A stretch of DNA of 57,410 nt, taken from positions 1 to 57,410 of the forward strand of contig JALXEF010000086.1 of the NCBI GenBank assembly GCA_027069855.1. The letters are read 5' to 3'. The notes beneath the pieces are model-generated. The model ran no database searches. It saw only the letters and a list, made by a program, of their open reading frames with translations, and was not told the DNA's origin. Each line of letters begins with the position of its first letter. Positions within the stretch are counted from its first letter, which is position 1. This DNA comes from a candidate division WOR-3 bacterium. Lineage in GTDB: Bacteria; Hydrothermota; Hydrothermia; WGAB01. Made by a program: the position numbers and the translations under genes. Positions 1 to 57,410 of the stretch are shown here, piece after piece.

Positions 1-105
1 GCCCTCTCCGACGCCTATTCCATGTGGCCCTTAGACCGCCTGGAAAAGCTCCTGGAAGCCATCGTGCGCATCCACGAACTGGTGCGCTCCCTGCCGGAGC
101 CTTGA
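1..105 (+). CDS. kdsA: 3' end of probable KDO 8-phosphate synthase (partial)
   Basis: Frame 1 reads ALSDAYSMWPLDRLEKLLEAIVRIHELVRSLPEP*, resembling the KdsA/DAHP synthase I C-terminus (A.SD...wPL..Le.LL). Only 34 codons visible. Confidence 0.55.
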   Translation, partial: ALSDAYSMWPLDRLEKLLEAIVRIHELVRSLPEP

Positions 106-132
106 GGAACGGGGAAAGCCTGAGCCACCGGG

Positions 133-1302
133 CTACGGTAGCACCAGCACCTTGAACATCCGGCCCGCAGGCTTGCGAAGCAGGTAAACCCCGGGGCGAA
201 GGGCTTCGGGCGGCTGCAGACGGCGCCCGGTGGCATCGTAAACCTCTATGCCACCGGACACGAGAACCTGTAGGGCTTCAGGATGCAAAAGCCGGGCGGC
301 CTCCGGGGCCGGCGACGCCGATTCCCGAATTCCTGTGGGGCGCAGGAAAGCCAACGCCCGCAGTCCCTCGGTGCCCTCGGCCACATACATGATGGAGTCG
401 CGTACCGCCACATCCTCGGCCGTGCCCACCGCCGGATGATAGAAACCGACCCGATAGGGCACCGCCGGATTGGCCACATTGATCACCACGATCCCGCTAT
501 CCCGGTCCGCCACCACGATATGGTCGCCCATCACCGCCAGCGCCCGGGCAAGGCCGATGTTCGGGTAGGACCCGATCTCAAAGGGCATGGCTGGATCGGC
601 CACATTCAGGATCCGCAGGCCGCCGGTGCCCGCTGCCAGAAAGGCAAGGGTCCCCTGCACCAGCACATCGTACACTTCGCCTGCCGCCGCAAAGGTCGCC
701 ACGAGCGTGGGGTTTGAGGGGTCCTGAACATTGAGGATCTGCAGGCCCGCCGACGAGTCGGCCACATAGGCCAGGGTATCCTGAACGAACACCCCGTAGG
801 CCAGGCCCGGTGTGTCGTAGGCCCCTACAAAACTCAAACTCGTGGGGTCCGTGACCTCCAACACCTGGAGCCCGGCGGTATGGGCCGCCACGAAGGCCAG
901 GGCACGGCCTTCCCAGGGCCGGTCCTGGATTACCACATCCAGCCCCAGGCCAGAGGGAAAATCGTAGCCGGTAATGGCGACGGGGTGCAGGGTGTCGTTG
1001 AGGTCCACCACCTGGAGGTCCTTGTTGTAGGCCGCGATGAACTGGTACCGGGGCGTGGCGAACAGATGGTACGCAAAGCCGGGAACGGTGCAGGAACCCA
1101 GTTCCGTCAGGTCCAGGGGATTCGCGTTTTTCACCACCCGGAACCCGCCGTCGCCGTCAGCAATGAACAGGAGATCTCCCTCCAGCGCGAGTCCCTGGAC
1201 ATAGCCAGGGGTGTCCAACCGGTTCACGGTCCGCACATAGGCGGAGTCCTGCGCCCAAGAAGGAACGACCAGCACGAGAGCCAGGGCCCACCGCATCGCC
1301 AT
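133..1302 (-). CDS. Secreted LVIVD-repeat beta-propeller protein with T9SS-like C-terminal sorting domain
   Basis: Signal peptide; repeated AYVAD..AGLQILNV.DP..P units; C-terminal VYDATGRRL...PGVYLLR. Start moved to the ATG at 1302, behind a GGAGGT SD. Confidence 0.85.
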   Translation of the reverse strand: MAMRWALALVLVVPSWAQDSAYVRTVNRLDTPGYVQGLALEGDLLFIADGDGGFRVVKNANPLDLTELGSCTVPGFAYHLFATPRYQFIAAYNKDLQVVDLNDTLHPVAITGYDFPSGLGLDVVIQDRPWEGRALAFVAAHTAGLQVLEVTDPTSLSFVGAYDTPGLAYGVFVQDTLAYVADSSAGLQILNVQDPSNPTLVATFAAAGEVYDVLVQGTLAFLAAGTGGLRILNVADPAMPFEIGSYPNIGLARALAVMGDHIVVADRDSGIVVINVANPAVPYRVGFYHPAVGTAEDVAVRDSIMYVAEGTEGLRALAFLRPTGIRESASPAPEAARLLHPEALQVLVSGGIEVYDATGRRLQPPEALRPGVYLLRKPAGRMFKVLVLP

Positions 1303-1353
1303 ACCTCCAACCATAAAACTCCCTAAACCCCAGCAGGCCATAATATTAAAGGC

Positions 1354-1770
1354 ATGACGTACAGGTATCGGGTGCTGATCCTTTTGGGGCTACTGGGAAT
1401 TCTTGCGGTTTGCGCCCGCCCCAACCCGTACGCAAAACTGGTCCAACACGGCCGCTATCGCGCCGGCCCGGTCAAGGTTCTGCGGGGCGACTACGGCGAA
1501 TACCGCTATGTGATCTCGGACTTCCGCAAAAAGGTGGAACGCCGGCGGGCGGAGTTCACCCGGCTGGTCCAGCGCGAAACCGACCTGAAAACCGAGGAAA
1601 TCCTGTTCTACAACGCCGGCGTGGATACGGTGAACCGGGTGATCGTGTTGCGCTACTTCGCCCCCATGCAGGTGAACGATCCCCTGTACGCCGGGGCCCA
1701 GATCCAGTTCGTGCTGGACGAATCCGGCGCCCTCAAGGCCATTTACATCGATCGGGTGCCCTACGAGTAG
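1354..1770 (+). CDS. Hypothetical exported protein/lipoprotein
   Basis: Hydrophobic N-terminus ending LAVC; GC3-rich codons; co-oriented with next genes. Confidence 0.7.
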   Translation: MTYRYRVLILLGLLGILAVCARPNPYAKLVQHGRYRAGPVKVLRGDYGEYRYVISDFRKKVERRRAEFTRLVQRETDLKTEEILFYNAGVDTVNRVIVLRYFAPMQVNDPLYAGAQIQFVLDESGALKAIYIDRVPYE

Positions 1771-1777
1771 CCCCACC

Positions 1778-3184
1778 ATGGGCGACGGCCTCCAGTTCCT
1801 GTTGTACCTTGCCCTGATCGGAGGGCTCGTCGGCTTAAGTGAAGCCCTGCACCAGAAGGGCATTCTCACGCAAGAGGCCAACCGGAAACTCGTGCATGTG
1901 GGGGTGGGCCTCTTCGTTTCCCTGGCCCTGTTCACGCTCCACCACGGCTGGGTGCTGGCCGCTCTGGCCGGCCTCTTTGTGGTGGTCAACGCCGTGGGCC
2001 TCGTGTCCGGCGCCCTGCGCGGCATGCACACCGTGGACCGGGAAACCTGGGGCACCGTGCTCTATCCCCTGGCCGTGGTGATCAACACGCTGTTGCTCTT
2101 TGACCACAGCCGCACGCTTCTCCTTGCCACCCTCGCCCCCATGTTCTTCGGCGACGCCCTGGCTTCACTCGTGGGCCAGCGCTGGCCCCTACGGCGGTTC
2201 GCATCGCTCAGGAAGTCTTTGGCCGGCGCCCTGGCCATGTACCTGGTGTCCCTCGTGTTTTTCTGGGCCCTGATCCCGGCCGGGCCCGTTGCAGTCCTTC
2301 TCCTGGCCCTGATCCCGACCCTCCTGGAACTCTCCTTTACCGGCGGCCTGGACAACCTGGCGGTACCCCTCGGCAACCTGGTGTTCCTGAGCCTGGTACC
2401 GGCCAAAGTGCCCCTCACTTCCTTTGCCATCGCCCTGCTCGTTGCCGGGGTGGTGGCGTATCTGGCCCTTCGGGCGCGGGCCCTGACCCCGGACGGCGCC
2501 CTGGTGACCCTGGTACTCGGCACCCTGATCCTGGCGGCCGGGGGCGTGCAATGGCTCGTGCCCATCCTGGTGTTCTTCATCACCTCGTCGGCCCTGACCA
2601 AAATCTTCCGCGCCAAGGCAACGGTCAAGCCCGGCGAAAGCCGCGACGGCTTCCAGGTGCTGGCCAACGGCGGCCTGGCCGCCCTCTTTGTCACGCTGCA
2701 GGCGTTCGGGGTGGGCGGCATCGACTGGTTCGTGCCCTACCTCGCGGCTCTCGCGGTGGTCAACTCCGACACCTGGTCCACCGAGATCGGATCCACCTCC
2801 CGGTCCGATCCCCGGTCCATTCTGTTCTTCAAAAAGGTGCCCAAGGGCTCGTCGGGCGCGGTGTCCTGGATCGGCAGCCTTGGGGGCGTGCTGGGAAGCC
2901 TGGCCGTGGCCCTCACCGCCCTGTTCTTCGGCTACGCCTGGAACACGGTGCTTTTGGCCTGGGGCGCCGGGATGATCGGCAACCTGGTAGACAGCCTGCT
3001 GGGCGCTACCGTGGAGGTCCGGTACCGCTGCGAAACCTGCGGCGGGGTGTTTGATGTCAAAATCCACTGCAACCGTCCCACCCTCTATGTGGGCGGCCTG
3101 CGCTGGTTCGGCAACAACTGGGTGAACTTCGTGGCAAGTTCCGTGGGCGCCCTGGGCGTGGTGCTCTGGCTGGCTTTTCGGTAA
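1778..3184 (+). CDS. Phytol/dolichol kinase-like (CTP_transf_1) domain fused to DUF92 (TMEM19) membrane domain
   Basis: RKLVH, GDALASLVG, KSLAG, DNL motifs, followed by QVLANGG, DTWSTEIG, G.SGAVS..G, DSLLGATVE, NNWVNF. Confidence 0.85.
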   Translation: MGDGLQFLLYLALIGGLVGLSEALHQKGILTQEANRKLVHVGVGLFVSLALFTLHHGWVLAALAGLFVVVNAVGLVSGALRGMHTVDRETWGTVLYPLAVVINTLLLFDHSRTLLLATLAPMFFGDALASLVGQRWPLRRFASLRKSLAGALAMYLVSLVFFWALIPAGPVAVLLLALIPTLLELSFTGGLDNLAVPLGNLVFLSLVPAKVPLTSFAIALLVAGVVAYLALRARALTPDGALVTLVLGTLILAAGGVQWLVPILVFFITSSALTKIFRAKATVKPGESRDGFQVLANGGLAALFVTLQAFGVGGIDWFVPYLAALAVVNSDTWSTEIGSTSRSDPRSILFFKKVPKGSSGAVSWIGSLGGVLGSLAVALTALFFGYAWNTVLLAWGAGMIGNLVDSLLGATVEVRYRCETCGGVFDVKIHCNRPTLYVGGLRWFGNNWVNFVASSVGALGVVLWLAFR

Positions 3185-3198
3185 CCCGGAGGAATCCG

Positions 3199-4119
3199 AT
3201 GGCCCGGGTACGCTATGTGTTCCATCCCCGCTACGAAATGGACCTCCAGGGCCATGTGTTCCCCACCCAAAAGTATCGGCTGGTACGCGAACGGCTCCTG
3301 GCCGAGGGCCTGGCCCGGCCCGAGGACTTTGAAGAGCCCGAGCCCATCACCCTGGACGACCTCAAAATCGTGCATACCCCGGAGTACCTGGACGACCTGC
3401 GGCACCTCCGCTGGACCCACCGCACCATGTACTCCGAACTGCCCCTCACCCGCGAGATTGTGGAGGGCTTCGTGCTCATGGCCGGGGGCACCTGGAAGGC
3501 CACCCGGCTGGCCCTCCAGGACGGCTTTGGATACCACATCGGCGGCGGCTTCCACCATGCCTATTCCGACCATGCCGAGGGCTTCTGCTATGTCAACGAC
3601 CTGGCCTATGCCATCCGCCGCGCCCAAACAGAAGGCCTGATTGAGCGGGCCCTCGTGGTGGACTGCGACGTACACCAGGGGAACGGCACCGCCGCCATCT
3701 TCCGCCATGATCCCTCGGTATTCACCTTTTCCATCCACCAGGAGGAACTCTATCCCTGGCCCAAGGAACAGAGCGACTGGGATATCGGCCTGCCCCTGTA
3801 CACGGGCGACGAGGTCTATCTTGCAGAACTGCGGGCCGCGCTGGAGGAGATCTATCGGCGGTTCACGCCGGACCTTGTGGTGTACCAGGCCGGTGCCGAC
3901 CCCTATCGGGAAGATCAGCTGGCCAACCTCCGCCTGAGCAAGGAGGGGCTGATGGAGCGCGACCGCATCGTGCTGGGCATGGCCTGGCAACGCCGGATCC
4001 CGGTGGTGATCACCCTGGGCGGCGGCTACGCCCTGCGGGTGGAAGACACCGTGGAGATCCATGTCAACACGGCCAGGGTGGCCCGAGAATTGGCCAGCGG
4101 GCAGGGCGAACCTGCCTGA
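3199..4119 (+). CDS. Histone deacetylase family protein
   Basis: GGGFHHA, GFCYVND, DCDVHQGNGT, AGADP..D, GGGY motifs. Confidence 0.95.
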   Translation: MARVRYVFHPRYEMDLQGHVFPTQKYRLVRERLLAEGLARPEDFEEPEPITLDDLKIVHTPEYLDDLRHLRWTHRTMYSELPLTREIVEGFVLMAGGTWKATRLALQDGFGYHIGGGFHHAYSDHAEGFCYVNDLAYAIRRAQTEGLIERALVVDCDVHQGNGTAAIFRHDPSVFTFSIHQEELYPWPKEQSDWDIGLPLYTGDEVYLAELRAALEEIYRRFTPDLVVYQAGADPYREDQLANLRLSKEGLMERDRIVLGMAWQRRIPVVITLGGGYALRVEDTVEIHVNTARVARELASGQGEPA

Positions 4120-4200
4120 GGGGTTCCACCCTCTTGCACTTTGTTCTTAAACCCTGTATGGTACATTTAGCGCAACCCTTAACCATCATGGAGGTGTTCC

Positions 4201-5109
4201 ATGAAGCGTTTGGTAGTTGGACTGCTGTTCGCTACGGTTGCTTTGTGGGCAGCTCCCACCATTGACGGGGTGATCACTCCCGGCGAAGGATGGATTCTCG
4301 TCGGGAGCGATGCTTATGCCACTGGGGGGGGTGCCGGTGCGCACCTGGGAGATTTCTATTATTATCGCGACGCTGCATATCTGTACCTTGCCTTCAGCAC
4401 TCAAAACACGGAGAGCTGGAATTTAGCCTACGGGATCGCCTTGGATCCCCAGGACCCTCCGGGCTATGTGGGGGTTCCTGGCACAGATGTGGATGCTTGG
4501 AACCGTTATATCACCTTTGACAATCCTCCAACGGTCAACTGGGAATTCTACTGGTACTGGGACGGTGCAAGTGGCAGCATAACCGCCTTCAATGAGTGTC
4601 AATGGACTGGGAGTGGGTGGAACTATCAGGCTGTGGGCAACTACGCCTACACCGGTGATGCCGCTACTGGTCTCCAGCAACTGGAGTATCAGGTGGCCTG
4701 GTCGGACCTGGAGTTCAACATCCCGCCCGATGACATCTGCCTCGCTCTGTGGATTGCAGGAGCAGACAATAACACCTCGGCCGTCGATGTGATCCCGCAG
4801 GATCCCACCGTTTCCGATGGTGGCGGTTCCGAGTGGACCGATACTGACGACCAACTGGGGTGCATCATGGCCCCTGTAGCAGTGCATGAGGGTAGTCTGA
4901 CTCCCACAATCCGCGTAACGCCTGTCCTCAACGGCCTTCGGGTAGCCGCCGACCATCCCGTGACCATCACCCTATACCGGGCCAACGGTCAAAAGGTCCT
5001 CACCCAGTCTGTATCCGGTTTCCTGAATCTCAGGAACCTGGAGAAGGGGGTGTATCTGTACCACATCGCCGGGACCACCGAAACCGGCAAAGTGGTGGTA
5101 ATCCACTAA
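4201..5109 (+). CDS. Secreted Trp/Asp-rich protein with T9SS-like C-terminal domain (paralog 1)
   Basis: GGAGGT SD; signal peptide; PTIDG motif (DOMON/CBM9-like start); C-terminal LYRANGQKV...LEKGVYLY...GKVVVIH. Confidence 0.8.
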   Translation: MKRLVVGLLFATVALWAAPTIDGVITPGEGWILVGSDAYATGGGAGAHLGDFYYYRDAAYLYLAFSTQNTESWNLAYGIALDPQDPPGYVGVPGTDVDAWNRYITFDNPPTVNWEFYWYWDGASGSITAFNECQWTGSGWNYQAVGNYAYTGDAATGLQQLEYQVAWSDLEFNIPPDDICLALWIAGADNNTSAVDVIPQDPTVSDGGGSEWTDTDDQLGCIMAPVAVHEGSLTPTIRVTPVLNGLRVAADHPVTITLYRANGQKVLTQSVSGFLNLRNLEKGVYLYHIAGTTETGKVVVIH

Positions 5110-5134
5110 ACTTTGACCACCAAAGGGTTGCGTG

Positions 5135-5168
5135 GCGGGGGCCAGATTGGGGCCCCCGCTGTGTTTTT
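5135..5168 (+). terminator. Intrinsic terminator
   Basis: GCGGGGGCC/GGCCCCCGC stem followed by TGTGTTTTT, just after the 5109 stop. Confidence 0.75.
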
Positions 5169-5400
5169 AGCCTGATCGTTTCCCGCAATCTGTTTTTTCC
5201 TATCCCGGAATGCTCCTCTTACTTTGCAAAACTTTTTTAATTAGGTTGCCTTTGGAAGCATTCGCTCCCTTCAGATCAAAGCCAAATTCATTTTATCTAC
5301 AGCCCATTCTTCGAAAACCTCTGTACTTAGACTGCTGGAACGTTCCCGTAGAAATCTTATTCAAAATGTTAACATCAACAGGAAGATCTGCCGAACAAAA

Positions 5401-5429
5401 TTTGCTTTTCCCCGCGTAGAGCGTATACT
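5401..5429 (+). promoter_or_regulatory. Putative sigma70 promoter of paralog 2
   Basis: TTGCTT-16 nt-TATACT upstream of the AGGAGG SD and ATG 5454. Confidence 0.5.
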
Positions 5430-5453
5430 CAGGTTATCAACAGGAGGCGTTGA

Positions 5454-6365
5454 ATGAAGTACTTCACCGTAGTCATGATGTCCGCCGTGTTGGCATCGGC
5501 CCTTTGGGCATCACCAACCATCGATGGGGTGGTAGATTCCAACGAGGGTTGGCTCTCCCTCGGACAATCCCAGTACCAGGATGGTGGTGGGGCTGGGGCT
5601 AACCTGAACGAGTTCTTTTACTATCCTGATTCAGCACGCGAGTATCTTTTCCTCGCCTTCAAGACCAACAACACAGCCAGCTGGGATGTCTCCTACGGCA
5701 TCGGCCTGGATGTGGACAAGGTCACAGGCTCCGGTTACTTTCAGGGGGACAACGATGCCTGGGGACGAAAACTCAGCTTCGACAACCTGCCCGCACTGGA
5801 ATGGGAGTTTTACTGGTGGTGGAGTGGTGCCGACGGCGCTGTAACCTCCTTCAATAGTTGCCAATGGACGGGATCGGGCTGGAACTACACCTCCTACGGC
5901 ACCTACGCCTATACGGGTGATGCAACCACGGGTCTCCAGGCGCTGGAGTACAAGGTAGCCTTTTCTGATCTGGGCATCACCGAAGTTCCCCGGTATGTGC
6001 TGTTGAACCTCTGGATTGCTGGAGGAGACGGTTCCTCGGCCGTGGATGTCATCCCCTTTGACCCCACCGTGTGGAACAACGATCCCAATGAGTGGAATGA
6101 TGCAGACACCCTGGGCGCCAATACCGCCATCGGTGTCCTCGAGGGGCCGGCCATCGGAAGCCGGGTGGTCATCCGCCCGGTTCTTAACGGCCTCCGGGTG
6201 TCCGCTGACCATCCCGTGACCGTCACCCTGTATCGTGCCAACGGCCAAAAGGTGCTGGAACGCTCGGTCAACGGCTTCCTGAACCTCGCCGACCTGGAAC
6301 GGGGCGTGTACCTGTATCGCGTGAAGGGATCCTACGAAACCGGCAAGGTAATGGTGATCCACTGA
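5454..6365 (+). CDS. Secreted protein with T9SS-like C-terminal domain (paralog 2)
   Basis: Colinear similarity to 4201-5109 (PTIDG, WEFYW.W.GA.G, CQWTGSGWNY, SAVDVIP.DPTV, near-identical CTD). Confidence 0.8.
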   Translation: MKYFTVVMMSAVLASALWASPTIDGVVDSNEGWLSLGQSQYQDGGGAGANLNEFFYYPDSAREYLFLAFKTNNTASWDVSYGIGLDVDKVTGSGYFQGDNDAWGRKLSFDNLPALEWEFYWWWSGADGAVTSFNSCQWTGSGWNYTSYGTYAYTGDATTGLQALEYKVAFSDLGITEVPRYVLLNLWIAGGDGSSAVDVIPFDPTVWNNDPNEWNDADTLGANTAIGVLEGPAIGSRVVIRPVLNGLRVSADHPVTVTLYRANGQKVLERSVNGFLNLADLERGVYLYRVKGSYETGKVMVIH

Positions 6366-6386
6366 ACAACGAATCACTGGACTTTT

Positions 6387-6424
6387 CCGAGGGGGCGGCC
6401 GCCGTACGGCGGCCGCCCCCTCGG
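6387..6424. terminator. Perfect 38-bp palindrome between convergent genes (probable bidirectional terminator)
   Basis: CCGAGGGGGCGGCCGCCGT|ACGGCGGCCGCCCCCTCGG. Confidence 0.7.
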
Positions 6425-6427
6425 CGT

Positions 6428-7591
6428 TTATAACGCCTGAAACAGCCAGCCCTTCAGGTACCGGCTCTCCGGAAATCCCAGGAGCACCGGATGGTCGGGC
6501 GCCTGCTGAAACTGGTGCACTACCCGAAACGGCCGCTTCAGGCTCTCTGCAGCCCGCTGAAAGGACTCCAACAGGTCCTGCTCCGAGACATGCGTGGCAC
6601 ACGAAAAGGTGGCCACCAAGCCCTGGGGCCGCAACAGCCGAATCACCCGATCGTGCAGCATCCGGTATCCCTTTAACGCCCCGGACCGGGCGCCCCGGCG
6701 GTGGGTAAAGGACGGGGGATCCAGCACGATGGCATCAAACTGCTCGCCGGCAAGGAGCATCTCCTCTACAAAGTCAAACACATTTTTGCGGAACACCACC
6801 ACCCGGCTCGGATCCAGGCCGTTGAGCTCCGCATTGACCCGAATCAGGTCGGCGTTGGCCGGGTTTCCCTCCACCGCATACACCTGCCTCGCTCCGCCCC
6901 GGAGCAGGTGCAGGGTGAAGCCGCCGGTATAGGCAAAGAGGTCCAGCGCCCGCCCCCGGGCCCACGCCTCCATCACCCGCCGATTCTCGCGCTGGTCCAG
7001 GAAAAAGCCCGTTTTGTTGCCGCCCAGGAGGTCCACCCGGTACCGCATCCCCGCCACCGTGATCACCAACGGCTCGGGCACCTCGCCCCGCACCACGCCC
7101 TCCCGGGGCTCCAGCCCCTCTTCCCGCCGCCCGGCGGTATCGCTTTTCTCCACGATGAACTCCGGCTCCAGCAGGTCCTCCAGGGCCTTCAGCAGATCGC
7201 CCCGCCGCCGCTCCATGCCCAAGGCGTTGATCTGGAATACCACTCCCCGCTCGTACCGGTCCACCACCAGGCCCGGCAGGCCGTCGGCCTCGCTGTGCAC
7301 CCACCGATACGCCGTCTCGCGGGTCCGGCGGAACAGGAACCGCCGGTACTCCAGGGCCCGGAAAAGACGCTCCTTGATGGCCAGGTAATCTAAGGGCTCC
7401 TCCTTGAGGGAGTAACGGCGGAGCGCCAGCACCGACCGGGGGTTAAAGAGGTAGGAGCCCAGGAACTGGCCCCGGGTGTTATACACGGCCACGGCGTCCC
7501 CGGGCTCGGCGTCGCCGGCATCCACAATGCGCTTGCTGTAGATCCAGGGGTGCAACTGGCCGGGACGGCCCTTGACGACAACCCGCTTCAT
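6428..7591 (-). CDS. RlmI-family class I SAM-dependent rRNA methyltransferase (PUA domain)
   Basis: HPWIY, HSEADGLPGLVVDRY, KTGFFLDQRENR, LDLFAYTGGF, LDPPSF, DHP...PESRYLK. Confidence 0.92.
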   Translation of the reverse strand: MKRVVVKGRPGQLHPWIYSKRIVDAGDAEPGDAVAVYNTRGQFLGSYLFNPRSVLALRRYSLKEEPLDYLAIKERLFRALEYRRFLFRRTRETAYRWVHSEADGLPGLVVDRYERGVVFQINALGMERRRGDLLKALEDLLEPEFIVEKSDTAGRREEGLEPREGVVRGEVPEPLVITVAGMRYRVDLLGGNKTGFFLDQRENRRVMEAWARGRALDLFAYTGGFTLHLLRGGARQVYAVEGNPANADLIRVNAELNGLDPSRVVVFRKNVFDFVEEMLLAGEQFDAIVLDPPSFTHRRGARSGALKGYRMLHDRVIRLLRPQGLVATFSCATHVSEQDLLESFQRAAESLKRPFRVVHQFQQAPDHPVLLGFPESRYLKGWLFQAL

Positions 7592-7601
7592 GGTGGGGTT
7601 T

Positions 7602-8426
7602 TCACAGGAGTTCCAGGATGCCCTTCACCAGCCGGGCCAGTTCGCCGCCGGCCCGCTCCGCCATGGCCACCACCTCTTCGTGGGTCGCCGGCTCGGGCTG
7701 GTACGGGTTGGCCACATTGGTGATCACCGAAAACCCCAGCACCTTCATCCCCATGTGGTTCGCCACGATCACCTCGGGCACCGTGGACATGCCCACGGCG
7801 TCGCCGCCGATGGTGCGCACAAACAGGTACTCGGCCGGGGTTTCCAGGTTGGGGCCCGGCAGTGCCACGTACACGCCCTGCCGCAGGAACACCCCCTTCT
7901 TTCTGGCCACCTCAATGGCGAGATCCCGGAGGCCCCGGTCGTAGGCGTTGTGCATGGACGGAAACCGGGGGCCCAGGGTGTCGTCATTGGGGCCCCGCAG
8001 GGGGTTGTCCGGGATCAGGTTGATGTGGTCCACGATCATCATCAGGTCGCCGGGCCGGAAATGGGGGTTTACGCCGCCTGCGGCGTTGGATACGATGAGC
8101 ACCGACACCCCCAAAAGCCGCATCACCCGAATCGGAAAGGTAACCTCGGCCGCCGAATAGCCCTCGTAATAGTGGAACCGCCCCTGCATGGCCATCACCC
8201 GTTTGCCGCTCAGGGTGCCGAAGATCAACTTGCCCCGGTGGCCCTTGACCGTGGAAACCGGAAAATGCGGGATGTCCCAGTAGGGGATTTCTACCTCTTT
8301 TTCAATGTCCTCGGCCAAACCGCCCAGGCCGGACCCCAGAACGATCCCCACCTCCGGCGAAGCCGGAATCCGTTCCCGCAGATACTGTTCGGCTTCGGCC
8401 AGTTTCCGCCCCAGATCCTCAATCAT
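7602..8426 (-). CDS. punA: Purine nucleoside phosphorylase (trimeric type)
   Basis: GIVLGSGLG, GH.G.L, QGRFHYYEGY, NAAGG, GP..ETPAE, VGMSTVPE. Confidence 0.95.
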   Translation of the reverse strand: MIEDLGRKLAEAEQYLRERIPASPEVGIVLGSGLGGLAEDIEKEVEIPYWDIPHFPVSTVKGHRGKLIFGTLSGKRVMAMQGRFHYYEGYSAAEVTFPIRVMRLLGVSVLIVSNAAGGVNPHFRPGDLMMIVDHINLIPDNPLRGPNDDTLGPRFPSMHNAYDRGLRDLAIEVARKKGVFLRQGVYVALPGPNLETPAEYLFVRTIGGDAVGMSTVPEVIVANHMGMKVLGFSVITNVANPYQPEPATHEEVVAMAERAGGELARLVKGILELL

Positions 8427-8458
8427 GGGTCACCTCCTCGTGTGGCTAAATATACGGG

Positions 8459-9418
8459 CTATCGGATTTCCAGCATGCGTCGCAGGGCCCGCTCGGCCCG
8501 CTGCCGGATCTCCTCGGGCACCGTCACCGGGTACACCTCGTCCCGGAGCGAGCGGTACACGCCCTCCAGCGTGGTCATCTTCATGAACTCGCAGACGGCC
8601 TCCTCGTCCACCGGCATAAAGGTCTTGTTCGGAAACTCCCGCTGAAGCCGTTGCACCAGACCCACCTCGGTGGCAATCAAGAACACCGAGCCCTCCGGCG
8701 CCTCGGCCGCGGCCCTGACCATGCCGCCGGTGGACGCAAACTGCACCCGGTCGGCCGGTACCTGGCCCTGCTGCACGAGTTCCGAAAGAACCCACGAAGC
8801 CTGGCTCTCCGGGTGTACCAGCAGCCGGGCCTTTGGAACGGCCTCCAGGAGGTCCAGCAACCGGGACAGCGTAAACCGATAGTGCACATGGCAGTGGCCG
8901 GGCCACAGGGTGAGTCGTCGGCCGGTTTGCCGCATCACATAGGTGCCCAGGAAAAAGTCGGGCACGAACAGGATCTCGCGGCCCTCGGGAATCTGGGCCA
9001 CCACCTTTACGGCATTGGAGGAGGTACAGCAGTAGTCGCTCACGGCCTTGACCTCGGCCGTGGTGTTGACATAGGACACCACCACGCCCTCCGGGTGCTT
9101 CTCTCGCCAGCGCAGGATATCTTCGGTCGTCACCGAATCCGCCAGGCTGCAGCCGGCCTCCAGCGAGGGGATCAACACCTTTTTGTCGGGCGAGAGGATG
9201 GCCGCAGTTTCGGCCATGAAGTGCACGCCGGCAAACACGATGATGCGCGCGTCGGTTTCCGCGGCCCGGAGCGAGAGGTCCAGGGAATCCCCCACAAAAT
9301 CCGCCACCGCCTGCACCTCACCCACCTGGTAATTGTGGGCCAGGATCACCGCCTGTTTCTCTTTCTTCAGGCACTGGATTTCGGCCACCAGGTCGTCGCG
9401 GGTCATCCTTCGGGTCAT
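8459..9418 (-). CDS. nadA: Quinolinate synthase
   Basis: ILAHNYQ, GDSL, GVHFMAETA, GCSLA, YVNT, CTSSNA, CHVH, HPE, C.FMK. Start at ATG 9418 overlaps the nadC stop (ATGA), SD GGAGGT. Confidence 0.96.
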   Translation of the reverse strand: MTRRMTRDDLVAEIQCLKKEKQAVILAHNYQVGEVQAVADFVGDSLDLSLRAAETDARIIVFAGVHFMAETAAILSPDKKVLIPSLEAGCSLADSVTTEDILRWREKHPEGVVVSYVNTTAEVKAVSDYCCTSSNAVKVVAQIPEGREILFVPDFFLGTYVMRQTGRRLTLWPGHCHVHYRFTLSRLLDLLEAVPKARLLVHPESQASWVLSELVQQGQVPADRVQFASTGGMVRAAAEAPEGSVFLIATEVGLVQRLQREFPNKTFMPVDEEAVCEFMKMTTLEGVYRSLRDEVYPVTVPEEIRQRAERALRRMLEIR

Positions 9419-10263
9419 TCGGCCACCTCCAGGCTGAAGTTGATCCACCGGGCCGAGTGGGTCAGGGCCCCCACCGAGATGTAATGCACGCCCAGCAGGG
9501 CGATCTGCCGCACATTCTCCAGGGTCACGCCGCCGGAAACCTCCACCCGCACCCCCGGAGGGATGCGTTGCATCGCCTCCTCAATGTCCTCCAGATCAAA
9601 GTTGTCCAGGAGCACGATGTCGGCGCCGTAGTCCAGCGCCTCCTGGAGTTCCTTCAGGTTGGACACCTCAATTTCAATCTTCAGGCCGTGGGGAGCCTGG
9701 AGCCGGGCGCGCTTGAGCGCCTCGCCCACGCCCCCAGCCCAGCGAATGTGATTGTCCTTGATGAGGATGCCGTCAAACAGGCCGAACCGGTGGTTGCTGC
9801 CGCCGCCGGCCCGCACCGCGTCCTTTTCCGCAAGCCGGAGGCCCGGCGTGGTTTTCCGGGTGTCCAGCAGCACGGCGCCGGTGCCCTCCAGGGCCTCCAC
9901 AAAGCGCCGGGTCAGGGTGGCAATCCCGGAAAGCCGCCCCAGGAAGTTCAGGGCCACCCGCTCGGCCATCAGGATAGAGGCCGGGCTGCCCTGAATCTGC
10001 GCAATCTCTGCGTTTTCGGGAAAGGTTTGGCCGTCCTGGAACCGGAAGTCCACCTCAAGGGCAGGATCAATCGTTTGAAAGGTCAACTCGGCCAGGCGGC
10101 GCCCGGCCAGCACCCCGGGTTCCCGGCTCAGGATGACCGCGCGGCCAGGTCCCTCACGCCCTGTCAGCACCAACTGGCTTGTGATGTCGCCCCGCAGTCC
10201 GAGGTCCTCCTCCAGCGCAGATTCCACGATTCGTCGGTACACCCGTTCCCTGTGTGCATCCAT
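9415..10263 (-). CDS. nadC: Carboxylating nicotinate-nucleotide diphosphorylase
   Basis: EDL..GDIT, ERVALN, DTRKTTPG, HRFGL.D..LIKDNH, LLDN, SGG. Start ATG 10263 with GGAGGT. Confidence 0.96.
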   Translation of the reverse strand: MDAHRERVYRRIVESALEEDLGLRGDITSQLVLTGREGPGRAVILSREPGVLAGRRLAELTFQTIDPALEVDFRFQDGQTFPENAEIAQIQGSPASILMAERVALNFLGRLSGIATLTRRFVEALEGTGAVLLDTRKTTPGLRLAEKDAVRAGGGSNHRFGLFDGILIKDNHIRWAGGVGEALKRARLQAPHGLKIEIEVSNLKELQEALDYGADIVLLDNFDLEDIEEAMQRIPPGVRVEVSGGVTLENVRQIALLGVHYISVGALTHSARWINFSLEVAE

Positions 10264-10336
10264 GCAGCACCTCCCAATACGAAGGGTTCCAAGGGTACAG
10301 GCCCCCTCCCCTACCCTCAAGACCGAAACCCTCCTG

Positions 10337-10592
10337 CAGAAGCGGCTTTAGCCGCGAGTTGATCCCCGGCGTGTAGGAGCGGCTTTAGCCGCGATCCAGG
10401 AAGCCTAACCGTAGGATCGCTTCAGGCGCGAATGGATCTTCAACGCGTAGGGGAATGGGGCACCGGCATGTAGGAGCAGCTTTAGCCGCGATCTCGGAGC
10501 CCACCCGTAGGAGCGGCTTCAGCCGCGATTTCCCCTCCCACCGGGAGGGGACTCAGGGGAGGGGTCCACCCGTAGGAGCGGCCTTAGCCCCC
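10337..10592 (+). repeat. Cluster of ~6 GTAG-family REP-like palindromes (GTAGGAGCGGCTTTAGCCGCGA)
   Basis: Copies at ~10337, 10373, 10411, 10470, 10507, 10572, all in the same orientation, plus a CCCCTCCC..GGGAGGGG hairpin near 10532-10550. Confidence 0.85.
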
Positions 10593-10700
10593 AAAACCGT
10601 TTCCAAAACGGTAAAAACCCGGGCAATGGTCCCAAAGAGAACCGAAGGAGCCCCAAAACCCTTGGGAGCCAACCTATCCCCGGAGGTCGGCACCGGGGTC

Positions 10701-10730
10701 TTGACAAAAAGAATCCCGGGCCTGTACATT
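10701..10730 (+). promoter_or_regulatory. Putative cas operon promoter
   Basis: TTGACA-18 nt-TACATT upstream of cas6. Confidence 0.6.
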
Positions 10731-10925
10731 TGGGTCCCGGCACGGCAACAAACGAATAAACATGCAAACGGCTTGCAAGAGGCTTGAAATGAGGAACATC
10801 GCTGTGCCGGGTTCTTTTTTAGGCCCCTTCAGGGCGGGGCCGGAAGTTCGCTTCCGCGTTGTCCCCTTCGACCCTCCGACCCCATCCCCTCAATTCCCTC
10901 AAAATCCCAGGCGCTGAGGATCCCG

Positions 10926-11702
10926 ATGCGGATTCAGTTAAGGTTTGAGCCGGTCACCGAAAAACTCGCGCTCCCCATCCACTACAACCACCTGGTGCAG
11001 GGGCTCATCTACCGAAGTCTGGACAAAGCTCTGGCCCGCTGGCTGCACGACGAGGGGTATCCCCGGGGCAAACGCCGGTTCAAACTCTTCACCTTTTCCC
11101 GGCTGCTGAGTCCCCGTCGCCAGTACGACCCCCAAACCCGGACCCTCACCCTCTGGGGTCCGATCACTTTAAAGGTTGGCTCCGTGGAAACCGAGATCCT
11201 GGAATCCCTGGCCGTTTATCTGGTGCGGCACCGGGAATTCCGGCTGAACGGCACCCTGTGCCGGTTCGTGGCCGTGGAGGTGGAAATGCCGCCCGAGGTT
11301 CAGGGCCCCGTGCCGGTCAAAACCCTCTCGCCCATTACTGTGTACCGCACGCTGTACACCCGCGAGGGGAAACGCAAAACCTACTACTTCACGCCCTACG
11401 AAGACGAGTTTGCAGAACTCCTGTTGGCCAACCTTCGGAGGAAGGCCGAGGCGTACCGGAGCCAGCACCCAGACACTCCCCTGCCGCCCTTAGAGGCTGG
11501 GGCCATCCGGGCCCTGCGGCCCCGCAAGGAGGTGATCACCCGATTCAAAAACACCGTGATCAAGGCGTGGACCGGCCTTTTTGAGCTCCACCTGCCCGAG
11601 CCCTATTTCACCCTGGCCTACGACGCCGGCCTCGGCGCCAAAAACAGCCAGGGCTTCGGGATGGTGGAGGTGGTGAAAAAGGAGGTTAGGGAAAGTGTAT
11701 AA
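10926..11702 (+). CDS. cas6: CRISPR-associated endoribonuclease Cas6
   Basis: YNHLVQG.IY, LHD.GY, FKLFTFS, C-terminal GLGAKNSQGFG loop. Confidence 0.96.
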   Translation: MRIQLRFEPVTEKLALPIHYNHLVQGLIYRSLDKALARWLHDEGYPRGKRRFKLFTFSRLLSPRRQYDPQTRTLTLWGPITLKVGSVETEILESLAVYLVRHREFRLNGTLCRFVAVEVEMPPEVQGPVPVKTLSPITVYRTLYTREGKRKTYYFTPYEDEFAELLLANLRRKAEAYRSQHPDTPLPPLEAGAIRALRPRKEVITRFKNTVIKAWTGLFELHLPEPYFTLAYDAGLGAKNSQGFGMVEVVKKEVRESV

Positions 11703-12726
11703 GGAGTGGAAACTTAGGGCGTTAACGCCCATATGGACTGGGGATCTTCAGGGGCGTCCTACTCGATTGATTCCCACAGGCATCGTAGGTTCGCTACGCT
11801 GGTGGTATGAAGTTCTGGTGCGAGGGTTGGGGGGCAAGGCATGCGATCCCACCGTGGATGGCGCGCGCTGTCCCGATCAAAACGGCCGGCATTGTGTGGT
11901 CTGCGAACTCTTCGGCTGCACCGGCTGGGCACGGAAGTTCCGGCTGATGATCCTTGATGACAATGGCCAGGTGATTCAGAACCAGATTCAGCCCGGCCAG
12001 ACTTTCGTCCTGCGCTTCATCTCACTGCGCCCCATTGCGCCTGAGGAATGGTGTCTCTTGGATGCCACCCTGCGCCTGATTGCCGAATATGGAGCCATAG
12101 GCGGAAAAACGGTGTTCAAGCCGTCGGATGAGCCAGGTCGGGAAAGCGCTTTCCATCATCAGGACTTCGGTCTGGTGCAGTATGTGCAAAGTCCTGACGG
12201 TTGGCAGTGCGATAAAACGCTTGAGGACATCCGAGCCTATGTGACGAATAGCCATTGGCGCGAAGCACCACACTCATATCGGGACAACAAAGGAATGCAT
12301 GATTTCTCTTGGGCCTCGCTGCAGAACTTCTGGTGCGTAAAAGGGCGGTACCTGGCGAGGCAGGATGCCGACGCAAGCACTTTCAATAAAGTTGTGGGCA
12401 GGGATGAAAGAAAGCGATGCAAAAATTGCGGTCGAGTACATCTGCCCGGGCAGAGGTGTCCAAAGACAAACAAGTATCCCAAAAGGTATAGCGACGATAA
12501 TCCAACTCATCCAATTGATGCGTGGCTCGCTGGCAGCCAGGAGGAGAGCAAGAAGGTGTTCAGTTTCAAGCATCCGGAAGAGGAGGGTCGGACTTTTGGC
12601 TTCGTGAAGCCGGGACTGGTGGATTTTGATGAGATGAAGCGCCGTCTTGGGCAGGTGTGGTCTGGTTTCCAGTCTGATAAGGAGTTTCAGACGGGCCAGC
12701 AAATCCTTGAACGACTGTTCCCATAG
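11695..12726 (+). CDS. cmr1: Type III-C RAMP Cmr1
   Basis: LTPIWTG, TGIVGSLRWWYE, C.VCELFGCTG, YGAIGGK. Confidence 0.9.
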   Translation: MYKEWKLRALTPIWTGDLQGRPTRLIPTGIVGSLRWWYEVLVRGLGGKACDPTVDGARCPDQNGRHCVVCELFGCTGWARKFRLMILDDNGQVIQNQIQPGQTFVLRFISLRPIAPEEWCLLDATLRLIAEYGAIGGKTVFKPSDEPGRESAFHHQDFGLVQYVQSPDGWQCDKTLEDIRAYVTNSHWREAPHSYRDNKGMHDFSWASLQNFWCVKGRYLARQDADASTFNKVVGRDERKRCKNCGRVHLPGQRCPKTNKYPKRYSDDNPTHPIDAWLAGSQEESKKVFSFKHPEEEGRTFGFVKPGLVDFDEMKRRLGQVWSGFQSDKEFQTGQQILERLFP

Positions 12727-12737
12727 GAGGAATGAAC

Positions 12738-13700
12738 ATGGCCTGGGATTATTTTGTTCTCCTGGCCGATAACACGAGCCTGCAGGAAACACTGGCGCGC
12801 CCTGAGGGCCTTGCGGGAGGCTTTGTGGATGAAGTGTCTGTGCGCTTCTTTCAAGGCGATAAAGAAAACGCCCGCAATAGGTACATGAGACATACGAGGG
12901 GTGACATCAACATTCCCGATCTTATCTCGCAGACCGTTCCAGATTTTTCCAACCTGCTTTCCTCCGACTGGCTCGCCTTCCAGGTGGACTTCGAACTCCT
13001 CACCCCCTGGTACTCTAGAGACGACCGGCTCTTCCATGTCATGGACAATCCGGTGCGCAAGGATCAGATCTTTGGCGTACCGTTCATGGCCGCTTCGTCC
13101 TGGAAGGGGTTGCTGCGCTGGGCCTGTCGCATGCAGGAAGGTTTGCCGGAGTACCTGGGAAAGCACAATGGCAAGATGGATGGCTGGCGGGATCCGGATT
13201 GGATCCTTCACCTCTTCGGCAACGAGAAGGGCGAAGGCGAGGAGTTCAGCCGGGGCGCGTTGCTCTTCTATCCTACCTGGTTCAACAAAATCGGCTTCGA
13301 AGTTATTAACCCCCACAGCCGTGGACGCCGCGCCGGCACGCAACCCATCTACTACGAGGTGGTCCCCGGCCGGAGGATACAGGTGATAAAAAAGCCAGAT
13401 GGAAGTGAAGAGAAGAAGGAAGTCGAAGGAGCCAAAGGAACACTTTCCCTCCTCTACGCACCCTGGCCGGGGATGAAACCCAGGCCTAAACCCGAAGACG
13501 TGCTCCCCAAACTGCTTGAAGCCATCGAAGCTTTGCTCACCACCTATGGCATCTCGGCCAAACGCACGGTTGGCTGGGGTACGGCCAGGATCGAGAAATG
13601 GTGCGCCTTTCACAAGACCGGAGGCATGGCGGAGGAGGACACCCATACTGAGCTCTGGCAAAAGGTGCAAACCTGGCTTTCGGGAGGAGGCACGCCATGA
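12738..13700 (+). CDS. cmr6: Type III-C RAMP Cmr6
   Basis: NPVRKD..FGVPFMAASSWKG.LR, LFGNE, EVINPH, PIYYEVVP, GISAKRTVGWG. SD spacing favours ATG 12738. Confidence 0.88.
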   Translation: MAWDYFVLLADNTSLQETLARPEGLAGGFVDEVSVRFFQGDKENARNRYMRHTRGDINIPDLISQTVPDFSNLLSSDWLAFQVDFELLTPWYSRDDRLFHVMDNPVRKDQIFGVPFMAASSWKGLLRWACRMQEGLPEYLGKHNGKMDGWRDPDWILHLFGNEKGEGEEFSRGALLFYPTWFNKIGFEVINPHSRGRRAGTQPIYYEVVPGRRIQVIKKPDGSEEKKEVEGAKGTLSLLYAPWPGMKPRPKPEDVLPKLLEAIEALLTTYGISAKRTVGWGTARIEKWCAFHKTGGMAEEDTHTELWQKVQTWLSGGGTP

Positions 13701-16700
13701 GCAGCACATTCTCCCCAGCCGAGACCCTGCGCCAACACCGTCCTCTGCTCCTGGCCATGGAAGCCATCGGCTGGTTCCACATGGCTGGCAAGGCGCGGGC
13801 GGAATTTCTGCGCCGGCATGGGGGTGAGAACAACGGCTATGACGAACGCCAATGGCACCGAGAGGAAACGCCGCCCTTTCCCTGGGATGATCTGTTGGAG
13901 TGGGTGCAGCGGCTGTATAGCGCCGGCGTACCTGACGATGCCTGGCCAGCCACCTTTGAGGCATTCACCGAGCAGCATGCCGGGCGTAACCCCGGCTTGC
14001 TGGGTCTGCTTCAAGCCGGGCATGGCATTGTCTCAGGCATTGAGAAAAACCTGCCAAGAAGCACATCAGGTTATTTAGGGCAGACCATCCCCCACCTGTG
14101 GCTTTCCTCCCCCTGGGGTCACCCCAAGCGCAACCTGTTGGTCGACCCGCCCGAGATTCTCACACCCCAGGGTTGGCGTCAGCTGGTGGAGGAGATCCAC
14201 CGGGTGCTGGAGGAACTGCGGGATCTGGGCACGCAGCAAGTCCAGGATGTGGCCCTGTGGCGGCGCTGGCGGGAAAGCGCCATCGGCGAGGATTCTTTCA
14301 TCCGCCGTACCTTTCTCTCCACCCTGGCCGAAACCCGCCTCCCCAACAACGATGTCACCCTGTGGGACCAATCCTATGTGGCCGCGGCGCTGTTCAAGAG
14401 CGCAGTGGCCGGGGCATTGCTGGATAACAGTTTCCCCTGGAATGATGGCGGCATCAAACAAAAAATCCGCTGGCGGCTGCTTACGATCGCTATCGGCACC
14501 GAGCACTACGAGGCCCGCTCGGTGAAGATCGGCGATTGGACCGGCGCTCAGGGGACGATTGAAACATTTTTCCGCCGGGTGGCCGAGCTCGTGGAGGTGG
14601 ACCTGGCCGTGGGCTCGCTGCTCTACCGGGACGACAGCGTGGTCGTCTTCTCCTTCCCCGGCGAGCGGTTAGATGAAAGCGAGCCGGCTGCATGGTTGAA
14701 CGGGTGGGAGGAGTGGCTTCAGGACCAGGTGGATGAAATTGCTCGCGACCTGGACTTGGAAACCCCGCCGCATGTATGTCTGAGTAGTCCCACCCGCTCC
14801 CTGGTGCCCATGGTGCGCGAGTGGCGGGCGGCCAAAAGCAAGGTGGCTGTGCCGGTCCATCGTTCATGGAATGTGCGCTGGTTTGCCCCCTCGGAAACGC
14901 GCGGCCATGTCTGTCCCGTCTGCCGTGTGCGCCTGAACGGTGACCCCACCAACAAGGGTAAGCCCTGTCTGGTTTGCCGCAACCGCCGCCACCACCGTCG
15001 GGATGCCTGGCTGCAGGGACAGTTGGAGTACGACACCATCTGGTTTGAGGAAGTGGCCGACCGCAATGGCCGCCTTGCTCTGCTCACCTTCTCCCTGGAT
15101 CTGGAGGAATGGCTGAATGGCGAGCGTGTGGATAGCTTACGGGCTCAATCGATTCCGGAGTGGGTGCGGTTTAATAGCAGCGTATACCGGTCGATTGAAA
15201 ATCAAACTTCACGTTGGAAAAACCTATATTTGCAAGAGCGACTCGCACGCTACTTTGAGAAACGGATTACTAAACCACCCAAGAATATCGCTACCGACGG
15301 TATTCTTCGTAAGATAATCCCTGACTTGGAAGATGAGTTCGGGCATTCGTCAAGTGCCACCGCCTCCTGGCAGCATATCTATGAGCGACTCGTGGAAGAC
15401 CGTGCTTTGCCGCATCCTAAATGGAGCACGGATAATATGGAAAATGCCAGGTGGTTTGTATTTCAAACCTTCCGCAAACTTCCCTCCCCCGGCCGGGTCT
15501 ACCGTTTTTGGCGCGAGGCCGAGGAGTTCTTCCACGACCTGCTGCGGGAGTTCCGCCAGATTGCCGCACGGAGTGACAACCCCTGGCGGGTCAAACGATT
15601 GGTGCTGGTACCGGACGACAATCGTGGATGGCGAGACCTCACGCTCTATGACGGTCGCTGGCAGGGGAAACAGATTACCCTAGTTTATGTTCGTAGCCTG
15701 GGTGGCTTTGTGACTGCTTCCAACCTGGCGCGGCTTCTGCGACCGGAAGATCCGCAGAATGCTTTTGTAAATGCCCAGATTACTCTGGAGGAAGAAGACA
15801 CCACAAGCCGACAGTGTACCATAACTGTCACTCAGGTGCGCGACTTACGTCAGTCTTTTTCACATCTGGGAGTGTACCACCCTGCTATTCCGGTGGAACT
15901 CTCCCCGCTCCGCTTCCGGGTGCTTGTTCCGTTGGAGGCCGCTTCCGAATGCGTAGACCTGGCCGTGGCCTGGTGGCAAGAACGCTTCGCTCGGGTCTGG
16001 GATCGCTTGCCCCTGCGCGTGGGTGTGATCGCCTTCCCGCGTTTGGTGCCCTACCAGGCCATTGTGGAAGCAGCCCGCAATGTGGAAGAGTCCCTGACAG
16101 GCGAGGAGGAGAAAGAGGAAACATGGCGCGTGCAGGAAGTGAAACGCCAGGCGGGCGCGGTGGCCCTTCGTTTGCGCCGGTCGGATGGTCGAGAAACCCT
16201 CCGAGTCGTACCCGTAACGCTTCCCGATGGCCGGGAGGATGTGTTTTACCCCTACATGGCCGTAGAAGACCGCCAGGTGCGTTACCCGCGCGACTTCCAG
16301 CACCCGAACGGACAGGTCTATCGCCATGTCGCCGACCTGCGTCCTGGTGATGGTATCAAAGTTTCCCCTGCACGGGTGAAAACCCTTTTTATGGACAGCA
16401 CATCAGCCCGTTTTGATACAGTGCAGCCGCGATACCTGGAGGATTGGACGCACATGCGTGATGTGTGGGCACTTCTGCAGCGGGAGGCCCCCAGCCAAAC
16501 AGCCTTGCAGCGGCTGCGGAGCGAATTGGCACGGCTGGAGAGAGATTGGAAAGGACCCGAAGGAGATCGGGTTGTTTCCGACGATCTCTGGAGGGATACG
16601 CTTCGAGCCCTGCTCGTTCACCATCTGGATGTAAAAGGTGCGGTCTTAGATGCCCTCACCGAAGCCGCACTGCAAGACCTGCTTCAGTGGGCATTGGATT

Positions 16701-16732
16701 GGCACATGACCGCACTCAAAGAAAGCGTGTGA
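13697..16732 (+). CDS. cas10: Type III-C Cas10 (Csx11-like large subunit), catalytically degenerate
   Basis: 1011 aa; ETRLPNNDVTLWD, CPVC..C..C zinc finger, SPGR..R.W; position between cmr6 and cmr4; no GGDD; HD position reads HM (FHMAGK). Confidence 0.88.
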   Translation: MSSTFSPAETLRQHRPLLLAMEAIGWFHMAGKARAEFLRRHGGENNGYDERQWHREETPPFPWDDLLEWVQRLYSAGVPDDAWPATFEAFTEQHAGRNPGLLGLLQAGHGIVSGIEKNLPRSTSGYLGQTIPHLWLSSPWGHPKRNLLVDPPEILTPQGWRQLVEEIHRVLEELRDLGTQQVQDVALWRRWRESAIGEDSFIRRTFLSTLAETRLPNNDVTLWDQSYVAAALFKSAVAGALLDNSFPWNDGGIKQKIRWRLLTIAIGTEHYEARSVKIGDWTGAQGTIETFFRRVAELVEVDLAVGSLLYRDDSVVVFSFPGERLDESEPAAWLNGWEEWLQDQVDEIARDLDLETPPHVCLSSPTRSLVPMVREWRAAKSKVAVPVHRSWNVRWFAPSETRGHVCPVCRVRLNGDPTNKGKPCLVCRNRRHHRRDAWLQGQLEYDTIWFEEVADRNGRLALLTFSLDLEEWLNGERVDSLRAQSIPEWVRFNSSVYRSIENQTSRWKNLYLQERLARYFEKRITKPPKNIATDGILRKIIPDLEDEFGHSSSATASWQHIYERLVEDRALPHPKWSTDNMENARWFVFQTFRKLPSPGRVYRFWREAEEFFHDLLREFRQIAARSDNPWRVKRLVLVPDDNRGWRDLTLYDGRWQGKQITLVYVRSLGGFVTASNLARLLRPEDPQNAFVNAQITLEEEDTTSRQCTITVTQVRDLRQSFSHLGVYHPAIPVELSPLRFRVLVPLEAASECVDLAVAWWQERFARVWDRLPLRVGVIAFPRLVPYQAIVEAARNVEESLTGEEEKEETWRVQEVKRQAGAVALRLRRSDGRETLRVVPVTLPDGREDVFYPYMAVEDRQVRYPRDFQHPNGQVYRHVADLRPGDGIKVSPARVKTLFMDSTSARFDTVQPRYLEDWTHMRDVWALLQREAPSQTALQRLRSELARLERDWKGPEGDRVVSDDLWRDTLRALLVHHLDVKGAVLDALTEAALQDLLQWALDWHMTALKESV

Positions 16733-16746
16733 AGGGAGGGTAAGTC

Positions 16747-17796
16747 ATGGCAAGTTATGAAAAGTTTCTGCAAATCGGTATCGCACTGGACCCCATCCAT
16801 GTGGGCACCGGCAGTGCCCGCATTGGCCGGGTGGATCTGACCATTGTCCGCGATCCGGTCACCCAGGTGCCCAAGATCCCCGGCTCCAGCCTGGCCGGGG
16901 TGTATCGCACTTATGTGGCGATGCATTTTGAAGAAGACCGCCAACAGCGAGGCCGGACTGGCGAACAGGTTCGTCAAAAACCTTTTTACCCTGACTGCGC
17001 TGGGTTGGGTATAGATGAAAACCGCAGCCACTGCCGTCAACCCGACTGCCCCGTCTGCACGGTTTTTGGATTCGCCCGCGGGGCCGATCAGGAAGGCGGC
17101 TTTGCTGGCCTTGCCGCGTTCACCGATGCTCATGTGTTGCTCTTTCCCGTAGCTACCCGTCAAGGCCCGATGTGGGTCGCTGCACCCCAGGCGCTCCGGT
17201 TGATTGGCCTTGATGTGCGTGGAGTAGAGGCAAACGCAGTCTACCTGGAGACGAGCTCAGATCACCCGCTTAACCTGGGGTGGCTCCTGCTCTCCATGCA
17301 AGAGTGCTCCCAGATGGACCAGATTAAAAAACACCTGGATGAAGTAGGTGTTCCGGGCTATATCCGAAACCGCCTGGCTCTGGTGCCCGACCGCCTCTTT
17401 GCCCACATTGTCAACAGTAACCTGGAGGTGCGCACTTCGGTTTCTATCAATCCGGAAACCGGAGCAGCTGAAGATAAGGCCCTGTTCTCCTACGAGGCCT
17501 TGCCCCGCGGCACGGTGCTGGTGTGGGAGATTATTGCTAAAAATCCCCAGCACTTCCGGATTGAGAACCGGCAGATTACGGCTGTATCCACTCCCGGTGA
17601 GGTGTACGAAAGGGCCAAACAGGCCCATCCGTATCTGGAGCACCTGGGCATCGGCGGCATGGGCACGCGAGGCATGGGACGGTTAAAAGTTCTATACGAG
17701 AACAAACCCCAAGATGGCCAAAGCATCAACTGTGTGGGGGATGATCTCGCCGATCTAAGTTCATCCGAAACCGCGGGAGAAAACGAGGAGGCATAA
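16747..17796 (+). CDS. cmr4: RAMP Cmr4 (target RNase backbone)
   Basis: PIHVGTG, VDLTIVRDPVT..PKIPGSSLAG, TSVSINPETGAAE..ALFSYE, GGMGTRGMG. Confidence 0.93.
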   Translation: MASYEKFLQIGIALDPIHVGTGSARIGRVDLTIVRDPVTQVPKIPGSSLAGVYRTYVAMHFEEDRQQRGRTGEQVRQKPFYPDCAGLGIDENRSHCRQPDCPVCTVFGFARGADQEGGFAGLAAFTDAHVLLFPVATRQGPMWVAAPQALRLIGLDVRGVEANAVYLETSSDHPLNLGWLLLSMQECSQMDQIKKHLDEVGVPGYIRNRLALVPDRLFAHIVNSNLEVRTSVSINPETGAAEDKALFSYEALPRGTVLVWEIIAKNPQHFRIENRQITAVSTPGEVYERAKQAHPYLEHLGIGGMGTRGMGRLKVLYENKPQDGQSINCVGDDLADLSSSETAGENEEA

Positions 17797-17798
17797 TA

Positions 17799-18176
17799 AT
17801 GAGCGAGGCCCAAATGACCAACTTGGACATTCAGTGCGCCGAATTGGGTCGGCGTCTGGCCGATATCCGAGGCATGGATGAAAAAACCGTCAATGCATTA
17901 ATGAGCGTGCTTGAAGAGCAAGGGCCCTATGCCATGTTCCTCTATCTCCGTGCTCGCCATAATCAAGTTGCGGGTCCTGTTACCGAACAAGCGTTGGATT
18001 TCCTTAGAAAACCCGGGATTTTCGGCCACAAGGTGGGTGAGACAAACGATGTCTTTGATGCCATCCAACGCTTAGCCGAGGATTTAGATGATCTTCTTTT
18101 CGTTCGCGACCTGTTGCGCACGGCCCTTTCTTATGCTCGTTATCACTTAAAGACCAAGGGAGGCGGCGCATCGTGA
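17799..18176 (+). CDS. cmr5: Small subunit Cmr5/Cas11
   Basis: 125-aa helical protein; VLEEQGPYA.FLYL, L.YARYH; canonical position. Confidence 0.8.
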   Translation: MSEAQMTNLDIQCAELGRRLADIRGMDEKTVNALMSVLEEQGPYAMFLYLRARHNQVAGPVTEQALDFLRKPGIFGHKVGETNDVFDAIQRLAEDLDDLLFVRDLLRTALSYARYHLKTKGGGAS

Positions 18177-19042
18177 CCTGGATCATGTACCGCTGGGTCT
18201 GGCGACTTCAATCTCCCCTCCACATCGGAATTGGACCGGCTGGATCTCTGGCCTGCACACGCTTGTACATCCCCGCACACGCCCTCTGGGGTGCGCTCAC
18301 TGCCGAACTGGCGAGAAGGCGACACACCCCCGCTTCGCCTCAAGATTATCGAAGGGTAGGGAATGAAATAAGGAGTAAGACCCGCTTGTCCTACCTTTTC
18401 CCTGCGGAGGCAACCGAAAACGGTTGGCGCGCTTGGCTTCCGGAGATTTCTTCTTCAGAAGGCTTGGTCTGGAAGCGGGAAGACAACAATTCTTCTGAGT
18501 CTTATCGAAGGTTCCGAAACAAGCTCCTTACTACGCGTCCTGGAACCGCCATCGATCCTTTGACCGATTCAGCTGAAGAGGGGACACTTCGGGAAACAGA
18601 GGTCATCCAGCCCTTTTGGGGATCAGAAAATCAGTTGAAGCCTGTAGCCTTCGTGGGGTACCTCTTCGTTAAAGACGAGAACCTTTTTAGCGAAATCCTG
18701 GAAGTCACTGAACTCTTTATAGGTGCGGATACCCGGTATGGGCTGGGAAATCTGGTGAGGATAGAGTTAGAGGAAAATCCACAGGACTTCTTTGGAAAGC
18801 AGGTGGACCTGGACACCGAATCCCCCAGAGTTGGGACAGATACTGCCCTTGCCCATGTCAGAGTCAATGAACCTCCTGAGGCAGCCATGGTGGGCGATTG
18901 GGAAATCCTCCAGCAGTGGGATCGAGGTGTCCGGATTGAAGGCCTATGCTGGGTTCCAGGCTCTCGTATAGATTCTCCAGATGATGTTTGGTTTGAGATT
19001 CTGGGGTCGGGGTTGTGGCGTAAAGTAAGGGAGGAGGCATGA
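18173..19042 (+). CDS. cmr3: Cas5-group RAMP (Cmr3-like)
   Basis: LQSPLHIG, TRLYIP..ALWGALT, TAID..T.SAEEGTL.E.E, IGADTRYGLG; last gene of the III-C order. Confidence 0.8.
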   Translation: MTWIMYRWVWRLQSPLHIGIGPAGSLACTRLYIPAHALWGALTAELARRRHTPASPQDYRRVGNEIRSKTRLSYLFPAEATENGWRAWLPEISSSEGLVWKREDNNSSESYRRFRNKLLTTRPGTAIDPLTDSAEEGTLRETEVIQPFWGSENQLKPVAFVGYLFVKDENLFSEILEVTELFIGADTRYGLGNLVRIELEENPQDFFGKQVDLDTESPRVGTDTALAHVRVNEPPEAAMVGDWEILQQWDRGVRIEGLCWVPGSRIDSPDDVWFEILGSGLWRKVREEA

Positions 19043-20763
19043 AGATGCCCCGCTGGACCGGGAATCCCTTTGTGGATGCGGGCTTAGCGGCCATTGCAGC
19101 TGTCACGGAGAAAGATTTGTCCGCCCTAGAGCCCGACGACTTGGCCCACGCCGCTCGAGAACTGCGGCGCGTCTTGCTCAGCGACCAGGCGCTGGGGGTG
19201 GGGGTGAAAAAGGCCTTCGTTAAAGGCGCACTCTCACAACTCTTTCCTAATAGCGAGCTGGTCAATCCATCCAATTGGAGAGGGAAAACCCCCGAGGAAA
19301 GGGTTGAAAATGTCAGGCGGAAATTTCAGGAAGGGCTGCACCAGGATCTGGAGCGAGCCAGACAAAGTCTGACTCAACAAGGCGATTCGATCTGTCTCAT
19401 TTGTGGCCGTAAGGTTCCAAAAGAAGCTACTGTCCTCGTCCGCAAAGACAGGTTCCCCCTGCTGGCTGGGATCGTGAATTTCTACCCCGCGTTCACCCAC
19501 GGTGTTTCCATGTGCGGTCTTTGCGCTTTCGCTATCCGTTTCCTGCCCATGGCCGTGATGCGCACAGGTGTCTCTAACAGGCTCTGGTTCCTGCACGTGC
19601 AGGAACTGCCCATCGCCGCTGCAATCTCCAGGCGCTACGGCTGGGAGCATTTTAACAGGACTATTGCCGCCAATGAGGCGCTGGACTTCTATAGCGGATG
19701 GGAGACGGCGGGAGACGCGGGTACGGTTTTATATCTGCTCTATGAACTTCTGAGTGGAATGTCTGATCAGTTGCGGCAAATCTACCTGAATCCAACGCCG
19801 ACAACCGCGTATCTGTTTTCCAACGACAACCGAAATCCTTACATCCAGCCTCTTCCCATTCCCAACGATTTGCTCTATTTCCTCGCCAAGCTGCATCTGG
19901 AATCACTGGACGCTTTCAACCGCTTTTGGAGGGAGCTGCTGAAGGTAAAGGGCAATTTAGAAGGACAGGGGCGCAGGGACCGGATCCGGTTTGTGCAAAC
20001 CGTCGCCAACCGTTTGTTACGAGGCGAAGGCATCGTCGGAACTTGCCTAAGGCATGGGGATGACAAGAAGGACCAACCCCCAAAACTTTCGGGAGGTTGG
20101 CTCGGTCATCGGTTGTATCTCAAGGAGGTTAGAAAAATGCCTGAGGGCAAATTGGCCATTTTAGAACGCCTGGGAACAGGAATCGCCCAGAGCGAGGACG
20201 CCAGAAAGCGGATTATGGAACTCCGGCAGGCAGATCGAAGGGATCTCTACGGGCTCTTTCTGCGCTATGTTCGGGAAGGGTGGCTCAAATATGAGGAGTT
20301 TTACACACTCCTTCCCCCAAACGAGGACGCCTCGGCCAGCGAACTCAGGGATGTGCTGCTGGCAATCATCTACGAGTGGCTGGATTGCCAGGAGCAGGGT
20401 AGGGAGTTCCCGTCCCCCATCGCCGAACCCTCGACTTTGAGCACAGACGAGATGCTCCGGAAAATTGAGCAAATCGGCGAGAGACTGCATCGGGAGTTAC
20501 CCAATGTCTCCCGCTGGATCGGTCAACTCCAGACGGCCAGGACATCTGAACATGTTCGAAGGGTTTATCTCCTGGCGGTGCAGCGGGGAGCCCTGAGCTT
20601 CTCCGATTTCATCTTCCTTGCCCCGCTGGGTGACCGGCAGGGGTTGTGGCTCCTGCGGGATTACTTGCTGGCCTTTTTGTTTGATCGAGCAAGAGAGGCA
20701 CTACCTGAAGAGGAAGAGATCGCCGCCGGTGAGGCGGTAAGTGAAGAAAAGGAGGTCATGTGA
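19039..20763 (+). CDS. cas8b1: Type I-B large subunit Cas8b1/Cst1 (CXXC-CXXC)
   Basis: WTGNPFVDAG, FPNS...N, CLICG, FPL....NF, CGLC. Confidence 0.88.
   Translation: MKMPRWTGNPFVDAGLAAIAAVTEKDLSALEPDDLAHAARELRRVLLSDQALGVGVKKAFVKGALSQLFPNSELVNPSNWRGKTPEERVENVRRKFQEGLHQDLERARQSLTQQGDSICLICGRKVPKEATVLVRKDRFPLLAGIVNFYPAFTHGVSMCGLCAFAIRFLPMAVMRTGVSNRLWFLHVQELPIAAAISRRYGWEHFNRTIAANEALDFYSGWETAGDAGTVLYLLYELLSGMSDQLRQIYLNPTPTTAYLFSNDNRNPYIQPLPIPNDLLYFLAKLHLESLDAFNRFWRELLKVKGNLEGQGRRDRIRFVQTVANRLLRGEGIVGTCLRHGDDKKDQPPKLSGGWLGHRLYLKEVRKMPEGKLAILERLGTGIAQSEDARKRIMELRQADRRDLYGLFLRYVREGWLKYEEFYTLLPPNEDASASELRDVLLAIIYEWLDCQEQGREFPSPIAEPSTLSTDEMLRKIEQIGERLHRELPNVSRWIGQLQTARTSEHVRRVYLLAVQRGALSFSDFIFLAPLGDRQGLWLLRDYLLAFLFDRAREALPEEEEIAAGEAVSEEKEVM
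20137..20763 (+). CDS. cas11: Probable in-frame internally translated Cas11
   Basis: Strong AAGGAGGT SD at 20122-20129, 7 nt before the in-frame ATG 20137 inside cas8; helical C-terminal region. Confidence 0.7.
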   Translation: MPEGKLAILERLGTGIAQSEDARKRIMELRQADRRDLYGLFLRYVREGWLKYEEFYTLLPPNEDASASELRDVLLAIIYEWLDCQEQGREFPSPIAEPSTLSTDEMLRKIEQIGERLHRELPNVSRWIGQLQTARTSEHVRRVYLLAVQRGALSFSDFIFLAPLGDRQGLWLLRDYLLAFLFDRAREALPEEEEIAAGEAVSEEKEVM

Positions 20764-20764
20764 A

Positions 20765-21850
20765 ATGGCGTACCCGGTGTTAACCGGTTCCGTGCTGGTG
20801 GAGGCCAACGGCGCCGCCCTGAACAATGCGGGGCTGGCAGAAGGGGCACGAGTGGAAAACCGTGTCGTGGTCAAGCAGATTCGCCTCGGCCGGCTTCGCT
20901 TTCCCTACGTTTCGGGACAGGCATGGCGGCGCTGGTGGCGGGAGGTGCTGTACTCCGACTTCGGCTGGACCCCCAGCGAGGTCATCCGTCAGGCGAAGAG
21001 CGCTTACACAAAAGGTAATCCCATCGCGCACGAGGAGGACGACCTCTTCGGCTACATGGCCGCTCGCAAGCGGCGGCGAGGACGGCGAGGGGCTGAGGAG
21101 AGTGAAGAGACGGCAGAGGGAGTAACGGGGACGAACCGACGTATTTCTCCTCTCAAAAATAGCCTCCTGATCTCTGTTCTGCCCAATGTCATTACCTCCG
21201 ACTTCGGCCATTTCTCCCGCAACTTGCCGCCGGATGCGGACATCATCCCTTTCGAGGCTGAACATTACACGACCTACTTGCAAGGTGTGTTTACCATCTC
21301 GCTTTCCGACGTGGGGCGCTTTGTGGTAGGGGAGATGGCCGACCTCTCAGATGAGATCGTTAATGCCCACAGGGATCGGTTGGAACAGGATCCTAACAAC
21401 GACCGGACCTACTGGCTTCCGAAGGAGGAACGGATCAGGCGGGTCCAGGATGTCATCAAGGCCCTGGGGCGCTTGCGAGGCGGAGCCCACCTTGCCCGCA
21501 ACCTCTCCGATGTCACGCCAATGGTTGTGCTGGTAGGTTTTCTCGACGGAGGAAACGCTCCCTTCCAGCGCCTCTTTGATCCGGACGAGAACAATGAGCG
21601 GGTTCGCCTAAACCTGAAGCGGCTGAAGTCGGTCCTTTCCGACTACAAAGACCGCCTTCTGGGCGGGGAAGGCAAGCCTCTCTTTTTCGGCTATCGCCCC
21701 ACCGTGCTGGCGAACGAGGAGGAAGTCCTGGCTGCGTTCCAGAACGAGGCCCCCTTCAACGAATGCATAGAGATTGCGGGTACGCCCCAGCAAGCGCTGG
21801 AGAGAGCAGCCGCGATGGTTCCCAAGACCTTTGAGAAGTATGTCTCCTGA
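20765..21850 (+). CDS. cas7: Type I-B Cas7/Cst2/DevR
   Basis: ALNNAG, PYVSGQAWRRW.RE, DDLFGYM.A, R.SPLK.S, GGA......DVTP. Confidence 0.93.
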   Translation: MAYPVLTGSVLVEANGAALNNAGLAEGARVENRVVVKQIRLGRLRFPYVSGQAWRRWWREVLYSDFGWTPSEVIRQAKSAYTKGNPIAHEEDDLFGYMAARKRRRGRRGAEESEETAEGVTGTNRRISPLKNSLLISVLPNVITSDFGHFSRNLPPDADIIPFEAEHYTTYLQGVFTISLSDVGRFVVGEMADLSDEIVNAHRDRLEQDPNNDRTYWLPKEERIRRVQDVIKALGRLRGGAHLARNLSDVTPMVVLVGFLDGGNAPFQRLFDPDENNERVRLNLKRLKSVLSDYKDRLLGGEGKPLFFGYRPTVLANEEEVLAAFQNEAPFNECIEIAGTPQQALERAAAMVPKTFEKYVS

Positions 21851-21871
21851 GCAGAGGGAGGTGAGGAAACC

Positions 21872-22090
21872 TTGAGAACAATACAGATTGATCTGCCGCC
21901 CGAGGTTTCGGAAGAGGAAGTTCGATTCCTTTTGGCCCTCAAGCTTTACGAGCTTGGCCGTTTGAGCCTGGGCCAGGCCGCGAAGTTGGCCGGTTACTCG
22001 AAGCGGACCTTCATCGAGCTGCTGGGAAAACACGGCGTCCCTGTGGTCGCCTACTCCGCTGAGGAGTTGCGCGAGGAAGTTGAAGGATGA
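21872..22090 (+). CDS. UPF0175 family HTH antitoxin
   Basis: LALKLYELGRLSLGQAAKLAG.S...F.ELL...GV; TTG start with SD. Confidence 0.88.
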   Translation: MRTIQIDLPPEVSEEEVRFLLALKLYELGRLSLGQAAKLAGYSKRTFIELLGKHGVPVVAYSAEELREEVEG

Positions 22091-22539
22091 AGGAGCCGGC
22101 GGTTGCGGACAGCACATGCCTCATCGGTCTGGAGCGCATCGGGCGTCTTGACATCTTGCAGGCGCTGTTTGAGCCTCTGGTCATACCGCCCAAGGTTCAG
22201 GAGGAGTTTGGGGTGGCGATCGAGTGGATCGAAGTGGAACCACCTTCTAACCGGATGTTGGTAGATGCCCTGAAGTTGATGGTAGACGAGGGGGAAGCGG
22301 AAGCAATCGCTTTGGCGATGGAAAAGGGTTGGCCGCTGGTTGTGGACGATCGTAAAGCCAGAGCGTGGGCGAAACGTTTGGGCATTCGGGTGATCGGCAC
22401 GGCGGGGATTTTGGTCCGCGCGAAGCGGGAGGGTGTTATTCCGGCGGTTAAGCCGTTGATAGAAGCGTTGCAACAAGTGGGCTTTCGTCTGGGCACTGAG
22501 CTTGTGAGCGAGATGCTGCGCCTTGCGGGGGAGGAGTGA
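22087..22539 (+). CDS. DUF3368 PIN-domain (VapC-like) toxin
   Basis: VADSTCLI, V.EE, D.GEAEAIALA, VDDRKAR, GT.GIL..AK..G; overlaps the antitoxin stop. Confidence 0.9.
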   Translation: MKEPAVADSTCLIGLERIGRLDILQALFEPLVIPPKVQEEFGVAIEWIEVEPPSNRMLVDALKLMVDEGEAEAIALAMEKGWPLVVDDRKARAWAKRLGIRVIGTAGILVRAKREGVIPAVKPLIEALQQVGFRLGTELVSEMLRLAGEE

Positions 22540-22545
22540 AGTATT

Positions 22546-23232
22546 ATGCTGGAAGCCCTTCGTATTACGCTCACCGCGTACACTGCTTCTTTCCGGGTGC
22601 CCCATTTTGTCGGGCACCAGTTAACCCTTCCGGTGCCGCCGCTGTCCACAATTTACGGCTTGATCTCGGCGGCGGTTGGCCGCTGGGTGCTGCCGGAAGA
22701 AGTGGAATGGCTGGCTTATCGGCTCGAGTATGGCGGAAAGCAGATGGACCTGGAGGCCATATGGACGGTGGAACGTAAAAAGCCTCACGAAAGCGCCCGG
22801 TTTGTGACCCGCAATGTCATTCAGCGCGAGTTCCTCGCCTTCCCAGCCTTAACCCTTTACCTGCCCCCGGAGTGGGAGGCACCCTTCCGCCGCCCCCGTT
22901 ACCCCCTCCTGTTGGGTCGGACCCAGGATGTGGCCGGGGTGGAGGAGATCGCTCGGACGGTTTTAGAACCGGTAGATGAGGGCGAAGTTGGAGGCGTTTT
23001 GCTCCCCATGGAGCTGATCAAGATGGCTGAGCGCGGGTCCGCGTGGCTCCACAACCTTCCCGTCGCTTTCACCGAAGAACCGCTGCGCCATCCCCTCCGG
23101 ATGCATATCTTCGGCGTTGTGGATGCCCGTCGTCCGGCACATCTTCGAGGCCCGGAGGGCTGGCTGGTCAGGGATACCCAGACAAGTGCTATTGTGCCGA
23201 TATATCGGCGGGAATGGGTCCAGGGCGAATAG
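22546..23232 (+). CDS. cas5: Type I-B Cas5
   Basis: TASFRVPH, TLPVPPLSTIYGLISAAVG, REFL, P..LGR.QD. Confidence 0.93.
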   Translation: MLEALRITLTAYTASFRVPHFVGHQLTLPVPPLSTIYGLISAAVGRWVLPEEVEWLAYRLEYGGKQMDLEAIWTVERKKPHESARFVTRNVIQREFLAFPALTLYLPPEWEAPFRRPRYPLLLGRTQDVAGVEEIARTVLEPVDEGEVGGVLLPMELIKMAERGSAWLHNLPVAFTEEPLRHPLRMHIFGVVDARRPAHLRGPEGWLVRDTQTSAIVPIYRREWVQGE

Positions 23233-23251
23233 AGAGAGGAGGGGAACCGGC

Positions 23252-25522
23252 ATGATCCCTGAGGAGCCGCTGGCGAAATCGGGGGATCGGCCTGTTCCTT
23301 TAACTGAACATTCCCTCCAGGTCGCCCGCTATGCTGCGGCGATGGCAGAAGCTTACCGTGACCACTGGCGGAAGATCCTTGGGGAGGAGTGGACCGAGCG
23401 TCTATGCCAAGCCCTGGTTGTCGCTGCCCTCGTCCATGACCTCGGCAAGGCAGCCAAGGGGTTCCAACGCGCTCTGAATAACCCACGCGCACCCTGGGAA
23501 TTCCGGCACGAGGTTCTCTCCGCTGCACTTCTCTTAAGTCTTGACGATGGTGAAGAGGTGGAACTCGCTGCTGGAGCGGTCCTGACCCACCATCGGGATT
23601 TAGAGGACCAGAAGCTGAGGCAAGATGCTGGATGGGCTCCTTTGCCGGAACCGGATCTGGAGCGGAAGATAAGAGAAAGGTTCCATCAGAAGGCCAGGGA
23701 GATGAAGGCTTTTTGGGAGTGGGTCAGGACTTTCTGGGAAAACCAGACCGAGTTGTCCTCTTGGAATCTTCCCAAGACTCCAGAACTCCTCTTGCCCCCG
23801 ACTCCCTTAATCGAAAAGCTCGAACGAGATCTTTCTCAAGGAGAATTCTTCGAGAGTCCCAAAGCCTTGGCCCTGCTTTTGGCCCGAGGGAACCTCATGG
23901 CAGCGGACCATGCGGTAAGCGCTGGCGTTTCTACCTTTAAAATCCATTTCCCCATCCCCTCCTTTCCGCCCCCACGATCCTTCCAAAAGGAAGTGGGAGA
24001 TCATCGGGGAGACGCCCTTCTGGAGGCACCCACAGGATCGGGGAAGACCATAGCTGCCCTCCGCTGGGCTCTGAACAATCGCAAAGCGGGCGAACGAATC
24101 TTCTATCTTCTCCCTTACCAAGCGAGCATCGAGGCCATGGCGAATACACTGCAAAAGATGTTTAGAAAGGAACACGTGGCTGTTCTTCATGCCCGTGCCT
24201 TAGATTATGCTTTTCGTGAGCACTTTGAATCTACAGGCGAATATGAAACTGCCGTTGAAAAAGCCCGAGAAGAGGTAGAACTGAACCGCCTTGCCCACAA
24301 ACCCATCAAAGTAGCTACACCGTTTCAACTGCTTAGGTGGCTGTTCGGCATCCACCGTTTTGAAATCGGTATCAGCGAGATGGTTGGAGGCCTCTTCATC
24401 TTCGACGAGATCCACGCCTACGATGCGCATACTGTCGCACTAATAGTAGAAATGGTCAAAGTATTGAGGAAGTTGGGGGGACGCTTTCTTTTCATGAGCG
24501 CAACCTTTCCGGAATTCCTCAAAAATCTTCTGCGAGAGGCCTTAAACAATGAACCAGTCGAATTCAGTTTGGGAAAAGGATCAAAAGACGAATGGACTGT
24601 GCACTTTCTTAGACGGGTACGTCATCGTATCCGCTGGCATGAAAAATATCTCGAAGACTTGATTCCAACAGCCATAGATGCGGTTCGGAAAGGTCAGCGG
24701 GTCCTGATCGTGGCCAACCGGGTCACCCAGGCCCAGGAGATTTACCGCCGACTATCTGAGGACCTCAGCGGTGTGCTCCTTTTGCATTCCCGTTTCACCC
24801 GGAGGGACAGAGTTGCCAAGGAAAATACGATTATGAATGCACTCCGTGGTAAAGGCGGAGAGGATGTAAACGTTCTGGTGGCCACCCAGGTGGTGGAAGT
24901 CTCCTTGGACATAAGCTTTGACACGATTTTTACCGAAGTAGCCCCTGTGGACGACCTGCTACAGCGCTTCGGACGGGTAAACCGTTACGGGGAACACCCT
25001 GACGGGGTTGAAGTCCACGTGGCCACTTCTTTTAATGCGGATCGCCTCCGTCCGGTCTATGACCTGGATCGACTTCAAACGACCCTGGAAAGAGCACCTG
25101 GGGACGGCACTCCTTTAACAACGGAAGTAGCTACTTCTTGGGTTCATGCCGTTTACAAGGATGGCTGGACTTCAAAAGAGTGTCAAAAGTTTGAGCAAGC
25201 ACGAGGATCATTCCAGAAAGTCCTTTCCTCACTTCGTCCCCTCCATCATTTTGTTGAGATGGAACAGGAATTCTATGGTTTATTTCAAAGCGTTGAAGTT
25301 CTCCCCGTAAGGCTCTTTAGTGAGTACCACGAGCATTGGAAAAATAAACGCTATCTTTTAGCTCATCAACTCCTGGTCCCCATTTCTCTGGGTACTTTTT
25401 GGAGATTAAATAAAGATGGGAGCCTTATAAAACGTGATAGAATACTGATCGCCAATGTTGCCTATGATTCACAACTCGGTTTGCTTCCTGAAAGGATAGA
25501 TTTAGATGACTCGTTCCTTTGA
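23252..25522 (+). CDS. cas3: Cas3 HD nuclease-helicase
   Basis: AKS..L.EH, HDLGKA, RHE..S, HH, AAD, APTGSGKT, DEIH, MSAT, HSRF, ATQVVEVSLD, QR.GRVNR. Start ATG 23252. Confidence 0.96.
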   Translation: MIPEEPLAKSGDRPVPLTEHSLQVARYAAAMAEAYRDHWRKILGEEWTERLCQALVVAALVHDLGKAAKGFQRALNNPRAPWEFRHEVLSAALLLSLDDGEEVELAAGAVLTHHRDLEDQKLRQDAGWAPLPEPDLERKIRERFHQKAREMKAFWEWVRTFWENQTELSSWNLPKTPELLLPPTPLIEKLERDLSQGEFFESPKALALLLARGNLMAADHAVSAGVSTFKIHFPIPSFPPPRSFQKEVGDHRGDALLEAPTGSGKTIAALRWALNNRKAGERIFYLLPYQASIEAMANTLQKMFRKEHVAVLHARALDYAFREHFESTGEYETAVEKAREEVELNRLAHKPIKVATPFQLLRWLFGIHRFEIGISEMVGGLFIFDEIHAYDAHTVALIVEMVKVLRKLGGRFLFMSATFPEFLKNLLREALNNEPVEFSLGKGSKDEWTVHFLRRVRHRIRWHEKYLEDLIPTAIDAVRKGQRVLIVANRVTQAQEIYRRLSEDLSGVLLLHSRFTRRDRVAKENTIMNALRGKGGEDVNVLVATQVVEVSLDISFDTIFTEVAPVDDLLQRFGRVNRYGEHPDGVEVHVATSFNADRLRPVYDLDRLQTTLERAPGDGTPLTTEVATSWVHAVYKDGWTSKECQKFEQARGSFQKVLSSLRPLHHFVEMEQEFYGLFQSVEVLPVRLFSEYHEHWKNKRYLLAHQLLVPISLGTFWRLNKDGSLIKRDRILIANVAYDSQLGLLPERIDLDDSFL

Positions 25523-26006
25523 GAGCATTAACGCCACGGTCTTTTACGCCTATCAGATTTGCAAGCGGGAGGCCTGGTTCTATTACCACAGGGTGAATCC
25601 TCCCCAGGAGCATCCACTTCTGGATCTGGGGCGCTTGGTCCACGAGACTTCCTACCGTCGATCCCGAAAGGAAATCTTTGTGGATCAGATTCTCAAAATC
25701 GACCTGTTCCAGAAAGAACTTGTGGCCGAGGTCAAACGCTCTTCACGCCACAGGAAAAGCGCCCGCCTGCAACTGGCTTATTATCTTTACTACCTCAAAC
25801 ACGAAAAGGGCCTTGAACTGAAAGGCATCCTTCTATTTCCCAAGGAACGAAGAACAGAAAAACTCGAGTTGACACCGGAACTGGAACGACAAATCGAAGA
25901 TCTTTTACAAGAGATGAAGCAAGTCTTGAGGGCCGAGTTGCCTCCTTCGCCTGTACGGATTCCCCATTGCCGTTCCTGCTCCTTCCTGGAGGTATGTTGG
26001 GGATAG
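25506..26006 (+). CDS. cas4: Cas4 exonuclease
   Basis: CKREAW, G..VHE, ID, EVK, QL.YY, C..CS...C. Confidence 0.95.
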   Translation: MTRSFESINATVFYAYQICKREAWFYYHRVNPPQEHPLLDLGRLVHETSYRRSRKEIFVDQILKIDLFQKELVAEVKRSSRHRKSARLQLAYYLYYLKHEKGLELKGILLFPKERRTEKLELTPELERQIEDLLQEMKQVLRAELPPSPVRIPHCRSCSFLEVCWG

Positions 26007-26009
26007 CCC

Positions 26010-27008
26010 ATGAAGCGCGTCATCTATATCTTCAGCAACGGCTGGCTCAAACGGGAAGGCAACACCCTCGTTTTGATCGGGGAGGAAGACGAACCCAAGA
26101 AAGTGATCCCCATTGAAGTGGTGGAAGAGATCCGGGTATTCTCCGAACTCACGACAAATAAACGCCTCCTGGAGTTCCTGACCCAGAAACATATCCCCAT
26201 GCATTTTTTCAACCATCACGGTTACTATATGGGCACTTACTACCCCAGGGAATACATGAACTCCGGGCTGATCACCTTGAAACAGGCGGAGCATTTCTTA
26301 AATCCCGAGTGGCGCATGGAGTTGGCCCGTGCGTTCGTGTACGGTGCCATTTCAAATATGCTCTTCGTCCTCCGTACCTATAGCTCCCGGGGCCGGGACC
26401 TGAGTTTCCAGATCCATGCACTGGAAAAGCAACTGTCCAAAATCCCGGATGCCGAAGCCCCTGCCGAACTCATGGCTGTGGAAGGACATGCCCGGGACCT
26501 GTACTACACGGCCTTTGACCTGATCACCCAAAACCCTGATTTTTCCTTTGAAACACGCACACGGCGGCCTCCTGCCAACCGAATGAATGCATTGATTTCC
26601 TTCGGGAACTCGCTTCTCTATGTAACAGCCCTCTCAGAAATTTATCGAACCCATCTGGACCCAAGAATCGGCTATCTTCATCAAACCAACGAAAGGAGTT
26701 TTTCCCTGAACTTGGATCTGGCAGAGATCTTCAAGCCCCTGATCGTGGACAGGACCATCTTCTCGCTCATCAACCGAGCAGAGATCAACACAGGCGACTT
26801 CCACGAAGAATTGGGCGGAATCTACCTTAAAGAGGCCGGGCGCAAGAAATTTATCCAGGCCTTTGAAAAGAGGCTCGCCGAAACCCTGACCCATAAACGC
26901 CTGAGGAGGAAGGTTTCTTATCGCCGATTGATTCGACTGGAATGCTACAAACTTTACAGACACTTCCTTGGAGAAGAAGATTACTTTCCCTACATACGGA
27001 CCCGATAA
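26010..27008 (+). CDS. cas1: Type I-B Cas1
   Basis: EG..R..YY, R.RRPP.N..NALISFGN.LLY, LDP.IGYLH, SL.LDLAEIFKP. Confidence 0.97.
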   Translation: MKRVIYIFSNGWLKREGNTLVLIGEEDEPKKVIPIEVVEEIRVFSELTTNKRLLEFLTQKHIPMHFFNHHGYYMGTYYPREYMNSGLITLKQAEHFLNPEWRMELARAFVYGAISNMLFVLRTYSSRGRDLSFQIHALEKQLSKIPDAEAPAELMAVEGHARDLYYTAFDLITQNPDFSFETRTRRPPANRMNALISFGNSLLYVTALSEIYRTHLDPRIGYLHQTNERSFSLNLDLAEIFKPLIVDRTIFSLINRAEINTGDFHEELGGIYLKEAGRKKFIQAFEKRLAETLTHKRLRRKVSYRRLIRLECYKLYRHFLGEEDYFPYIRTR

Positions 27009-27275
27009 ATGTTCGTGATTCTGGTTTATGATGCAGCCGAAAGAAGGGTGCAGAAATTTCATAGAATTTGCAGAAGGTATCTAACCTGGGTGCAACTTTC
27101 TGTGTTTGAGGGAGAACTTTCCAGAGCCCAGTTGGAGCGGCTATTGGCAGAATTGAAAGCCGTTATGGATGAGGAGGAAGATTCCATCATCGTCTACACC
27201 TTTCGGACACTACATTACTTTAAAAGACAGGTGATCGGGAAAAGCAAGGGGAATCCCGAAGAGCTGTTCTGGTAA
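27009..27275 (+). CDS. cas2: Cas2
   Basis: VILVYD, RV.K....RRYL.WVQ.SVFEGE, DS.IVY. Confidence 0.96.
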   Translation: MFVILVYDAAERRVQKFHRICRRYLTWVQLSVFEGELSRAQLERLLAELKAVMDEEEDSIIVYTFRTLHYFKRQVIGKSKGNPEELFW

Positions 27276-27582
27276 AGCGCGGCGTGGGGTCTATCTGTCG
27301 ATTGTCGTTAAGTGTTTCTGCTGCGTGTGTTCTCCGAGGAGCGCACATTGGTAAGGGCTTATCCTGTGGCGAGGGGGATAGAGTTTGGTTTTTAGGAGAA
27401 CCTTGGGAGCGGCACGGACAGAGCGAGCCCCCAGCTCTCAAGAGTCCACCATACCGGAGCTATCGGATCCATCACTGTCTGCATTGACCGGGTCCCAGGT
27501 CGGTCCAGATCCTCTCTCAACAGGCCGCCATACGGAGCTATGAGAGTTCCTAAGACCAGCAGCCAACCGCAAAAGTAGGGGG

Positions 27583-27707
27583 TGCCGCCGGATCCCCTGG
27601 GGATTCTGCACCACCGAGGGTTCAGCGGCAAAACCGCGGGAAAGGTGCATTGCAAAACTCCCAGAACTGCTGTATTCTCAAGGCACAGACCATATAGGAG
27701 CTACTTG
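27583..27707 (+). promoter_or_regulatory. CRISPR leader with inverted repeat and promoter
   Basis: Imperfect IR TGCCGCCGGATCCC...GGGTTCAGCGGCA (27583-27630); TTGCAA-17 nt-TATTCT (27650-27678); directly before the first repeat. Confidence 0.75.
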
Positions 27708-30700
27708 GTTCCCAGCCTACCTACAAGGAATGGAAACAGAAATTCGCCTCCACCACCCCCTTTGAGCTCCGGGAGTTCCCAGCCTACCTACAAGGAATGG
27801 AAACGTAGTGCCACCGATACTCCAGACCAGGTTACACCAAGTTCCCAGCCTACCTACAAGGAATGGAAACTCGTGTACAGCATGGCACACCTCCTTTTGG
27901 TTTGGGGTTCCCAGCCTACCTACAAGGAATGGAAACGGCCGTGGCCCGCACGCCCAGGCCAAGGGGTTTCATGTAGTTCCCAGCCTACCTACAAGGAATG
28001 GAAACGCACCCTCCAGTCAACCTGTGCCCCACCCCCCTCCCGTTCCCAGCCTACCTACAAGGAATGGAAACAGGCCTTCGGTGCTGTAGAAGAGGTGCAC
28101 CCCGGGCTCGTTCCCAGCCTACCTACAAGGAATGGAAACGTGGCTCAAAAATAGGAGGTTCATGATGGCACTCAAAGTTCCCAGCCTACCTACAAGGAAT
28201 GGAAACATGAGAAGTGAAGGGGCCCCGCGCATAGTCGTATCCCGTTCCCAGCCTACCTACAAGGAATGGAAACTGGGATCACGCCTCCTGGGTACGATCC
28301 GTCTGGGAAGTTCCCAGCCTACCTACAAGGAATGGAAACAGCCTGGAAATATGCGAAGCACCTCGCTCTGCAGGTGCGTTCCCAGCCTACCTACAAGGAA
28401 TGGAAACCGAACGCCTCTACCTGCGAGACGCAGGGGAACAGGGGTTCCCAGCCTACCTACAAGGAATGGAAACGGTTGAATTGGTCTTCTATGTAGGCCC
28501 GGACCGCGAAGTTCCCAGCCTACCTACAAGGAATGGAAACTGCTGATCTGGTTGCCGGGATCGTGAGGGTGTGTTCGTTCCCAGCCTACCTACAAGGAAT
28601 GGAAACCCAAGAGACCATACCGGGATACTGCACCAAACCGAGTTCCCAGCCTACCTACAAGGAATGGAAACGGACCATTTCGGGGAGGATGCAGTCCCAG
28701 ACGGAGGTTCCCAGCCTACCTACAAGGAATGGAAACTCGTGTCCACCTCCGAGGGCCCGGGCTGGGGAATGTACGTTCCCAGCCTACCTACAAGGAATGG
28801 AAACCGAACTTCAGACTCAGGAACTTCTTGAACATCACGGGTTCCCAGCCTACCTACAAGGAATGGAAACGCGGAGGGAAGGAATGACCTGCCCAGCGGT
28901 CCGCATGTTCCCAGCCTACCTACAAGGAATGGAAACTCGGTGGTGTAAAGCAGATGGCCGACTGGTGTTGCACGGTTCCCAGCCTACCTACAAGGAATGG
29001 AAACAGCATCTCGGCCTCCAGGGTGTCGCTGGTTTCTCCGTGTTCCCAGCCTACCTACAAGGAATGGAAACGTTCCTTCTCCACGGGGACGGCGTTCACC
29101 ACGAGCCGTTCCCAGCCTACCTACAAGGAATGGAAACGGCCTACCCCGGGCTGGTGGCGGCGATGGTGCCCCGTTCCCAGCCTACCTACAAGGAATGGAA
29201 ACCAGTAAGTCGGTGAGCGTGACTACCTGTTGGAGATTGTTCCCAGCCTACCTACAAGGAATGGAAACCTCTGGAAGTCCTCCAATATGCCGGAGAAACC
29301 GTCCGTTCCCAGCCTACCTACAAGGAATGGAAACCGCTCTCCTGGAGGACGACATGGTGGCGTACCTGTTGTTCCCAGCCTACCTACAAGGAATGGAAAC
29401 TTCTGGCAACCCCAGGGGCCGAGAGGTTCATGTGGTGTTCCCAGCCTACCTACAAGGAATGGAAACTGCTTGGATTGCCTCCAGTCCAGCGCGACCTTCG
29501 TGTTCCCAGCCTACCTACAAGGAATGGAAACCAAGGTGCCCAGGCGGATGCGCAAGCCGGATAAAAGTGTTCCCAGCCTACCTACAAGGAATGGAAACTC
29601 ATATTGGTGGTGTCGGTGTTGATATCTCCGGTAGGGTTCCCAGCCTACCTACAAGGAATGGAAACTGCAATCTCCCGGGCCATCCGCCATGTCCTGGGGT
29701 GTTCCCAGCCTACCTACAAGGAATGGAAACATGAAGAGCGTAGGGAGTGCTGTGATCGCATCCGGGTTCCCAGCCTACCTACAAGGAATGGAAACTCCTC
29801 AAGGTGGTGGTCAAGGGCGGTCGGTTCACCGTTCCCAGCCTACCTACAAGGAATGGAAACAGGCCACCATCCGGGGTGGCCAGCGGCCGGTTGAGGGTTC
29901 CCAGCCTACCTACAAGGAATGGAAACGTTCTATGCATGGCCCCATCGGGCGGTCCTTGAAGGTTCCCAGCCTACCTACAAGGAATGGAAACGGTCCACGG
30001 CCCCGTCCTCAATCACCACCTGCACCACGTTCCCAGCCTACCTACAAGGAATGGAAACTCTCTCGCCTTGAGCAGTTTGCCCGGTGCCGGAGGGTTCCCA
30101 GCCTACCTACAAGGAATGGAAACGTTCCTAACCGGAGGTAAAACAATATGAGCGCTTTGTTCCCAGCCTACCTACAAGGAATGGAAACAGAGCTTGATCA
30201 CGGCAAAACTCAGCGGGTCCGCCGGGTTCCCAGCCTACCTACAAGGAATGGAAACCATCGTTCCAGGTACTGCCGTCATACGACTGAAGTACCGTTCCCA
30301 GCCTACCTACAAGGAATGGAAACCTATGCTCGCATAGTTCAGGACATCACGGTAGTTGCCCGTTCCCAGCCTACCTACAAGGAATGGAAACGAGAATGTC
30401 GGAGGACTCAATCTTTGTGGTGTCGCCGCGTTCCCAGCCTACCTACAAGGAATGGAAACGGCTTTCTCGATGGCACGTAAGACTTCTCGCTCAAGTTCCC
30501 AGCCTACCTACAAGGAATGGAAACGCGTAGCAAAGCCGCTGGCCGTGTTCGTTTCTGGCGGTTCCCAGCCTACCTACAAGGAATGGAAACGGAAATCCGG
30601 CCGAGGGGGATGCGGGGGATACGGGGTTCCCAGCCTACCTACAAGGAATGGAAACCACTATCAGGAACGATATTATCCTTGTAATACTTACGTTCCCAGC

Positions 30701-33700
30701 CTACCTACAAGGAATGGAAACGAGAAAGCGGGAGAAAGCGTGCTGCCCATCCCGTTCCGTTCCCAGCCTACCTACAAGGAATGGAAACGTTATTATCTTA
30801 ATTGGAGCTCTCAGGCGATCAACGGTTCCCAGCCTACCTACAAGGAATGGAAACCATTCTACCCTCACGAGGTAGAACTCAAAGTCGTCTGGTTCCCAGC
30901 CTACCTACAAGGAATGGAAACAATTTCTCCCGGTCTGCGGTGAAGTAAAGATTGGCAAGTTCCCAGCCTACCTACAAGGAATGGAAACCTATTATCAACG
31001 CCCTCATGGCTGTTGAAGGACGCACGTTCCCAGCCTACCTACAAGGAATGGAAACTTCCACATGTCCCAGGGTCACGGGCCCATACTTGAGCGTTCCCAG
31101 CCTACCTACAAGGAATGGAAACGGCGCATGGTGACCGTATCCCCTGCCGTGTCGATGGCGTTCCCAGCCTACCTACAAGGAATGGAAACGCCTCCAGGTC
31201 GGCGCGGTACACCAGGAAGAGGATCGTTCCCAGCCTACCTACAAGGAATGGAAACGTACACAATGTCGGCATAGTCTTCTAATGCCGCCTGGGTTCCCAG
31301 CCTACCTACAAGGAATGGAAACCCGATGCAAATGTAGTCAATGCCGTAGGTCTTGGCGAGTTCCCAGCCTACCTACAAGGAATGGAAACAATATCGGGTT
31401 GGATCAACTGGCGCGGGCCCGAATGCGTTCCCAGCCTACCTACAAGGAATGGAAACATCTATCTCCAGGGTCGTGTTTGCGAGGTCCTGGTAGTTCCCAG
31501 CCTACCTACAAGGAATGGAAACTCAACTCCTTGACCTTATTCCGGAGTTCCATATTTCCCGTTCCCAGCCTACCTACAAGGAATGGAAACTGTTGTAGGG
31601 GGTTAATGCCAAGCGGTGGTACTTCGTGTTCCCAGCCTACCTACAAGGAATGGAAACGCGACATGGCAGCTGCTATGGGCGTGAACATCCTGGTTCCCAG
31701 CCTACCTACAAGGAATGGAAACCGAAGGACCCCGTTGCCTTTTGGGTGCTGTCAAACTTGTTCCCAGCCTACCTACAAGGAATGGAAACGGGCGGTCGTT
31801 ATGGACTCGGCGGAGTTGTCTATGCTGTTCCCAGCCTACCTACAAGGAATGGAAACAAAGTACTTGCGATGAGGGATATACTGTCACTTGTAAGTTCCCA
31901 GCCTACCTACAAGGAATGGAAACGAATGGCAATCTGAACCTTGAGGATCGCCCAGCGGAGTTCCCAGCCTACCTACAAGGAATGGAAACGCCAGGCCCCA
32001 CTCTGTCCACGGTGAAGGCGTACAGGTTCCCAGCCTACCTACAAGGAATGGAAACATCTATCTCCAGGGTCGTGTTTGCGAGGTCCTGGTAGTTCCCAGC
32101 CTACCTACAAGGAATGGAAACGTCCACACCCTGGGCCTTTACCAGGTACCGGAGGGCGTTCCCAGCCTACCTACAAGGAATGGAAACATGCCCTCTCGGA
32201 TATCCCCGATGTAGTTCCCAAGCCGTTCCCAGCCTACCTACAAGGAATGGAAACCAATGTAACCCTCTGGAGAAAGGCGGAGATGTACGAGTTCCCAGCC
32301 TACCTACAAGGAATGGAAACCGATGAGGATGAGATACAGGCCGAACAGTGCGATCGCGTTCCCAGCCTACCTACAAGGAATGGAAACCCATCACGATCAC
32401 CATCATGCCCGGCCGTGAGGCCGTGTTCCCAGCCTACCTACAAGGAATGGAAACGTGCAGGATTTCCGGTTTCGGGTAAAGGGCGAAGGACGTTCCCAGC
32501 CTACCTACAAGGAATGGAAACTGCCCACCAGGGGAGAAGGCTATAGATCTTCTCCACGTTCCCAGCCTACCTACAAGGAATGGAAACTGAGTTCCTGCTT
32601 CAGGTCCTCCTTGAGGGCCTGGAGTTCCCAGCCTACCTACAAGGAATGGAAACGATACGCCGACATGCTTCACCTCCTGGATCACAAACGTTCCCAGCCT
32701 ACCTACAAGGAATGGAAACGCCGGAAACAGATTTACCCTTGAGAGCGCTCAGGCCGTTCCCAGCCTACCTACAAGGAATGGAAACTCGGCGCGGCCGCAG
32801 GGTGCTGGGGGGGCGACACTGGGTTCCCAGCCTACCTACAAGGAATGGAAACGTATTTCTTCGGCCTGCTACGGAAAGTCGCCCCGCTGTTCCCAGCCTA
32901 CCTACAAGGAATGGAAACGCGCATAGTCGTATCCCTCCCAAGGCTGCACGGAGGGTTCCCAGCCTACCTACAAGGAATGGAAACCTCTGTCGCAACTTTT
33001 CGCCCGCCACCCTTGCCCTGGGTTCCCAGCCTACCTACAAGGAATGGAAACGTGAAACTTGACCCTCACCTGGGGGCCTATGTGCACGTTCCCAGCCTAC
33101 CTACAAGGAATGGAAACGCGCCTCGCCCCGGCCCGGGCGGTGCTGCGCGCGCAAGTTCCCAGCCTACCTACAAGGAATGGAAACCCAGTTTGGGGTCACG
33201 CTGGGCAACCACACGCCGGGGTTCCCAGCCTACCTACAAGGAATGGAAACGGTACCACTCATCTACGGCGATTGTTGGCCAGTCATGTTCCCAGCCTACC
33301 TACAAGGAATGGAAACTACTGGAGGGCCTTCACCAGGCGGTTTGCCACCGAGTTCCCAGCCTACCTACAAGGAATGGAAACATGTCGGCCTTGATGCTGT
33401 CCCAGTCGGGCGTGTCAGGGTTCCCAGCCTACCTACAAGGAATGGAAACTGGCGGGAACTGGCCCAAGAAATCCTGCGGATCAACGTTCCCAGCCTACCT
33501 ACAAGGAATGGAAACACTATCTGGGAAAAGTTTGGACCTCGCCCCTTAAAGGAGTTCCCAGCCTACCTACAAGGAATGGAAACGATTTGTAGAGTTTAAA
33601 CACTCGTTAATCTCTTGCGGTGTTCCCAGCCTACCTACAAGGAATGGAAACGCGATACGGTTCTCGTGGACGTGCGTCCCCAGGAGGTTCCCAGCCTACC

Positions 33701-36700
33701 TACAAGGAATGGAAACGGTTATTTGTTTAACTCGTCTGCCTACCCTGTCTCTGTTCCCAGCCTACCTACAAGGAATGGAAACAGGGTCCTCTGAAGTTGA
33801 CGAATGGCCAGGACCGCCGGTTCCCAGCCTACCTACAAGGAATGGAAACCGCTTTCGTGGCTTGTGCCGCTTACGCTGATGGTGGGTTCCCAGCCTACCT
33901 ACAAGGAATGGAAACTGGGTGGTGGCCCTACTGGCAGCGGCAGGATTGAGCGGTTCCCAGCCTACCTACAAGGAATGGAAACTGCTTCTCCATCTCCTTC
34001 TTCAGTCGCTCCTCTTCCAGTTCCCAGCCTACCTACAAGGAATGGAAACATCTCAATCTCAAGCCAGTGTTCACGCAGGAATGCGGTTCCCAGCCTACCT
34101 ACAAGGAATGGAAACCTGGGATGAGCACGCAGAAGCGGAAACCCAGCACCGTTCCCAGCCTACCTACAAGGAATGGAAACCATTCTGGGCGACACGGTAA
34201 TGGTGCGCGGCATCAAGTTCCCAGCCTACCTACAAGGAATGGAAACTGGAACGCCTCCATCGCCCTCTGCACTTCCTTGGACGTTCCCAGCCTACCTACA
34301 AGGAATGGAAACGTGGACCCGAAGGCCGTGGAGTGGGAGCGTAACCGCGTTCCCAGCCTACCTACAAGGAATGGAAACACAGGATGGCCTCGTCTCCGTA
34401 TCTGGTCACGGCCTGTTCCCAGCCTACCTACAAGGAATGGAAACGAGGCCCTCGGCGATGTGCTTTAGGAGGGCCGTTAGGTTCCCAGCCTACCTACAAG
34501 GAATGGAAACGGTACCACTCATCTACGGCGATTGTTGGCCAGTCATGTTCCCAGCCTACCTACAAGGAATGGAAACTGGCGGGAACTGGCCCAAGAAATC
34601 CTGCGGATCAACGTTCCCAGCCTACCTACAAGGAATGGAAACGAAGGCCCGGGGCACATACGGCACGCTGTCCTCAAAGTTCCCAGCCTACCTACAAGGA
34701 ATGGAAACGCAGGTCTCCGGCGATGTCCTCCAGTTCCCTGGGATCGTTCCCAGCCTACCTACAAGGAATGGAAACGTGCTTCAGATCCTACCTGGGTTGA
34801 AACTTGAGCCCGTTCCCAGCCTACCTACAAGGAATGGAAACACCTGCCCCTGGCTCCGATGGACCGCCCCTGGGACGTTCCCAGCCTACCTACAAGGAAT
34901 GGAAACATGTCTTTAAAGGTGATTTCGGACGCCCGTTTCATCCCCGTTCCCAGCCTACCTACAAGGAATGGAAACGCAATGAAAAGATGCTTGCCATCTT
35001 TATCGCTGATGTTCCCAGCCTACCTACAAGGAATGGAAACTGGGTCATCTTGCTGATGATGTTGCTGAGGTCGGCGTTCCCAGCCTACCTACAAGGAATG
35101 GAAACAGTTCCCCAGGCCTCAGCCGGAGGGATTTCACCCCTGAACGTTCCCAGCCTACCTACAAGGAATGGAAACTTTTTCAGAACTGACCAGCGAACCA
35201 ACGCGCCGCCGAGTTCCCAGCCTACCTACAAGGAATGGAAACACGCTTTGCAGGATCAGCAGGATTCCGCGTGCAAGGTGTTCCCAGCCTACCTACAAGG
35301 AATGGAAACGTTCCTCAACGACTTGTTTCTCCATGTACACCTGGGCGTTCCCAGCCTACCTACAAGGAATGGAAACTATTTGAGCACCCAGAGATCGGGA
35401 CTTTCCTGGTAGTTCCCAGCCTACCTACAAGGAATGGAAACTTGTCCTCAGATTTCATAGCAGATGCGATAGGTGATCTCGTTCCCAGCCTACCTACAAG
35501 GAATGGAAACCGGATACTGTACTTCTGCGCCTCCCGCTTCACCCACGTTCCCAGCCTACCTACAAGGAATGGAAACATGGTCACGAACCCGCCGTACCGG
35601 CGGGCCAGAGCCGTTCCCAGCCTACCTACAAGGAATGGAAACGCAAGGTCGTACGCCTTAGCACAGATACCGGCATAAGGTTCCCAGCCTACCTACAAGG
35701 AATGGAAACATCATTCCACCATTTCAATCAAGATAGGGACTTGACAGTTCCCAGCCTACCTACAAGGAATGGAAACGCGACATGGCGGCCGCTATGGGGG
35801 TGAACATCCAGGTTCCCAGCCTACCTACAAGGAATGGAAACCGCAGCCCTCCCGGTGTTCGCAGTACGCAGGGGGCCGTTCCCAGCCTACCTACTAGGAA
35901 TGGAAACTGATAATTGCGGTTAACACTACGCCCGTTTCCACCGTGTTCCCAGCCTACCTACAAGGAATGGAAACTTTCTTCAAAGCTTGGGGGTTTTACA
36001 AGTACGGAGCGTTCCCAGCCTACCTACAAGGAATGGAAACAAGTTTCCTTCGCCATAAAGGTTGTGCTAAACTCTCGTTCCCAGCCTACCTACAAGGAAT
36101 GGAAACGATAGCATTTACACGAATGCCCCTGCGGAAGGCGTACGTTCCCAGCCTACCTACAAGGAATGGAAACGGATTTGCTGCGGGTCGCTTGGGGTAA
36201 TGGATTTCGTGTTCCCAGCCTACCTACAAGGAATGGAAACTGATTTTGCGTCGGGCCTCTTCAACGGCAGCAAGATGTTCCCAGCCTACCTACAAGGAAT
36301 GGAAACCCGTTAATCGTTGTTCTCCAACATCGGCTTGAGCCGTTCCCAGCCTACCTACAAGGAATGGAAACATGCTATGACGTCGACCTTTTGGGCAGAG
36401 GTTGACAAGTTCCCAGCCTACCTACAAGGAATGGAAACCGCCGACCGCCAGGGTGCCGGGCTTCCCGGCCCGGGGGTTCCCAGCCTACCTACAAGGAATG
36501 GAAACCTTCCCTCGATGTAGGGGTAAGGGGTGATGTCGATCACGTTCCCAGCCTACCTACAAGGAATGGAAACGTACAACACACGGAGAAACACCGTGCG
36601 GCCACTCGGTTCCCAGCCTACCTACAAGGAATGGAAACGGAGGGTAAACATGAACGGTGCTTTTCCCTTAGCCCGTTCCCAGCCTACCTACAAGGAATGG

Positions 36701-39562
36701 AAACATAAATCTGGACATTCCTGAAGACAGAAGACTGCTTGTTCCCAGCCTACCTACAAGGAATGGAAACTCAGCCGCAAGGCCAGCCTCAGAGGTGCCA
36801 GCATCGGCCGTTCCCAGCCTACCTACAAGGAATGGAAACGGTTCAAAGGGGACTTTCAGCACCTTGATGACCTCTTCGTTCCCAGCCTACCTACAAGGAA
36901 TGGAAACACAACCTCCGGGGCGAAGGCCTGGACTTCGTGATCCGTTCCCAGCCTACCTACAAGGAATGGAAACGTCCTACCTGTAAGCAGGAACAGGGCC
37001 CTGGCTCCGTTCCCAGCCTACCTACAAGGAATGGAAACGGCGCACGGTGACCGTATCCCCTGCCGTGTCGATGGCGTTCCCAGCCTACCTACAAGGAATG
37101 GAAACGGGCGATCCTTCCCCTGGTGTTTCTGGGAGCAGGACTGTTCCCAGCCTACCTACAAGGAATGGAAACTGCCTTGACCCGGTCCCCGTAGTCTCAG
37201 TTTAATCGTTCCCAGCCTACCTACAAGGAATGGAAACGGCTTTGACAGGAGATAGACGCCCACAATCAATCGCGTTCCCAGCCTACCTACAAGGAATGGA
37301 AACCTTTGAGGGTGGCATGGCAAGGTTCATGAACACCATGTTCCCAGCCTACCTACAAGGAATGGAAACTGTTCCTGGACGCCATCGACACGGCAGGGGA
37401 TACGGTGTTCCCAGCCTACCTACAAGGAATGGAAACGAGTTTCCTGGAGTCTGCGGCGCACTTCGGGGCGCAGTTCCCAGCCTACCTACAAGGAATGGAA
37501 ACTGGACAGGATAAGCGGCTGGGAAATGGGGTTGTGGTGTTCCCAGCCTACCTACAAGGAATGGAAACATGGCCTACCTGGCCACTCCCGGCTCCAATGT
37601 GCCGGGTTCCCAGCCTACCTACAAGGAATGGAAACTGTTCCTGGACGCCATCGACACGGCAGGGGATACGGTGTTCCCAGCCTACCTACAAGGAATGGAA
37701 ACGAGTTTCCTGGAGTCTGCGGCGCACTTCGGGGCGCAGTTCCCAGCCTACCTACAAGGAATGGAAACGTTCGATCGACTGGTCCGGCCAGATCTCGAAC
37801 CTGGTTCCCAGCCTACCTACAAGGAATGGAAACGACTATCTGTTTAACTCGTCCGCTTATCCCGTCCCGTTCCCAGCCTACCTACAAGGAATGGAAACTC
37901 ATCGAAAAGGCAATCAAACTTCGGAGGGAAGGAAAAGTTCCCAGCCTACCTACAAGGAATGGAAACCTGGATCAGGTTGTATAGGCTATTTCTGTCCATT
38001 CCGTTCCCAGCCTACCTACAAGGAATGGAAACAACATCGGGCTGGATCAACTGACACGGGCCCGGATGGTTCCCAGCCTACCTACAAGGAATGGAAACGT
38101 ATCAGGAGAGCACCGATGTCTGGGTGCTCAAATAGTTCCCAGCCTACCTACAAGGAATGGAAACTGGCCTGGAACTGGAACGGCAGGCCCTGCAGCTCCG
38201 GGTTCCCAGCCTACCTACAAGGAATGGAAACTGTCTCTGTAGATGTGGAGCACCACGGGCCCCTCCGTTCCCAGCCTACCTACAAGGAATGGAAACAAAT
38301 TTCACGACTTGGGGAGTGTTTTGTGTGGGGCGGGTTCCCAGCCTACCTACAAGGAATGGAAACTTGGGCCACCTCGTGGACTACACCGGTAGCGGCCTCC
38401 GTTCCCAGCCTACCTACAAGGAATGGAAACGATTATCTGTTCAACTCGTCCGCTTATCCTGTTCCCTCGTTCCCAGCCTACCTACAAGGAATGGAAACAT
38501 ATGTATCAGAGGGCACTAAGGCATATAGTTGACGCGTTCCCAGCCTACCTACAAGGAATGGAAACGAAAACGAAGGCGACCCTGGTCTCACCCTTCATCT
38601 CCGTTCCCAGCCTACCTACAAGGAATGGAAACGCGCTCCTCAATCGTTGCGATCTGCTTTTCGTAGCCCGTTCCCAGCCTACCTACAAGGAATGGAAACA
38701 CACAAGCGCGTGCTGGAACACAGCGGTCAATGTGCGTTCCCAGCCTACCTACAAGGAATGGAAACTAATCAGCTTTGCTCCGTGTTCCACAGCAGCCCGA
38801 AGTGTTCCCAGCCTACCTACAAGGAATGGAAACGGTTCACCACCTTCGTGGCTACATATGCAGCCGCCAGGTTCCCAGCCTACCTACAAGGAATGGAAAC
38901 GTAATCCAGCCCCTCCAGCTCCTCCTCGGGGATATCGAGTTCCCAGCCTACCTACAAGGAATGGAAACTGTTTTCGGCCAGCACGCCGTGGAGCGTGTGC
39001 TGGCGTTCCCAGCCTACCTACAAGGAATGGAAACTTATACAGAGTTAAAGAGGCACCCAGGCCAGGAAAGGGTTCCCAGCCTACCTACAAGGAATGGAAA
39101 CTGCCGGCTCATACTGTTTTCCCCTCCGCAGCGGCCCTGTTCCCAGCCTACCTACAAGGAATGGAAACCCTGGTATGACCCCCGGCCCCGGCGTTGGCGA
39201 GATGGTTCCCAGCCTACCTACAAGGAATGGAAACCAAAATCCCGAATGAAAAGTTCCCAGGCGGCCAGAGCCGTTCCCAGCTTACCTACAAGGGATGGAA
39301 AGGTGACTGCCTGAGAGAAAGCCAGCGACAGATTCTGCGTTTCCAGCCTACCAACAAGGTATGGAAACGGCCTCCAGTTCTCCGATCCGCTGTTTCAGAT
39401 CGTCCGTTCCCAGCCTACCTAAAGAGGAATGGAAACCTCCTCAAGTTGATCGACAGCCTGGCCCAGAACGTTCCCAGCCTACCTACAAGGGATGGAAAGG
39501 ATGCTCGCGCGCAAGACTCGCCTTATAACCACTTCTCGTTCCCAGCCCATAAGAAATGAAAG
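27708..39562 (+). CRISPR. CRISPR array, repeat GTTCCCAGCCTACCTACAAGGAATGGAAAC (30 bp), roughly 178 units
   Basis: Identical repeats with mostly 34-39 bp spacers. Count estimated from length, not counted. One internal variant at 35878; five degenerate trailer repeats (39273, 39339, 39406, 39470, 39538) give + orientation. Confidence 0.99.
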
Positions 39563-40256
39563 GACTAACTGTCGATGCACGGTGCAGCCGATCAGCCGGT
39601 ACGAGGCAAATCGCAGGGGGATCAAGCCCCATGCACCACCGCCGAAGGACCTGATGCCGGACCAGGGGTTTGCGTACAACCCGGCGGTGGCCTTTCGGCG
39701 GTTGCAAAAGACCACCTGGGACGAAGACCTCCGGGACATCGGGCCGGGGGGCTGTGAAGAGGTTTCCTTTGTAGAGCGGGTTTTCCGGAGGGGGTGTAAA
39801 CCCTTTGAGGAGTTGCCCCGGCGGCCGTTGCCCCAGGCATTCGGGATCAGGGGCAAGGAATTGGAGGAATACATCAAAACTCTGGATGGATGGTATCGCA
39901 CGCCTGCTGGGATCTATGTGCGGGTGAACACGGAGGACCTCCTGCAGCACATCCCGGAGGATCGGTGGAGATTTTTACCGTTGCTACCCTGGACATTGTT
40001 GAAACCTGCTGAAATATGGCTGGGAGTTAAATCTAAGGGACACGGCCCCGTGCTCAGAACCTTTAGCATCTTTGAAGACCCCAACAAAGAAATTGTGTAT
40101 GTGGCCATTGTGGATGTGGAGAAGTTTATGAGTGTGCTCACGACGTTCCCGATCAGCCTGAAAGAGGGGGTGCGCGGGGGGACCAAAAAGATCAGGAAAA
40201 AACTCCGGTATATTGAGAGGAAAATCAGACAGGGGGAATTGATCTATCAAAAATGA
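39492..40256 (+). pseudogene. N-terminally truncated phage MuF (minor head) protein with C-terminal PBECR-type nuclease domain, fused in frame to the array end
   Basis: NCRCTVQPI and PDQGFAYNP (MuF C-terminal motifs) from 39567; R.RFLPLL..TL..P.EIW ... TTF ... YIERKIRQGELIY resembles PBECR2. The first 25 codons derive from CRISPR repeats and a spacer. Alternative ATG at 39654. Confidence 0.7.
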
Positions 40257-40327
40257 GCCCCGGCTTCTCCGCCCTTCCACCGGAGCCTTCCAGGCTTCAT
40301 CGGGGGGCGGCCCTCCACCTGGAATCA
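40249..40327 (-). ncRNA. Predicted ~78-nt two-hairpin sRNA convergent to the PBECR ORF
   Basis: Own promoter; stems TTCCAGG/CCTGGAA and GGCTCCGG/CCGGGGCT; complementary loops CCGCCC/GGGCGG; terminal U-tract. Confidence 0.55.
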
Positions 40328-40332
40328 TCCAT

Positions 40333-40361
40333 AGTATAGCCAGCATTCTGAATCCCGTCAA
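40333..40361 (-). promoter_or_regulatory. Near-consensus sigma70 promoter
   Basis: TTGACG-17 nt-TATACT on the minus strand. Confidence 0.75.
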
Positions 40362-40405
40362 CCCCCCTTGACTTTTCTGTGTGCTTGCCTACAGGGTAGG
40401 GGGCG

Positions 40406-40465
40406 ATGGAAAAGTGGCTGGAAGTGTTCAAGGCTGGAGAGTATCCGCAGGGGTCTTTACCAAGA
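40406..40465 (+). pseudogene. 5' remnant of a Mu-like prophage protease/scaffold gene
   Basis: MEKWLEVFKAGEYPQG, then (one-base shift) VFT; resembles N-termini of Mu-like head proteases that follow MuF; similarity then ends. Confidence 0.45.
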
Positions 40466-40788
40466 AAACCGGTTAGAATTCACAATTCCGTGAGTCTTTA
40501 TAAATTGCTCGCAATAATTTGGACTTCCAAGACGATCCCGGACTGGACGAGACTATAAGCAACCGACGGCAACAGGCATAAATTAAAACTGACACTTTAG
40601 GTGGTAGTCTTGAGTTTCCAGGAACTCCAAGGATCCATGAATGCAGTCACCTCAAGCTGACAATTTTGATGGTGGCCTTAGAAGATACCGGAACCGACAG
40701 ATGCTTCTGAAAAACTGCGCAGGCTGAAGAGGATCCAACGGCATGGGGTGCCAGCATATGGCAGGGCCGTCTTTCCTGCGCTCCTGCC

Positions 40789-40995
40789 TCACCGATGGAA
40801 CCCTTCGGAGGCCCGGTTAAGCCGTCCGTCTGGATCTTCTGGGGCGGATGCTTTGTCGCGACGCACAAACCAAACCAGAACAATCATCGCTACCGCGAGG
40901 ATCGAAACCAATAGCCACAAAGGGAAAATTCCCAGGGCATCCATCAGAACAAAGAACGTCAACCAGGTAATGATTTCCAGAAGGCCCCACATCAC
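40789..40995 (-). CDS. Small two-TM membrane protein
   Basis: Two hydrophobic segments; TTGACA-17-TAAGGT promoter (41028-41000) ends 7 nt before ATG 40992. Confidence 0.55.
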   Translation of the reverse strand: MMWGLLEIITWLTFFVLMDALGIFPLWLLVSILAVAMIVLVWFVRRDKASAPEDPDGRLNRASEGFHR

Positions 40996-41230
40996 TCAAA
41001 CCTTACAAGCCATCCCTCAGAGTGTCAAGGGGAAATTCCACTGTTCCAGGACCAGGCTGCAGGAAACTTTTCCGATTTCCTCACAGAGAATCTTCTTGCC
41101 CAGAATCCTCCGGTGGATCGGGAAATCGCTGTGACCATGCCCGACCACGCAGAGCATAAATAAGCCGATCACGCTGGATGCAGGGGATTGTCATCCGGGT
41201 TCTGACCGCTCTTTGGTCTATAATGGGTGT

Positions 41231-41491
41231 ATGGGCGAGGTTGGGACTCTCATCTTGCTCGGGTTCTTAGTACCCCTCCTCCTCATCCTTATTCCCTTTC
41301 TACTGCTTGTCTCCCTACTCATTGCGCATCCATGGCTGTGGCTGGTGCTCATCGGCCTGGTGCTGCTGGGGCTCTGGCACCTTGCCACCCACGCCGAGGA
41401 GTGGGCCCAGAAACTCGGCCCGAAGGACACCGATGGCTTACCATCGCTGGATGCCGAAGCCCATCACCCCAAGGAGTTTAATCGCGGCTGA
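41231..41491 (+). CDS. Small membrane protein
   Basis: Long Leu-rich hydrophobic N-half; TATAAT at 41219-41224, 6 nt before the ATG. Confidence 0.55.
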   Translation: MGEVGTLILLGFLVPLLLILIPFLLLVSLLIAHPWLWLVLIGLVLLGLWHLATHAEEWAQKLGPKDTDGLPSLDAEAHHPKEFNRG

Positions 41492-42027
41492 AGCCGCTCC
41501 TACAAGACCAACCACCATCCTACGAAACACACTCCGATATCACTATCGCGGCTAAAGCCGCTTCTACATTTTGCAGTCCTGCGGGCTGCATCCCCTCCCC
41601 TCAATCCACGCCCACCAGGGGCGAGGACATCACAATTGGGAAAGCCAGCAGGCGCGGACGATCTACCGTGTAGCCCGACACCAGGGGCCGGGGTGATTCA
41701 ATCGCTACGGCTAAGGCTGTTCCAGAGCAGCACCCTGGTACCGCACGCCCAGATTCGTCGCGGCCAAAGCCGCTCTTACCAGATGGAACTGCGGCTGTAG
41801 GAGCCGCTTCAGCGGCAATCTACAGCTCCTACAGCAGAGATTCTCTCCAGAAAAGGATTGGGCGTCAGAGGTCCCGTGGGGTATTTAGGAGATTCATTGG
41901 AGCCGCTTTAGCGGCGATGGCAACTCTTGGACTGCGGTGCCCTGGCACCGCTTTGAAATCCTCTCCCTCAATCCCCGCCCGCCAGGGGCGAGGACGATTC
42001 GCTCGTCGCGGCTGAAGCCGCTCCTAC
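41482..42027 (-). repeat. Second REP-like cluster (mostly TCGCGGCTRAAGCCGCTCCTAC) plus a longer direct repeat
   Basis: Reverse copies at ~41482, 41546, 41758, 42006; forward variants at ~41797 and 41899; CCCTCAATCC.CGCCC.CCAGGGGCGAGGAC repeated near 41598 and 41965. Confidence 0.8.
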
Positions 42028-42134
42028 GGGTTCGCAGCGCGTCCTCCTGCCCGCCAGGGTGCCTGCAACGCTCCCGTTGCAGCGTTTCCAGAGAACGGAA
42101 AGGGGGCCGTGGCACCCGGCGTTGCAGGGAACCC

Positions 42135-42446
42135 TCAACTTCTCCAGGCCTCGTCCCAGAGCCGTTCAATTTCGCCCAGCAGTTCCTCGTAGGTCAACTC
42201 GCGCCCATCCTCCAGAGGAAACTTTTGGTCGGGATGGGGCGCGTTTTTGTGCCAGAGGTCTAAAAGCCATTCCCGGTCCGGGATCCCGTAGTCCCCGAGC
42301 GCCACGACAAACCCGTCCTCATCCACCTCAGCCAGAAAATACCCCAGCTCAACGCCCCGATACTCTCCGGCATAATACCGATCGTAGGAGAAATCCTCCC
42401 GGAGCACCAGCCACTCAAACTCATCCACATCCAGCACATACCGCAT
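42135..42446 (-). CDS. Small acidic hypothetical protein
   Basis: 103 aa, Asp/Glu- and aromatic-rich; TATCAT -10 box 6 nt upstream of the ATG. Confidence 0.7.
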   Translation of the reverse strand: MRYVLDVDEFEWLVLREDFSYDRYYAGEYRGVELGYFLAEVDEDGFVVALGDYGIPDREWLLDLWHKNAPHPDQKFPLEDGRELTYEELLGEIERLWDEAWRS

Positions 42447-42631
42447 GCCTCAATGATACTTCCTGTTGCCCGCACAGGGGGAGGAAGCATCTCGGTCTTC
42501 GTTTTTCGCAGTTTTCATGCAGGCCCCTTGGCATGTCAATGTCCGCCCCCAAACCCTGCAGACCAACCTGCGGCCCTTGCTGCGTTTACCGGCAAAACCG
42601 GGGGAACTCACCCAGGCCCGGCAAGGCCCGT

Positions 42632-44635
42632 TTACAACAGGTCTCCCAAAGAAACCGTGGGTGGGGGAAGTTGGTCAAAGGGGACCGGGTAGGAGGCCCA
42701 GAGCAGGTCTGAGAGGTCGTGGATGCGCGCCGCACGGAGCAGGGCCAGATTTCGGAGGTCCGGATTCAAGAGGTCAAAAAACGCCCCGAGATTCAGAAAC
42801 TTCCGCACCTTCCGCCAGTGTTCCAAGATTCCCAGTTCCAGGGATTCCAGGGGGACCTCCAGAACGCGACGGGGGTCCAGGGGGCCTTCCGCCCGTACTT
42901 CCAGCACCACTCCGGCGTAGTCGCGCGCCTGGAGATCCTGGAACCCCAGGGCCGAAGCCCACACAAATCCGGCCAGTGCCCCCAGGAAGTGGAAAAAGAG
43001 CCAGCGGTTGCCGGTCATCGGAAGCACGGGCACGGCCCGCGGGTCCAGCTCCGGAAACACCCGGCGTTTTACGGTCAGGCCGAGGTCCGGCGGCCACAGG
43101 GCCGCGCCCTTGCCCTTGAACACCTTGCGGCCGGTGGGCGCCACGGTTTGCACCTCCTCCACGAACACGCGGTTTCGCTGCACCGTGACCACCTGCCAGA
43201 ACCGGCCCTTCAGGGCGAAGGAGGGTGCCAGTTTTTCAATGGTGCCGATGTGCTCTCCGGTAAGAATGTGGTACACCTCGTACTCGGCGGGATGGTCCTC
43301 AATGTTGGAATGAATCCGGCCGAGGCCAGCGAGGCGGCGGCCCCTGGGGCCGAGGAACAGCAGGCCAGGCGGACGCCGCTCCAGGTATCCGGACTCCACG
43401 AGGTGCACCAGCAGGGGTGCCAGGTCGGGGGCAAAGATTTCCAGGGGCTCCAGGATGTCGGCCAGCGCCGATTCCGGCACCCCGGGCCGCTGTCGCTGGA
43501 GCGCGTAGGACAGGATCTGCTGAACAGCCACCGAGGGCGCGGGCTCGTGGCGGAAGGGTTCCACCTCACCCTGCCGCGCCCGGTCGAACAGCACCTCGTA
43601 GAACACGCGTTCCAGCGGAGGGCCGTACAGGCCCACCACCCGCAGAAAGGTCCGGCGGCGGTTCCCCCGGCCCACCCGCTGCAGGAAGGTGGCCACCGAA
43701 TCGGGCGGCCGCAGTAACACCACGAGGTCAATGTCGCCCACATCGATGCCGAGTTCCAGGGTGGGGGTGGCCACGACGATGCCCCACGGGTGGCGGAGCA
43801 TGGCCTGTTCCACGGCCTCGCGTTCCCGCTTGCTCAAACTCGCGTGGTGGGTCCACACGGCATGGGGATAGGCCACCAGTTGCCGCAGTTTGCCGGCCAC
43901 ATACTCGGCGTCGCGGCGGGTGGGGGCGAAGAAGAGCACCTTCCGCAGGTCTTCGTCCCGCATCAACTGGAGCACCCGGCGGAGGGCACCCTTGCGGGGG
44001 AACAGGGTGGCCTGCAGTTCCCGCGGCGCCCGGTGTTCCACGATCTCGGCCCCTTCGCCGAGGAACCGCCGGGCCACCCGTTCGGCCTCGGACACCGTGG
44101 CCGAGAGGGCGATCTTCTGGTAGGGAACCCGCCGGAGCCGGTCCAGGCGGCGGGTCAGCACCCGCACCTGGTCGCCCCGATAGGACTGGGCGTACAGGTG
44201 CACCTCGTCCAGGATCAGCACCTCCACGGTTTGGAACACCGCCGGGTGCCGTGCCAGCAAGGAATCCCAGGATTCGGGGGTGGTGATCAGCACATCGCTG
44301 GGCTTCTCGGGCCGGAACTCCGGGTGGTCGCCGGTCCTCCGCCGCACGGTTAGCCCCATCTGCTGCAAGGGCGTCTGGAGCCGGGCATAGAGGTCGTTGA
44401 CCAGAGCCCGGGTGGGGGTCACATAGAGGATGGACAGCGGTGGCCAGCCCGCCTGCTTGCGGCGCTCAGCCACTGGAGCCATCACGGCCTCGGTTTTGCC
44501 CGACGCCGCCGGCGATACCACCAGCACCGACTTCCCCTGAAGGATCGGCGGCACAGCCTTCTCCTGGATCGGGCGCAGGGCCCCGAACCGGCCGAAGAAG
44601 GGATGCCAGGCATGGGGCAGGAGGTCCTTCAGCAT
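42632..44635 (-). CDS. Lhr-like DEAD/DEAH box helicase
   Basis: PAASGKTEA, PTRAL.ND, RTGD, TTPES, DEVH, SAT, HHASLS, TLELGIDVG, QRVGR. Confidence 0.92.
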   Translation of the reverse strand: MLKDLLPHAWHPFFGRFGALRPIQEKAVPPILQGKSVLVVSPAASGKTEAVMAPVAERRKQAGWPPLSILYVTPTRALVNDLYARLQTPLQQMGLTVRRRTGDHPEFRPEKPSDVLITTPESWDSLLARHPAVFQTVEVLILDEVHLYAQSYRGDQVRVLTRRLDRLRRVPYQKIALSATVSEAERVARRFLGEGAEIVEHRAPRELQATLFPRKGALRRVLQLMRDEDLRKVLFFAPTRRDAEYVAGKLRQLVAYPHAVWTHHASLSKREREAVEQAMLRHPWGIVVATPTLELGIDVGDIDLVVLLRPPDSVATFLQRVGRGNRRRTFLRVVGLYGPPLERVFYEVLFDRARQGEVEPFRHEPAPSVAVQQILSYALQRQRPGVPESALADILEPLEIFAPDLAPLLVHLVESGYLERRPPGLLFLGPRGRRLAGLGRIHSNIEDHPAEYEVYHILTGEHIGTIEKLAPSFALKGRFWQVVTVQRNRVFVEEVQTVAPTGRKVFKGKGAALWPPDLGLTVKRRVFPELDPRAVPVLPMTGNRWLFFHFLGALAGFVWASALGFQDLQARDYAGVVLEVRAEGPLDPRRVLEVPLESLELGILEHWRKVRKFLNLGAFFDLLNPDLRNLALLRAARIHDLSDLLWASYPVPFDQLPPPTVSLGDLL

Positions 44636-46368
44636 CAGAACATGTGGCCAAGGGCCAGGTACAAACGCCCCTTATAGCCGGGCGTGCGATCCTGCAGCCG
44701 ATAGCCCCAGTCCAGGCGCACCGGGCCGATGGGCGTGAAGTAGCGGATGCCCAGCCCCGCGGTCCAGAGGATCCGGAACTGCTGCCGCATCTCGGGCACG
44801 CTGAACCACAGGTTGCCGCCGTCCAGGAACAGCGCGCCGCCCCACCGGCCGTTGCGGTACCGGAGTTCCAGGTTGAGGTTCAGGAGCAGGTTGCCGGAGT
44901 GCACCTCCGGGTTGTCGGGGTCCACCGGCCCCACGGACCGGTCGGCGTACCCCCGCAGGCTGCCCTCGCCGCCCATGAAGAACCGTTCGCTGGAGGGAAT
45001 GGTGCGGCTGGTGCCATAGGGCCGCTGATAGCCGCTCCGGAACCGTCCGGCCACCACCCAATGGCTCCGGTGGGGCGCGTAGTAGCTGAAGTCCAGGATT
45101 GCCCGGTAAAAGGTGTTGTCGCCACCCAGCACCGGGCCACCGGCGTTCTGGAGTTTAAGGGAGGCGAAGGCCCCGCGCCGGGGGTCAAACAGGTTGTCCC
45201 GGCTGTCCCAGAGGCCGATGAAGATCAGCGAGTTGATGAGCGGGCCCGACCGGGACGGTTGCAGCGGCGTCCGTTTCCACTCCACCGCGCCGGTAAACGA
45301 AAGGTAGGGGCTGGCGATCCAGAGCAGCTGCAGGTCCACCCCGTACTCCTCCTTTTTCACCTGCAGATCGCGCTCGTAAAAGGGGTGGGCCGTGGCCTTC
45401 AGCGGGCTGCCCAGGAAATAGGGCTCGCTGTACGAAATCTCCACGCGCCGGCGCTGCCAGCGCTCCTGCCAGGTTTCCTGCGAGAAATCCAGGAGCCCCT
45501 CGGTGCGCATCTCCAGCCGCTGGTTGTTGCCAAAGAGGTTCCGGTGCCCCAGGGAAACCTGGAACTCGGCAAACAGGGGCTGGCGCCAGCCGCCACCGAT
45601 CTCCAGGTACCGGGGCTTGACCTCGTGGAGCTCCAGGACCAGCACCACGGTGTCGCCCTCGGCGTTCACCGGTTCCAGGCGGCGGAGCACCGAGGAAAAG
45701 AGGCCGGTGAGGTAGATGTTCCGGATGGATTCCAGCACCCTGGAGGCCTGGTACACGCAGGGCGGATGGAACCGCAGTTCCCGCAGCACGATCTGCCGGC
45801 GCACCTGATGGAGACCCCGGAGTTCCACCCGCTGGATCACCACCCGGGGCCCCTCTTCCACCTGGAACTGCACCTCAAAGGTATCGGGCCGCAGTTCCTG
45901 TTGCCGGATGCGGACTGAGGCGTAGGGGAATCCCTGTTCGGCATACAGGTTGAGGAGATCGGACTCCAGGCGATGCAGGTCGTCCACATCGTAGGGCCGG
46001 GGTGTGCGGTACCGGTGGAACAACCGGGCCACGAGCAGGGAATCCAGTTGTTGCACCCCGGCATAGGTGAGCCGGGCGATCACGGCCCTGGGCCCCTCGT
46101 AGAGCCAGAGTTCAATGTCCACGCCCTCGGGGGTTTGCCGCACCTCCTTTTGCACCACCCGAAAGTGCCGATAGCCGGCGTTCCGGTAAAACTCTTCCAG
46201 GCGGATCAGGCCCGCGTGGAACAGCGCCTGGGAAAAGGTCTGGCCCGGCCGCAGGCGCAGCACCGTAACCAGTTCCTTCGGGGGAAAGGCGTGGGCTCCG
46301 TGGATTTGCACCGAGCGCACCGGCACCCCGACCAGCCAGGCGGTAAGGATCAGGGAACCGATGCCGAT
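44635..46368 (-). CDS. Omp85 BamA/TamA family outer membrane protein with POTRA domains
   Basis: Three POTRA-like units; ERFFMGGEGSLRGY, F.DGGN, GLGIRY.TPIGPVRLDWG, terminal F. Start probably upstream of GTG 46326 (ATC 46368). Confidence 0.9.
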   Translation of the reverse strand: MGIGSLILTAWLVGVPVRSVQIHGAHAFPPKELVTVLRLRPGQTFSQALFHAGLIRLEEFYRNAGYRHFRVVQKEVRQTPEGVDIELWLYEGPRAVIARLTYAGVQQLDSLLVARLFHRYRTPRPYDVDDLHRLESDLLNLYAEQGFPYASVRIRQQELRPDTFEVQFQVEEGPRVVIQRVELRGLHQVRRQIVLRELRFHPPCVYQASRVLESIRNIYLTGLFSSVLRRLEPVNAEGDTVVLVLELHEVKPRYLEIGGGWRQPLFAEFQVSLGHRNLFGNNQRLEMRTEGLLDFSQETWQERWQRRRVEISYSEPYFLGSPLKATAHPFYERDLQVKKEEYGVDLQLLWIASPYLSFTGAVEWKRTPLQPSRSGPLINSLIFIGLWDSRDNLFDPRRGAFASLKLQNAGGPVLGGDNTFYRAILDFSYYAPHRSHWVVAGRFRSGYQRPYGTSRTIPSSERFFMGGEGSLRGYADRSVGPVDPDNPEVHSGNLLLNLNLELRYRNGRWGGALFLDGGNLWFSVPEMRQQFRILWTAGLGIRYFTPIGPVRLDWGYRLQDRTPGYKGRLYLALGHMF

Positions 46369-46381
46369 GGTTTCACCTCCG

Positions 46382-47545
<1,164 letters not shown>

Positions 47546-47589
47546 GGAAACCTTCCTCCTTCTTGTTTTTCAGATCGCCCCGTCGGGCG

Positions 47590-48198
47590 TTATGGCCGAA
47601 ACCGAATCCCCTCCGACCGGGTAAACACCCCCCGATACAAAAAGGTGATCTGGCGCAGCGTGGCCCAGAGGTCAAAGGGATGGAGCGCCGAGATGGCGTC
47701 TACAGGGACCACCACCTTGTAAAAGCGCAGCGCGGCGCTGCCAGCCGTGTGGAGCACGCAGATGTTGGCCACGGTGCCGGTGACCACCACATGGCGAATG
47801 CCAAAGAGCCGCAGGTACTCGTCCAGCGGGGTGCCGTAGAAGCCGTCGTACCGGGTTTTCCGGATAAGGATGTCGCCTTCCTGGGGTTTCAGGTCGTCCA
47901 CGATCTCCCAGCCCGGGGTGCCTTCTACCACGTGCTCGCCCCAGAGGGCGAACTCGGGGTCCTCCTTCAGGTGGGTATCCAGGGTGTAGAACACCCGGAC
48001 CCCGGCGCTCCGGGCCTGCTGCAGGAGTTTCCGGATCACCGGCACGGTTTGGGGCGCGGTGGGCACGGGCAGTTTGCCCGTGGGTTCCACGAAGTCGCGC
48101 TGCATGTCCACCACGATGAGGGCGGTTTCCCGCGCCGGCAGTTCCACGGTTTCGGTAAAGGGAATCTCGGGGAGTTCCACGGTTTTCGGGATGTTCAT
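47590..48198 (-). CDS. Isochorismatase-family cysteine hydrolase
   Basis: ALIVVDMQ.DF, H...GT.G, K.RY..F.GT.L, G...NICV. Start ATG 48198 behind GGAGGTG. Confidence 0.92.
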   Translation of the reverse strand: MNIPKTVELPEIPFTETVELPARETALIVVDMQRDFVEPTGKLPVPTAPQTVPVIRKLLQQARSAGVRVFYTLDTHLKEDPEFALWGEHVVEGTPGWEIVDDLKPQEGDILIRKTRYDGFYGTPLDEYLRLFGIRHVVVTGTVANICVLHTAGSAALRFYKVVVPVDAISALHPFDLWATLRQITFLYRGVFTRSEGIRFRP

Positions 48199-48205
48199 GG
48201 CCTTT

Positions 48206-48901
48206 TCACCTCCCTTGGGCTGCCTGGACAAAGGCCTGGAACAGGATTCGGGCCTCCGGCCCGTCCAGCATGCGTTCCGGATGGAACTGCACCCCCAGCA
48301 CAAAGTGGTCGGGGTCGGTGCCCTCCACGGCCTCAATGGTACCGTCGGAGGCCCAGGCCACATCCCGAAGCCCCTCCCCCAGGTGATGGATGGCCTGGTG
48401 GTGGTACGAGTTGACCACCACGGTGTCCCGGCCCAGGAGCCGATACAGCAGGCTTTCGGGGTCAATGGAAATCCGATGGTAAATCGCCTCTTCCTGCCGT
48501 CGGGGGGCGTGCTGCTGGCCGGTTTCCAGGTGCTGGATCAGGGTGCCGCCGTAGGCTACATTCAGGATCTGGATCCCGCGACAGATGGCGAAAATGGGGA
48601 GTCTCCGGCGCCGGGCCTCCTGAATCATCAGGAGCTCAAAGGCGTCGCGTTCGGGATCGGGCCCCCAGACCCGTACGGGGTCCTGGTTGTAAACCAGGGC
48701 GGCAATGTCGCCGCCGCCGGTGAGCAGGAGGCCGTCCACCAGGTCCAGCAGGGCTTCCACGCGGGCGAGCGAGCGGGTAAAGGGAAAGATCAGCGGCAGA
48801 GCGCCGGCCTGGGCCACACCGTCCACATAGGAAAAGCCCACTTCGTACAGCGGGCCGTGGGAGCCCCGACGGCTCCCGGGAATCACGCCAATCCGCACCA
48901 T
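48206..48901 (-). CDS. Peptidase C26 / gamma-glutamyl-GABA hydrolase family
   Basis: GLLLTGGGDI, RD.FE, AICRG.Q.LNVA.GGTL, VNSYHHQA, GVQFHPE. Confidence 0.92.
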   Translation of the reverse strand: MVRIGVIPGSRRGSHGPLYEVGFSYVDGVAQAGALPLIFPFTRSLARVEALLDLVDGLLLTGGGDIAALVYNQDPVRVWGPDPERDAFELLMIQEARRRRLPIFAICRGIQILNVAYGGTLIQHLETGQQHAPRRQEEAIYHRISIDPESLLYRLLGRDTVVVNSYHHQAIHHLGEGLRDVAWASDGTIEAVEGTDPDHFVLGVQFHPERMLDGPEARILFQAFVQAAQGR

Positions 48902-48911
48902 GGCGAAAATT

Positions 48912-50081
48912 TTACGGCCACGGCCCCCAGCGGGCCTTGAACCCCCGGACATCGGTATGCACGAAGGGGGTCCGGTGGGTTTCAGGTTTCCAGTCGTACA
49001 CGCCGATGCCGCCCACCAGGCCCGTTTCCTGTTCCACGCGCTCAAAGAGGAGGGCCAGCCACTGGGCGTCGCGCACATCCACGCGGCCGTCGTGGTTCAG
49101 GTCATCCATGGCACCGTCGCCGTCCAGGTCCACATACACATCCGCCGCCCGGCCGTAGGTGTGCATGCTAAAGCGGCCGTTGCCCAGTTTGGCGTTGTAC
49201 CAGGGGGTGCGGTAGCCGCTCATGATCACGAAGTCGGCCAGATGCCCCAGGCGCAGGGCCACCTCCAGCTTGCGGAGCAGGCTGGGCTCCAGGTAAAGGA
49301 ACCGGGGATGGCTGGTGGGCTCATGGCACAGGAACTCGCCCAGCAGGAAATGGGGCGACACCTGCAGGCTCTCCTCGGCCGCGGTCCGGACCGGCACCAG
49401 CGGCACAGGTTGCCGGTAGATCCAGCGGTGGGCCCGCAGGAACAGCGACCAGGTGGAATCCGGCCCCCGATCGTAGGAGCCCACCCGGAACCCCTGGATC
49501 ACGGTGTCCACGGAATCGGGCGAAATTGGCACGGCCAGCACCCACCGGCGCTGGGCCTCCACCCGCACCTCGCTGGTCGGCACCGCCGGCCCTTCCCATC
49601 GCCAGATCTGCACGGTTTGCACCCACACCGGGTACACGCCGGGCCGTGCGGGCACGGGCAGCCGCACCGGATAGGCCTCCCGAGGCACGGTGAGGGTTTG
49701 CCGGTTCCCGAGGATCACGCGGGTGGTTTCGGCCGCAAGGTAAAAGTAGCCCCGCAGAGTGTCGCGGTACCAGGAAAGGTGCAGGCTGTCCACCGAATGC
49801 ACCTGCTGGAGCACTTCGGGGTCCTTCAAAAAGCGGGTCACGGGGGACTCCACCCAGGGCACGAGGTCCAGGATAGTGCCGGCCTCGGCATAGCCCAGCC
49901 ACACCAGCGAATCGGCCATCGGCCGCCCGCAGTGGCGGAGCACCAGCTGGCCGTGCAGGGTACCGGCACGAGGGAACCGGGCCTCCAGGGGTACCGGACG
50001 ATGCGGCACGCAGGCCCCGGCCCAGAGGCCCAGCAGGGCCACCAGCACCACCAGTTCAGCCTTCCAGCGGTTCCAGGTCAT
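48912..50081 (-). CDS. Lipoprotein with C-terminal peptidase M15 (D-Ala-D-Ala carboxypeptidase-like) domain
   Basis: Lipobox AGAC; VSPHF.L.EF.C, SGYRTP.YN, S.H.YG.AAD, EF-hand-like DLDGDG..DDLN.DG, FVHTDVRG. Confidence 0.88.
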   Translation of the reverse strand: MTWNRWKAELVVLVALLGLWAGACVPHRPVPLEARFPRAGTLHGQLVLRHCGRPMADSLVWLGYAEAGTILDLVPWVESPVTRFLKDPEVLQQVHSVDSLHLSWYRDTLRGYFYLAAETTRVILGNRQTLTVPREAYPVRLPVPARPGVYPVWVQTVQIWRWEGPAVPTSEVRVEAQRRWVLAVPISPDSVDTVIQGFRVGSYDRGPDSTWSLFLRAHRWIYRQPVPLVPVRTAAEESLQVSPHFLLGEFLCHEPTSHPRFLYLEPSLLRKLEVALRLGHLADFVIMSGYRTPWYNAKLGNGRFSMHTYGRAADVYVDLDGDGAMDDLNHDGRVDVRDAQWLALLFERVEQETGLVGGIGVYDWKPETHRTPFVHTDVRGFKARWGPWP

Positions 50082-50859
50082 GGAACACCTCTTTCAGGGC
50101 TTGCAACACCCGGGTTTTCAGGGTTTGCAGTTCCTCTTCGGTTTCGGCGGAAAGGGTGATTTCCAGAGGGATGTTGGTGCGGCGATCAAACAACTCGGGC
50201 TTGGACTTGAAGTAGGCCTGGGGAAACCGGCGCCGGAGCGGCCGGAGCCGGCGTTCAATGACGGATTCGTCGGCCAGGCCCGTGCGCACCCGAAGCACCC
50301 GCATCCGGCGTTTGGGGGCGAGGTGTTGCCGCACCCAGGGCAACACCTCGTGGTCCAGGAAGGCCTGCATCTCCCGGGGCACCCCGGGCAGGGCGAACAC
50401 CACCAGGCCGCAGTGCACCAGGCGCACCGCAGGGGCGGTGCCCACGCGGTTCGGCAGAGGCACGCTTCCCCTGGGCAGGAGGGCCATCTTCCGGCGCTCC
50501 GGTGTCAACCCGGGCTCGGGCACCTTGCCCTCGCGGTACAGGGCATCGTAGCGCTCTTTGACCATCTGCAGGGCCTCGGGGTGGGGCTCCAGGGGCAGGT
50601 CCAGGGCACGGGCGATGCCGGCGAGGGTCAGGTCGTCTTCGGTGGGCCCCAGGCCGCCAGTGGTCACAAGAAGCCGGGTGCCCCGATGCCGGGCCTCGCG
50701 CACGGCCGCCGCGATCTCCTCCAGATTGTCGTCCACGGTGGTTATCCGATGGGGCCGCAGGCCCAGGGGGGTCAGGGCCTGAGCCAGCACATGGGCGTTG
50801 GTGTTCAGGGTGAGGCCGGCCAATATCTCCCGGCCAACGGTCACGATTTCCACCCGCAT
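50056..50859 (-). CDS. CinA-like molybdopterin-binding (COG1058) protein lacking the PncC domain
   Basis: VG.EIL.G...NTN, TGGLGPT.DD.T, N.VGTAP, LPGVP.EM; 267 aa. Confidence 0.9.
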   Translation of the reverse strand: MRVEIVTVGREILAGLTLNTNAHVLAQALTPLGLRPHRITTVDDNLEEIAAAVREARHRGTRLLVTTGGLGPTEDDLTLAGIARALDLPLEPHPEALQMVKERYDALYREGKVPEPGLTPERRKMALLPRGSVPLPNRVGTAPAVRLVHCGLVVFALPGVPREMQAFLDHEVLPWVRQHLAPKRRMRVLRVRTGLADESVIERRLRPLRRRFPQAYFKSKPELFDRRTNIPLEITLSAETEEELQTLKTRVLQALKEVFHDLEPLEG

Positions 50860-50876
50860 GGCTGTATTATAGCGGC

Positions 50877-51773
50877 ATGGGCGCCGACGACCTGCTCAAG
50901 CGGATACAAAATAACCGCACCCTGGGGGCTTCGCAGATCCTGAGGCTCGGCCTGCGTGCGGCCCGGGCGCTCATCAAAGAACTGTATCCGCTGCCGGAAA
51001 ACCAGCGGTACATCCGGTTCCGGGCGTTTACGCTGGAACTGGCCTCGGCCCGGCCCTCTATGGCTCCCCTGCTCCGTTTGGCCAACGACCTGAATTTTTT
51101 GTGGGACGAAGCGGAAAATCTCAAGGCCCTGGAACAGGCGCTGAACGAACTGAAACGGTTCCTGGAGGCGCAGCGACAGCGCGTTGTGGAAAGCGCGGCC
51201 GAACTCTTCGCCGGCAAACGCCGCATTCTCGTGCACTCCTGGAGTTCATCGGTGGTGGACACCGTGCTCCGGCTGCAGCCCTTCCAGGTGTTCTGCACCG
51301 AGTCGTTCCCCGGCCTGGAGGGGCGCCGAACCGCCAGAAAACTGCTGGAACACCGGATTGCGGTGACCGTGGTGACCGATCCCGCGGTGCCGGAGGTTCT
51401 TTCCGAGGTGGAACTCGTTTTGGTGGGGGCCGATGCGTTCACCACCGAGGGTTTTTACAACAAGGTGGGCACCCATCTGTTGGCCGTGGCCGCCCAGGCC
51501 TTTCGGGTGCCCCTCTGGGTGATCAGCGAATCGTACAAGGGCCTGCCGCGGGATCTTGCGCCCCTGTACCAGCCCGAAGAGGCGCCGTTCCGGATCCCTT
51601 CGGCCCTGCAGGAGGCCACCTGGATCCGGCCCCTGTTTGATTTCACGCCCTGGCACCAGGCAAAGGGCCTGGTGGCCGAGGGAGGAATCCTCGGTATCCA
51701 GGGAATCCAGCAGTTGCTGGAGAGCCTTCAGGTTCACCCCATTCTGGAAGCCTACCGGGAGGTGTTGATCTGA
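50877..51773 (+). CDS. eIF-2B alpha/beta/delta family protein (R15P isomerase/MtnA-like)
   Basis: RPSMA, HS.SS.V, ES.PG.EG, VLVGADA, NKVGT..LA..A, FD.TP. Confidence 0.88.
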   Translation: MGADDLLKRIQNNRTLGASQILRLGLRAARALIKELYPLPENQRYIRFRAFTLELASARPSMAPLLRLANDLNFLWDEAENLKALEQALNELKRFLEAQRQRVVESAAELFAGKRRILVHSWSSSVVDTVLRLQPFQVFCTESFPGLEGRRTARKLLEHRIAVTVVTDPAVPEVLSEVELVLVGADAFTTEGFYNKVGTHLLAVAAQAFRVPLWVISESYKGLPRDLAPLYQPEEAPFRIPSALQEATWIRPLFDFTPWHQAKGLVAEGGILGIQGIQQLLESLQVHPILEAYREVLI

Positions 51774-52492
51774 TGAAGGTTGTGGGCGTGATCCCCGCCC
51801 GCTACGGCTCCAGCAGGTTCCCCGGCAAACCCCTGGCCGAGATCCTGGGCAAACCCCTGATCCAGTGGGTTCTGGAAGCCGCCCGGGGAGCCTGGAGCCT
51901 GGACGAAGTATGGGTGGCCACCGACGATCCCCGGATCGCCCGGGTGGTGAAGCATCTGCAGGGACAGGTGGTGATGACCCCCGCGGAGGTGCCCAGCGGC
52001 ACCGATCGGGTGTTCCTGGCCATCCGCGACAAAGCACCGGACATCGTGGTCAACATCCAGGGCGACGAGCCCCTGCTTCAAAGCGAGATGATCAACACCC
52101 TGGTGACCGCGCTCCTGGAGAACGAAAAGGCCGACCTGGCAACCCTGGCCTACTGGTCTCCGGACCCGGGCACCCCCGACCAGGTGAAGATCGCCCTGTC
52201 GGACGAGGGCTACGCCCTGTACTTCTCCCGCTCCCCCATCCCCTATTTCCGGGAGGGTTCGCCGGAATACTGGATCCACATCGGCCTGTATGCCTACCGT
52301 TTTGAGGCCCTTAAGGCCTTTGTGGAACGCAAGCCCACCCGCCTGGAACAGGCCGAAAAACTGGAACAACTCCGGGCCCTGGACCTGGGGATGCGGATCC
52401 TGGTGGTGCCCGTCAAGGAAAAACTGCATCCCGTGGACCGGCCCGACGACATCCCGGTGGTGGAACACCTGCTGAAACTTCGGCTTCCGTGA
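51773..52492 (+). CDS. kdsB: 3-deoxy-manno-octulosonate cytidylyltransferase
   Basis: IPARYGSSRFPGKPL, SGTDR, NIQGDEP, ALYFSRSPIP, HIGLYAYR, E.LEQLRAL. Confidence 0.96.
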   Translation: MKVVGVIPARYGSSRFPGKPLAEILGKPLIQWVLEAARGAWSLDEVWVATDDPRIARVVKHLQGQVVMTPAEVPSGTDRVFLAIRDKAPDIVVNIQGDEPLLQSEMINTLVTALLENEKADLATLAYWSPDPGTPDQVKIALSDEGYALYFSRSPIPYFREGSPEYWIHIGLYAYRFEALKAFVERKPTRLEQAEKLEQLRALDLGMRILVVPVKEKLHPVDRPDDIPVVEHLLKLRLP

Positions 52493-53835
52493 TTCTCTGG
52501 ATTCTGGCGGGTTTGGTGACCCTGGCGCCACCCGGAACCGGTCCGCGGCTGGCCGGGTTCCGGATCCACGGCTCCCCGGTGCTGGCACTTCAAGACTCCC
52601 TGGACACCTGGCAAACGGCGGTTCGGGATTCCGCACCCTCGGCCAGGGTCCTGGGGCGACTGGTGCACCGCATCACCCGCTTTTTCCAGAACCGGGGGTT
52701 CCCATTTTCCCGGGTGCGGGTGGCCTACTTCACGGGTCCGGAGGATTCGTTGACGGCGCACCTCGTGGTCCAACCCGGCCCGCTGGTCAAGCCCGGGGTG
52801 CTCCGGGCGGAGGGTGTGCCCGGGGTGCCGGGGCCGCTCCGGCGATGGTTCGCCCCGGCTCTCCGGAACCCCTATGCCGTTGAGCGGCTCCGCACGCTGG
52901 CCGAGGGCTGGAACCTCCGGTTCGGCGACCGTCTCACTGTGGATTCCTTTCGCCTGCGGCCGCCCGACACCCTGCTGCTCTTTGTACAACAGCACCCGGC
53001 CAACCACCTGGAGGGCGCGCTCTCTTACGACCAGGCCGGGCGCCTGCTGGGGCGGCTCTCCCTGCGGTTCCTGAACCTGGGCGGCACCCTGCGGGCCCTG
53101 GCGATCTCCTGGTACCGCTGGCGGGCCGAGGAACAGGAACTCCAGGTGGCCTACGAGGAGCCCTGGGTGCCCTACCTGCAGATCCGGCTGGAGGGACGGG
53201 GCTACCTGCAGGACACCCTGATGCAGGTGTGGGAGGGCGCGGTGGTGGTGTTTCCGCTGCAACTTTCCTCCCGGCTGGGCCTTGGGATCGCCCACCAGCG
53301 GAGCCTGTGGATCCCCACCCAGGAGCGCCACCGGGAAACGCGCAGCCTGATCTACGCCGAGGGCGGCACCGATCTGGCCTGGCTCCTTCGGGCCGAGGCC
53401 ACCTCGCGGTTCCTGCGGTACCAGGCTCGGCTCCGGTTGCGGGTGCAGGCACCGCCGGCGCTGGGGGCCGGCGCCGAGGTGGTATCCGCGGGCCTGTACC
53501 GCTCCCCTGCCCTGCAGCCCACCGACCTTCTGGAGGTACCGCTTTCCTGGCTCCCCTTCGGCCTGCGGGCCCTGCCCCGGGAGTTCCGCCGGTTGCTGGG
53601 CATCCGGTACTTCGTGGGCCTTACGACCCCTGCGCTGGCCCTTCGGGGAATGGTGGAACAGAACTTCTGGCGCCGACGCCTGGACGATCCCCAGGGCCAC
53701 CGGGGATGGGGCGCCGGCCTGGAACTCACCTGGCGCACTCCCGGAGGGCTCAGGATGGGGCTGCAGTACACCTGGCGGCCCGGGCTCTCGCCCTGGGACG
53801 GCGTCCTGCGCATAGACCTGAGCCAGGGCTTTTAG
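52489..53835 (+). CDS. Probable outer-membrane POTRA/beta-barrel (Omp85-like) protein
   Basis: Signal-like N-terminus, NRGFPF POTRA-like motif, NLGGT.R, alternating strands, terminal F. Confidence 0.6.
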   Translation: MILWILAGLVTLAPPGTGPRLAGFRIHGSPVLALQDSLDTWQTAVRDSAPSARVLGRLVHRITRFFQNRGFPFSRVRVAYFTGPEDSLTAHLVVQPGPLVKPGVLRAEGVPGVPGPLRRWFAPALRNPYAVERLRTLAEGWNLRFGDRLTVDSFRLRPPDTLLLFVQQHPANHLEGALSYDQAGRLLGRLSLRFLNLGGTLRALAISWYRWRAEEQELQVAYEEPWVPYLQIRLEGRGYLQDTLMQVWEGAVVVFPLQLSSRLGLGIAHQRSLWIPTQERHRETRSLIYAEGGTDLAWLLRAEATSRFLRYQARLRLRVQAPPALGAGAEVVSAGLYRSPALQPTDLLEVPLSWLPFGLRALPREFRRLLGIRYFVGLTTPALALRGMVEQNFWRRRLDDPQGHRGWGAGLELTWRTPGGLRMGLQYTWRPGLSPWDGVLRIDLSQGF

Positions 53836-53853
53836 CCGTACAATTTGCCGCCG

Positions 53854-55089
53854 ATGGCCTGGATCCACGAGGCACTCTCGGAACTCCAGTTCCGGCTCCA
53901 GAAACGCCCCACCTTTGAAAAGGCGCCGCTCCGCCGGGCCGGCCCCTTTGCGGTGTCGCCGTACCCCGAGGGCCGCGACGGCGCGCTGGTGCTCTCGGCC
54001 GACTTTGAACTGGCCTGGGCGTGGCGCATGGGCAAACACAGCCCGGACGCCCGGCAGATGGCCCGACAGGCCCGGGCCAACCTTCCGGTGCTCCTCCGGA
54101 TCTTTGACACCTACCGGGTGCCCATCACCTGGGCCACCGTGGGGCATCTGTTTCTGGAATCCTGTACCTGCCCCAACGGCGTGCCCCATCCCGACATGCC
54201 GCGGCCCGGCCCCTTTGAAACCGACAAATGGGTGTTCCAGGGCCGGGACTGGTACGAGGTGGACCCCTGCACCGATTACCGGCGGGACCCCGAGTACTAC
54301 GCGCCCGACCTGATTGAGGCCATTCTCCAGGCCGAGGTTGCCCACGACATCGGCCTGCACACCTTTTCGCATGTGCCTTTTTTGCGGAGCGTCATCACCG
54401 AGGAGATCGCCCGGCGCGAAATCGAGGCCTCGCTGCAGGCCGCCGAACGCCTGGGGCTGAGGCCCCGGTCCTGGGTGTTCCCCGGCGGGTACCGCGATTT
54501 CCGGGAACTGCTGGCGGAATACGGCATCGTGGTGTATCGGGGCGAGAAGTCGCCCTCCGCCGAACTGCGGGTTCCCCGGTACGAGGAGAACCTGGGGCTC
54601 TGGAACCTGCCCACCACCTACGGTGTGGGGCCGCGGCCCCAGTGGTCCCGGGCCTACTATGTGAAACGGCGGATCCGGTACCTGGAACGGGCCGTGGAAA
54701 CGCGAACCGTGTTCCACTGGTGGTTCCATCCCTCCCTGGCCCCGGACCTCATTGAGGGGGTGATGGAGCCGGTGCTCGCCCGAGCCTACGAACTCCAGCA
54801 GGCCGGAACCCTGTGGGTGGGCACGATGTACGACCTCGCCTCCTATGGCGAGGCCCTGCGCCGGGTGCGCATCCGCGAGGAACAACGGGGCCCGGAGATC
54901 CTGCTGCATCTGGAAGGGCGCGCCGACGATCGGTTCAAGCCCTTCCCCGTGTTCCTGGAACTTGGGGCCGACGAGTTCCGGCGGCAAATTCGGGACCTTT
55001 CGGGGGATTTCCAGGAGGTTCCCCATCCGGCGAAGCGGGTCCTTGCCCTCACGCCGCCGGCCACCCTTCGGATCCGGCTGGCCCGGTAG
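53854..55089 (+). CDS. Polysaccharide deacetylase family protein
   Basis: LSADFELAW, PITWATVG, HDIGLHTFSH, SWVFP, FHWWFHP. Confidence 0.88.
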   Translation: MAWIHEALSELQFRLQKRPTFEKAPLRRAGPFAVSPYPEGRDGALVLSADFELAWAWRMGKHSPDARQMARQARANLPVLLRIFDTYRVPITWATVGHLFLESCTCPNGVPHPDMPRPGPFETDKWVFQGRDWYEVDPCTDYRRDPEYYAPDLIEAILQAEVAHDIGLHTFSHVPFLRSVITEEIARREIEASLQAAERLGLRPRSWVFPGGYRDFRELLAEYGIVVYRGEKSPSAELRVPRYEENLGLWNLPTTYGVGPRPQWSRAYYVKRRIRYLERAVETRTVFHWWFHPSLAPDLIEGVMEPVLARAYELQQAGTLWVGTMYDLASYGEALRRVRIREEQRGPEILLHLEGRADDRFKPFPVFLELGADEFRRQIRDLSGDFQEVPHPAKRVLALTPPATLRIRLAR

Positions 55090-55161
55090 GGCCCACCGCT
55101 TTTGCAGAACCTTGGCCTCCGACAGGGGCAGGGGTATAATTGGGCCAAAAGGAGGCCAACG

Positions 55162-56436
55162 GTGTGGTCAAGGCTTTTTGAAACCGATCCCGAGGTGTTT
55201 CGCTGGATCTACCGGGAAATCCAGCGTCAGCACGAAACCCTGGAATTGATTGCGTCTGAAAACTTCGCCTCTCCGGCGGTGCTCCTGGCCATGGGAACTC
55301 CGCTTTCCAACAAATATGCGGAGGGCTATCCCCATCGGCGCTACTACGGGGGCTGCCAGTATGTGGACGAGGTGGAGGACCTGGCCCGGGAGCGGGCCAA
55401 GCAACTCTTCGGGGCCGAGCACGCCAATGTGCAGCCCCATGCGGGCACCCAGGCCAACCAGGCCGTGTATGCGGCCGTGCTTCAGCCCGGCGACACCATC
55501 CTGAGCATGGAACTCTCGCACGGCGGCCACCTGTCCCACGGCAGCCCGGTGTCGCAGGTGGGCAAACTCTACCGCATCGTGTATTACCATGTGCATCCGG
55601 AAACCGAGCAGATTGACTTCGACGAGGTGCGCCGCCTGGCCCTGGAGCACCGGCCCCGGCTGATTGTCACCGGCTACTCGGCCTATCCCCGCACCATTGA
55701 CTTCCAGCGTTTCCGGGAAATCGCCGACGAAGTGGGCGCCTACCTCATGGCCGACATCGCCCATATCGCGGGTCTTGTGGCCGCTGGCGAACATCCGTCA
55801 CCTGTAGGCATCGCCGACTTCGTGACCACCACCACCCACAAAACCCTGCGGGGCCCCAGGGGCGGCCTGATCCTCACCCAGGCAAAGTACGCCAAGAAGA
55901 TTGACAAGGCCGTGTTCCCGGGACTTCAGGGTGGGCCACTCATGCATGTGATTGCGGCCAAGGCCGTGGCCTTTGCCGAAGCCCTCACCCCGGAGTTCAA
56001 GGCGTACCAGCACCAGATCGTGCTCAACGCCCGGGCTCTGGCGCAGCGGCTTCAGGAACGGGGCCTGCGGCTCGTGGCCGGCGGCACCGACAACCACCTG
56101 ATGCTGGTGGACCTGAGGCCCCTGGGCATCACCGGCAAGGTGGCCGAAGAGGCCCTGGAGCGGGCCGGCATCACGGTTAACAAGAACACCATCCCCTTTG
56201 ATCCCGAAAAGCCCACGGTCACCAGCGGCATCCGGATCGGCGTACCCGCGGTTACCACCCGGGGCATGAAGGAGCCGGAGATGACCCTCATCGCCGACCT
56301 GATCACCGAGGTGCTGGAAGCCCCGGACGACGAAGCCCGGATCCAGCGGGTTCGGGAAGCGGTCCGCGACCTCACCGAGCGGTTTCCCCTGTACCCGGAT
56401 TACCGCTCGTGGATGGAAGCGGCCCAGAAAACCTAA
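55162..56436 (+). CDS. glyA: Serine hydroxymethyltransferase
   Basis: [42 protein letters not shown] start behind AAGGAGG, with TATAAT at 55135. Confidence 0.98.
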
Positions 56437-56448
56437 AAAGGGCACAGC

Positions 56449-57410
56449 GTGGATCTCCGGGAAGCCGAACGACGGATTCTGCAGGTGCTGGCCCGGGATC
56501 CTCTCTCGCCCCGGATTTTCATCGTCTCAGCCCCCCTGGGGCTACCGGTAGAATCCTGGTTCCAGAATCTCCAGAAGAAAACCGCCCGGCGGGGTGAACT
56601 ACGGGCAGTGATTCGTCTACGGCAACTGCGGCGGGTCCCGGCCTTCTACGTGGTTCAAAAGATTGCTGCAGAGATCCGCAAGGCGTATCCGGACACCTGG
56701 GCCTCGGTGACGGAACACACCCCTCTGGCCGCCCCCTTCACCACGCCGGCACCGGAAATCTCCCGGGAAGAGGGTTTCCGCTGGCTCAAGTACATCGCCC
56801 AGATCCTGGCCTGGTTCGCGGTGGACCAGCCCCTCAAGGTGTACATCAGCCAATTGGAACACGCCGATCCGTGGTCACTGAGAACCCTGGAATACCTGAT
56901 GAACCACCTGATCACCACCCCCCTTCAGGTGTTTGCAACCTGGAAACCTCCGCCCCAGGTCCTGGGCACGACGCTCGCCTCCGGCATTCTGCAGGGGCAG
57001 ATCCACCTGTTGCCGGTGGATCTGCCCTCGGAGCGGGAACTCTTCAACGACTGGCAGGAAAGGGTTCCAGATGCCGGTGCTCTGCGATATCTGATCCGCC
57101 TCACGCATCGCCGTCCCCTTGCGCTTCGACAAATCCTCAAGGCCCTGGATACCGGGGCAACCCTTACCGAAGCCGCCGCCCAGGAATGGGTGGAAACCGT
57201 ACCCCGGATCCTGGATTCCCAGGACCAGGCCGTCCTTTACCTGTTGCAACGCTTTTCCGAAGGCCTCACCCTGTGGGAGATCCGAAACCTTCTGCGGCTT
57301 TCCCACGAGGTTCTTTCCCATTCCCTTTCCTATCTGAACTCGCTGGGGCTGCTTTTCCAGGACCGGGGATACCTGGGAGCGACCCTCCCGCGGAGCCCCC
57401 TACCCAAACC
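56449..57410 (+). CDS. Partial ORF, degenerate STAND/AAA_16-like ATPase domain protein
   Basis: Frame from GTG 56449 apparently runs off the window end; PLKVYISQLEHADPWSL..LEYL...PLQVFATW.P mirrors PL....DDLHWAD..SL. Confidence 0.65.
   Translation, partial: MDLREAERRILQVLARDPLSPRIFIVSAPLGLPVESWFQNLQKKTARRGELRAVIRLRQLRRVPAFYVVQKIAAEIRKAYPDTWASVTEHTPLAAPFTTPAPEISREEGFRWLKYIAQILAWFAVDQPLKVYISQLEHADPWSLRTLEYLMNHLITTPLQVFATWKPPPQVLGTTLASGILQGQIHLLPVDLPSERELFNDWQERVPDAGALRYLIRLTHRRPLALRQILKALDTGATLTEAAAQEWVETVPRILDSQDQAVLYLLQRFSEGLTLWEIRNLLRLSHEVLSHSLSYLNSLGLLFQDRGYLGATLPRSPLPK

Follow-up and report, generated by a model that had tools for sequence, protein, structure and literature searches.

The window analysed in this study, i.e., the whole stretch of 57,410 nucleotides (contig JALXEF010000086.1) from a candidate division WOR-3 bacterium, carries a cas operon (10926..27275, + strand) whose Pfam matches comprise cas6 (10926-11702), the type III RAMP and large-subunit genes, the type I genes cas8/cas7/cas5/cas3, cas4 and cas1. 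The operon ends in cas2, a Cas2-like ORF of 88 aa (27009-27275, + strand) that was named by eye. It is followed by a leader, which is defined by position only as the stretch from cas2 to the first repeat (27276..27707, + strand), and by a CRISPR array (27708..39562, + strand) in which 178 spacers (33-40 nt) separate 179 repeats (30 nt). Because of the position of the leader and the order cas1, cas2, leader and array, transcription of the array was assigned to the + strand. The five last repeats, which start at 39273, 39339, 39406, 39470 and 39538, are degenerate; the penultimate repeat (39470..39499, + strand) has 2 mismatches, the last spacer (39500..39537, + strand) is 38 nt long and the last repeat (39538..39562, + strand; score 26 when aligned to the consensus) was reduced to 25 nt by internal deletions that removed 5 nt. 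The 30-nt repeat contains zero stop codons in its three forward frames and has an identical ATG in every copy. In type I and type III systems, Cas6 produces an 8-nt crRNA 5' handle, and on this basis the final 8 nt of the penultimate repeat, ATGGAAAG (39492-39499), were presumed to be the handle; the ATG comes first in it, as the initial annotation of this DNA had pointed out. No Rfam families were found in the region 26900-43000.

The longest open frame at the end of the array (39492..40256, + strand) begins at the handle ATG and is 254 codons long. As had been noted from the letters alone, it runs through the last spacer and the shortened last repeat, and then enters the motif NCRCTV, which begins at 39567, 4 nt past the last repeat. 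The closest in-frame stop upstream of the ATG at 39492 lies at 39447, and the alternative in-frame starts are 39501, 39582 (GTG) and 39654. The last of these, which the initial annotation had offered as an alternative, has AAGGA just upstream and is also the start of the public gene call, P0001 (200 aa). Two parts of a phage gene could be recognised in the frame. The first, a 5'-truncated C-terminal tail of a MuF head protein (39567..39700, + strand), extends from the NCRC motif to GFAYNP; residues 2-47 align with the C-terminal ends of the full MuF proteins P0008, P0011 and P0006, and the tail matches PHROG 220 'minor head protein' (E 8.1e-5). The second is a PBECR2 domain (BECR-fold RNase, Pfam PF18810; 39885..40250, + strand) that is complete to the C-terminus: the match covers residues 132-253 and positions 14-120 of the 120 in the profile with E 3.3e-10 and 40.6 bits, against a cut-off of 27.1, and a six-frame search gives 42.1 bits. 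The proposed identity, a MuF tail followed by a PBECR nuclease, was thereby confirmed. Phage_Mu_F itself (PF04233) has no match at E<=1 in the 254-codon ORF in Pfam, and what is left of MuF is thus confined to its last motif (NCRC) and the C-terminal tail. The ORF is a fragment of a MuF gene and not a MuF protein.

The active site of PBECR domains is described in the available part of PMC5512222. The conserved His of the PBECR2 family is present in LLQHIP, in a column that is common to P0006, P0009, P0010 and P0011 (alignment A1), whereas for the conserved Thr there is a candidate in LTTFP, which was paired by eye with WTF, TAF and KTS of the relatives in a stretch that MAFFT left unaligned. 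Of the catalytic residues whose loss would have spoken against the proposal, the His is present, while the Thr stands as a candidate. The AlphaFold2 model, in which a helix (123-128) and strands (150-198) are predicted in an order that agrees with the family, had a mean pLDDT of 41.8 and was too poor for a fold search. The MuF-PBECR2 piece is present in a single copy in the genome, and no other phage-family matches were found beside it or elsewhere in the genome, nor was PF04233 found elsewhere in the genomes G000-G004; an intact MuF gene is accordingly absent from the genome. Relatives of the ORF protein were found neither among longer proteins nor in 60 related genomes, and none were found in the JGI metagenome contigs or IMG/VR, so that no donor phage emerged; a 25-nt pattern from the flank had no match in the metagenome contigs either. 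P0004 and P0005, repetitive proteins with many short matched stretches, were considered as relatives and treated as spurious.

The junction between the array and the phage sequence is real because it recurs in independent contigs and proteins that come from other samples and studies. A 1753-nt contig of run X2, from another study, spans 39470-39609 with a last spacer that is identical except for 2 substitutions, and a 947-nt contig of X3 encodes P0010, in which a repeat, a spacer and a repeat are followed directly by NGFNCRCTV. Moreover, P0002 has the same junction with 89% identity; it follows the shared sequence for 47 residues, then departs from it and terminates 5 residues on. That the window might join an array contig to a phage contig was a natural suspicion, as its contig was assembled from a metagenome and arrays are difficult to assemble, and a chimera at 39562 had been named among the outcomes that would dispose of the fusion; with the same junction in independent assemblies from other samples and studies, its probability is negligible in practice. 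The variants additionally differ from one another. Up to residue 131, P0010 differs from the window ORF at 3 of 130 residues and then at 25 of 75, its divergent C-terminal third being free of frameshifts, and the contig that encodes it ceases to align at 39956; P0010 is a mosaic allele. In contigs of X2 and X6, a CRISPR repeat is joined to 40713 and the piece is absent, although these joints have short sides of 26 and 32 nt and such joints can stem from repeats or from other organisms. Judging from these contigs, the piece is dispensable and some co-occurring strains are without it. In the comparison of strains, stretches without contig cover in some runs were left out of the evidence. The listed substitutions (3 synonymous and 4 nonsynonymous) correspond to a dN/dS of ~0.4, numbers that are too few for a test.

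How often a gene that abuts such an array would appear to be fused to it can be estimated from the array itself. Among its handle ATGs, 131 of 177 (74%) open at least 25 codons (median 50, maximum 367) and, with a one-in-three chance of matching the frame, ~25% of the genes abutting the array would be 'fused' by chance, which bears out the caution of the initial annotation that a fortuitous in-frame fusion was plausible. The arrangement is real, but it is often given by chance alone, and the in-frame join is probably a by-product of a stop-free repeat with an ATG in every copy. In the junction variant of P0010, whose last spacer differs and whose last repeat is of full length, the frame is likewise open from the handle ATG, and thus two of the three independent junctions (that of the window and that of P0010) are in frame, for which the probability by chance is ~0.16. 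The 25 N-terminal residues are a translated spacer and repeat, and they are wholly different between the variants.

These residues bear directly on the mechanism that had been proposed for this locus, namely that Cas6 cuts in the penultimate repeat and releases an RNA with the AUG handle at its 5' end, the damaged last repeat stays uncut, and the product is translated, as a leaderless mRNA, into a 254-residue MuF-tail-PBECR2 protein, so that the production of the toxin is tied to crRNA processing. The geometry is exact, the operon includes cas6, 5 nt are missing from the last repeat, the P0010 variant is also in frame from its handle ATG and the RNA of 39470-39600 is predicted to be unusually unstructured (z +2.36). 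We nevertheless regard this mechanism as very improbable, since such joins are expected in ~25% of cases, and the N-terminus that it would produce is spacer and repeat and differs between variants. The RNA would be sequestered or shortened, because Cas effector subunits bind the 8-nt handle and type III crRNAs undergo trimming at their 3' ends. Additionally, Cas6 leaves a 5'-OH, whereas leaderless translation in E. coli, as Giliberti et al. reportedly showed in 2012, requires a 5' phosphate. The related genome described below, in which the handle ATG is out of frame and meets a stop, also argues against it. Taken with the chance estimate and the strains from which the piece is absent, this leaves the proposed coupling of CRISPR and toxin unsupported.

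The 10 sequencing runs listed as containing the stretch included none of RNA. No sigma-70-like promoter was found by the scan on the + strand before the ORF or before any of its starts, the sole promoter-like site on that strand (40479-40506) lies downstream of the stop, no terminator-like site was found on the + strand, and nothing in the promoter and terminator scan exceeded the shuffles. The AAGGA upstream of the ATG at 39654 falls in a predicted stem. When the 178 spacers were compared with 39563-40712 on both strands, no 12-mers and two 11-mers were shared, and the 13 shared 10-mers were matched by 12.8 +/- 4.2 in shuffles, i.e., there was no match beyond chance; none of the spacers showed the partial complementarity to a toxin promoter or 5' region that characterises a CreTA-like guide. 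It could also be imagined that the piece is itself a spacer of kilobase size, a gene-sized phage fragment that Cas1-Cas2 inserted at the last repeat, where an ordinary spacer would go, and the fact that it begins at the repeat, or 4 nt past it, would agree with this. Spacer integration, however, normally occurs at the leader end and duplicates the repeat. Here a repeat stands on the left only: the best match to the right, in 40257-40760, scored 19, within the shuffled range (95th percentile 21), and no right-hand repeat was seen by eye in the related genome either. We therefore consider a giant spacer improbable.

The related genome, G003, belongs to a sister genus and has the same repeat and a truncated last repeat, after which there is a different MuF-PBECR2 fragment. 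It matches Phage_Mu_F with 22.5 bits (below the cut-off) and PBECR2 with 31.7 bits, these two lie in different frames, and its handle ATG is out of frame with the fragment and reaches a stop after 23 codons. BLASTP found no similarity between this fragment and the allele of the window. The expectation that the fusion would be preserved in relatives was thus contradicted by G003, where it is out of frame and split, though it held for the P0010 variant. In both genera, the phage piece ends 8-30 nt from the stop codon of the toxin. Such an end would be odd for independent illegitimate events, and it hints at selection for the whole C-terminal domain or at the exchange of cassettes. Among 272 genomes of the phylum, PBECR2 exceeds the cut-off only twice, both times at the trailer of this type of array; that the same type of gene recurs at the same site as different alleles in two genera is notable. 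In G048, whose repeat is 3 mismatches away, the genome gave no PBECR2 match and inspection by eye of the frames after its two arrays revealed no MuF-like sequence, and the sub-threshold PBECR2 matches in G027, G115 and G251 have no CRISPR-like repeats within their loci of 1.8-3.3 kb.

The low-depth contigs that cover the toxin piece also cover the 456 nt downstream of the stop codon (40257..40712), which are missing from the contigs that join a repeat to 40713. These 456 nt include a 39-nt element (40286-40324) that is 92% identical, in inverted orientation, to positions 2505-2543 of the G003 contig C104. From this element onwards, the rest of the CRISPR island, segment X (40286..42447), runs in the opposite orientation to its counterpart in G003 and contains REP-like elements, two small membrane-protein genes (40789-40995, - strand; 41213-41491, + strand) and a gene for an acidic protein of 103 aa (42135-42446, - strand). 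The island is of low GC, and synteny with the same-genus genome G001 begins only at 42638. Two other interpretations of this stretch were examined and rejected. The first took an ORF at 40406-40558 to be where the next phage head gene begins; its PHROG match had an E value of only 0.31, and 40286-40324 proved to be island sequence common to G003. Likewise, the inverted repeat 40711-40730/42496-42515 was considered as the cause of the breakpoint at 40713, but with 75% complementarity it is one of many weak pairs.

The acidic gene is of interest in connection with a second explanation for the piece, according to which it is a domesticated toxin: a PBECR2 RNase that is kept by selection, made by read-through from the array with an ordinary internal or upstream start, and used in abortive infection or as an addiction factor of the CRISPR island, possibly together with a nearby immunity protein. 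Several features would fit. The frame is uninterrupted and encodes the conserved His as well as a candidate Thr, the gene points in the direction of the array and has no space for its own promoter, the + strand gave no terminator-like site, and different MuF-PBECR2 alleles, each ending just past the stop, occupy the same place in two genera and are the only PBECR2 matches above the cut-off in the phylum set. The frameshift-free divergent third of P0010 points the same way, as does a small acidic gene that begins 8 nt past the toxin stop in G003 and has its homologue in the island of the window (42135-42446). This homologue, however, lies 1.9 kb from the toxin piece on the opposite strand, no gene on the same strand follows the piece, and the acidic proteins are ~70% identical between the genera while the toxins are dissimilar by BLASTP, which is unlike cognate toxin-immunity pairs. 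The 103-aa protein had no Pfam or PHROG match, no relatives in the genome contigs or viral contigs and no usable match in the Atlas; a complex prediction for the PBECR2 part (residues 95-230) with it gave scores of 0.02 and 0.00 against a mark of 0.32, which counts neither way. Since the G003 copy is divided between two frames, P0002 diverges early from the shared sequence, some strains are without the piece and the substitutions are too few for a dN/dS test, we consider domestication rather unlikely.

The explanation that we favour, with a little more confidence than doubt, is that the 3' part of a phage MuF-PBECR2 toxin gene was lodged as an orphan at the old end of the array by recombination between phage and array and is a passenger there. 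The piece (39563 to ~40270) consists of the last MuF motif, the linker, the complete PBECR2 and its own stop codon and sits between the decayed last repeat of a type I/III array and the rest of the island, directly after the degenerate trailer of a genuine array and in the direction of its transcription, as initially described. It would have arrived by recombination between the old end of the array and an infecting phage, and later exchange of sequence with related phage alleles may have followed. We infer this route, as no donor phage was found and a repeat/spacer-length unit at the P0010 junction is not demonstrable at the DNA level. Because there is no spacer match beyond chance and no + strand promoter upstream of the ORF, the piece would be a passenger outside CRISPR function. 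Any protein would most likely come from read-through pre-crRNA with a start at 39492/39501 or 39654, and the product would be a PBECR2 RNase without the MuF domain, the domain which, according to the available part of PMC5512222, marks proteins that are thought to be packaged into the phage head.

Certain observations count against a mere scar. A 230-codon frame has stayed open and still encodes the conserved His, together with a candidate Thr, although a long-neutral scar should decay, and two of the three junctions are in frame with a handle ATG. The proximity of the end of the piece to the stop in both genera, and the location of both above-cut-off PBECR2 domains at trailers, are of the same kind. 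So are the predicted lack of structure in the RNA of 39470-39600 and the stem that would hold the AAGGA of 39654. A bolder idea, which we put forward as speculation and consider unlikely to be correct, is that the old ends of arrays are recurrent docking and exchange sites for the 3' cassettes of MuF toxins, which would be kept whole, exchanged for incoming phage alleles and read as the last part of the pre-crRNA transcript, the RNase depending on array transcription and Cas6 and forming an arm of abortive infection or addiction.

Comparable arrangements are known from other systems. Orphan toxin-immunity modules lie downstream of intact cdiA or rhs parent genes. The piece resembles these orphans in that a 3' toxin piece begins at the motif that closes the constant part, its alleles vary and the delivery part is absent; unlike them, it has no parent gene, and its neighbour is a CRISPR array. 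In laboratory staphylococci, CRISPR spacers are reported to recombine with their phage targets, which provides a route for transduction (Varble et al. 2019, Nature Microbiology). There, too, phage DNA is joined to an array at a repeat or spacer, and strains have different phage versions, whereas the present case, from uncultured vent bacteria, is a fixed remnant in the chromosome, at the old end of a type I/III array. With the phage MuF-PBECR fusions covered in the available part of Iyer et al. 2017 (PMC5512222), and with the MuF polymorphic toxins of temperate phages (Jamet et al. 2017, PMC5576092), the piece has its order of domains in common, i.e., the MuF end (NCRC), a linker and PBECR2 with the His and the candidate Thr. 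In contrast to both, the MuF is cut off here and the piece stands directly behind a CRISPR array; an N-terminal MuF, a prophage context and a following immunity gene, by which MuF polymorphic toxins are recognised, were not found at this locus. The available parts of these papers contain no mention of 'CRISPR', 'orphan' or 'truncated' (PMC5576092) and no such arrangement (PMC5512222). In the available parts of PMC9458426 and PMC12737573, CreT is a small RNA toxin that is repressed by a crRNA-like RNA partly matching its promoter. As in CreTA, the CRISPR-regulated toxin-antitoxin described there, degenerate repeats lie beside a toxin within a CRISPR-cas locus, and the idea of addiction is common to both, but the toxin here is a protein domain of phage origin and there is no spacer match beyond chance. 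The 2025 review (PMC12737573) does not mention 'trailer' or 'leaderless'.

If the toxin is expressed, it would be a protein toxin wired to crRNA biogenesis, for which no description was found in the available part of the literature on PBECR and CRISPR. Even if the piece is only a scar, it would document, in nature and in uncultured vent bacteria, recombination between arrays and their target phages, as well as the continued exchange of sequence between such a scar and phages. Moreover, different alleles of the same type of gene at the same site in two genera suggest that there is a rule on the phage DNA that reaches the ends of arrays.

The open frame at the end of the array most likely reflects the orphaned 3' part of a phage MuF-PBECR2 gene (39563 to about 40270) that is located at the array's old end. 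This is backed directly by the identity of the gene, its truncation, the junction, the single copy of the piece, the lack of an intact MuF gene in the genome, the existence of mosaic and missing forms among strains and a different allele at the corresponding site of a sister genus. As was described in the initial annotation, the ATG at 39492 opens the final 8 nt of the repeat at 39470-39499, the frame stays open from there to 40256 (254 codons), across the final spacer and the shortened final repeat, and the NCRCTV motif starts at 39567, which is 4 nt past the last repeat. The MuF-PBECR identity was also borne out: the Pfam profile search placed PBECR2 at residues 132-253 with 40.6 bits, above the curated cut-off of 27.1 bits, but did not find the Phage_Mu_F domain in the ORF, while PHROG 220 (minor head protein) gave a weak match. 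From residue 2 to residue 47 past the repeat, the protein aligns with the very C-terminal ends of whole MuF proteins, e.g., P0008 and P0011, which, together with the PBECR2 match, identifies a MuF-PBECR2 gene that was cut just ahead of its last MuF motif. In most PBECR families, according to PMC5512222, a His in the first helix is accompanied by a C-terminal Thr/Ser; the conserved His is aligned in the window ORF and a candidate Thr was picked by eye. The internal start at 39654 with AAGGA upstream, which had been named as an alternative, was indeed chosen by the public 200-aa gene call P0001. This AAGGA lies within a predicted 14-bp stem (39638-39702; -37.5 kcal/mol, z -1.73), paired with 39689-39702, and the ATG is placed in the loop.

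All three forward frames of the repeat are free of stop codons and the same ATG is found in every copy. In this array, 131 of the 177 handle ATGs begin frames of 25 codons or more, long enough to pass through the next spacer and repeat (median 50 codons, longest 367). Because of these open frames and the one-in-three chance of matching the frame, approximately a quarter of the genes abutting the array would seem to be fused to a handle ATG, and therefore the in-frame arrangement on its own says little. The mechanism that had been proposed requires that Cas6 cuts the penultimate but not the last repeat and that the resulting leaderless RNA is translated from its first three bases. No result contradicts its geometry, and the prediction for 39470-39600 is an RNA with unusually little structure (z +2.36). 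However, the fusion has a chance expectation of about 25%, the corresponding junction in the related genus is out of frame, and the 25 N-terminal residues are a translated spacer and repeat that are unrelated between the variants. Moreover, the crRNA handle is bound by the Cas effector subunits and Cas6 cleavage leaves a 5'-OH, while a 5' phosphate is reportedly needed for leaderless translation in E. coli (Giliberti et al. 2012). Thus, the observation and the gene identity stand, whereas the mechanism has no support and chance accounts for much of it, and the evidence weighs against it as the reason for the arrangement. The interest of the finding lies in the recurrence of an orphan MuF-toxin stub at the old end of arrays and not in the handle AUG.

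The junction is both real and old, and independent data carry the same join. A 947-nt contig of a public run encodes the protein P0010, in which M-E-T from the handle leads into another spacer, a repeat of full length, NGFNCRCTV and the remainder of the window protein; in P0002 (a 4037-nt contig), nine repeat units read through into NGFNCRCTV with 89% identity. Among the contigs from four runs of three studies that were compared with window 39200-42700, a 1753-nt contig of run X2 covers 39470-39609 with the window's last spacer (two substitutions) and continues to 41184, and other run contigs begin matching at exactly 39567. Because PPNGFNCRC occurs in P0008, the NGF before NCRC is genuine MuF sequence, and the P0010 form therefore retains three more gene codons directly behind an intact repeat. 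The window junction looks like a later, eroded version of this type behind a different spacer. In the P0010 junction, the MuF motif that is most conserved comes immediately behind the repeat, as would be expected if a crossover had taken place at a spacer targeting it, and we infer that the array recombined with an infecting phage, which left the gene piece at its old end. An insertion of the piece by Cas1-Cas2 as a "mega-spacer" is not supported because the right side of the piece has no repeat. A CreTA-like circuit finds no support either, as spacer matches to the piece do not exceed the chance level.

After its arrival, the piece may have undergone repeated exchange with related phage alleles. 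As far as residue 131, P0010 and the window protein disagree at 3 of 130 residues; beyond it they disagree at 25 of 75 with no gap, and the alignment of the P0010 contig to the window ends at 39956. Such a mosaic is the signature of recombination with another allele. The best-supported substitutions that were listed inside the ORF were three synonymous and four not, i.e., a dN/dS of roughly 0.4, with far too few sites for a test. Single contigs of X2 and of X6 connect a CRISPR repeat directly to 40713 and thereby skip the toxin piece together with the degenerate repeats ahead of it and the 456 nt that follow it. With sides of just 26 and 32 nt, these joints are short and may have intervening letters, so it is likely rather than proven that some strains have lost the piece. 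The missing stretch includes 40286-40324, for which the sister genus has a conserved counterpart, and the form that lacks the piece therefore looks derived by deletion.

In this genus of the same family, contig C104 of genome G003 opens with the same array, in which the last good repeat is followed by a 36-nt spacer and a repeat that is broken off after about 20 nt. Directly after it, an open frame gives a match to Phage_Mu_F that is almost complete but weak (22.5 bits, under the cut-off), and PBECR2 is matched above the cut-off (31.7 bits) in a different frame. The handle ATG in the last good repeat of G003 lies in another frame than MuF, and its own frame closes after 23 codons. Because BLASTP showed no similarity between the two fragments and their linker lengths differ, they are different alleles rather than diverged copies. 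A small acidic gene begins 8 nt past the G003 toxin stop; its window homologue (42135-42446) is on the opposite strand, and the 2.2-kb island segment 40286-42447 is inverted relative to C104 1448-2543. With the acidic gene or the inverted segment starting just past the stop, the phage-derived piece ends at most 8-30 nt from the toxin stop codon in both genomes. One inversion breakpoint lies within the few bases between the toxin stop codon and the next gene. Among the 272 genomes of the phylum, PBECR2 exceeded the cut-off in only these two, both at this array site; three sub-threshold hits were small stand-alone proteins with no array within the 1.8-3.3 kb loci examined. The two cases are not fully independent because they share one island type. 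A toxin that is produced by read-through, with or without an immunity partner, is an unlikely but appreciable alternative to an orphan remnant because the reading frame is unbroken and includes the conserved His and the candidate Thr, the divergent third of P0010 has no frameshift, the right end coincides well with the stop codon in both genera, and the same gene type, with no other phage gene, recurs at this site in both. In another genome of the phylum (G027 C40 19432-22017), the specificity and the restriction subunit of a type I restriction-modification system flank a 95-aa protein that matches PBECR2 weakly and its 72-aa partner, and these two look like an embedded toxin-antitoxin pair.

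The window is one entire contig of a 2.14-Mb metagenome-assembled genome. On the forward strand, the cas operon (10926-27275) encodes Cas6, several RAMP proteins and a 1011-aa protein, which is a part typical of type III, followed by Cas8-like, Cas7, Cas5, Cas3, Cas4, Cas1 and Cas2. A PIN/DUF3368 toxin-like gene (22087-22539) is found inside the type I gene row between cas7 and cas5. A 432-nt leader precedes the first repeat of the array (27708-39562, forward), which has 179 repeats of 30 nt and 178 spacers. Its final five repeats are degenerate and the terminal one (39538-39562) is 5 nt shorter, which fits the trailer end. Five spacers occur twice, and a block of two spacers and three repeats has exact copies at 37340-37502 and 37606-37768. 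The GC content is 0.49-0.60 over about 10 kb to 42 kb compared with 0.63-0.68 in the flanks, and the cas-plus-array block (10000-42637) is absent from the same-genus genomes G001 and G002, which suggests that the whole block is a horizontally acquired island. Synteny with a same-genus genome without the repeat picks up again only at 42638, and the repeat was present in three of 61 related genomes. Six copies of a REP-like palindromic element (24-33 nt) lie in both orientations at 41475-42031. The contig depth at these elements is very high in the metagenome runs, and G002 has dozens of dispersed copies.

Follow-up and report, generated by a model that had tools for sequence, protein, structure and literature searches.

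The window analysed here is a 57,410-nt stretch of a contig from a candidate division WOR-3 bacterium. Within it, a CRISPR array with cas genes of type I-B and type III upstream is followed at its trailer end by the 3′ remnant of a phage MuF gene carrying a PBECR2 RNase domain, by a candidate small-RNA gene on the opposite strand and by the opening codons of a further phage head gene. In order along the window, the features are:

27708..39499, plus strand: CRISPR array of 178 repeats, 173 of them perfect and the final ones degenerate; the phage fossil adjoins its trailer end
39567..40256, plus strand: 3′ remnant of the MuF-PBECR2 gene, in which a linker joins the last part of the MuF domain (NCRCTVQPI) to the PBECR2 domain, according to alignment with phage MuF proteins
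40249..40253, minus strand: U-run of the predicted terminator, within CAUUUUUG 3′ of hairpin 2, on the last two codons of the PBECR2 ORF before the stop
40256..40287, minus strand: hairpin 2, the predicted terminator stem, 8 bp including two G-U pairs, with a 16-nt loop
40288..40324, minus strand: hairpin 1, a 7-bp stem (TTCCAGG, 40324-40318, with CCTGGAA, 40294-40288) and a 23-nt loop
40338-40333, minus strand: putative small-RNA promoter, −10 box TATACT, separated from the −35 box by a 17-nt spacer and lying 8 nt ahead of hairpin 1
40361-40356, minus strand: putative small-RNA promoter, −35 box TTGACG, read in the sequence and found in a scan for promoter sites
40368..40373, plus strand: TTGACT, back to back with the minus-strand −35 box (GTCAA-C6-TTGAC)
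40394..40430, no strand assigned: 37-nt protospacer, the stretch between two copies of a different CRISPR repeat in a contig of run X2 (loose ends at 40394 and 40430)
40406..40456, plus strand: start of the next phage head gene (Mu-like protein I type, head protease/scaffold), about 17 codons, then broken

Gene callers start the remnant ORF at ATG 39654. The longer frame, 39492-40256, runs through the last degenerate CRISPR repeats, with phage-derived sequence beginning near 39567, and the stop codon is TGA (40254-40256, plus strand). An earlier note on this DNA had called the ORF a PBECR nuclease, and the domain assignment holds: PBECR2 (Pfam PF18810) matches at an E value of 3.3e-10 with 40.6 bits against a cut-off of 27.1, covering positions 14-120 of the 120 in the profile. 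Alignment with phage homologues shows conserved His, Asp and Arg columns, and the product of the ORF is a PBECR2 RNase domain of at least 200 aa. The Pfam search of this ORF returned PBECR2 only, and no ToxN/AbiQ-type toxin. Strain variants differ in the ORF by three synonymous and five non-synonymous changes, and there is thus no sign of constraint on it. It was also correctly observed that no protein immunity gene follows the nuclease, as the plus-strand ORF that comes next (40406..) is the beginning of a truncated head protease/scaffold gene, of which Mu-like_Pro is the downstream counterpart in intact phages; metagenome contigs have a breakpoint at 40453.

Together with the PBECR2 half of MuF and the opening codons of the head gene behind it, the RNA gene makes up a 0.9-kb phage fossil at the CRISPR trailer. 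For the source genome, then, the 'toxin gene' is such a fossil, a context that was absent from the earlier note. No spacer of the window array (best match 13 nt) or of the genome's second array matches the fossil. A repeat related to that of the run X2 contig is present in this second array, on contig C37.

Searches of viral, genome and metagenome contigs found no close relative of the window ORF, one distant MuF being recovered, and there was none in 60 relatives or in the 63 other genomes of the class. A word-based protein search with the ORF returned no proteins of greater length and, at similar length, the ORF itself alone; tblastn against phages gave no match, and a full HMMER search gave nine proteins at E values up to 0.001 and no more. 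In viral contigs there was likewise no match to a pattern back-translated from the opening codons of the downstream gene.

The candidate RNA gene in the window

The interval behind the remnant very probably represents a relic small-RNA gene of phage origin. It has two hairpins, with loops able to pair with each other, and faces the end of the phage RNase gene. Direct reading of the minus strand recovers every element that had been reported there, namely TTGACG-17-TATACT, which matches the promoter consensus at 10 of 12 positions, the two hairpins and the U-run. The arms of hairpin 2 are GGCTCCGG (40287-40280) and CCGGGGCT (40263-40256). Its loop carries GGGCGG (40274-40269), complementary to the CCGCCC (40310-40305) that stands, together with a CCCGAU motif, in the loop of hairpin 1. 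This reported complementarity is confirmed; pairing over six bases between the loops arose in 2.1% of 20,000 loop shuffles (P = 0.021). The shared motif GGTGGA(A)GGGC, of 10-11 nt, does occur twice, once in each hairpin, and a repeat search of 40249-40361 detected no direct-repeat family.

Viewed singly, these elements differ in how far they exceed chance. Three promoter sites with at least 10 of 12 matches were observed on the two strands of the 57-kb window together against 1.2 expected, and the chance of such a site in the 149-nt intergenic stretch is 0.24% (5000 Markov shuffles), a value that applies to a site chosen post hoc. The folding energy of the minus strand is unexceptional (z −0.15, with 82 of 200 shuffles equally stable); that of the plus strand has a z of −1.35. 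The two-hairpin fold, at −31.3 kcal/mol against a minimum of −31.6 kcal/mol, accounts for about half of the ensemble. Hairpin 1 has a helix probability of about 0.5 and reaches −15.8 kcal/mol when folded alone, and hairpin 2 is worth −14.1 kcal/mol on the minus strand against −7.2 kcal/mol on the plus strand, an asymmetry caused by its two G-U pairs. A cmscan of the window against Rfam 15 gave no match at the gathering score.

Two metagenome variants keep the promoter spacing, as TTGACA-17-TACACT and TTGACA-17-TATTC, with unrelated spacer sequences (contig loose ends at 40335 and 40362). More divergent metagenome relatives are at least 80% alignable on both flanks and not across 40101-40355, in fragmentary contigs whose gaps were not counted as absence.

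RNA genes behind MuF-PBECR2 in two phage families

The earlier note had proposed a promoter-driven minus-strand kissing-loop RNA convergent on the nuclease gene, and had suggested that homologous loci be searched for a conserved convergent promoter and a covarying pseudoknot. The window locus has no alignable close relatives; both features were found downstream of MuF-PBECR2 homologues in two unrelated phage families, which lend the proposal comparative support.

The Thermus/Meiothermus-type family comprises 20 IMG/VR contigs and the phages MMP7, MMP17 and Riverbug, with 17 distinct sequences. In its alignment 98.2% of cells are paired, compared with 31-56% in slid controls, and 10 of 24 pairs have changed on both sides; on four of five covariation measures none of 500 shuffles reaches the observed value, and on the fifth, further pair types, 285 do. 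The loop-loop helix shows one compensatory change, in MMP7, and the family has an invariant 19-nt loop. The strand opposite MuF gives 11 G-U pairs and six mismatches, the MuF strand two and 15. An extended −10 element (TGn-TAnnnT) ends 8-11 nt before the RNA 5′ end at 16 of 18 distinct loci, and a plus-strand promoter-like TTGTAG/TTGCAT-17-TAnnnT stands just beyond the RNA, in the place taken in the window by TTGACT (40368..40373); by analogy, the latter is possibly a relic of the downstream head gene's promoter. The covariance model of the family (R1) scores 22 family sources at 85-103 bits. A relaxed motif search for members with other loops returned 120 stretches; of the 71 new loci that were scored, none matched over the full length.

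PBECR2 is carried by seven of the ten upstream ORFs scanned in this set. Four of the 20 contigs, representing three distinct loci (L027 duplicates L017), have the RNA without a neighbouring PBECR2: it follows a Mor/C late activator gene in L021, an ORF of unknown function in L010 and a MuF stub in L017 and L027, and PBECR2 was not found in the L010, L021 and L017 records, which are 20-40% complete. The L010 and L021 copies have no opposite-strand promoter and may therefore not be typical. In MMP7 and Riverbug, the RNA lies on the lysogeny-gene strand, inside an otherwise one-directional lytic gene block.

The RcapMu-type family comprises 80 loci with 60 distinct RNA sequences. Here 89.5% of cells are paired, 22 of 24 pairs have changed on both sides and none of 500 shuffles reaches the observed values. 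The loop-loop helix is 95.8% paired, with five of its six pairs compensatory, and appears as GGTGAT/ATCACC (23 sequences), GGCGAT/ATCGCC (13), GATGAT/ATCATC (2) and GGCAAT/ATTGCC (1). The orientation is the same, with 101 G-U pairs on the strand opposite MuF against 30 on the MuF strand, promoters with at least 9 of 12 matches at 41 of 72 loci against 2 of 72, and U-runs of at least five in eight positions at the MuF stop at 56 of 72 against 3 of 72. In RcapMu and RR1-B, MuF carries PBECR2 and the gap is about 100 nt. No gap for an RNA gene is left at five of the 80 PBECR2 loci; four of these form a clade (L212, L213, L214 and L216) whose PBECR2 lacks the otherwise conserved WKxxKRGR motif. 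This loss is a single evolutionary event, and in the fifth locus, L222, most of the motif survives although the gap is absent. As a predictor of RNA presence, the residue at the catalytic-His position of the alignment was dropped; its column is variable in this set (R 38, P 11, A 9, others).

Because two sequence-unrelated families share a promoter, two hairpins, covariation between the loops, a terminator at the MuF stop and the G-U bias, the presence and strand of a predicted kissing-loop RNA gene after MuF-PBECR2 in intact Mu-head-type phages are well supported by sequence comparison. Among four MuF genes without PBECR2, compared by gap length only, a gap is absent in Mu, MP48 and Mx4 and measures 60 nt in Villandry. 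The arrangement seems to be previously undescribed, as literature searches found a description of neither RNA family. Whatever their function, both families, with covariation that includes the loop-loop pairs, appear to be missing from Rfam 15: cmscan at E values up to 1 gave no relevant match for four Thermus-type and six RcapMu-type loci.

The window element shares the architecture of this class. It lies directly after the MuF-PBECR2 stop codon on the opposite strand, has its own promoter-like site 8 nt ahead of the first hairpin, and has two hairpins with loops complementary over 5-6 nt, the second of them a terminator-like hairpin with its U-run on the MuF stop region and with G-U pairs that favour the opposite strand. 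The Thermus/Meiothermus-type covariance model does not match it (40249-40330, E values up to 10, filters off), so that it is assigned to the class by common architecture and position rather than by demonstrated homology. The lack of a covariance match, a folding energy equal to that of shuffles, the expectation of about one promoter-like site of this quality in 57 kb and the broken state of the surrounding genes would all suit a chance constellation of motifs in GC-rich, decaying phage DNA, with no RNA gene in the window. We nevertheless consider this very improbable: promoter, hairpins, complementary loops and terminator stand in the right order and on the right strand exactly where two phage families have a structured RNA, the promoter hexamers and their spacing are kept in two variants with unrelated spacers, and the strand asymmetry of hairpin 2 agrees with both families.

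Possible roles and known counterparts

Our preferred explanation as a whole, to which we would give somewhat less than an even chance, is that a phage-derived small-RNA gene restrains the neighbouring MuF-PBECR2 RNase gene at the RNA level. Transcription would start from a sigma-70-type promoter on the minus strand and yield an RNA of about 75-80 nt, predicted to fold into two hairpins with mutually pairing loops and to end at an intrinsic terminator whose U-tract lies on the last codons of the convergent RNase gene. In an intact phage, this RNA would be fully complementary to the segment between MuF and the next gene in the polycistronic late mRNA, so that leaky MuF-PBECR2 expression, or read-through, would be kept in check in phage-carrying cells by pairing or by transcriptional collision. 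The earlier note had set antisense control aside on the ground that the overlap was too small. In the window the RNA does overlap the ORF by the U-tract and the stop codon only; given the complementarity that we infer to the longer polycistronic mRNA, a small ORF overlap need not argue against antisense control. As the form of restraint we slightly favour antisense action over protein binding, the alternative to which the conserved kissing fold may point. The intramolecular loop-loop pairing and the invariant 19-nt Thermus-type loop would be unneeded for a purely cis-antisense action. The gapless PBECR2 loci (5 of 80 RcapMu-type) and the RNA copies without an adjoining PBECR2 (4 of 20 Thermus-type contigs) also speak against an obligatory link to PBECR2.

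If the folded RNA inhibited the PBECR2 RNase domain by binding to it, or bound it as a pseudo-substrate, it would be a type III-like antitoxin in a new gene layout, protecting the producer or lysogen until MuF is packaged. A compact kissing-loop fold kept by covariation in two unrelated families is expected of a shape-specific ligand rather than of a simple antisense RNA, the RNA adjoins PBECR2 in most loci, and the window fossil retains exactly the PBECR2 domain and the complete RNA gene. The gapless RcapMu-type clade that lost WKxxKRGR points the same way, but this is one event only, and L222 has neither the gap nor a comparable loss. Phage Mu also agrees with it, as F overlaps G there and the MuF C-terminal domain is an inactive PBECR according to the part of Iyer et al. 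2017 available to us (PMC5512222). The same text, however, treats PBECR domains as effectors that are injected, for which immunity would not be needed. RNA copies also occur in contigs without PBECR2, and there are neither tandem repeats nor co-transcription with the toxin. On balance we regard binding of this kind as unlikely. Its fullest form, in which Mu-head-type phages of distant hosts use a dedicated kissing-loop RNA to neutralise virion-packaged PBECR2 by direct binding and the window preserves such a toxin-RNA pair as all that survives of a phage, retained next to the CRISPR array for being addictive or useful, is a little harder still to credit; if true, both the gene layout and the toxin fold would be new for an RNA antitoxin. 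No more probable than binding in its simpler form is a real phage small RNA unrelated to PBECR2, be it a regulator on the lysogeny strand, an insulator or terminator module, or a trans-acting RNA at late-unit boundaries. Such a role would suit the RNA of L021, which follows the Mor/C late-activator gene and precedes another operon, the lysogeny-strand position within the lytic block of MMP7 and Riverbug, the plus-strand promoter-like element just beyond the Thermus-type RNA, and the invariant loop, which suggests a partner encoded elsewhere. However, a search of the MMP7 and Riverbug genomes for a trans target gave scattered 9-12-nt matches, none of at least 9 nt common to both, and L010 and L021, without an opposite-strand promoter, may be atypical. 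The RcapMu-type RNA, moreover, lies between MuF and G and not before the gene-I gap, where we take the Mu late promoter to lie.

Restraint at the RNA level, the reading that we prefer, has a counterpart in lambda OOP RNA, a cis-encoded convergent phage antisense RNA that runs from its own promoter towards the 3′ end of a gene and stops at an intrinsic terminator. The window element is likewise a short RNA gene with its own putative promoter, convergent on a phage gene's 3′ end and closed by a predicted intrinsic terminator, but its overlap with the ORF is confined to the U-tract, the class to which it is assigned conserves an intramolecular loop-loop pairing, and it lies in the head-gene block beside an RNase domain rather than in the immunity region. 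The type I toxin-antitoxin pairs txpA/RatA and bsrG/SR4, several of them prophage-borne, also have antisense RNAs that overlap at the 3′ end, and so share a convergent small RNA at the end of a potentially harmful gene; their toxin is a small hydrophobic membrane peptide, whereas here the part of the 'toxin' falls to an RNase domain at the C terminus of a virion protein of about 380-490 aa. In type III systems (ToxIN, AbiQ/antiQ), near-identical tandem repeats of about 30-45 nt lie upstream of a ToxN-type toxin gene, from which a terminator separates them; they share its strand and transcript and are processed by the toxin. Common ground is a structured, pseudoknot-like RNA adjoining an endoribonuclease gene in phage-host conflict. 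The RNA gene described here, however, comprises one unit, downstream of the nuclease gene and convergent with it, under a promoter of its own, and the fold of the nuclease is PBECR2.

How phages that package RNase domains on MuF spare their own host cell is an open question. The available part of Jamet et al. 2017 (PMC5576092) raises it for the producer of a MuF toxin, assumes protein immunity and reports a small ORF downstream of 89.4% of 191 MuF toxin genes. The window gene resembles those genes in joining MuF to a C-terminal toxin-type domain, as in temperate phages, but has a small-RNA gene in place of the small downstream ORF described in that part, and none of the immunity genes assumed there follows PBECR2-type MuF genes. 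In the accessible text of Iyer et al. 2017 (PMC5512222), MuF-PBECR fusions are probably virion-packaged RNases, and RNA binding is suggested for the inactive PBECR at the C terminus of Mu MuF; PBECR2 is likewise present in our ORF, while an associated RNA gene is not mentioned in that portion. A conserved, structured small-RNA gene in the position of an immunity gene, predicted in phages of Deinococcota-type hosts and of alphaproteobacteria and in the DNA of a vent bacterium, is a candidate answer. The arrangement occurs in two culturable systems, RcapMu in Rhodobacter and Riverbug in Thermus.

A minus-strand element within a phage fossil

The earlier note had described a promoter and two hairpins with complementary loops, convergent on a PBECR nuclease ORF, and direct reading of the sequence places all of the claimed motifs on the minus strand at the coordinates listed here. 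The neighboring CRISPR array is listed as well.

Features of the window (minus-strand elements read from the sequence)
27708-39499: CRISPR array, 178 repeats of GTTCCCAGCCTACCTACAAGGAATGGAAAC, 173 perfect, the last few degenerate
40361-40356 and 40338-40333, minus strand: promoter, TTGACG, 17 nt, TATACT
40324-40288, minus strand: hairpin 1, TTCCAGG/CCTGGAA
40287-40256, minus strand: hairpin 2, GGCTCCGG/CCGGGGCT
40253-40249, minus strand: U-run, within CAUUUUUG after hairpin 2

The loop segments are CCGCCC and GGGCGG, a six-base complementarity reached by 2.1% of shuffled loops, and the U-run overlies the codons just upstream of the plus-strand ORF's TGA (40254-40256). The promoter scores 10/12 in a consensus scan; the whole window holds three sites of at least 10/12 on both strands, vs 1.2 expected, and the chance of one such site in the 149-nt gap is 0.24%. 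In total folding energy the element does not stand out (z −0.15 for the minus strand and −1.35 for the plus); the two-hairpin fold (−31.3 vs an MFE of −31.6 kcal/mol) makes up about half of the ensemble, and two G-U pairs give hairpin 2 a far lower energy on the minus strand than on the plus strand (−14.1 vs −7.2).

The window is an entire contig of a 2.1-Mb bacterial assembly. Its array (spacers of 34-40 nt, five spacer sequences present twice) sits downstream of cas genes at ~11700-27000, both type III (Csx11, Cmr-like) and type I-B (Cas7, Cas3, Cas4, and Cas1b). The ORF taken for a PBECR gene (39492-40256) runs through the last degenerate repeats, and phage-derived sequence, from ~39567 on, consists of the final part of a MuF domain (NCRCTVQPI), a linker, and a near-complete PBECR2 domain (PF18810, E 3.3e-10). 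The next plus-strand ORF (from 40406) has ~17 codons resembling the 5′ end of a head gene of the Mu-like protein I type and is then broken; the element therefore lies within a 0.9-kb phage fossil. The end of the array trailer adjoins the truncated MuF gene (39500-39570), and in a public protein, P0003, the translated frame runs through a related array and on into the same MuF fragment (85% identity), so the junction is common to a relative, and old. In one contig of the public sequencing data X2, 40394-40430 lies between two copies of a different 37-nt CRISPR repeat, and thus some CRISPR system targets the fossil's phage. That repeat is related to the one in the genome's own second array (contig C37, L139:1044-1750), in which no spacer against the fossil was found.

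Among contigs of four public runs, those of X2 include an identical copy of 40141-40372. The remnant ORF shows three synonymous and five non-synonymous differences among strains. No close relatives of the locus were recovered from viral, genome, or metagenome contigs; divergent relatives from the runs align at ≥80% on both flanks, but not across 40101-40355. Loose contig ends carry the promoter variants TTGACA-17 nt-TACACT and TTGACA-17 nt-TATTC, both with spacers unrelated to that of the window, such that hexamers and spacing are preserved but the spacer sequence is not.

Two RNA families opposite MuF-PBECR2 genes

Distant relatives offer what we regard, at the level of sequence comparison, as the decisive evidence for reading the element as an RNA. 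When regions downstream of homologs were compared, opposite-strand promoters with covarying stems and loop-loop pairs were found in two families, which supports the proposal of a promoter-driven, kissing-loop, minus-strand RNA. A distant PBECR2 protein, P0009, matches the MuF genes of Meiothermus phages MMP7 and MMP17, Thermus phage Riverbug, and a Leptolyngbya phage, where the portal and MuF-PBECR2 genes are followed by a 140-290-nt gap and then by protease or capsid genes. Directly after the MuF stop, MMP7 and Riverbug have a conserved element in common, the core motif of which occurs in 20 IMG/VR contigs (17 distinct sequences), in a single copy per phage. Its fold, on the opposite strand from MuF, consists of a 5′ hairpin, whose 19-nt loop is invariant, and a GC-rich 3′ hairpin. 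Including the loop-loop helix, 98.2% of cells are paired (31-56% in slid controls) and 10 of 24 pairs are changed on both sides; none of 500 shuffles reached the observed value on four of five measures, while 285 did so for further pair types. In MMP7 both loop partners are altered together, from CCUGG/CCAGG to CCCGG/CCGGG. The strand opposite MuF has 11 G-U pairs and 6 mismatches, vs 2 and 15 on the MuF strand. Of 18 distinct loci, 16 (all but L010 and L021) have an extended −10, TGn-TAnnnT, whose end lies 8-11 nt ahead of the RNA, and 10 have a U-run (at least 5 of 8) after the second hairpin. In MMP7 and Riverbug the RNA shares its strand with the lysogeny genes, opposing the whole lytic gene block.

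Beyond the RNA, in the gap of this Thermus/Meiothermus-type family (L012:4400-4580, L007:3040-3140, and relatives), the protease gene is preceded by two plus-strand elements, a promoter-like TTGCAT/TTGTAG-17-TAnnnT and a hairpin followed by a U-run, which suggests a promoter and leader terminator, i.e. antitermination control.

The second family derives from phages RcapMu and RR1-B, in which MuF-PBECR2 is followed by a ~100-nt gap and a G-like gene, and from 80 related IMG/VR loci gathered by PBECR2. Among the 80 loci, 58 have the start of a G-like ORF 86-117 nt beyond the MuF stop and 5 have it at 10-12 nt; the rule applied found none in 17. Promoters of at least 9/12 occur on the opposite strand in 41 of 72 distinct regions vs 2 on the MuF strand, and terminal U-runs in 56 vs 3. 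In the 60 distinct RNAs an outer stem is accompanied by an inner hairpin, with GGUGAU in its loop, and by a terminator, with AUCACC in its loop; these loop pairs covary: GGTGAT/ATCACC (23 sequences), GGCGAT/ATCGCC (13), GGTGTG/AGCACC (8), and rarer pairs such as GATGAT/ATCATC (2) and GGCAAT/ATTGCC (1). Across the whole structure 89.5% of cells are paired and 22 of 24 pairs are changed on both sides, values reached by none of 500 shuffles; within the loop-loop helix 95.8% of cells pair, and compensatory changes occur in 5 of its 6 pairs. G-U pairs number 101 on the opposite strand vs 30 on the MuF strand.

Class membership and possible function

The window element shows every feature of this architectural class (kissing-loop RNAs convergent on MuF-PBECR2), with matching position, order, and strand, and its hairpin-1 loop has UGG..GGCC..CCCGAU in common with the Thermus-type loop. 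The Thermus-type covariance model, whose source sequences differ little (effective number 1.71), did not detect it; we therefore file it in the architectural class and in neither sequence family. We are highly confident that a real RNA gene underlies the class, and the window element probably is, or was, one. Neither family has a match in Rfam 15. In the literature searched, the term PBECR2 occurs in Iyer et al. 2017 (PMC5512222) alone, where the accessible passages describe MuF-PBECR fusions as probably injected RNases and mention no RNA partner. The part of Jamet et al. 2017 (PMC5576092) available reports that 89.4% of 191 MuF toxin genes are followed by small ORFs. The terms 'RNA antitoxin' and 'type III' do not occur in a 2026 BECR preprint, and no such RNA was found in literature on Mu-like and Thermus phages, MuF toxin immunity, prophage antisense, or RcapMu (supplements aside).

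We lean towards restraint of MuF-PBECR2 at the RNA level. The RNA is complementary to the intercistronic segment of what would be a polycistronic late mRNA, which makes cis-antisense action possible; by pairing with this segment it could restrain MuF-PBECR2, a mechanism we put forward tentatively, counting in the reality of the gene itself. This mechanism leaves unexplained the loop-loop pairing and the invariant Thermus-type loop, which fit a shape-specific partner, for example a protein. Direct binding to PBECR2, the idea of the earlier note, is nevertheless unlikely. Against any link to PBECR2, L222 has no gap yet retains most of the WKxxKRGR motif, and several Thermus-type RNAs have no neighboring PBECR2. 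In L021 (760-1203) the RNA follows a Mor/C-family late-activator gene and in L010 (8259-8338) an ORF of unknown type, both lacking the opposite-strand promoter, and in L017/L027 just a MuF stub is left beside it; no PBECR2 was found in the L010, L021, and L017 records searched, which are 20-40% complete.

A role unrelated to PBECR2, which the RNA after the activator gene would fit, we consider improbable. Of 10 upstream ORFs scanned from Thermus-type loci, 7 carry PBECR2, and most of the PBECR2-collected RcapMu-type set carries the RNA. The only gapless RcapMu-type clade (L212, L213, L214, and L216) has lost WKxxKRGR, which is otherwise kept, in what amounts to one event. Of four MuF genes checked that lack PBECR2, those of Mu, MP48, and Mx4 have no gap and that of Villandry has one of 60 nt (length only). 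Restraint at the RNA level remains our preferred reading, with an antitoxin role as a testable candidate function; three defining features of type III toxin-antitoxin systems (tandem repeats, an upstream co-transcribed RNA, and a ToxN-type toxin) are lacking here.

In the MuF-PBECR2 genes of the gapless clade (~1501-2080 in each locus), an acidic or neutral stretch takes the place of WKxxKRGR. The MuF protein of Myxococcus phage Mx4 (L224:1968-3577) has a C-terminal domain of metallopeptidase type (Pfam ATLF family, 28.1 bits), and the overlapping 67-aa ORF after it fits a protein-immunity pattern, not the RNA pattern.

Within the window, a plus-strand hairpin, GAGUUUCCAGGAACUC, at 40585-40641 has the UCCAGG loop of the Thermus-type RNA terminator and matches R1, the covariance model of that family, weakly (10.7 bits, E 0.016), probably by chance. 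Contigs from three studies begin matching exactly at 40713, with different sequence on the left, and summed depth increases several-fold there; the segment 40713-41200, with a 128-aa ORF (40748-41134) that has no Pfam match, resembles repetitive or mobile DNA, or else an element that is conserved and occurs in several contexts.
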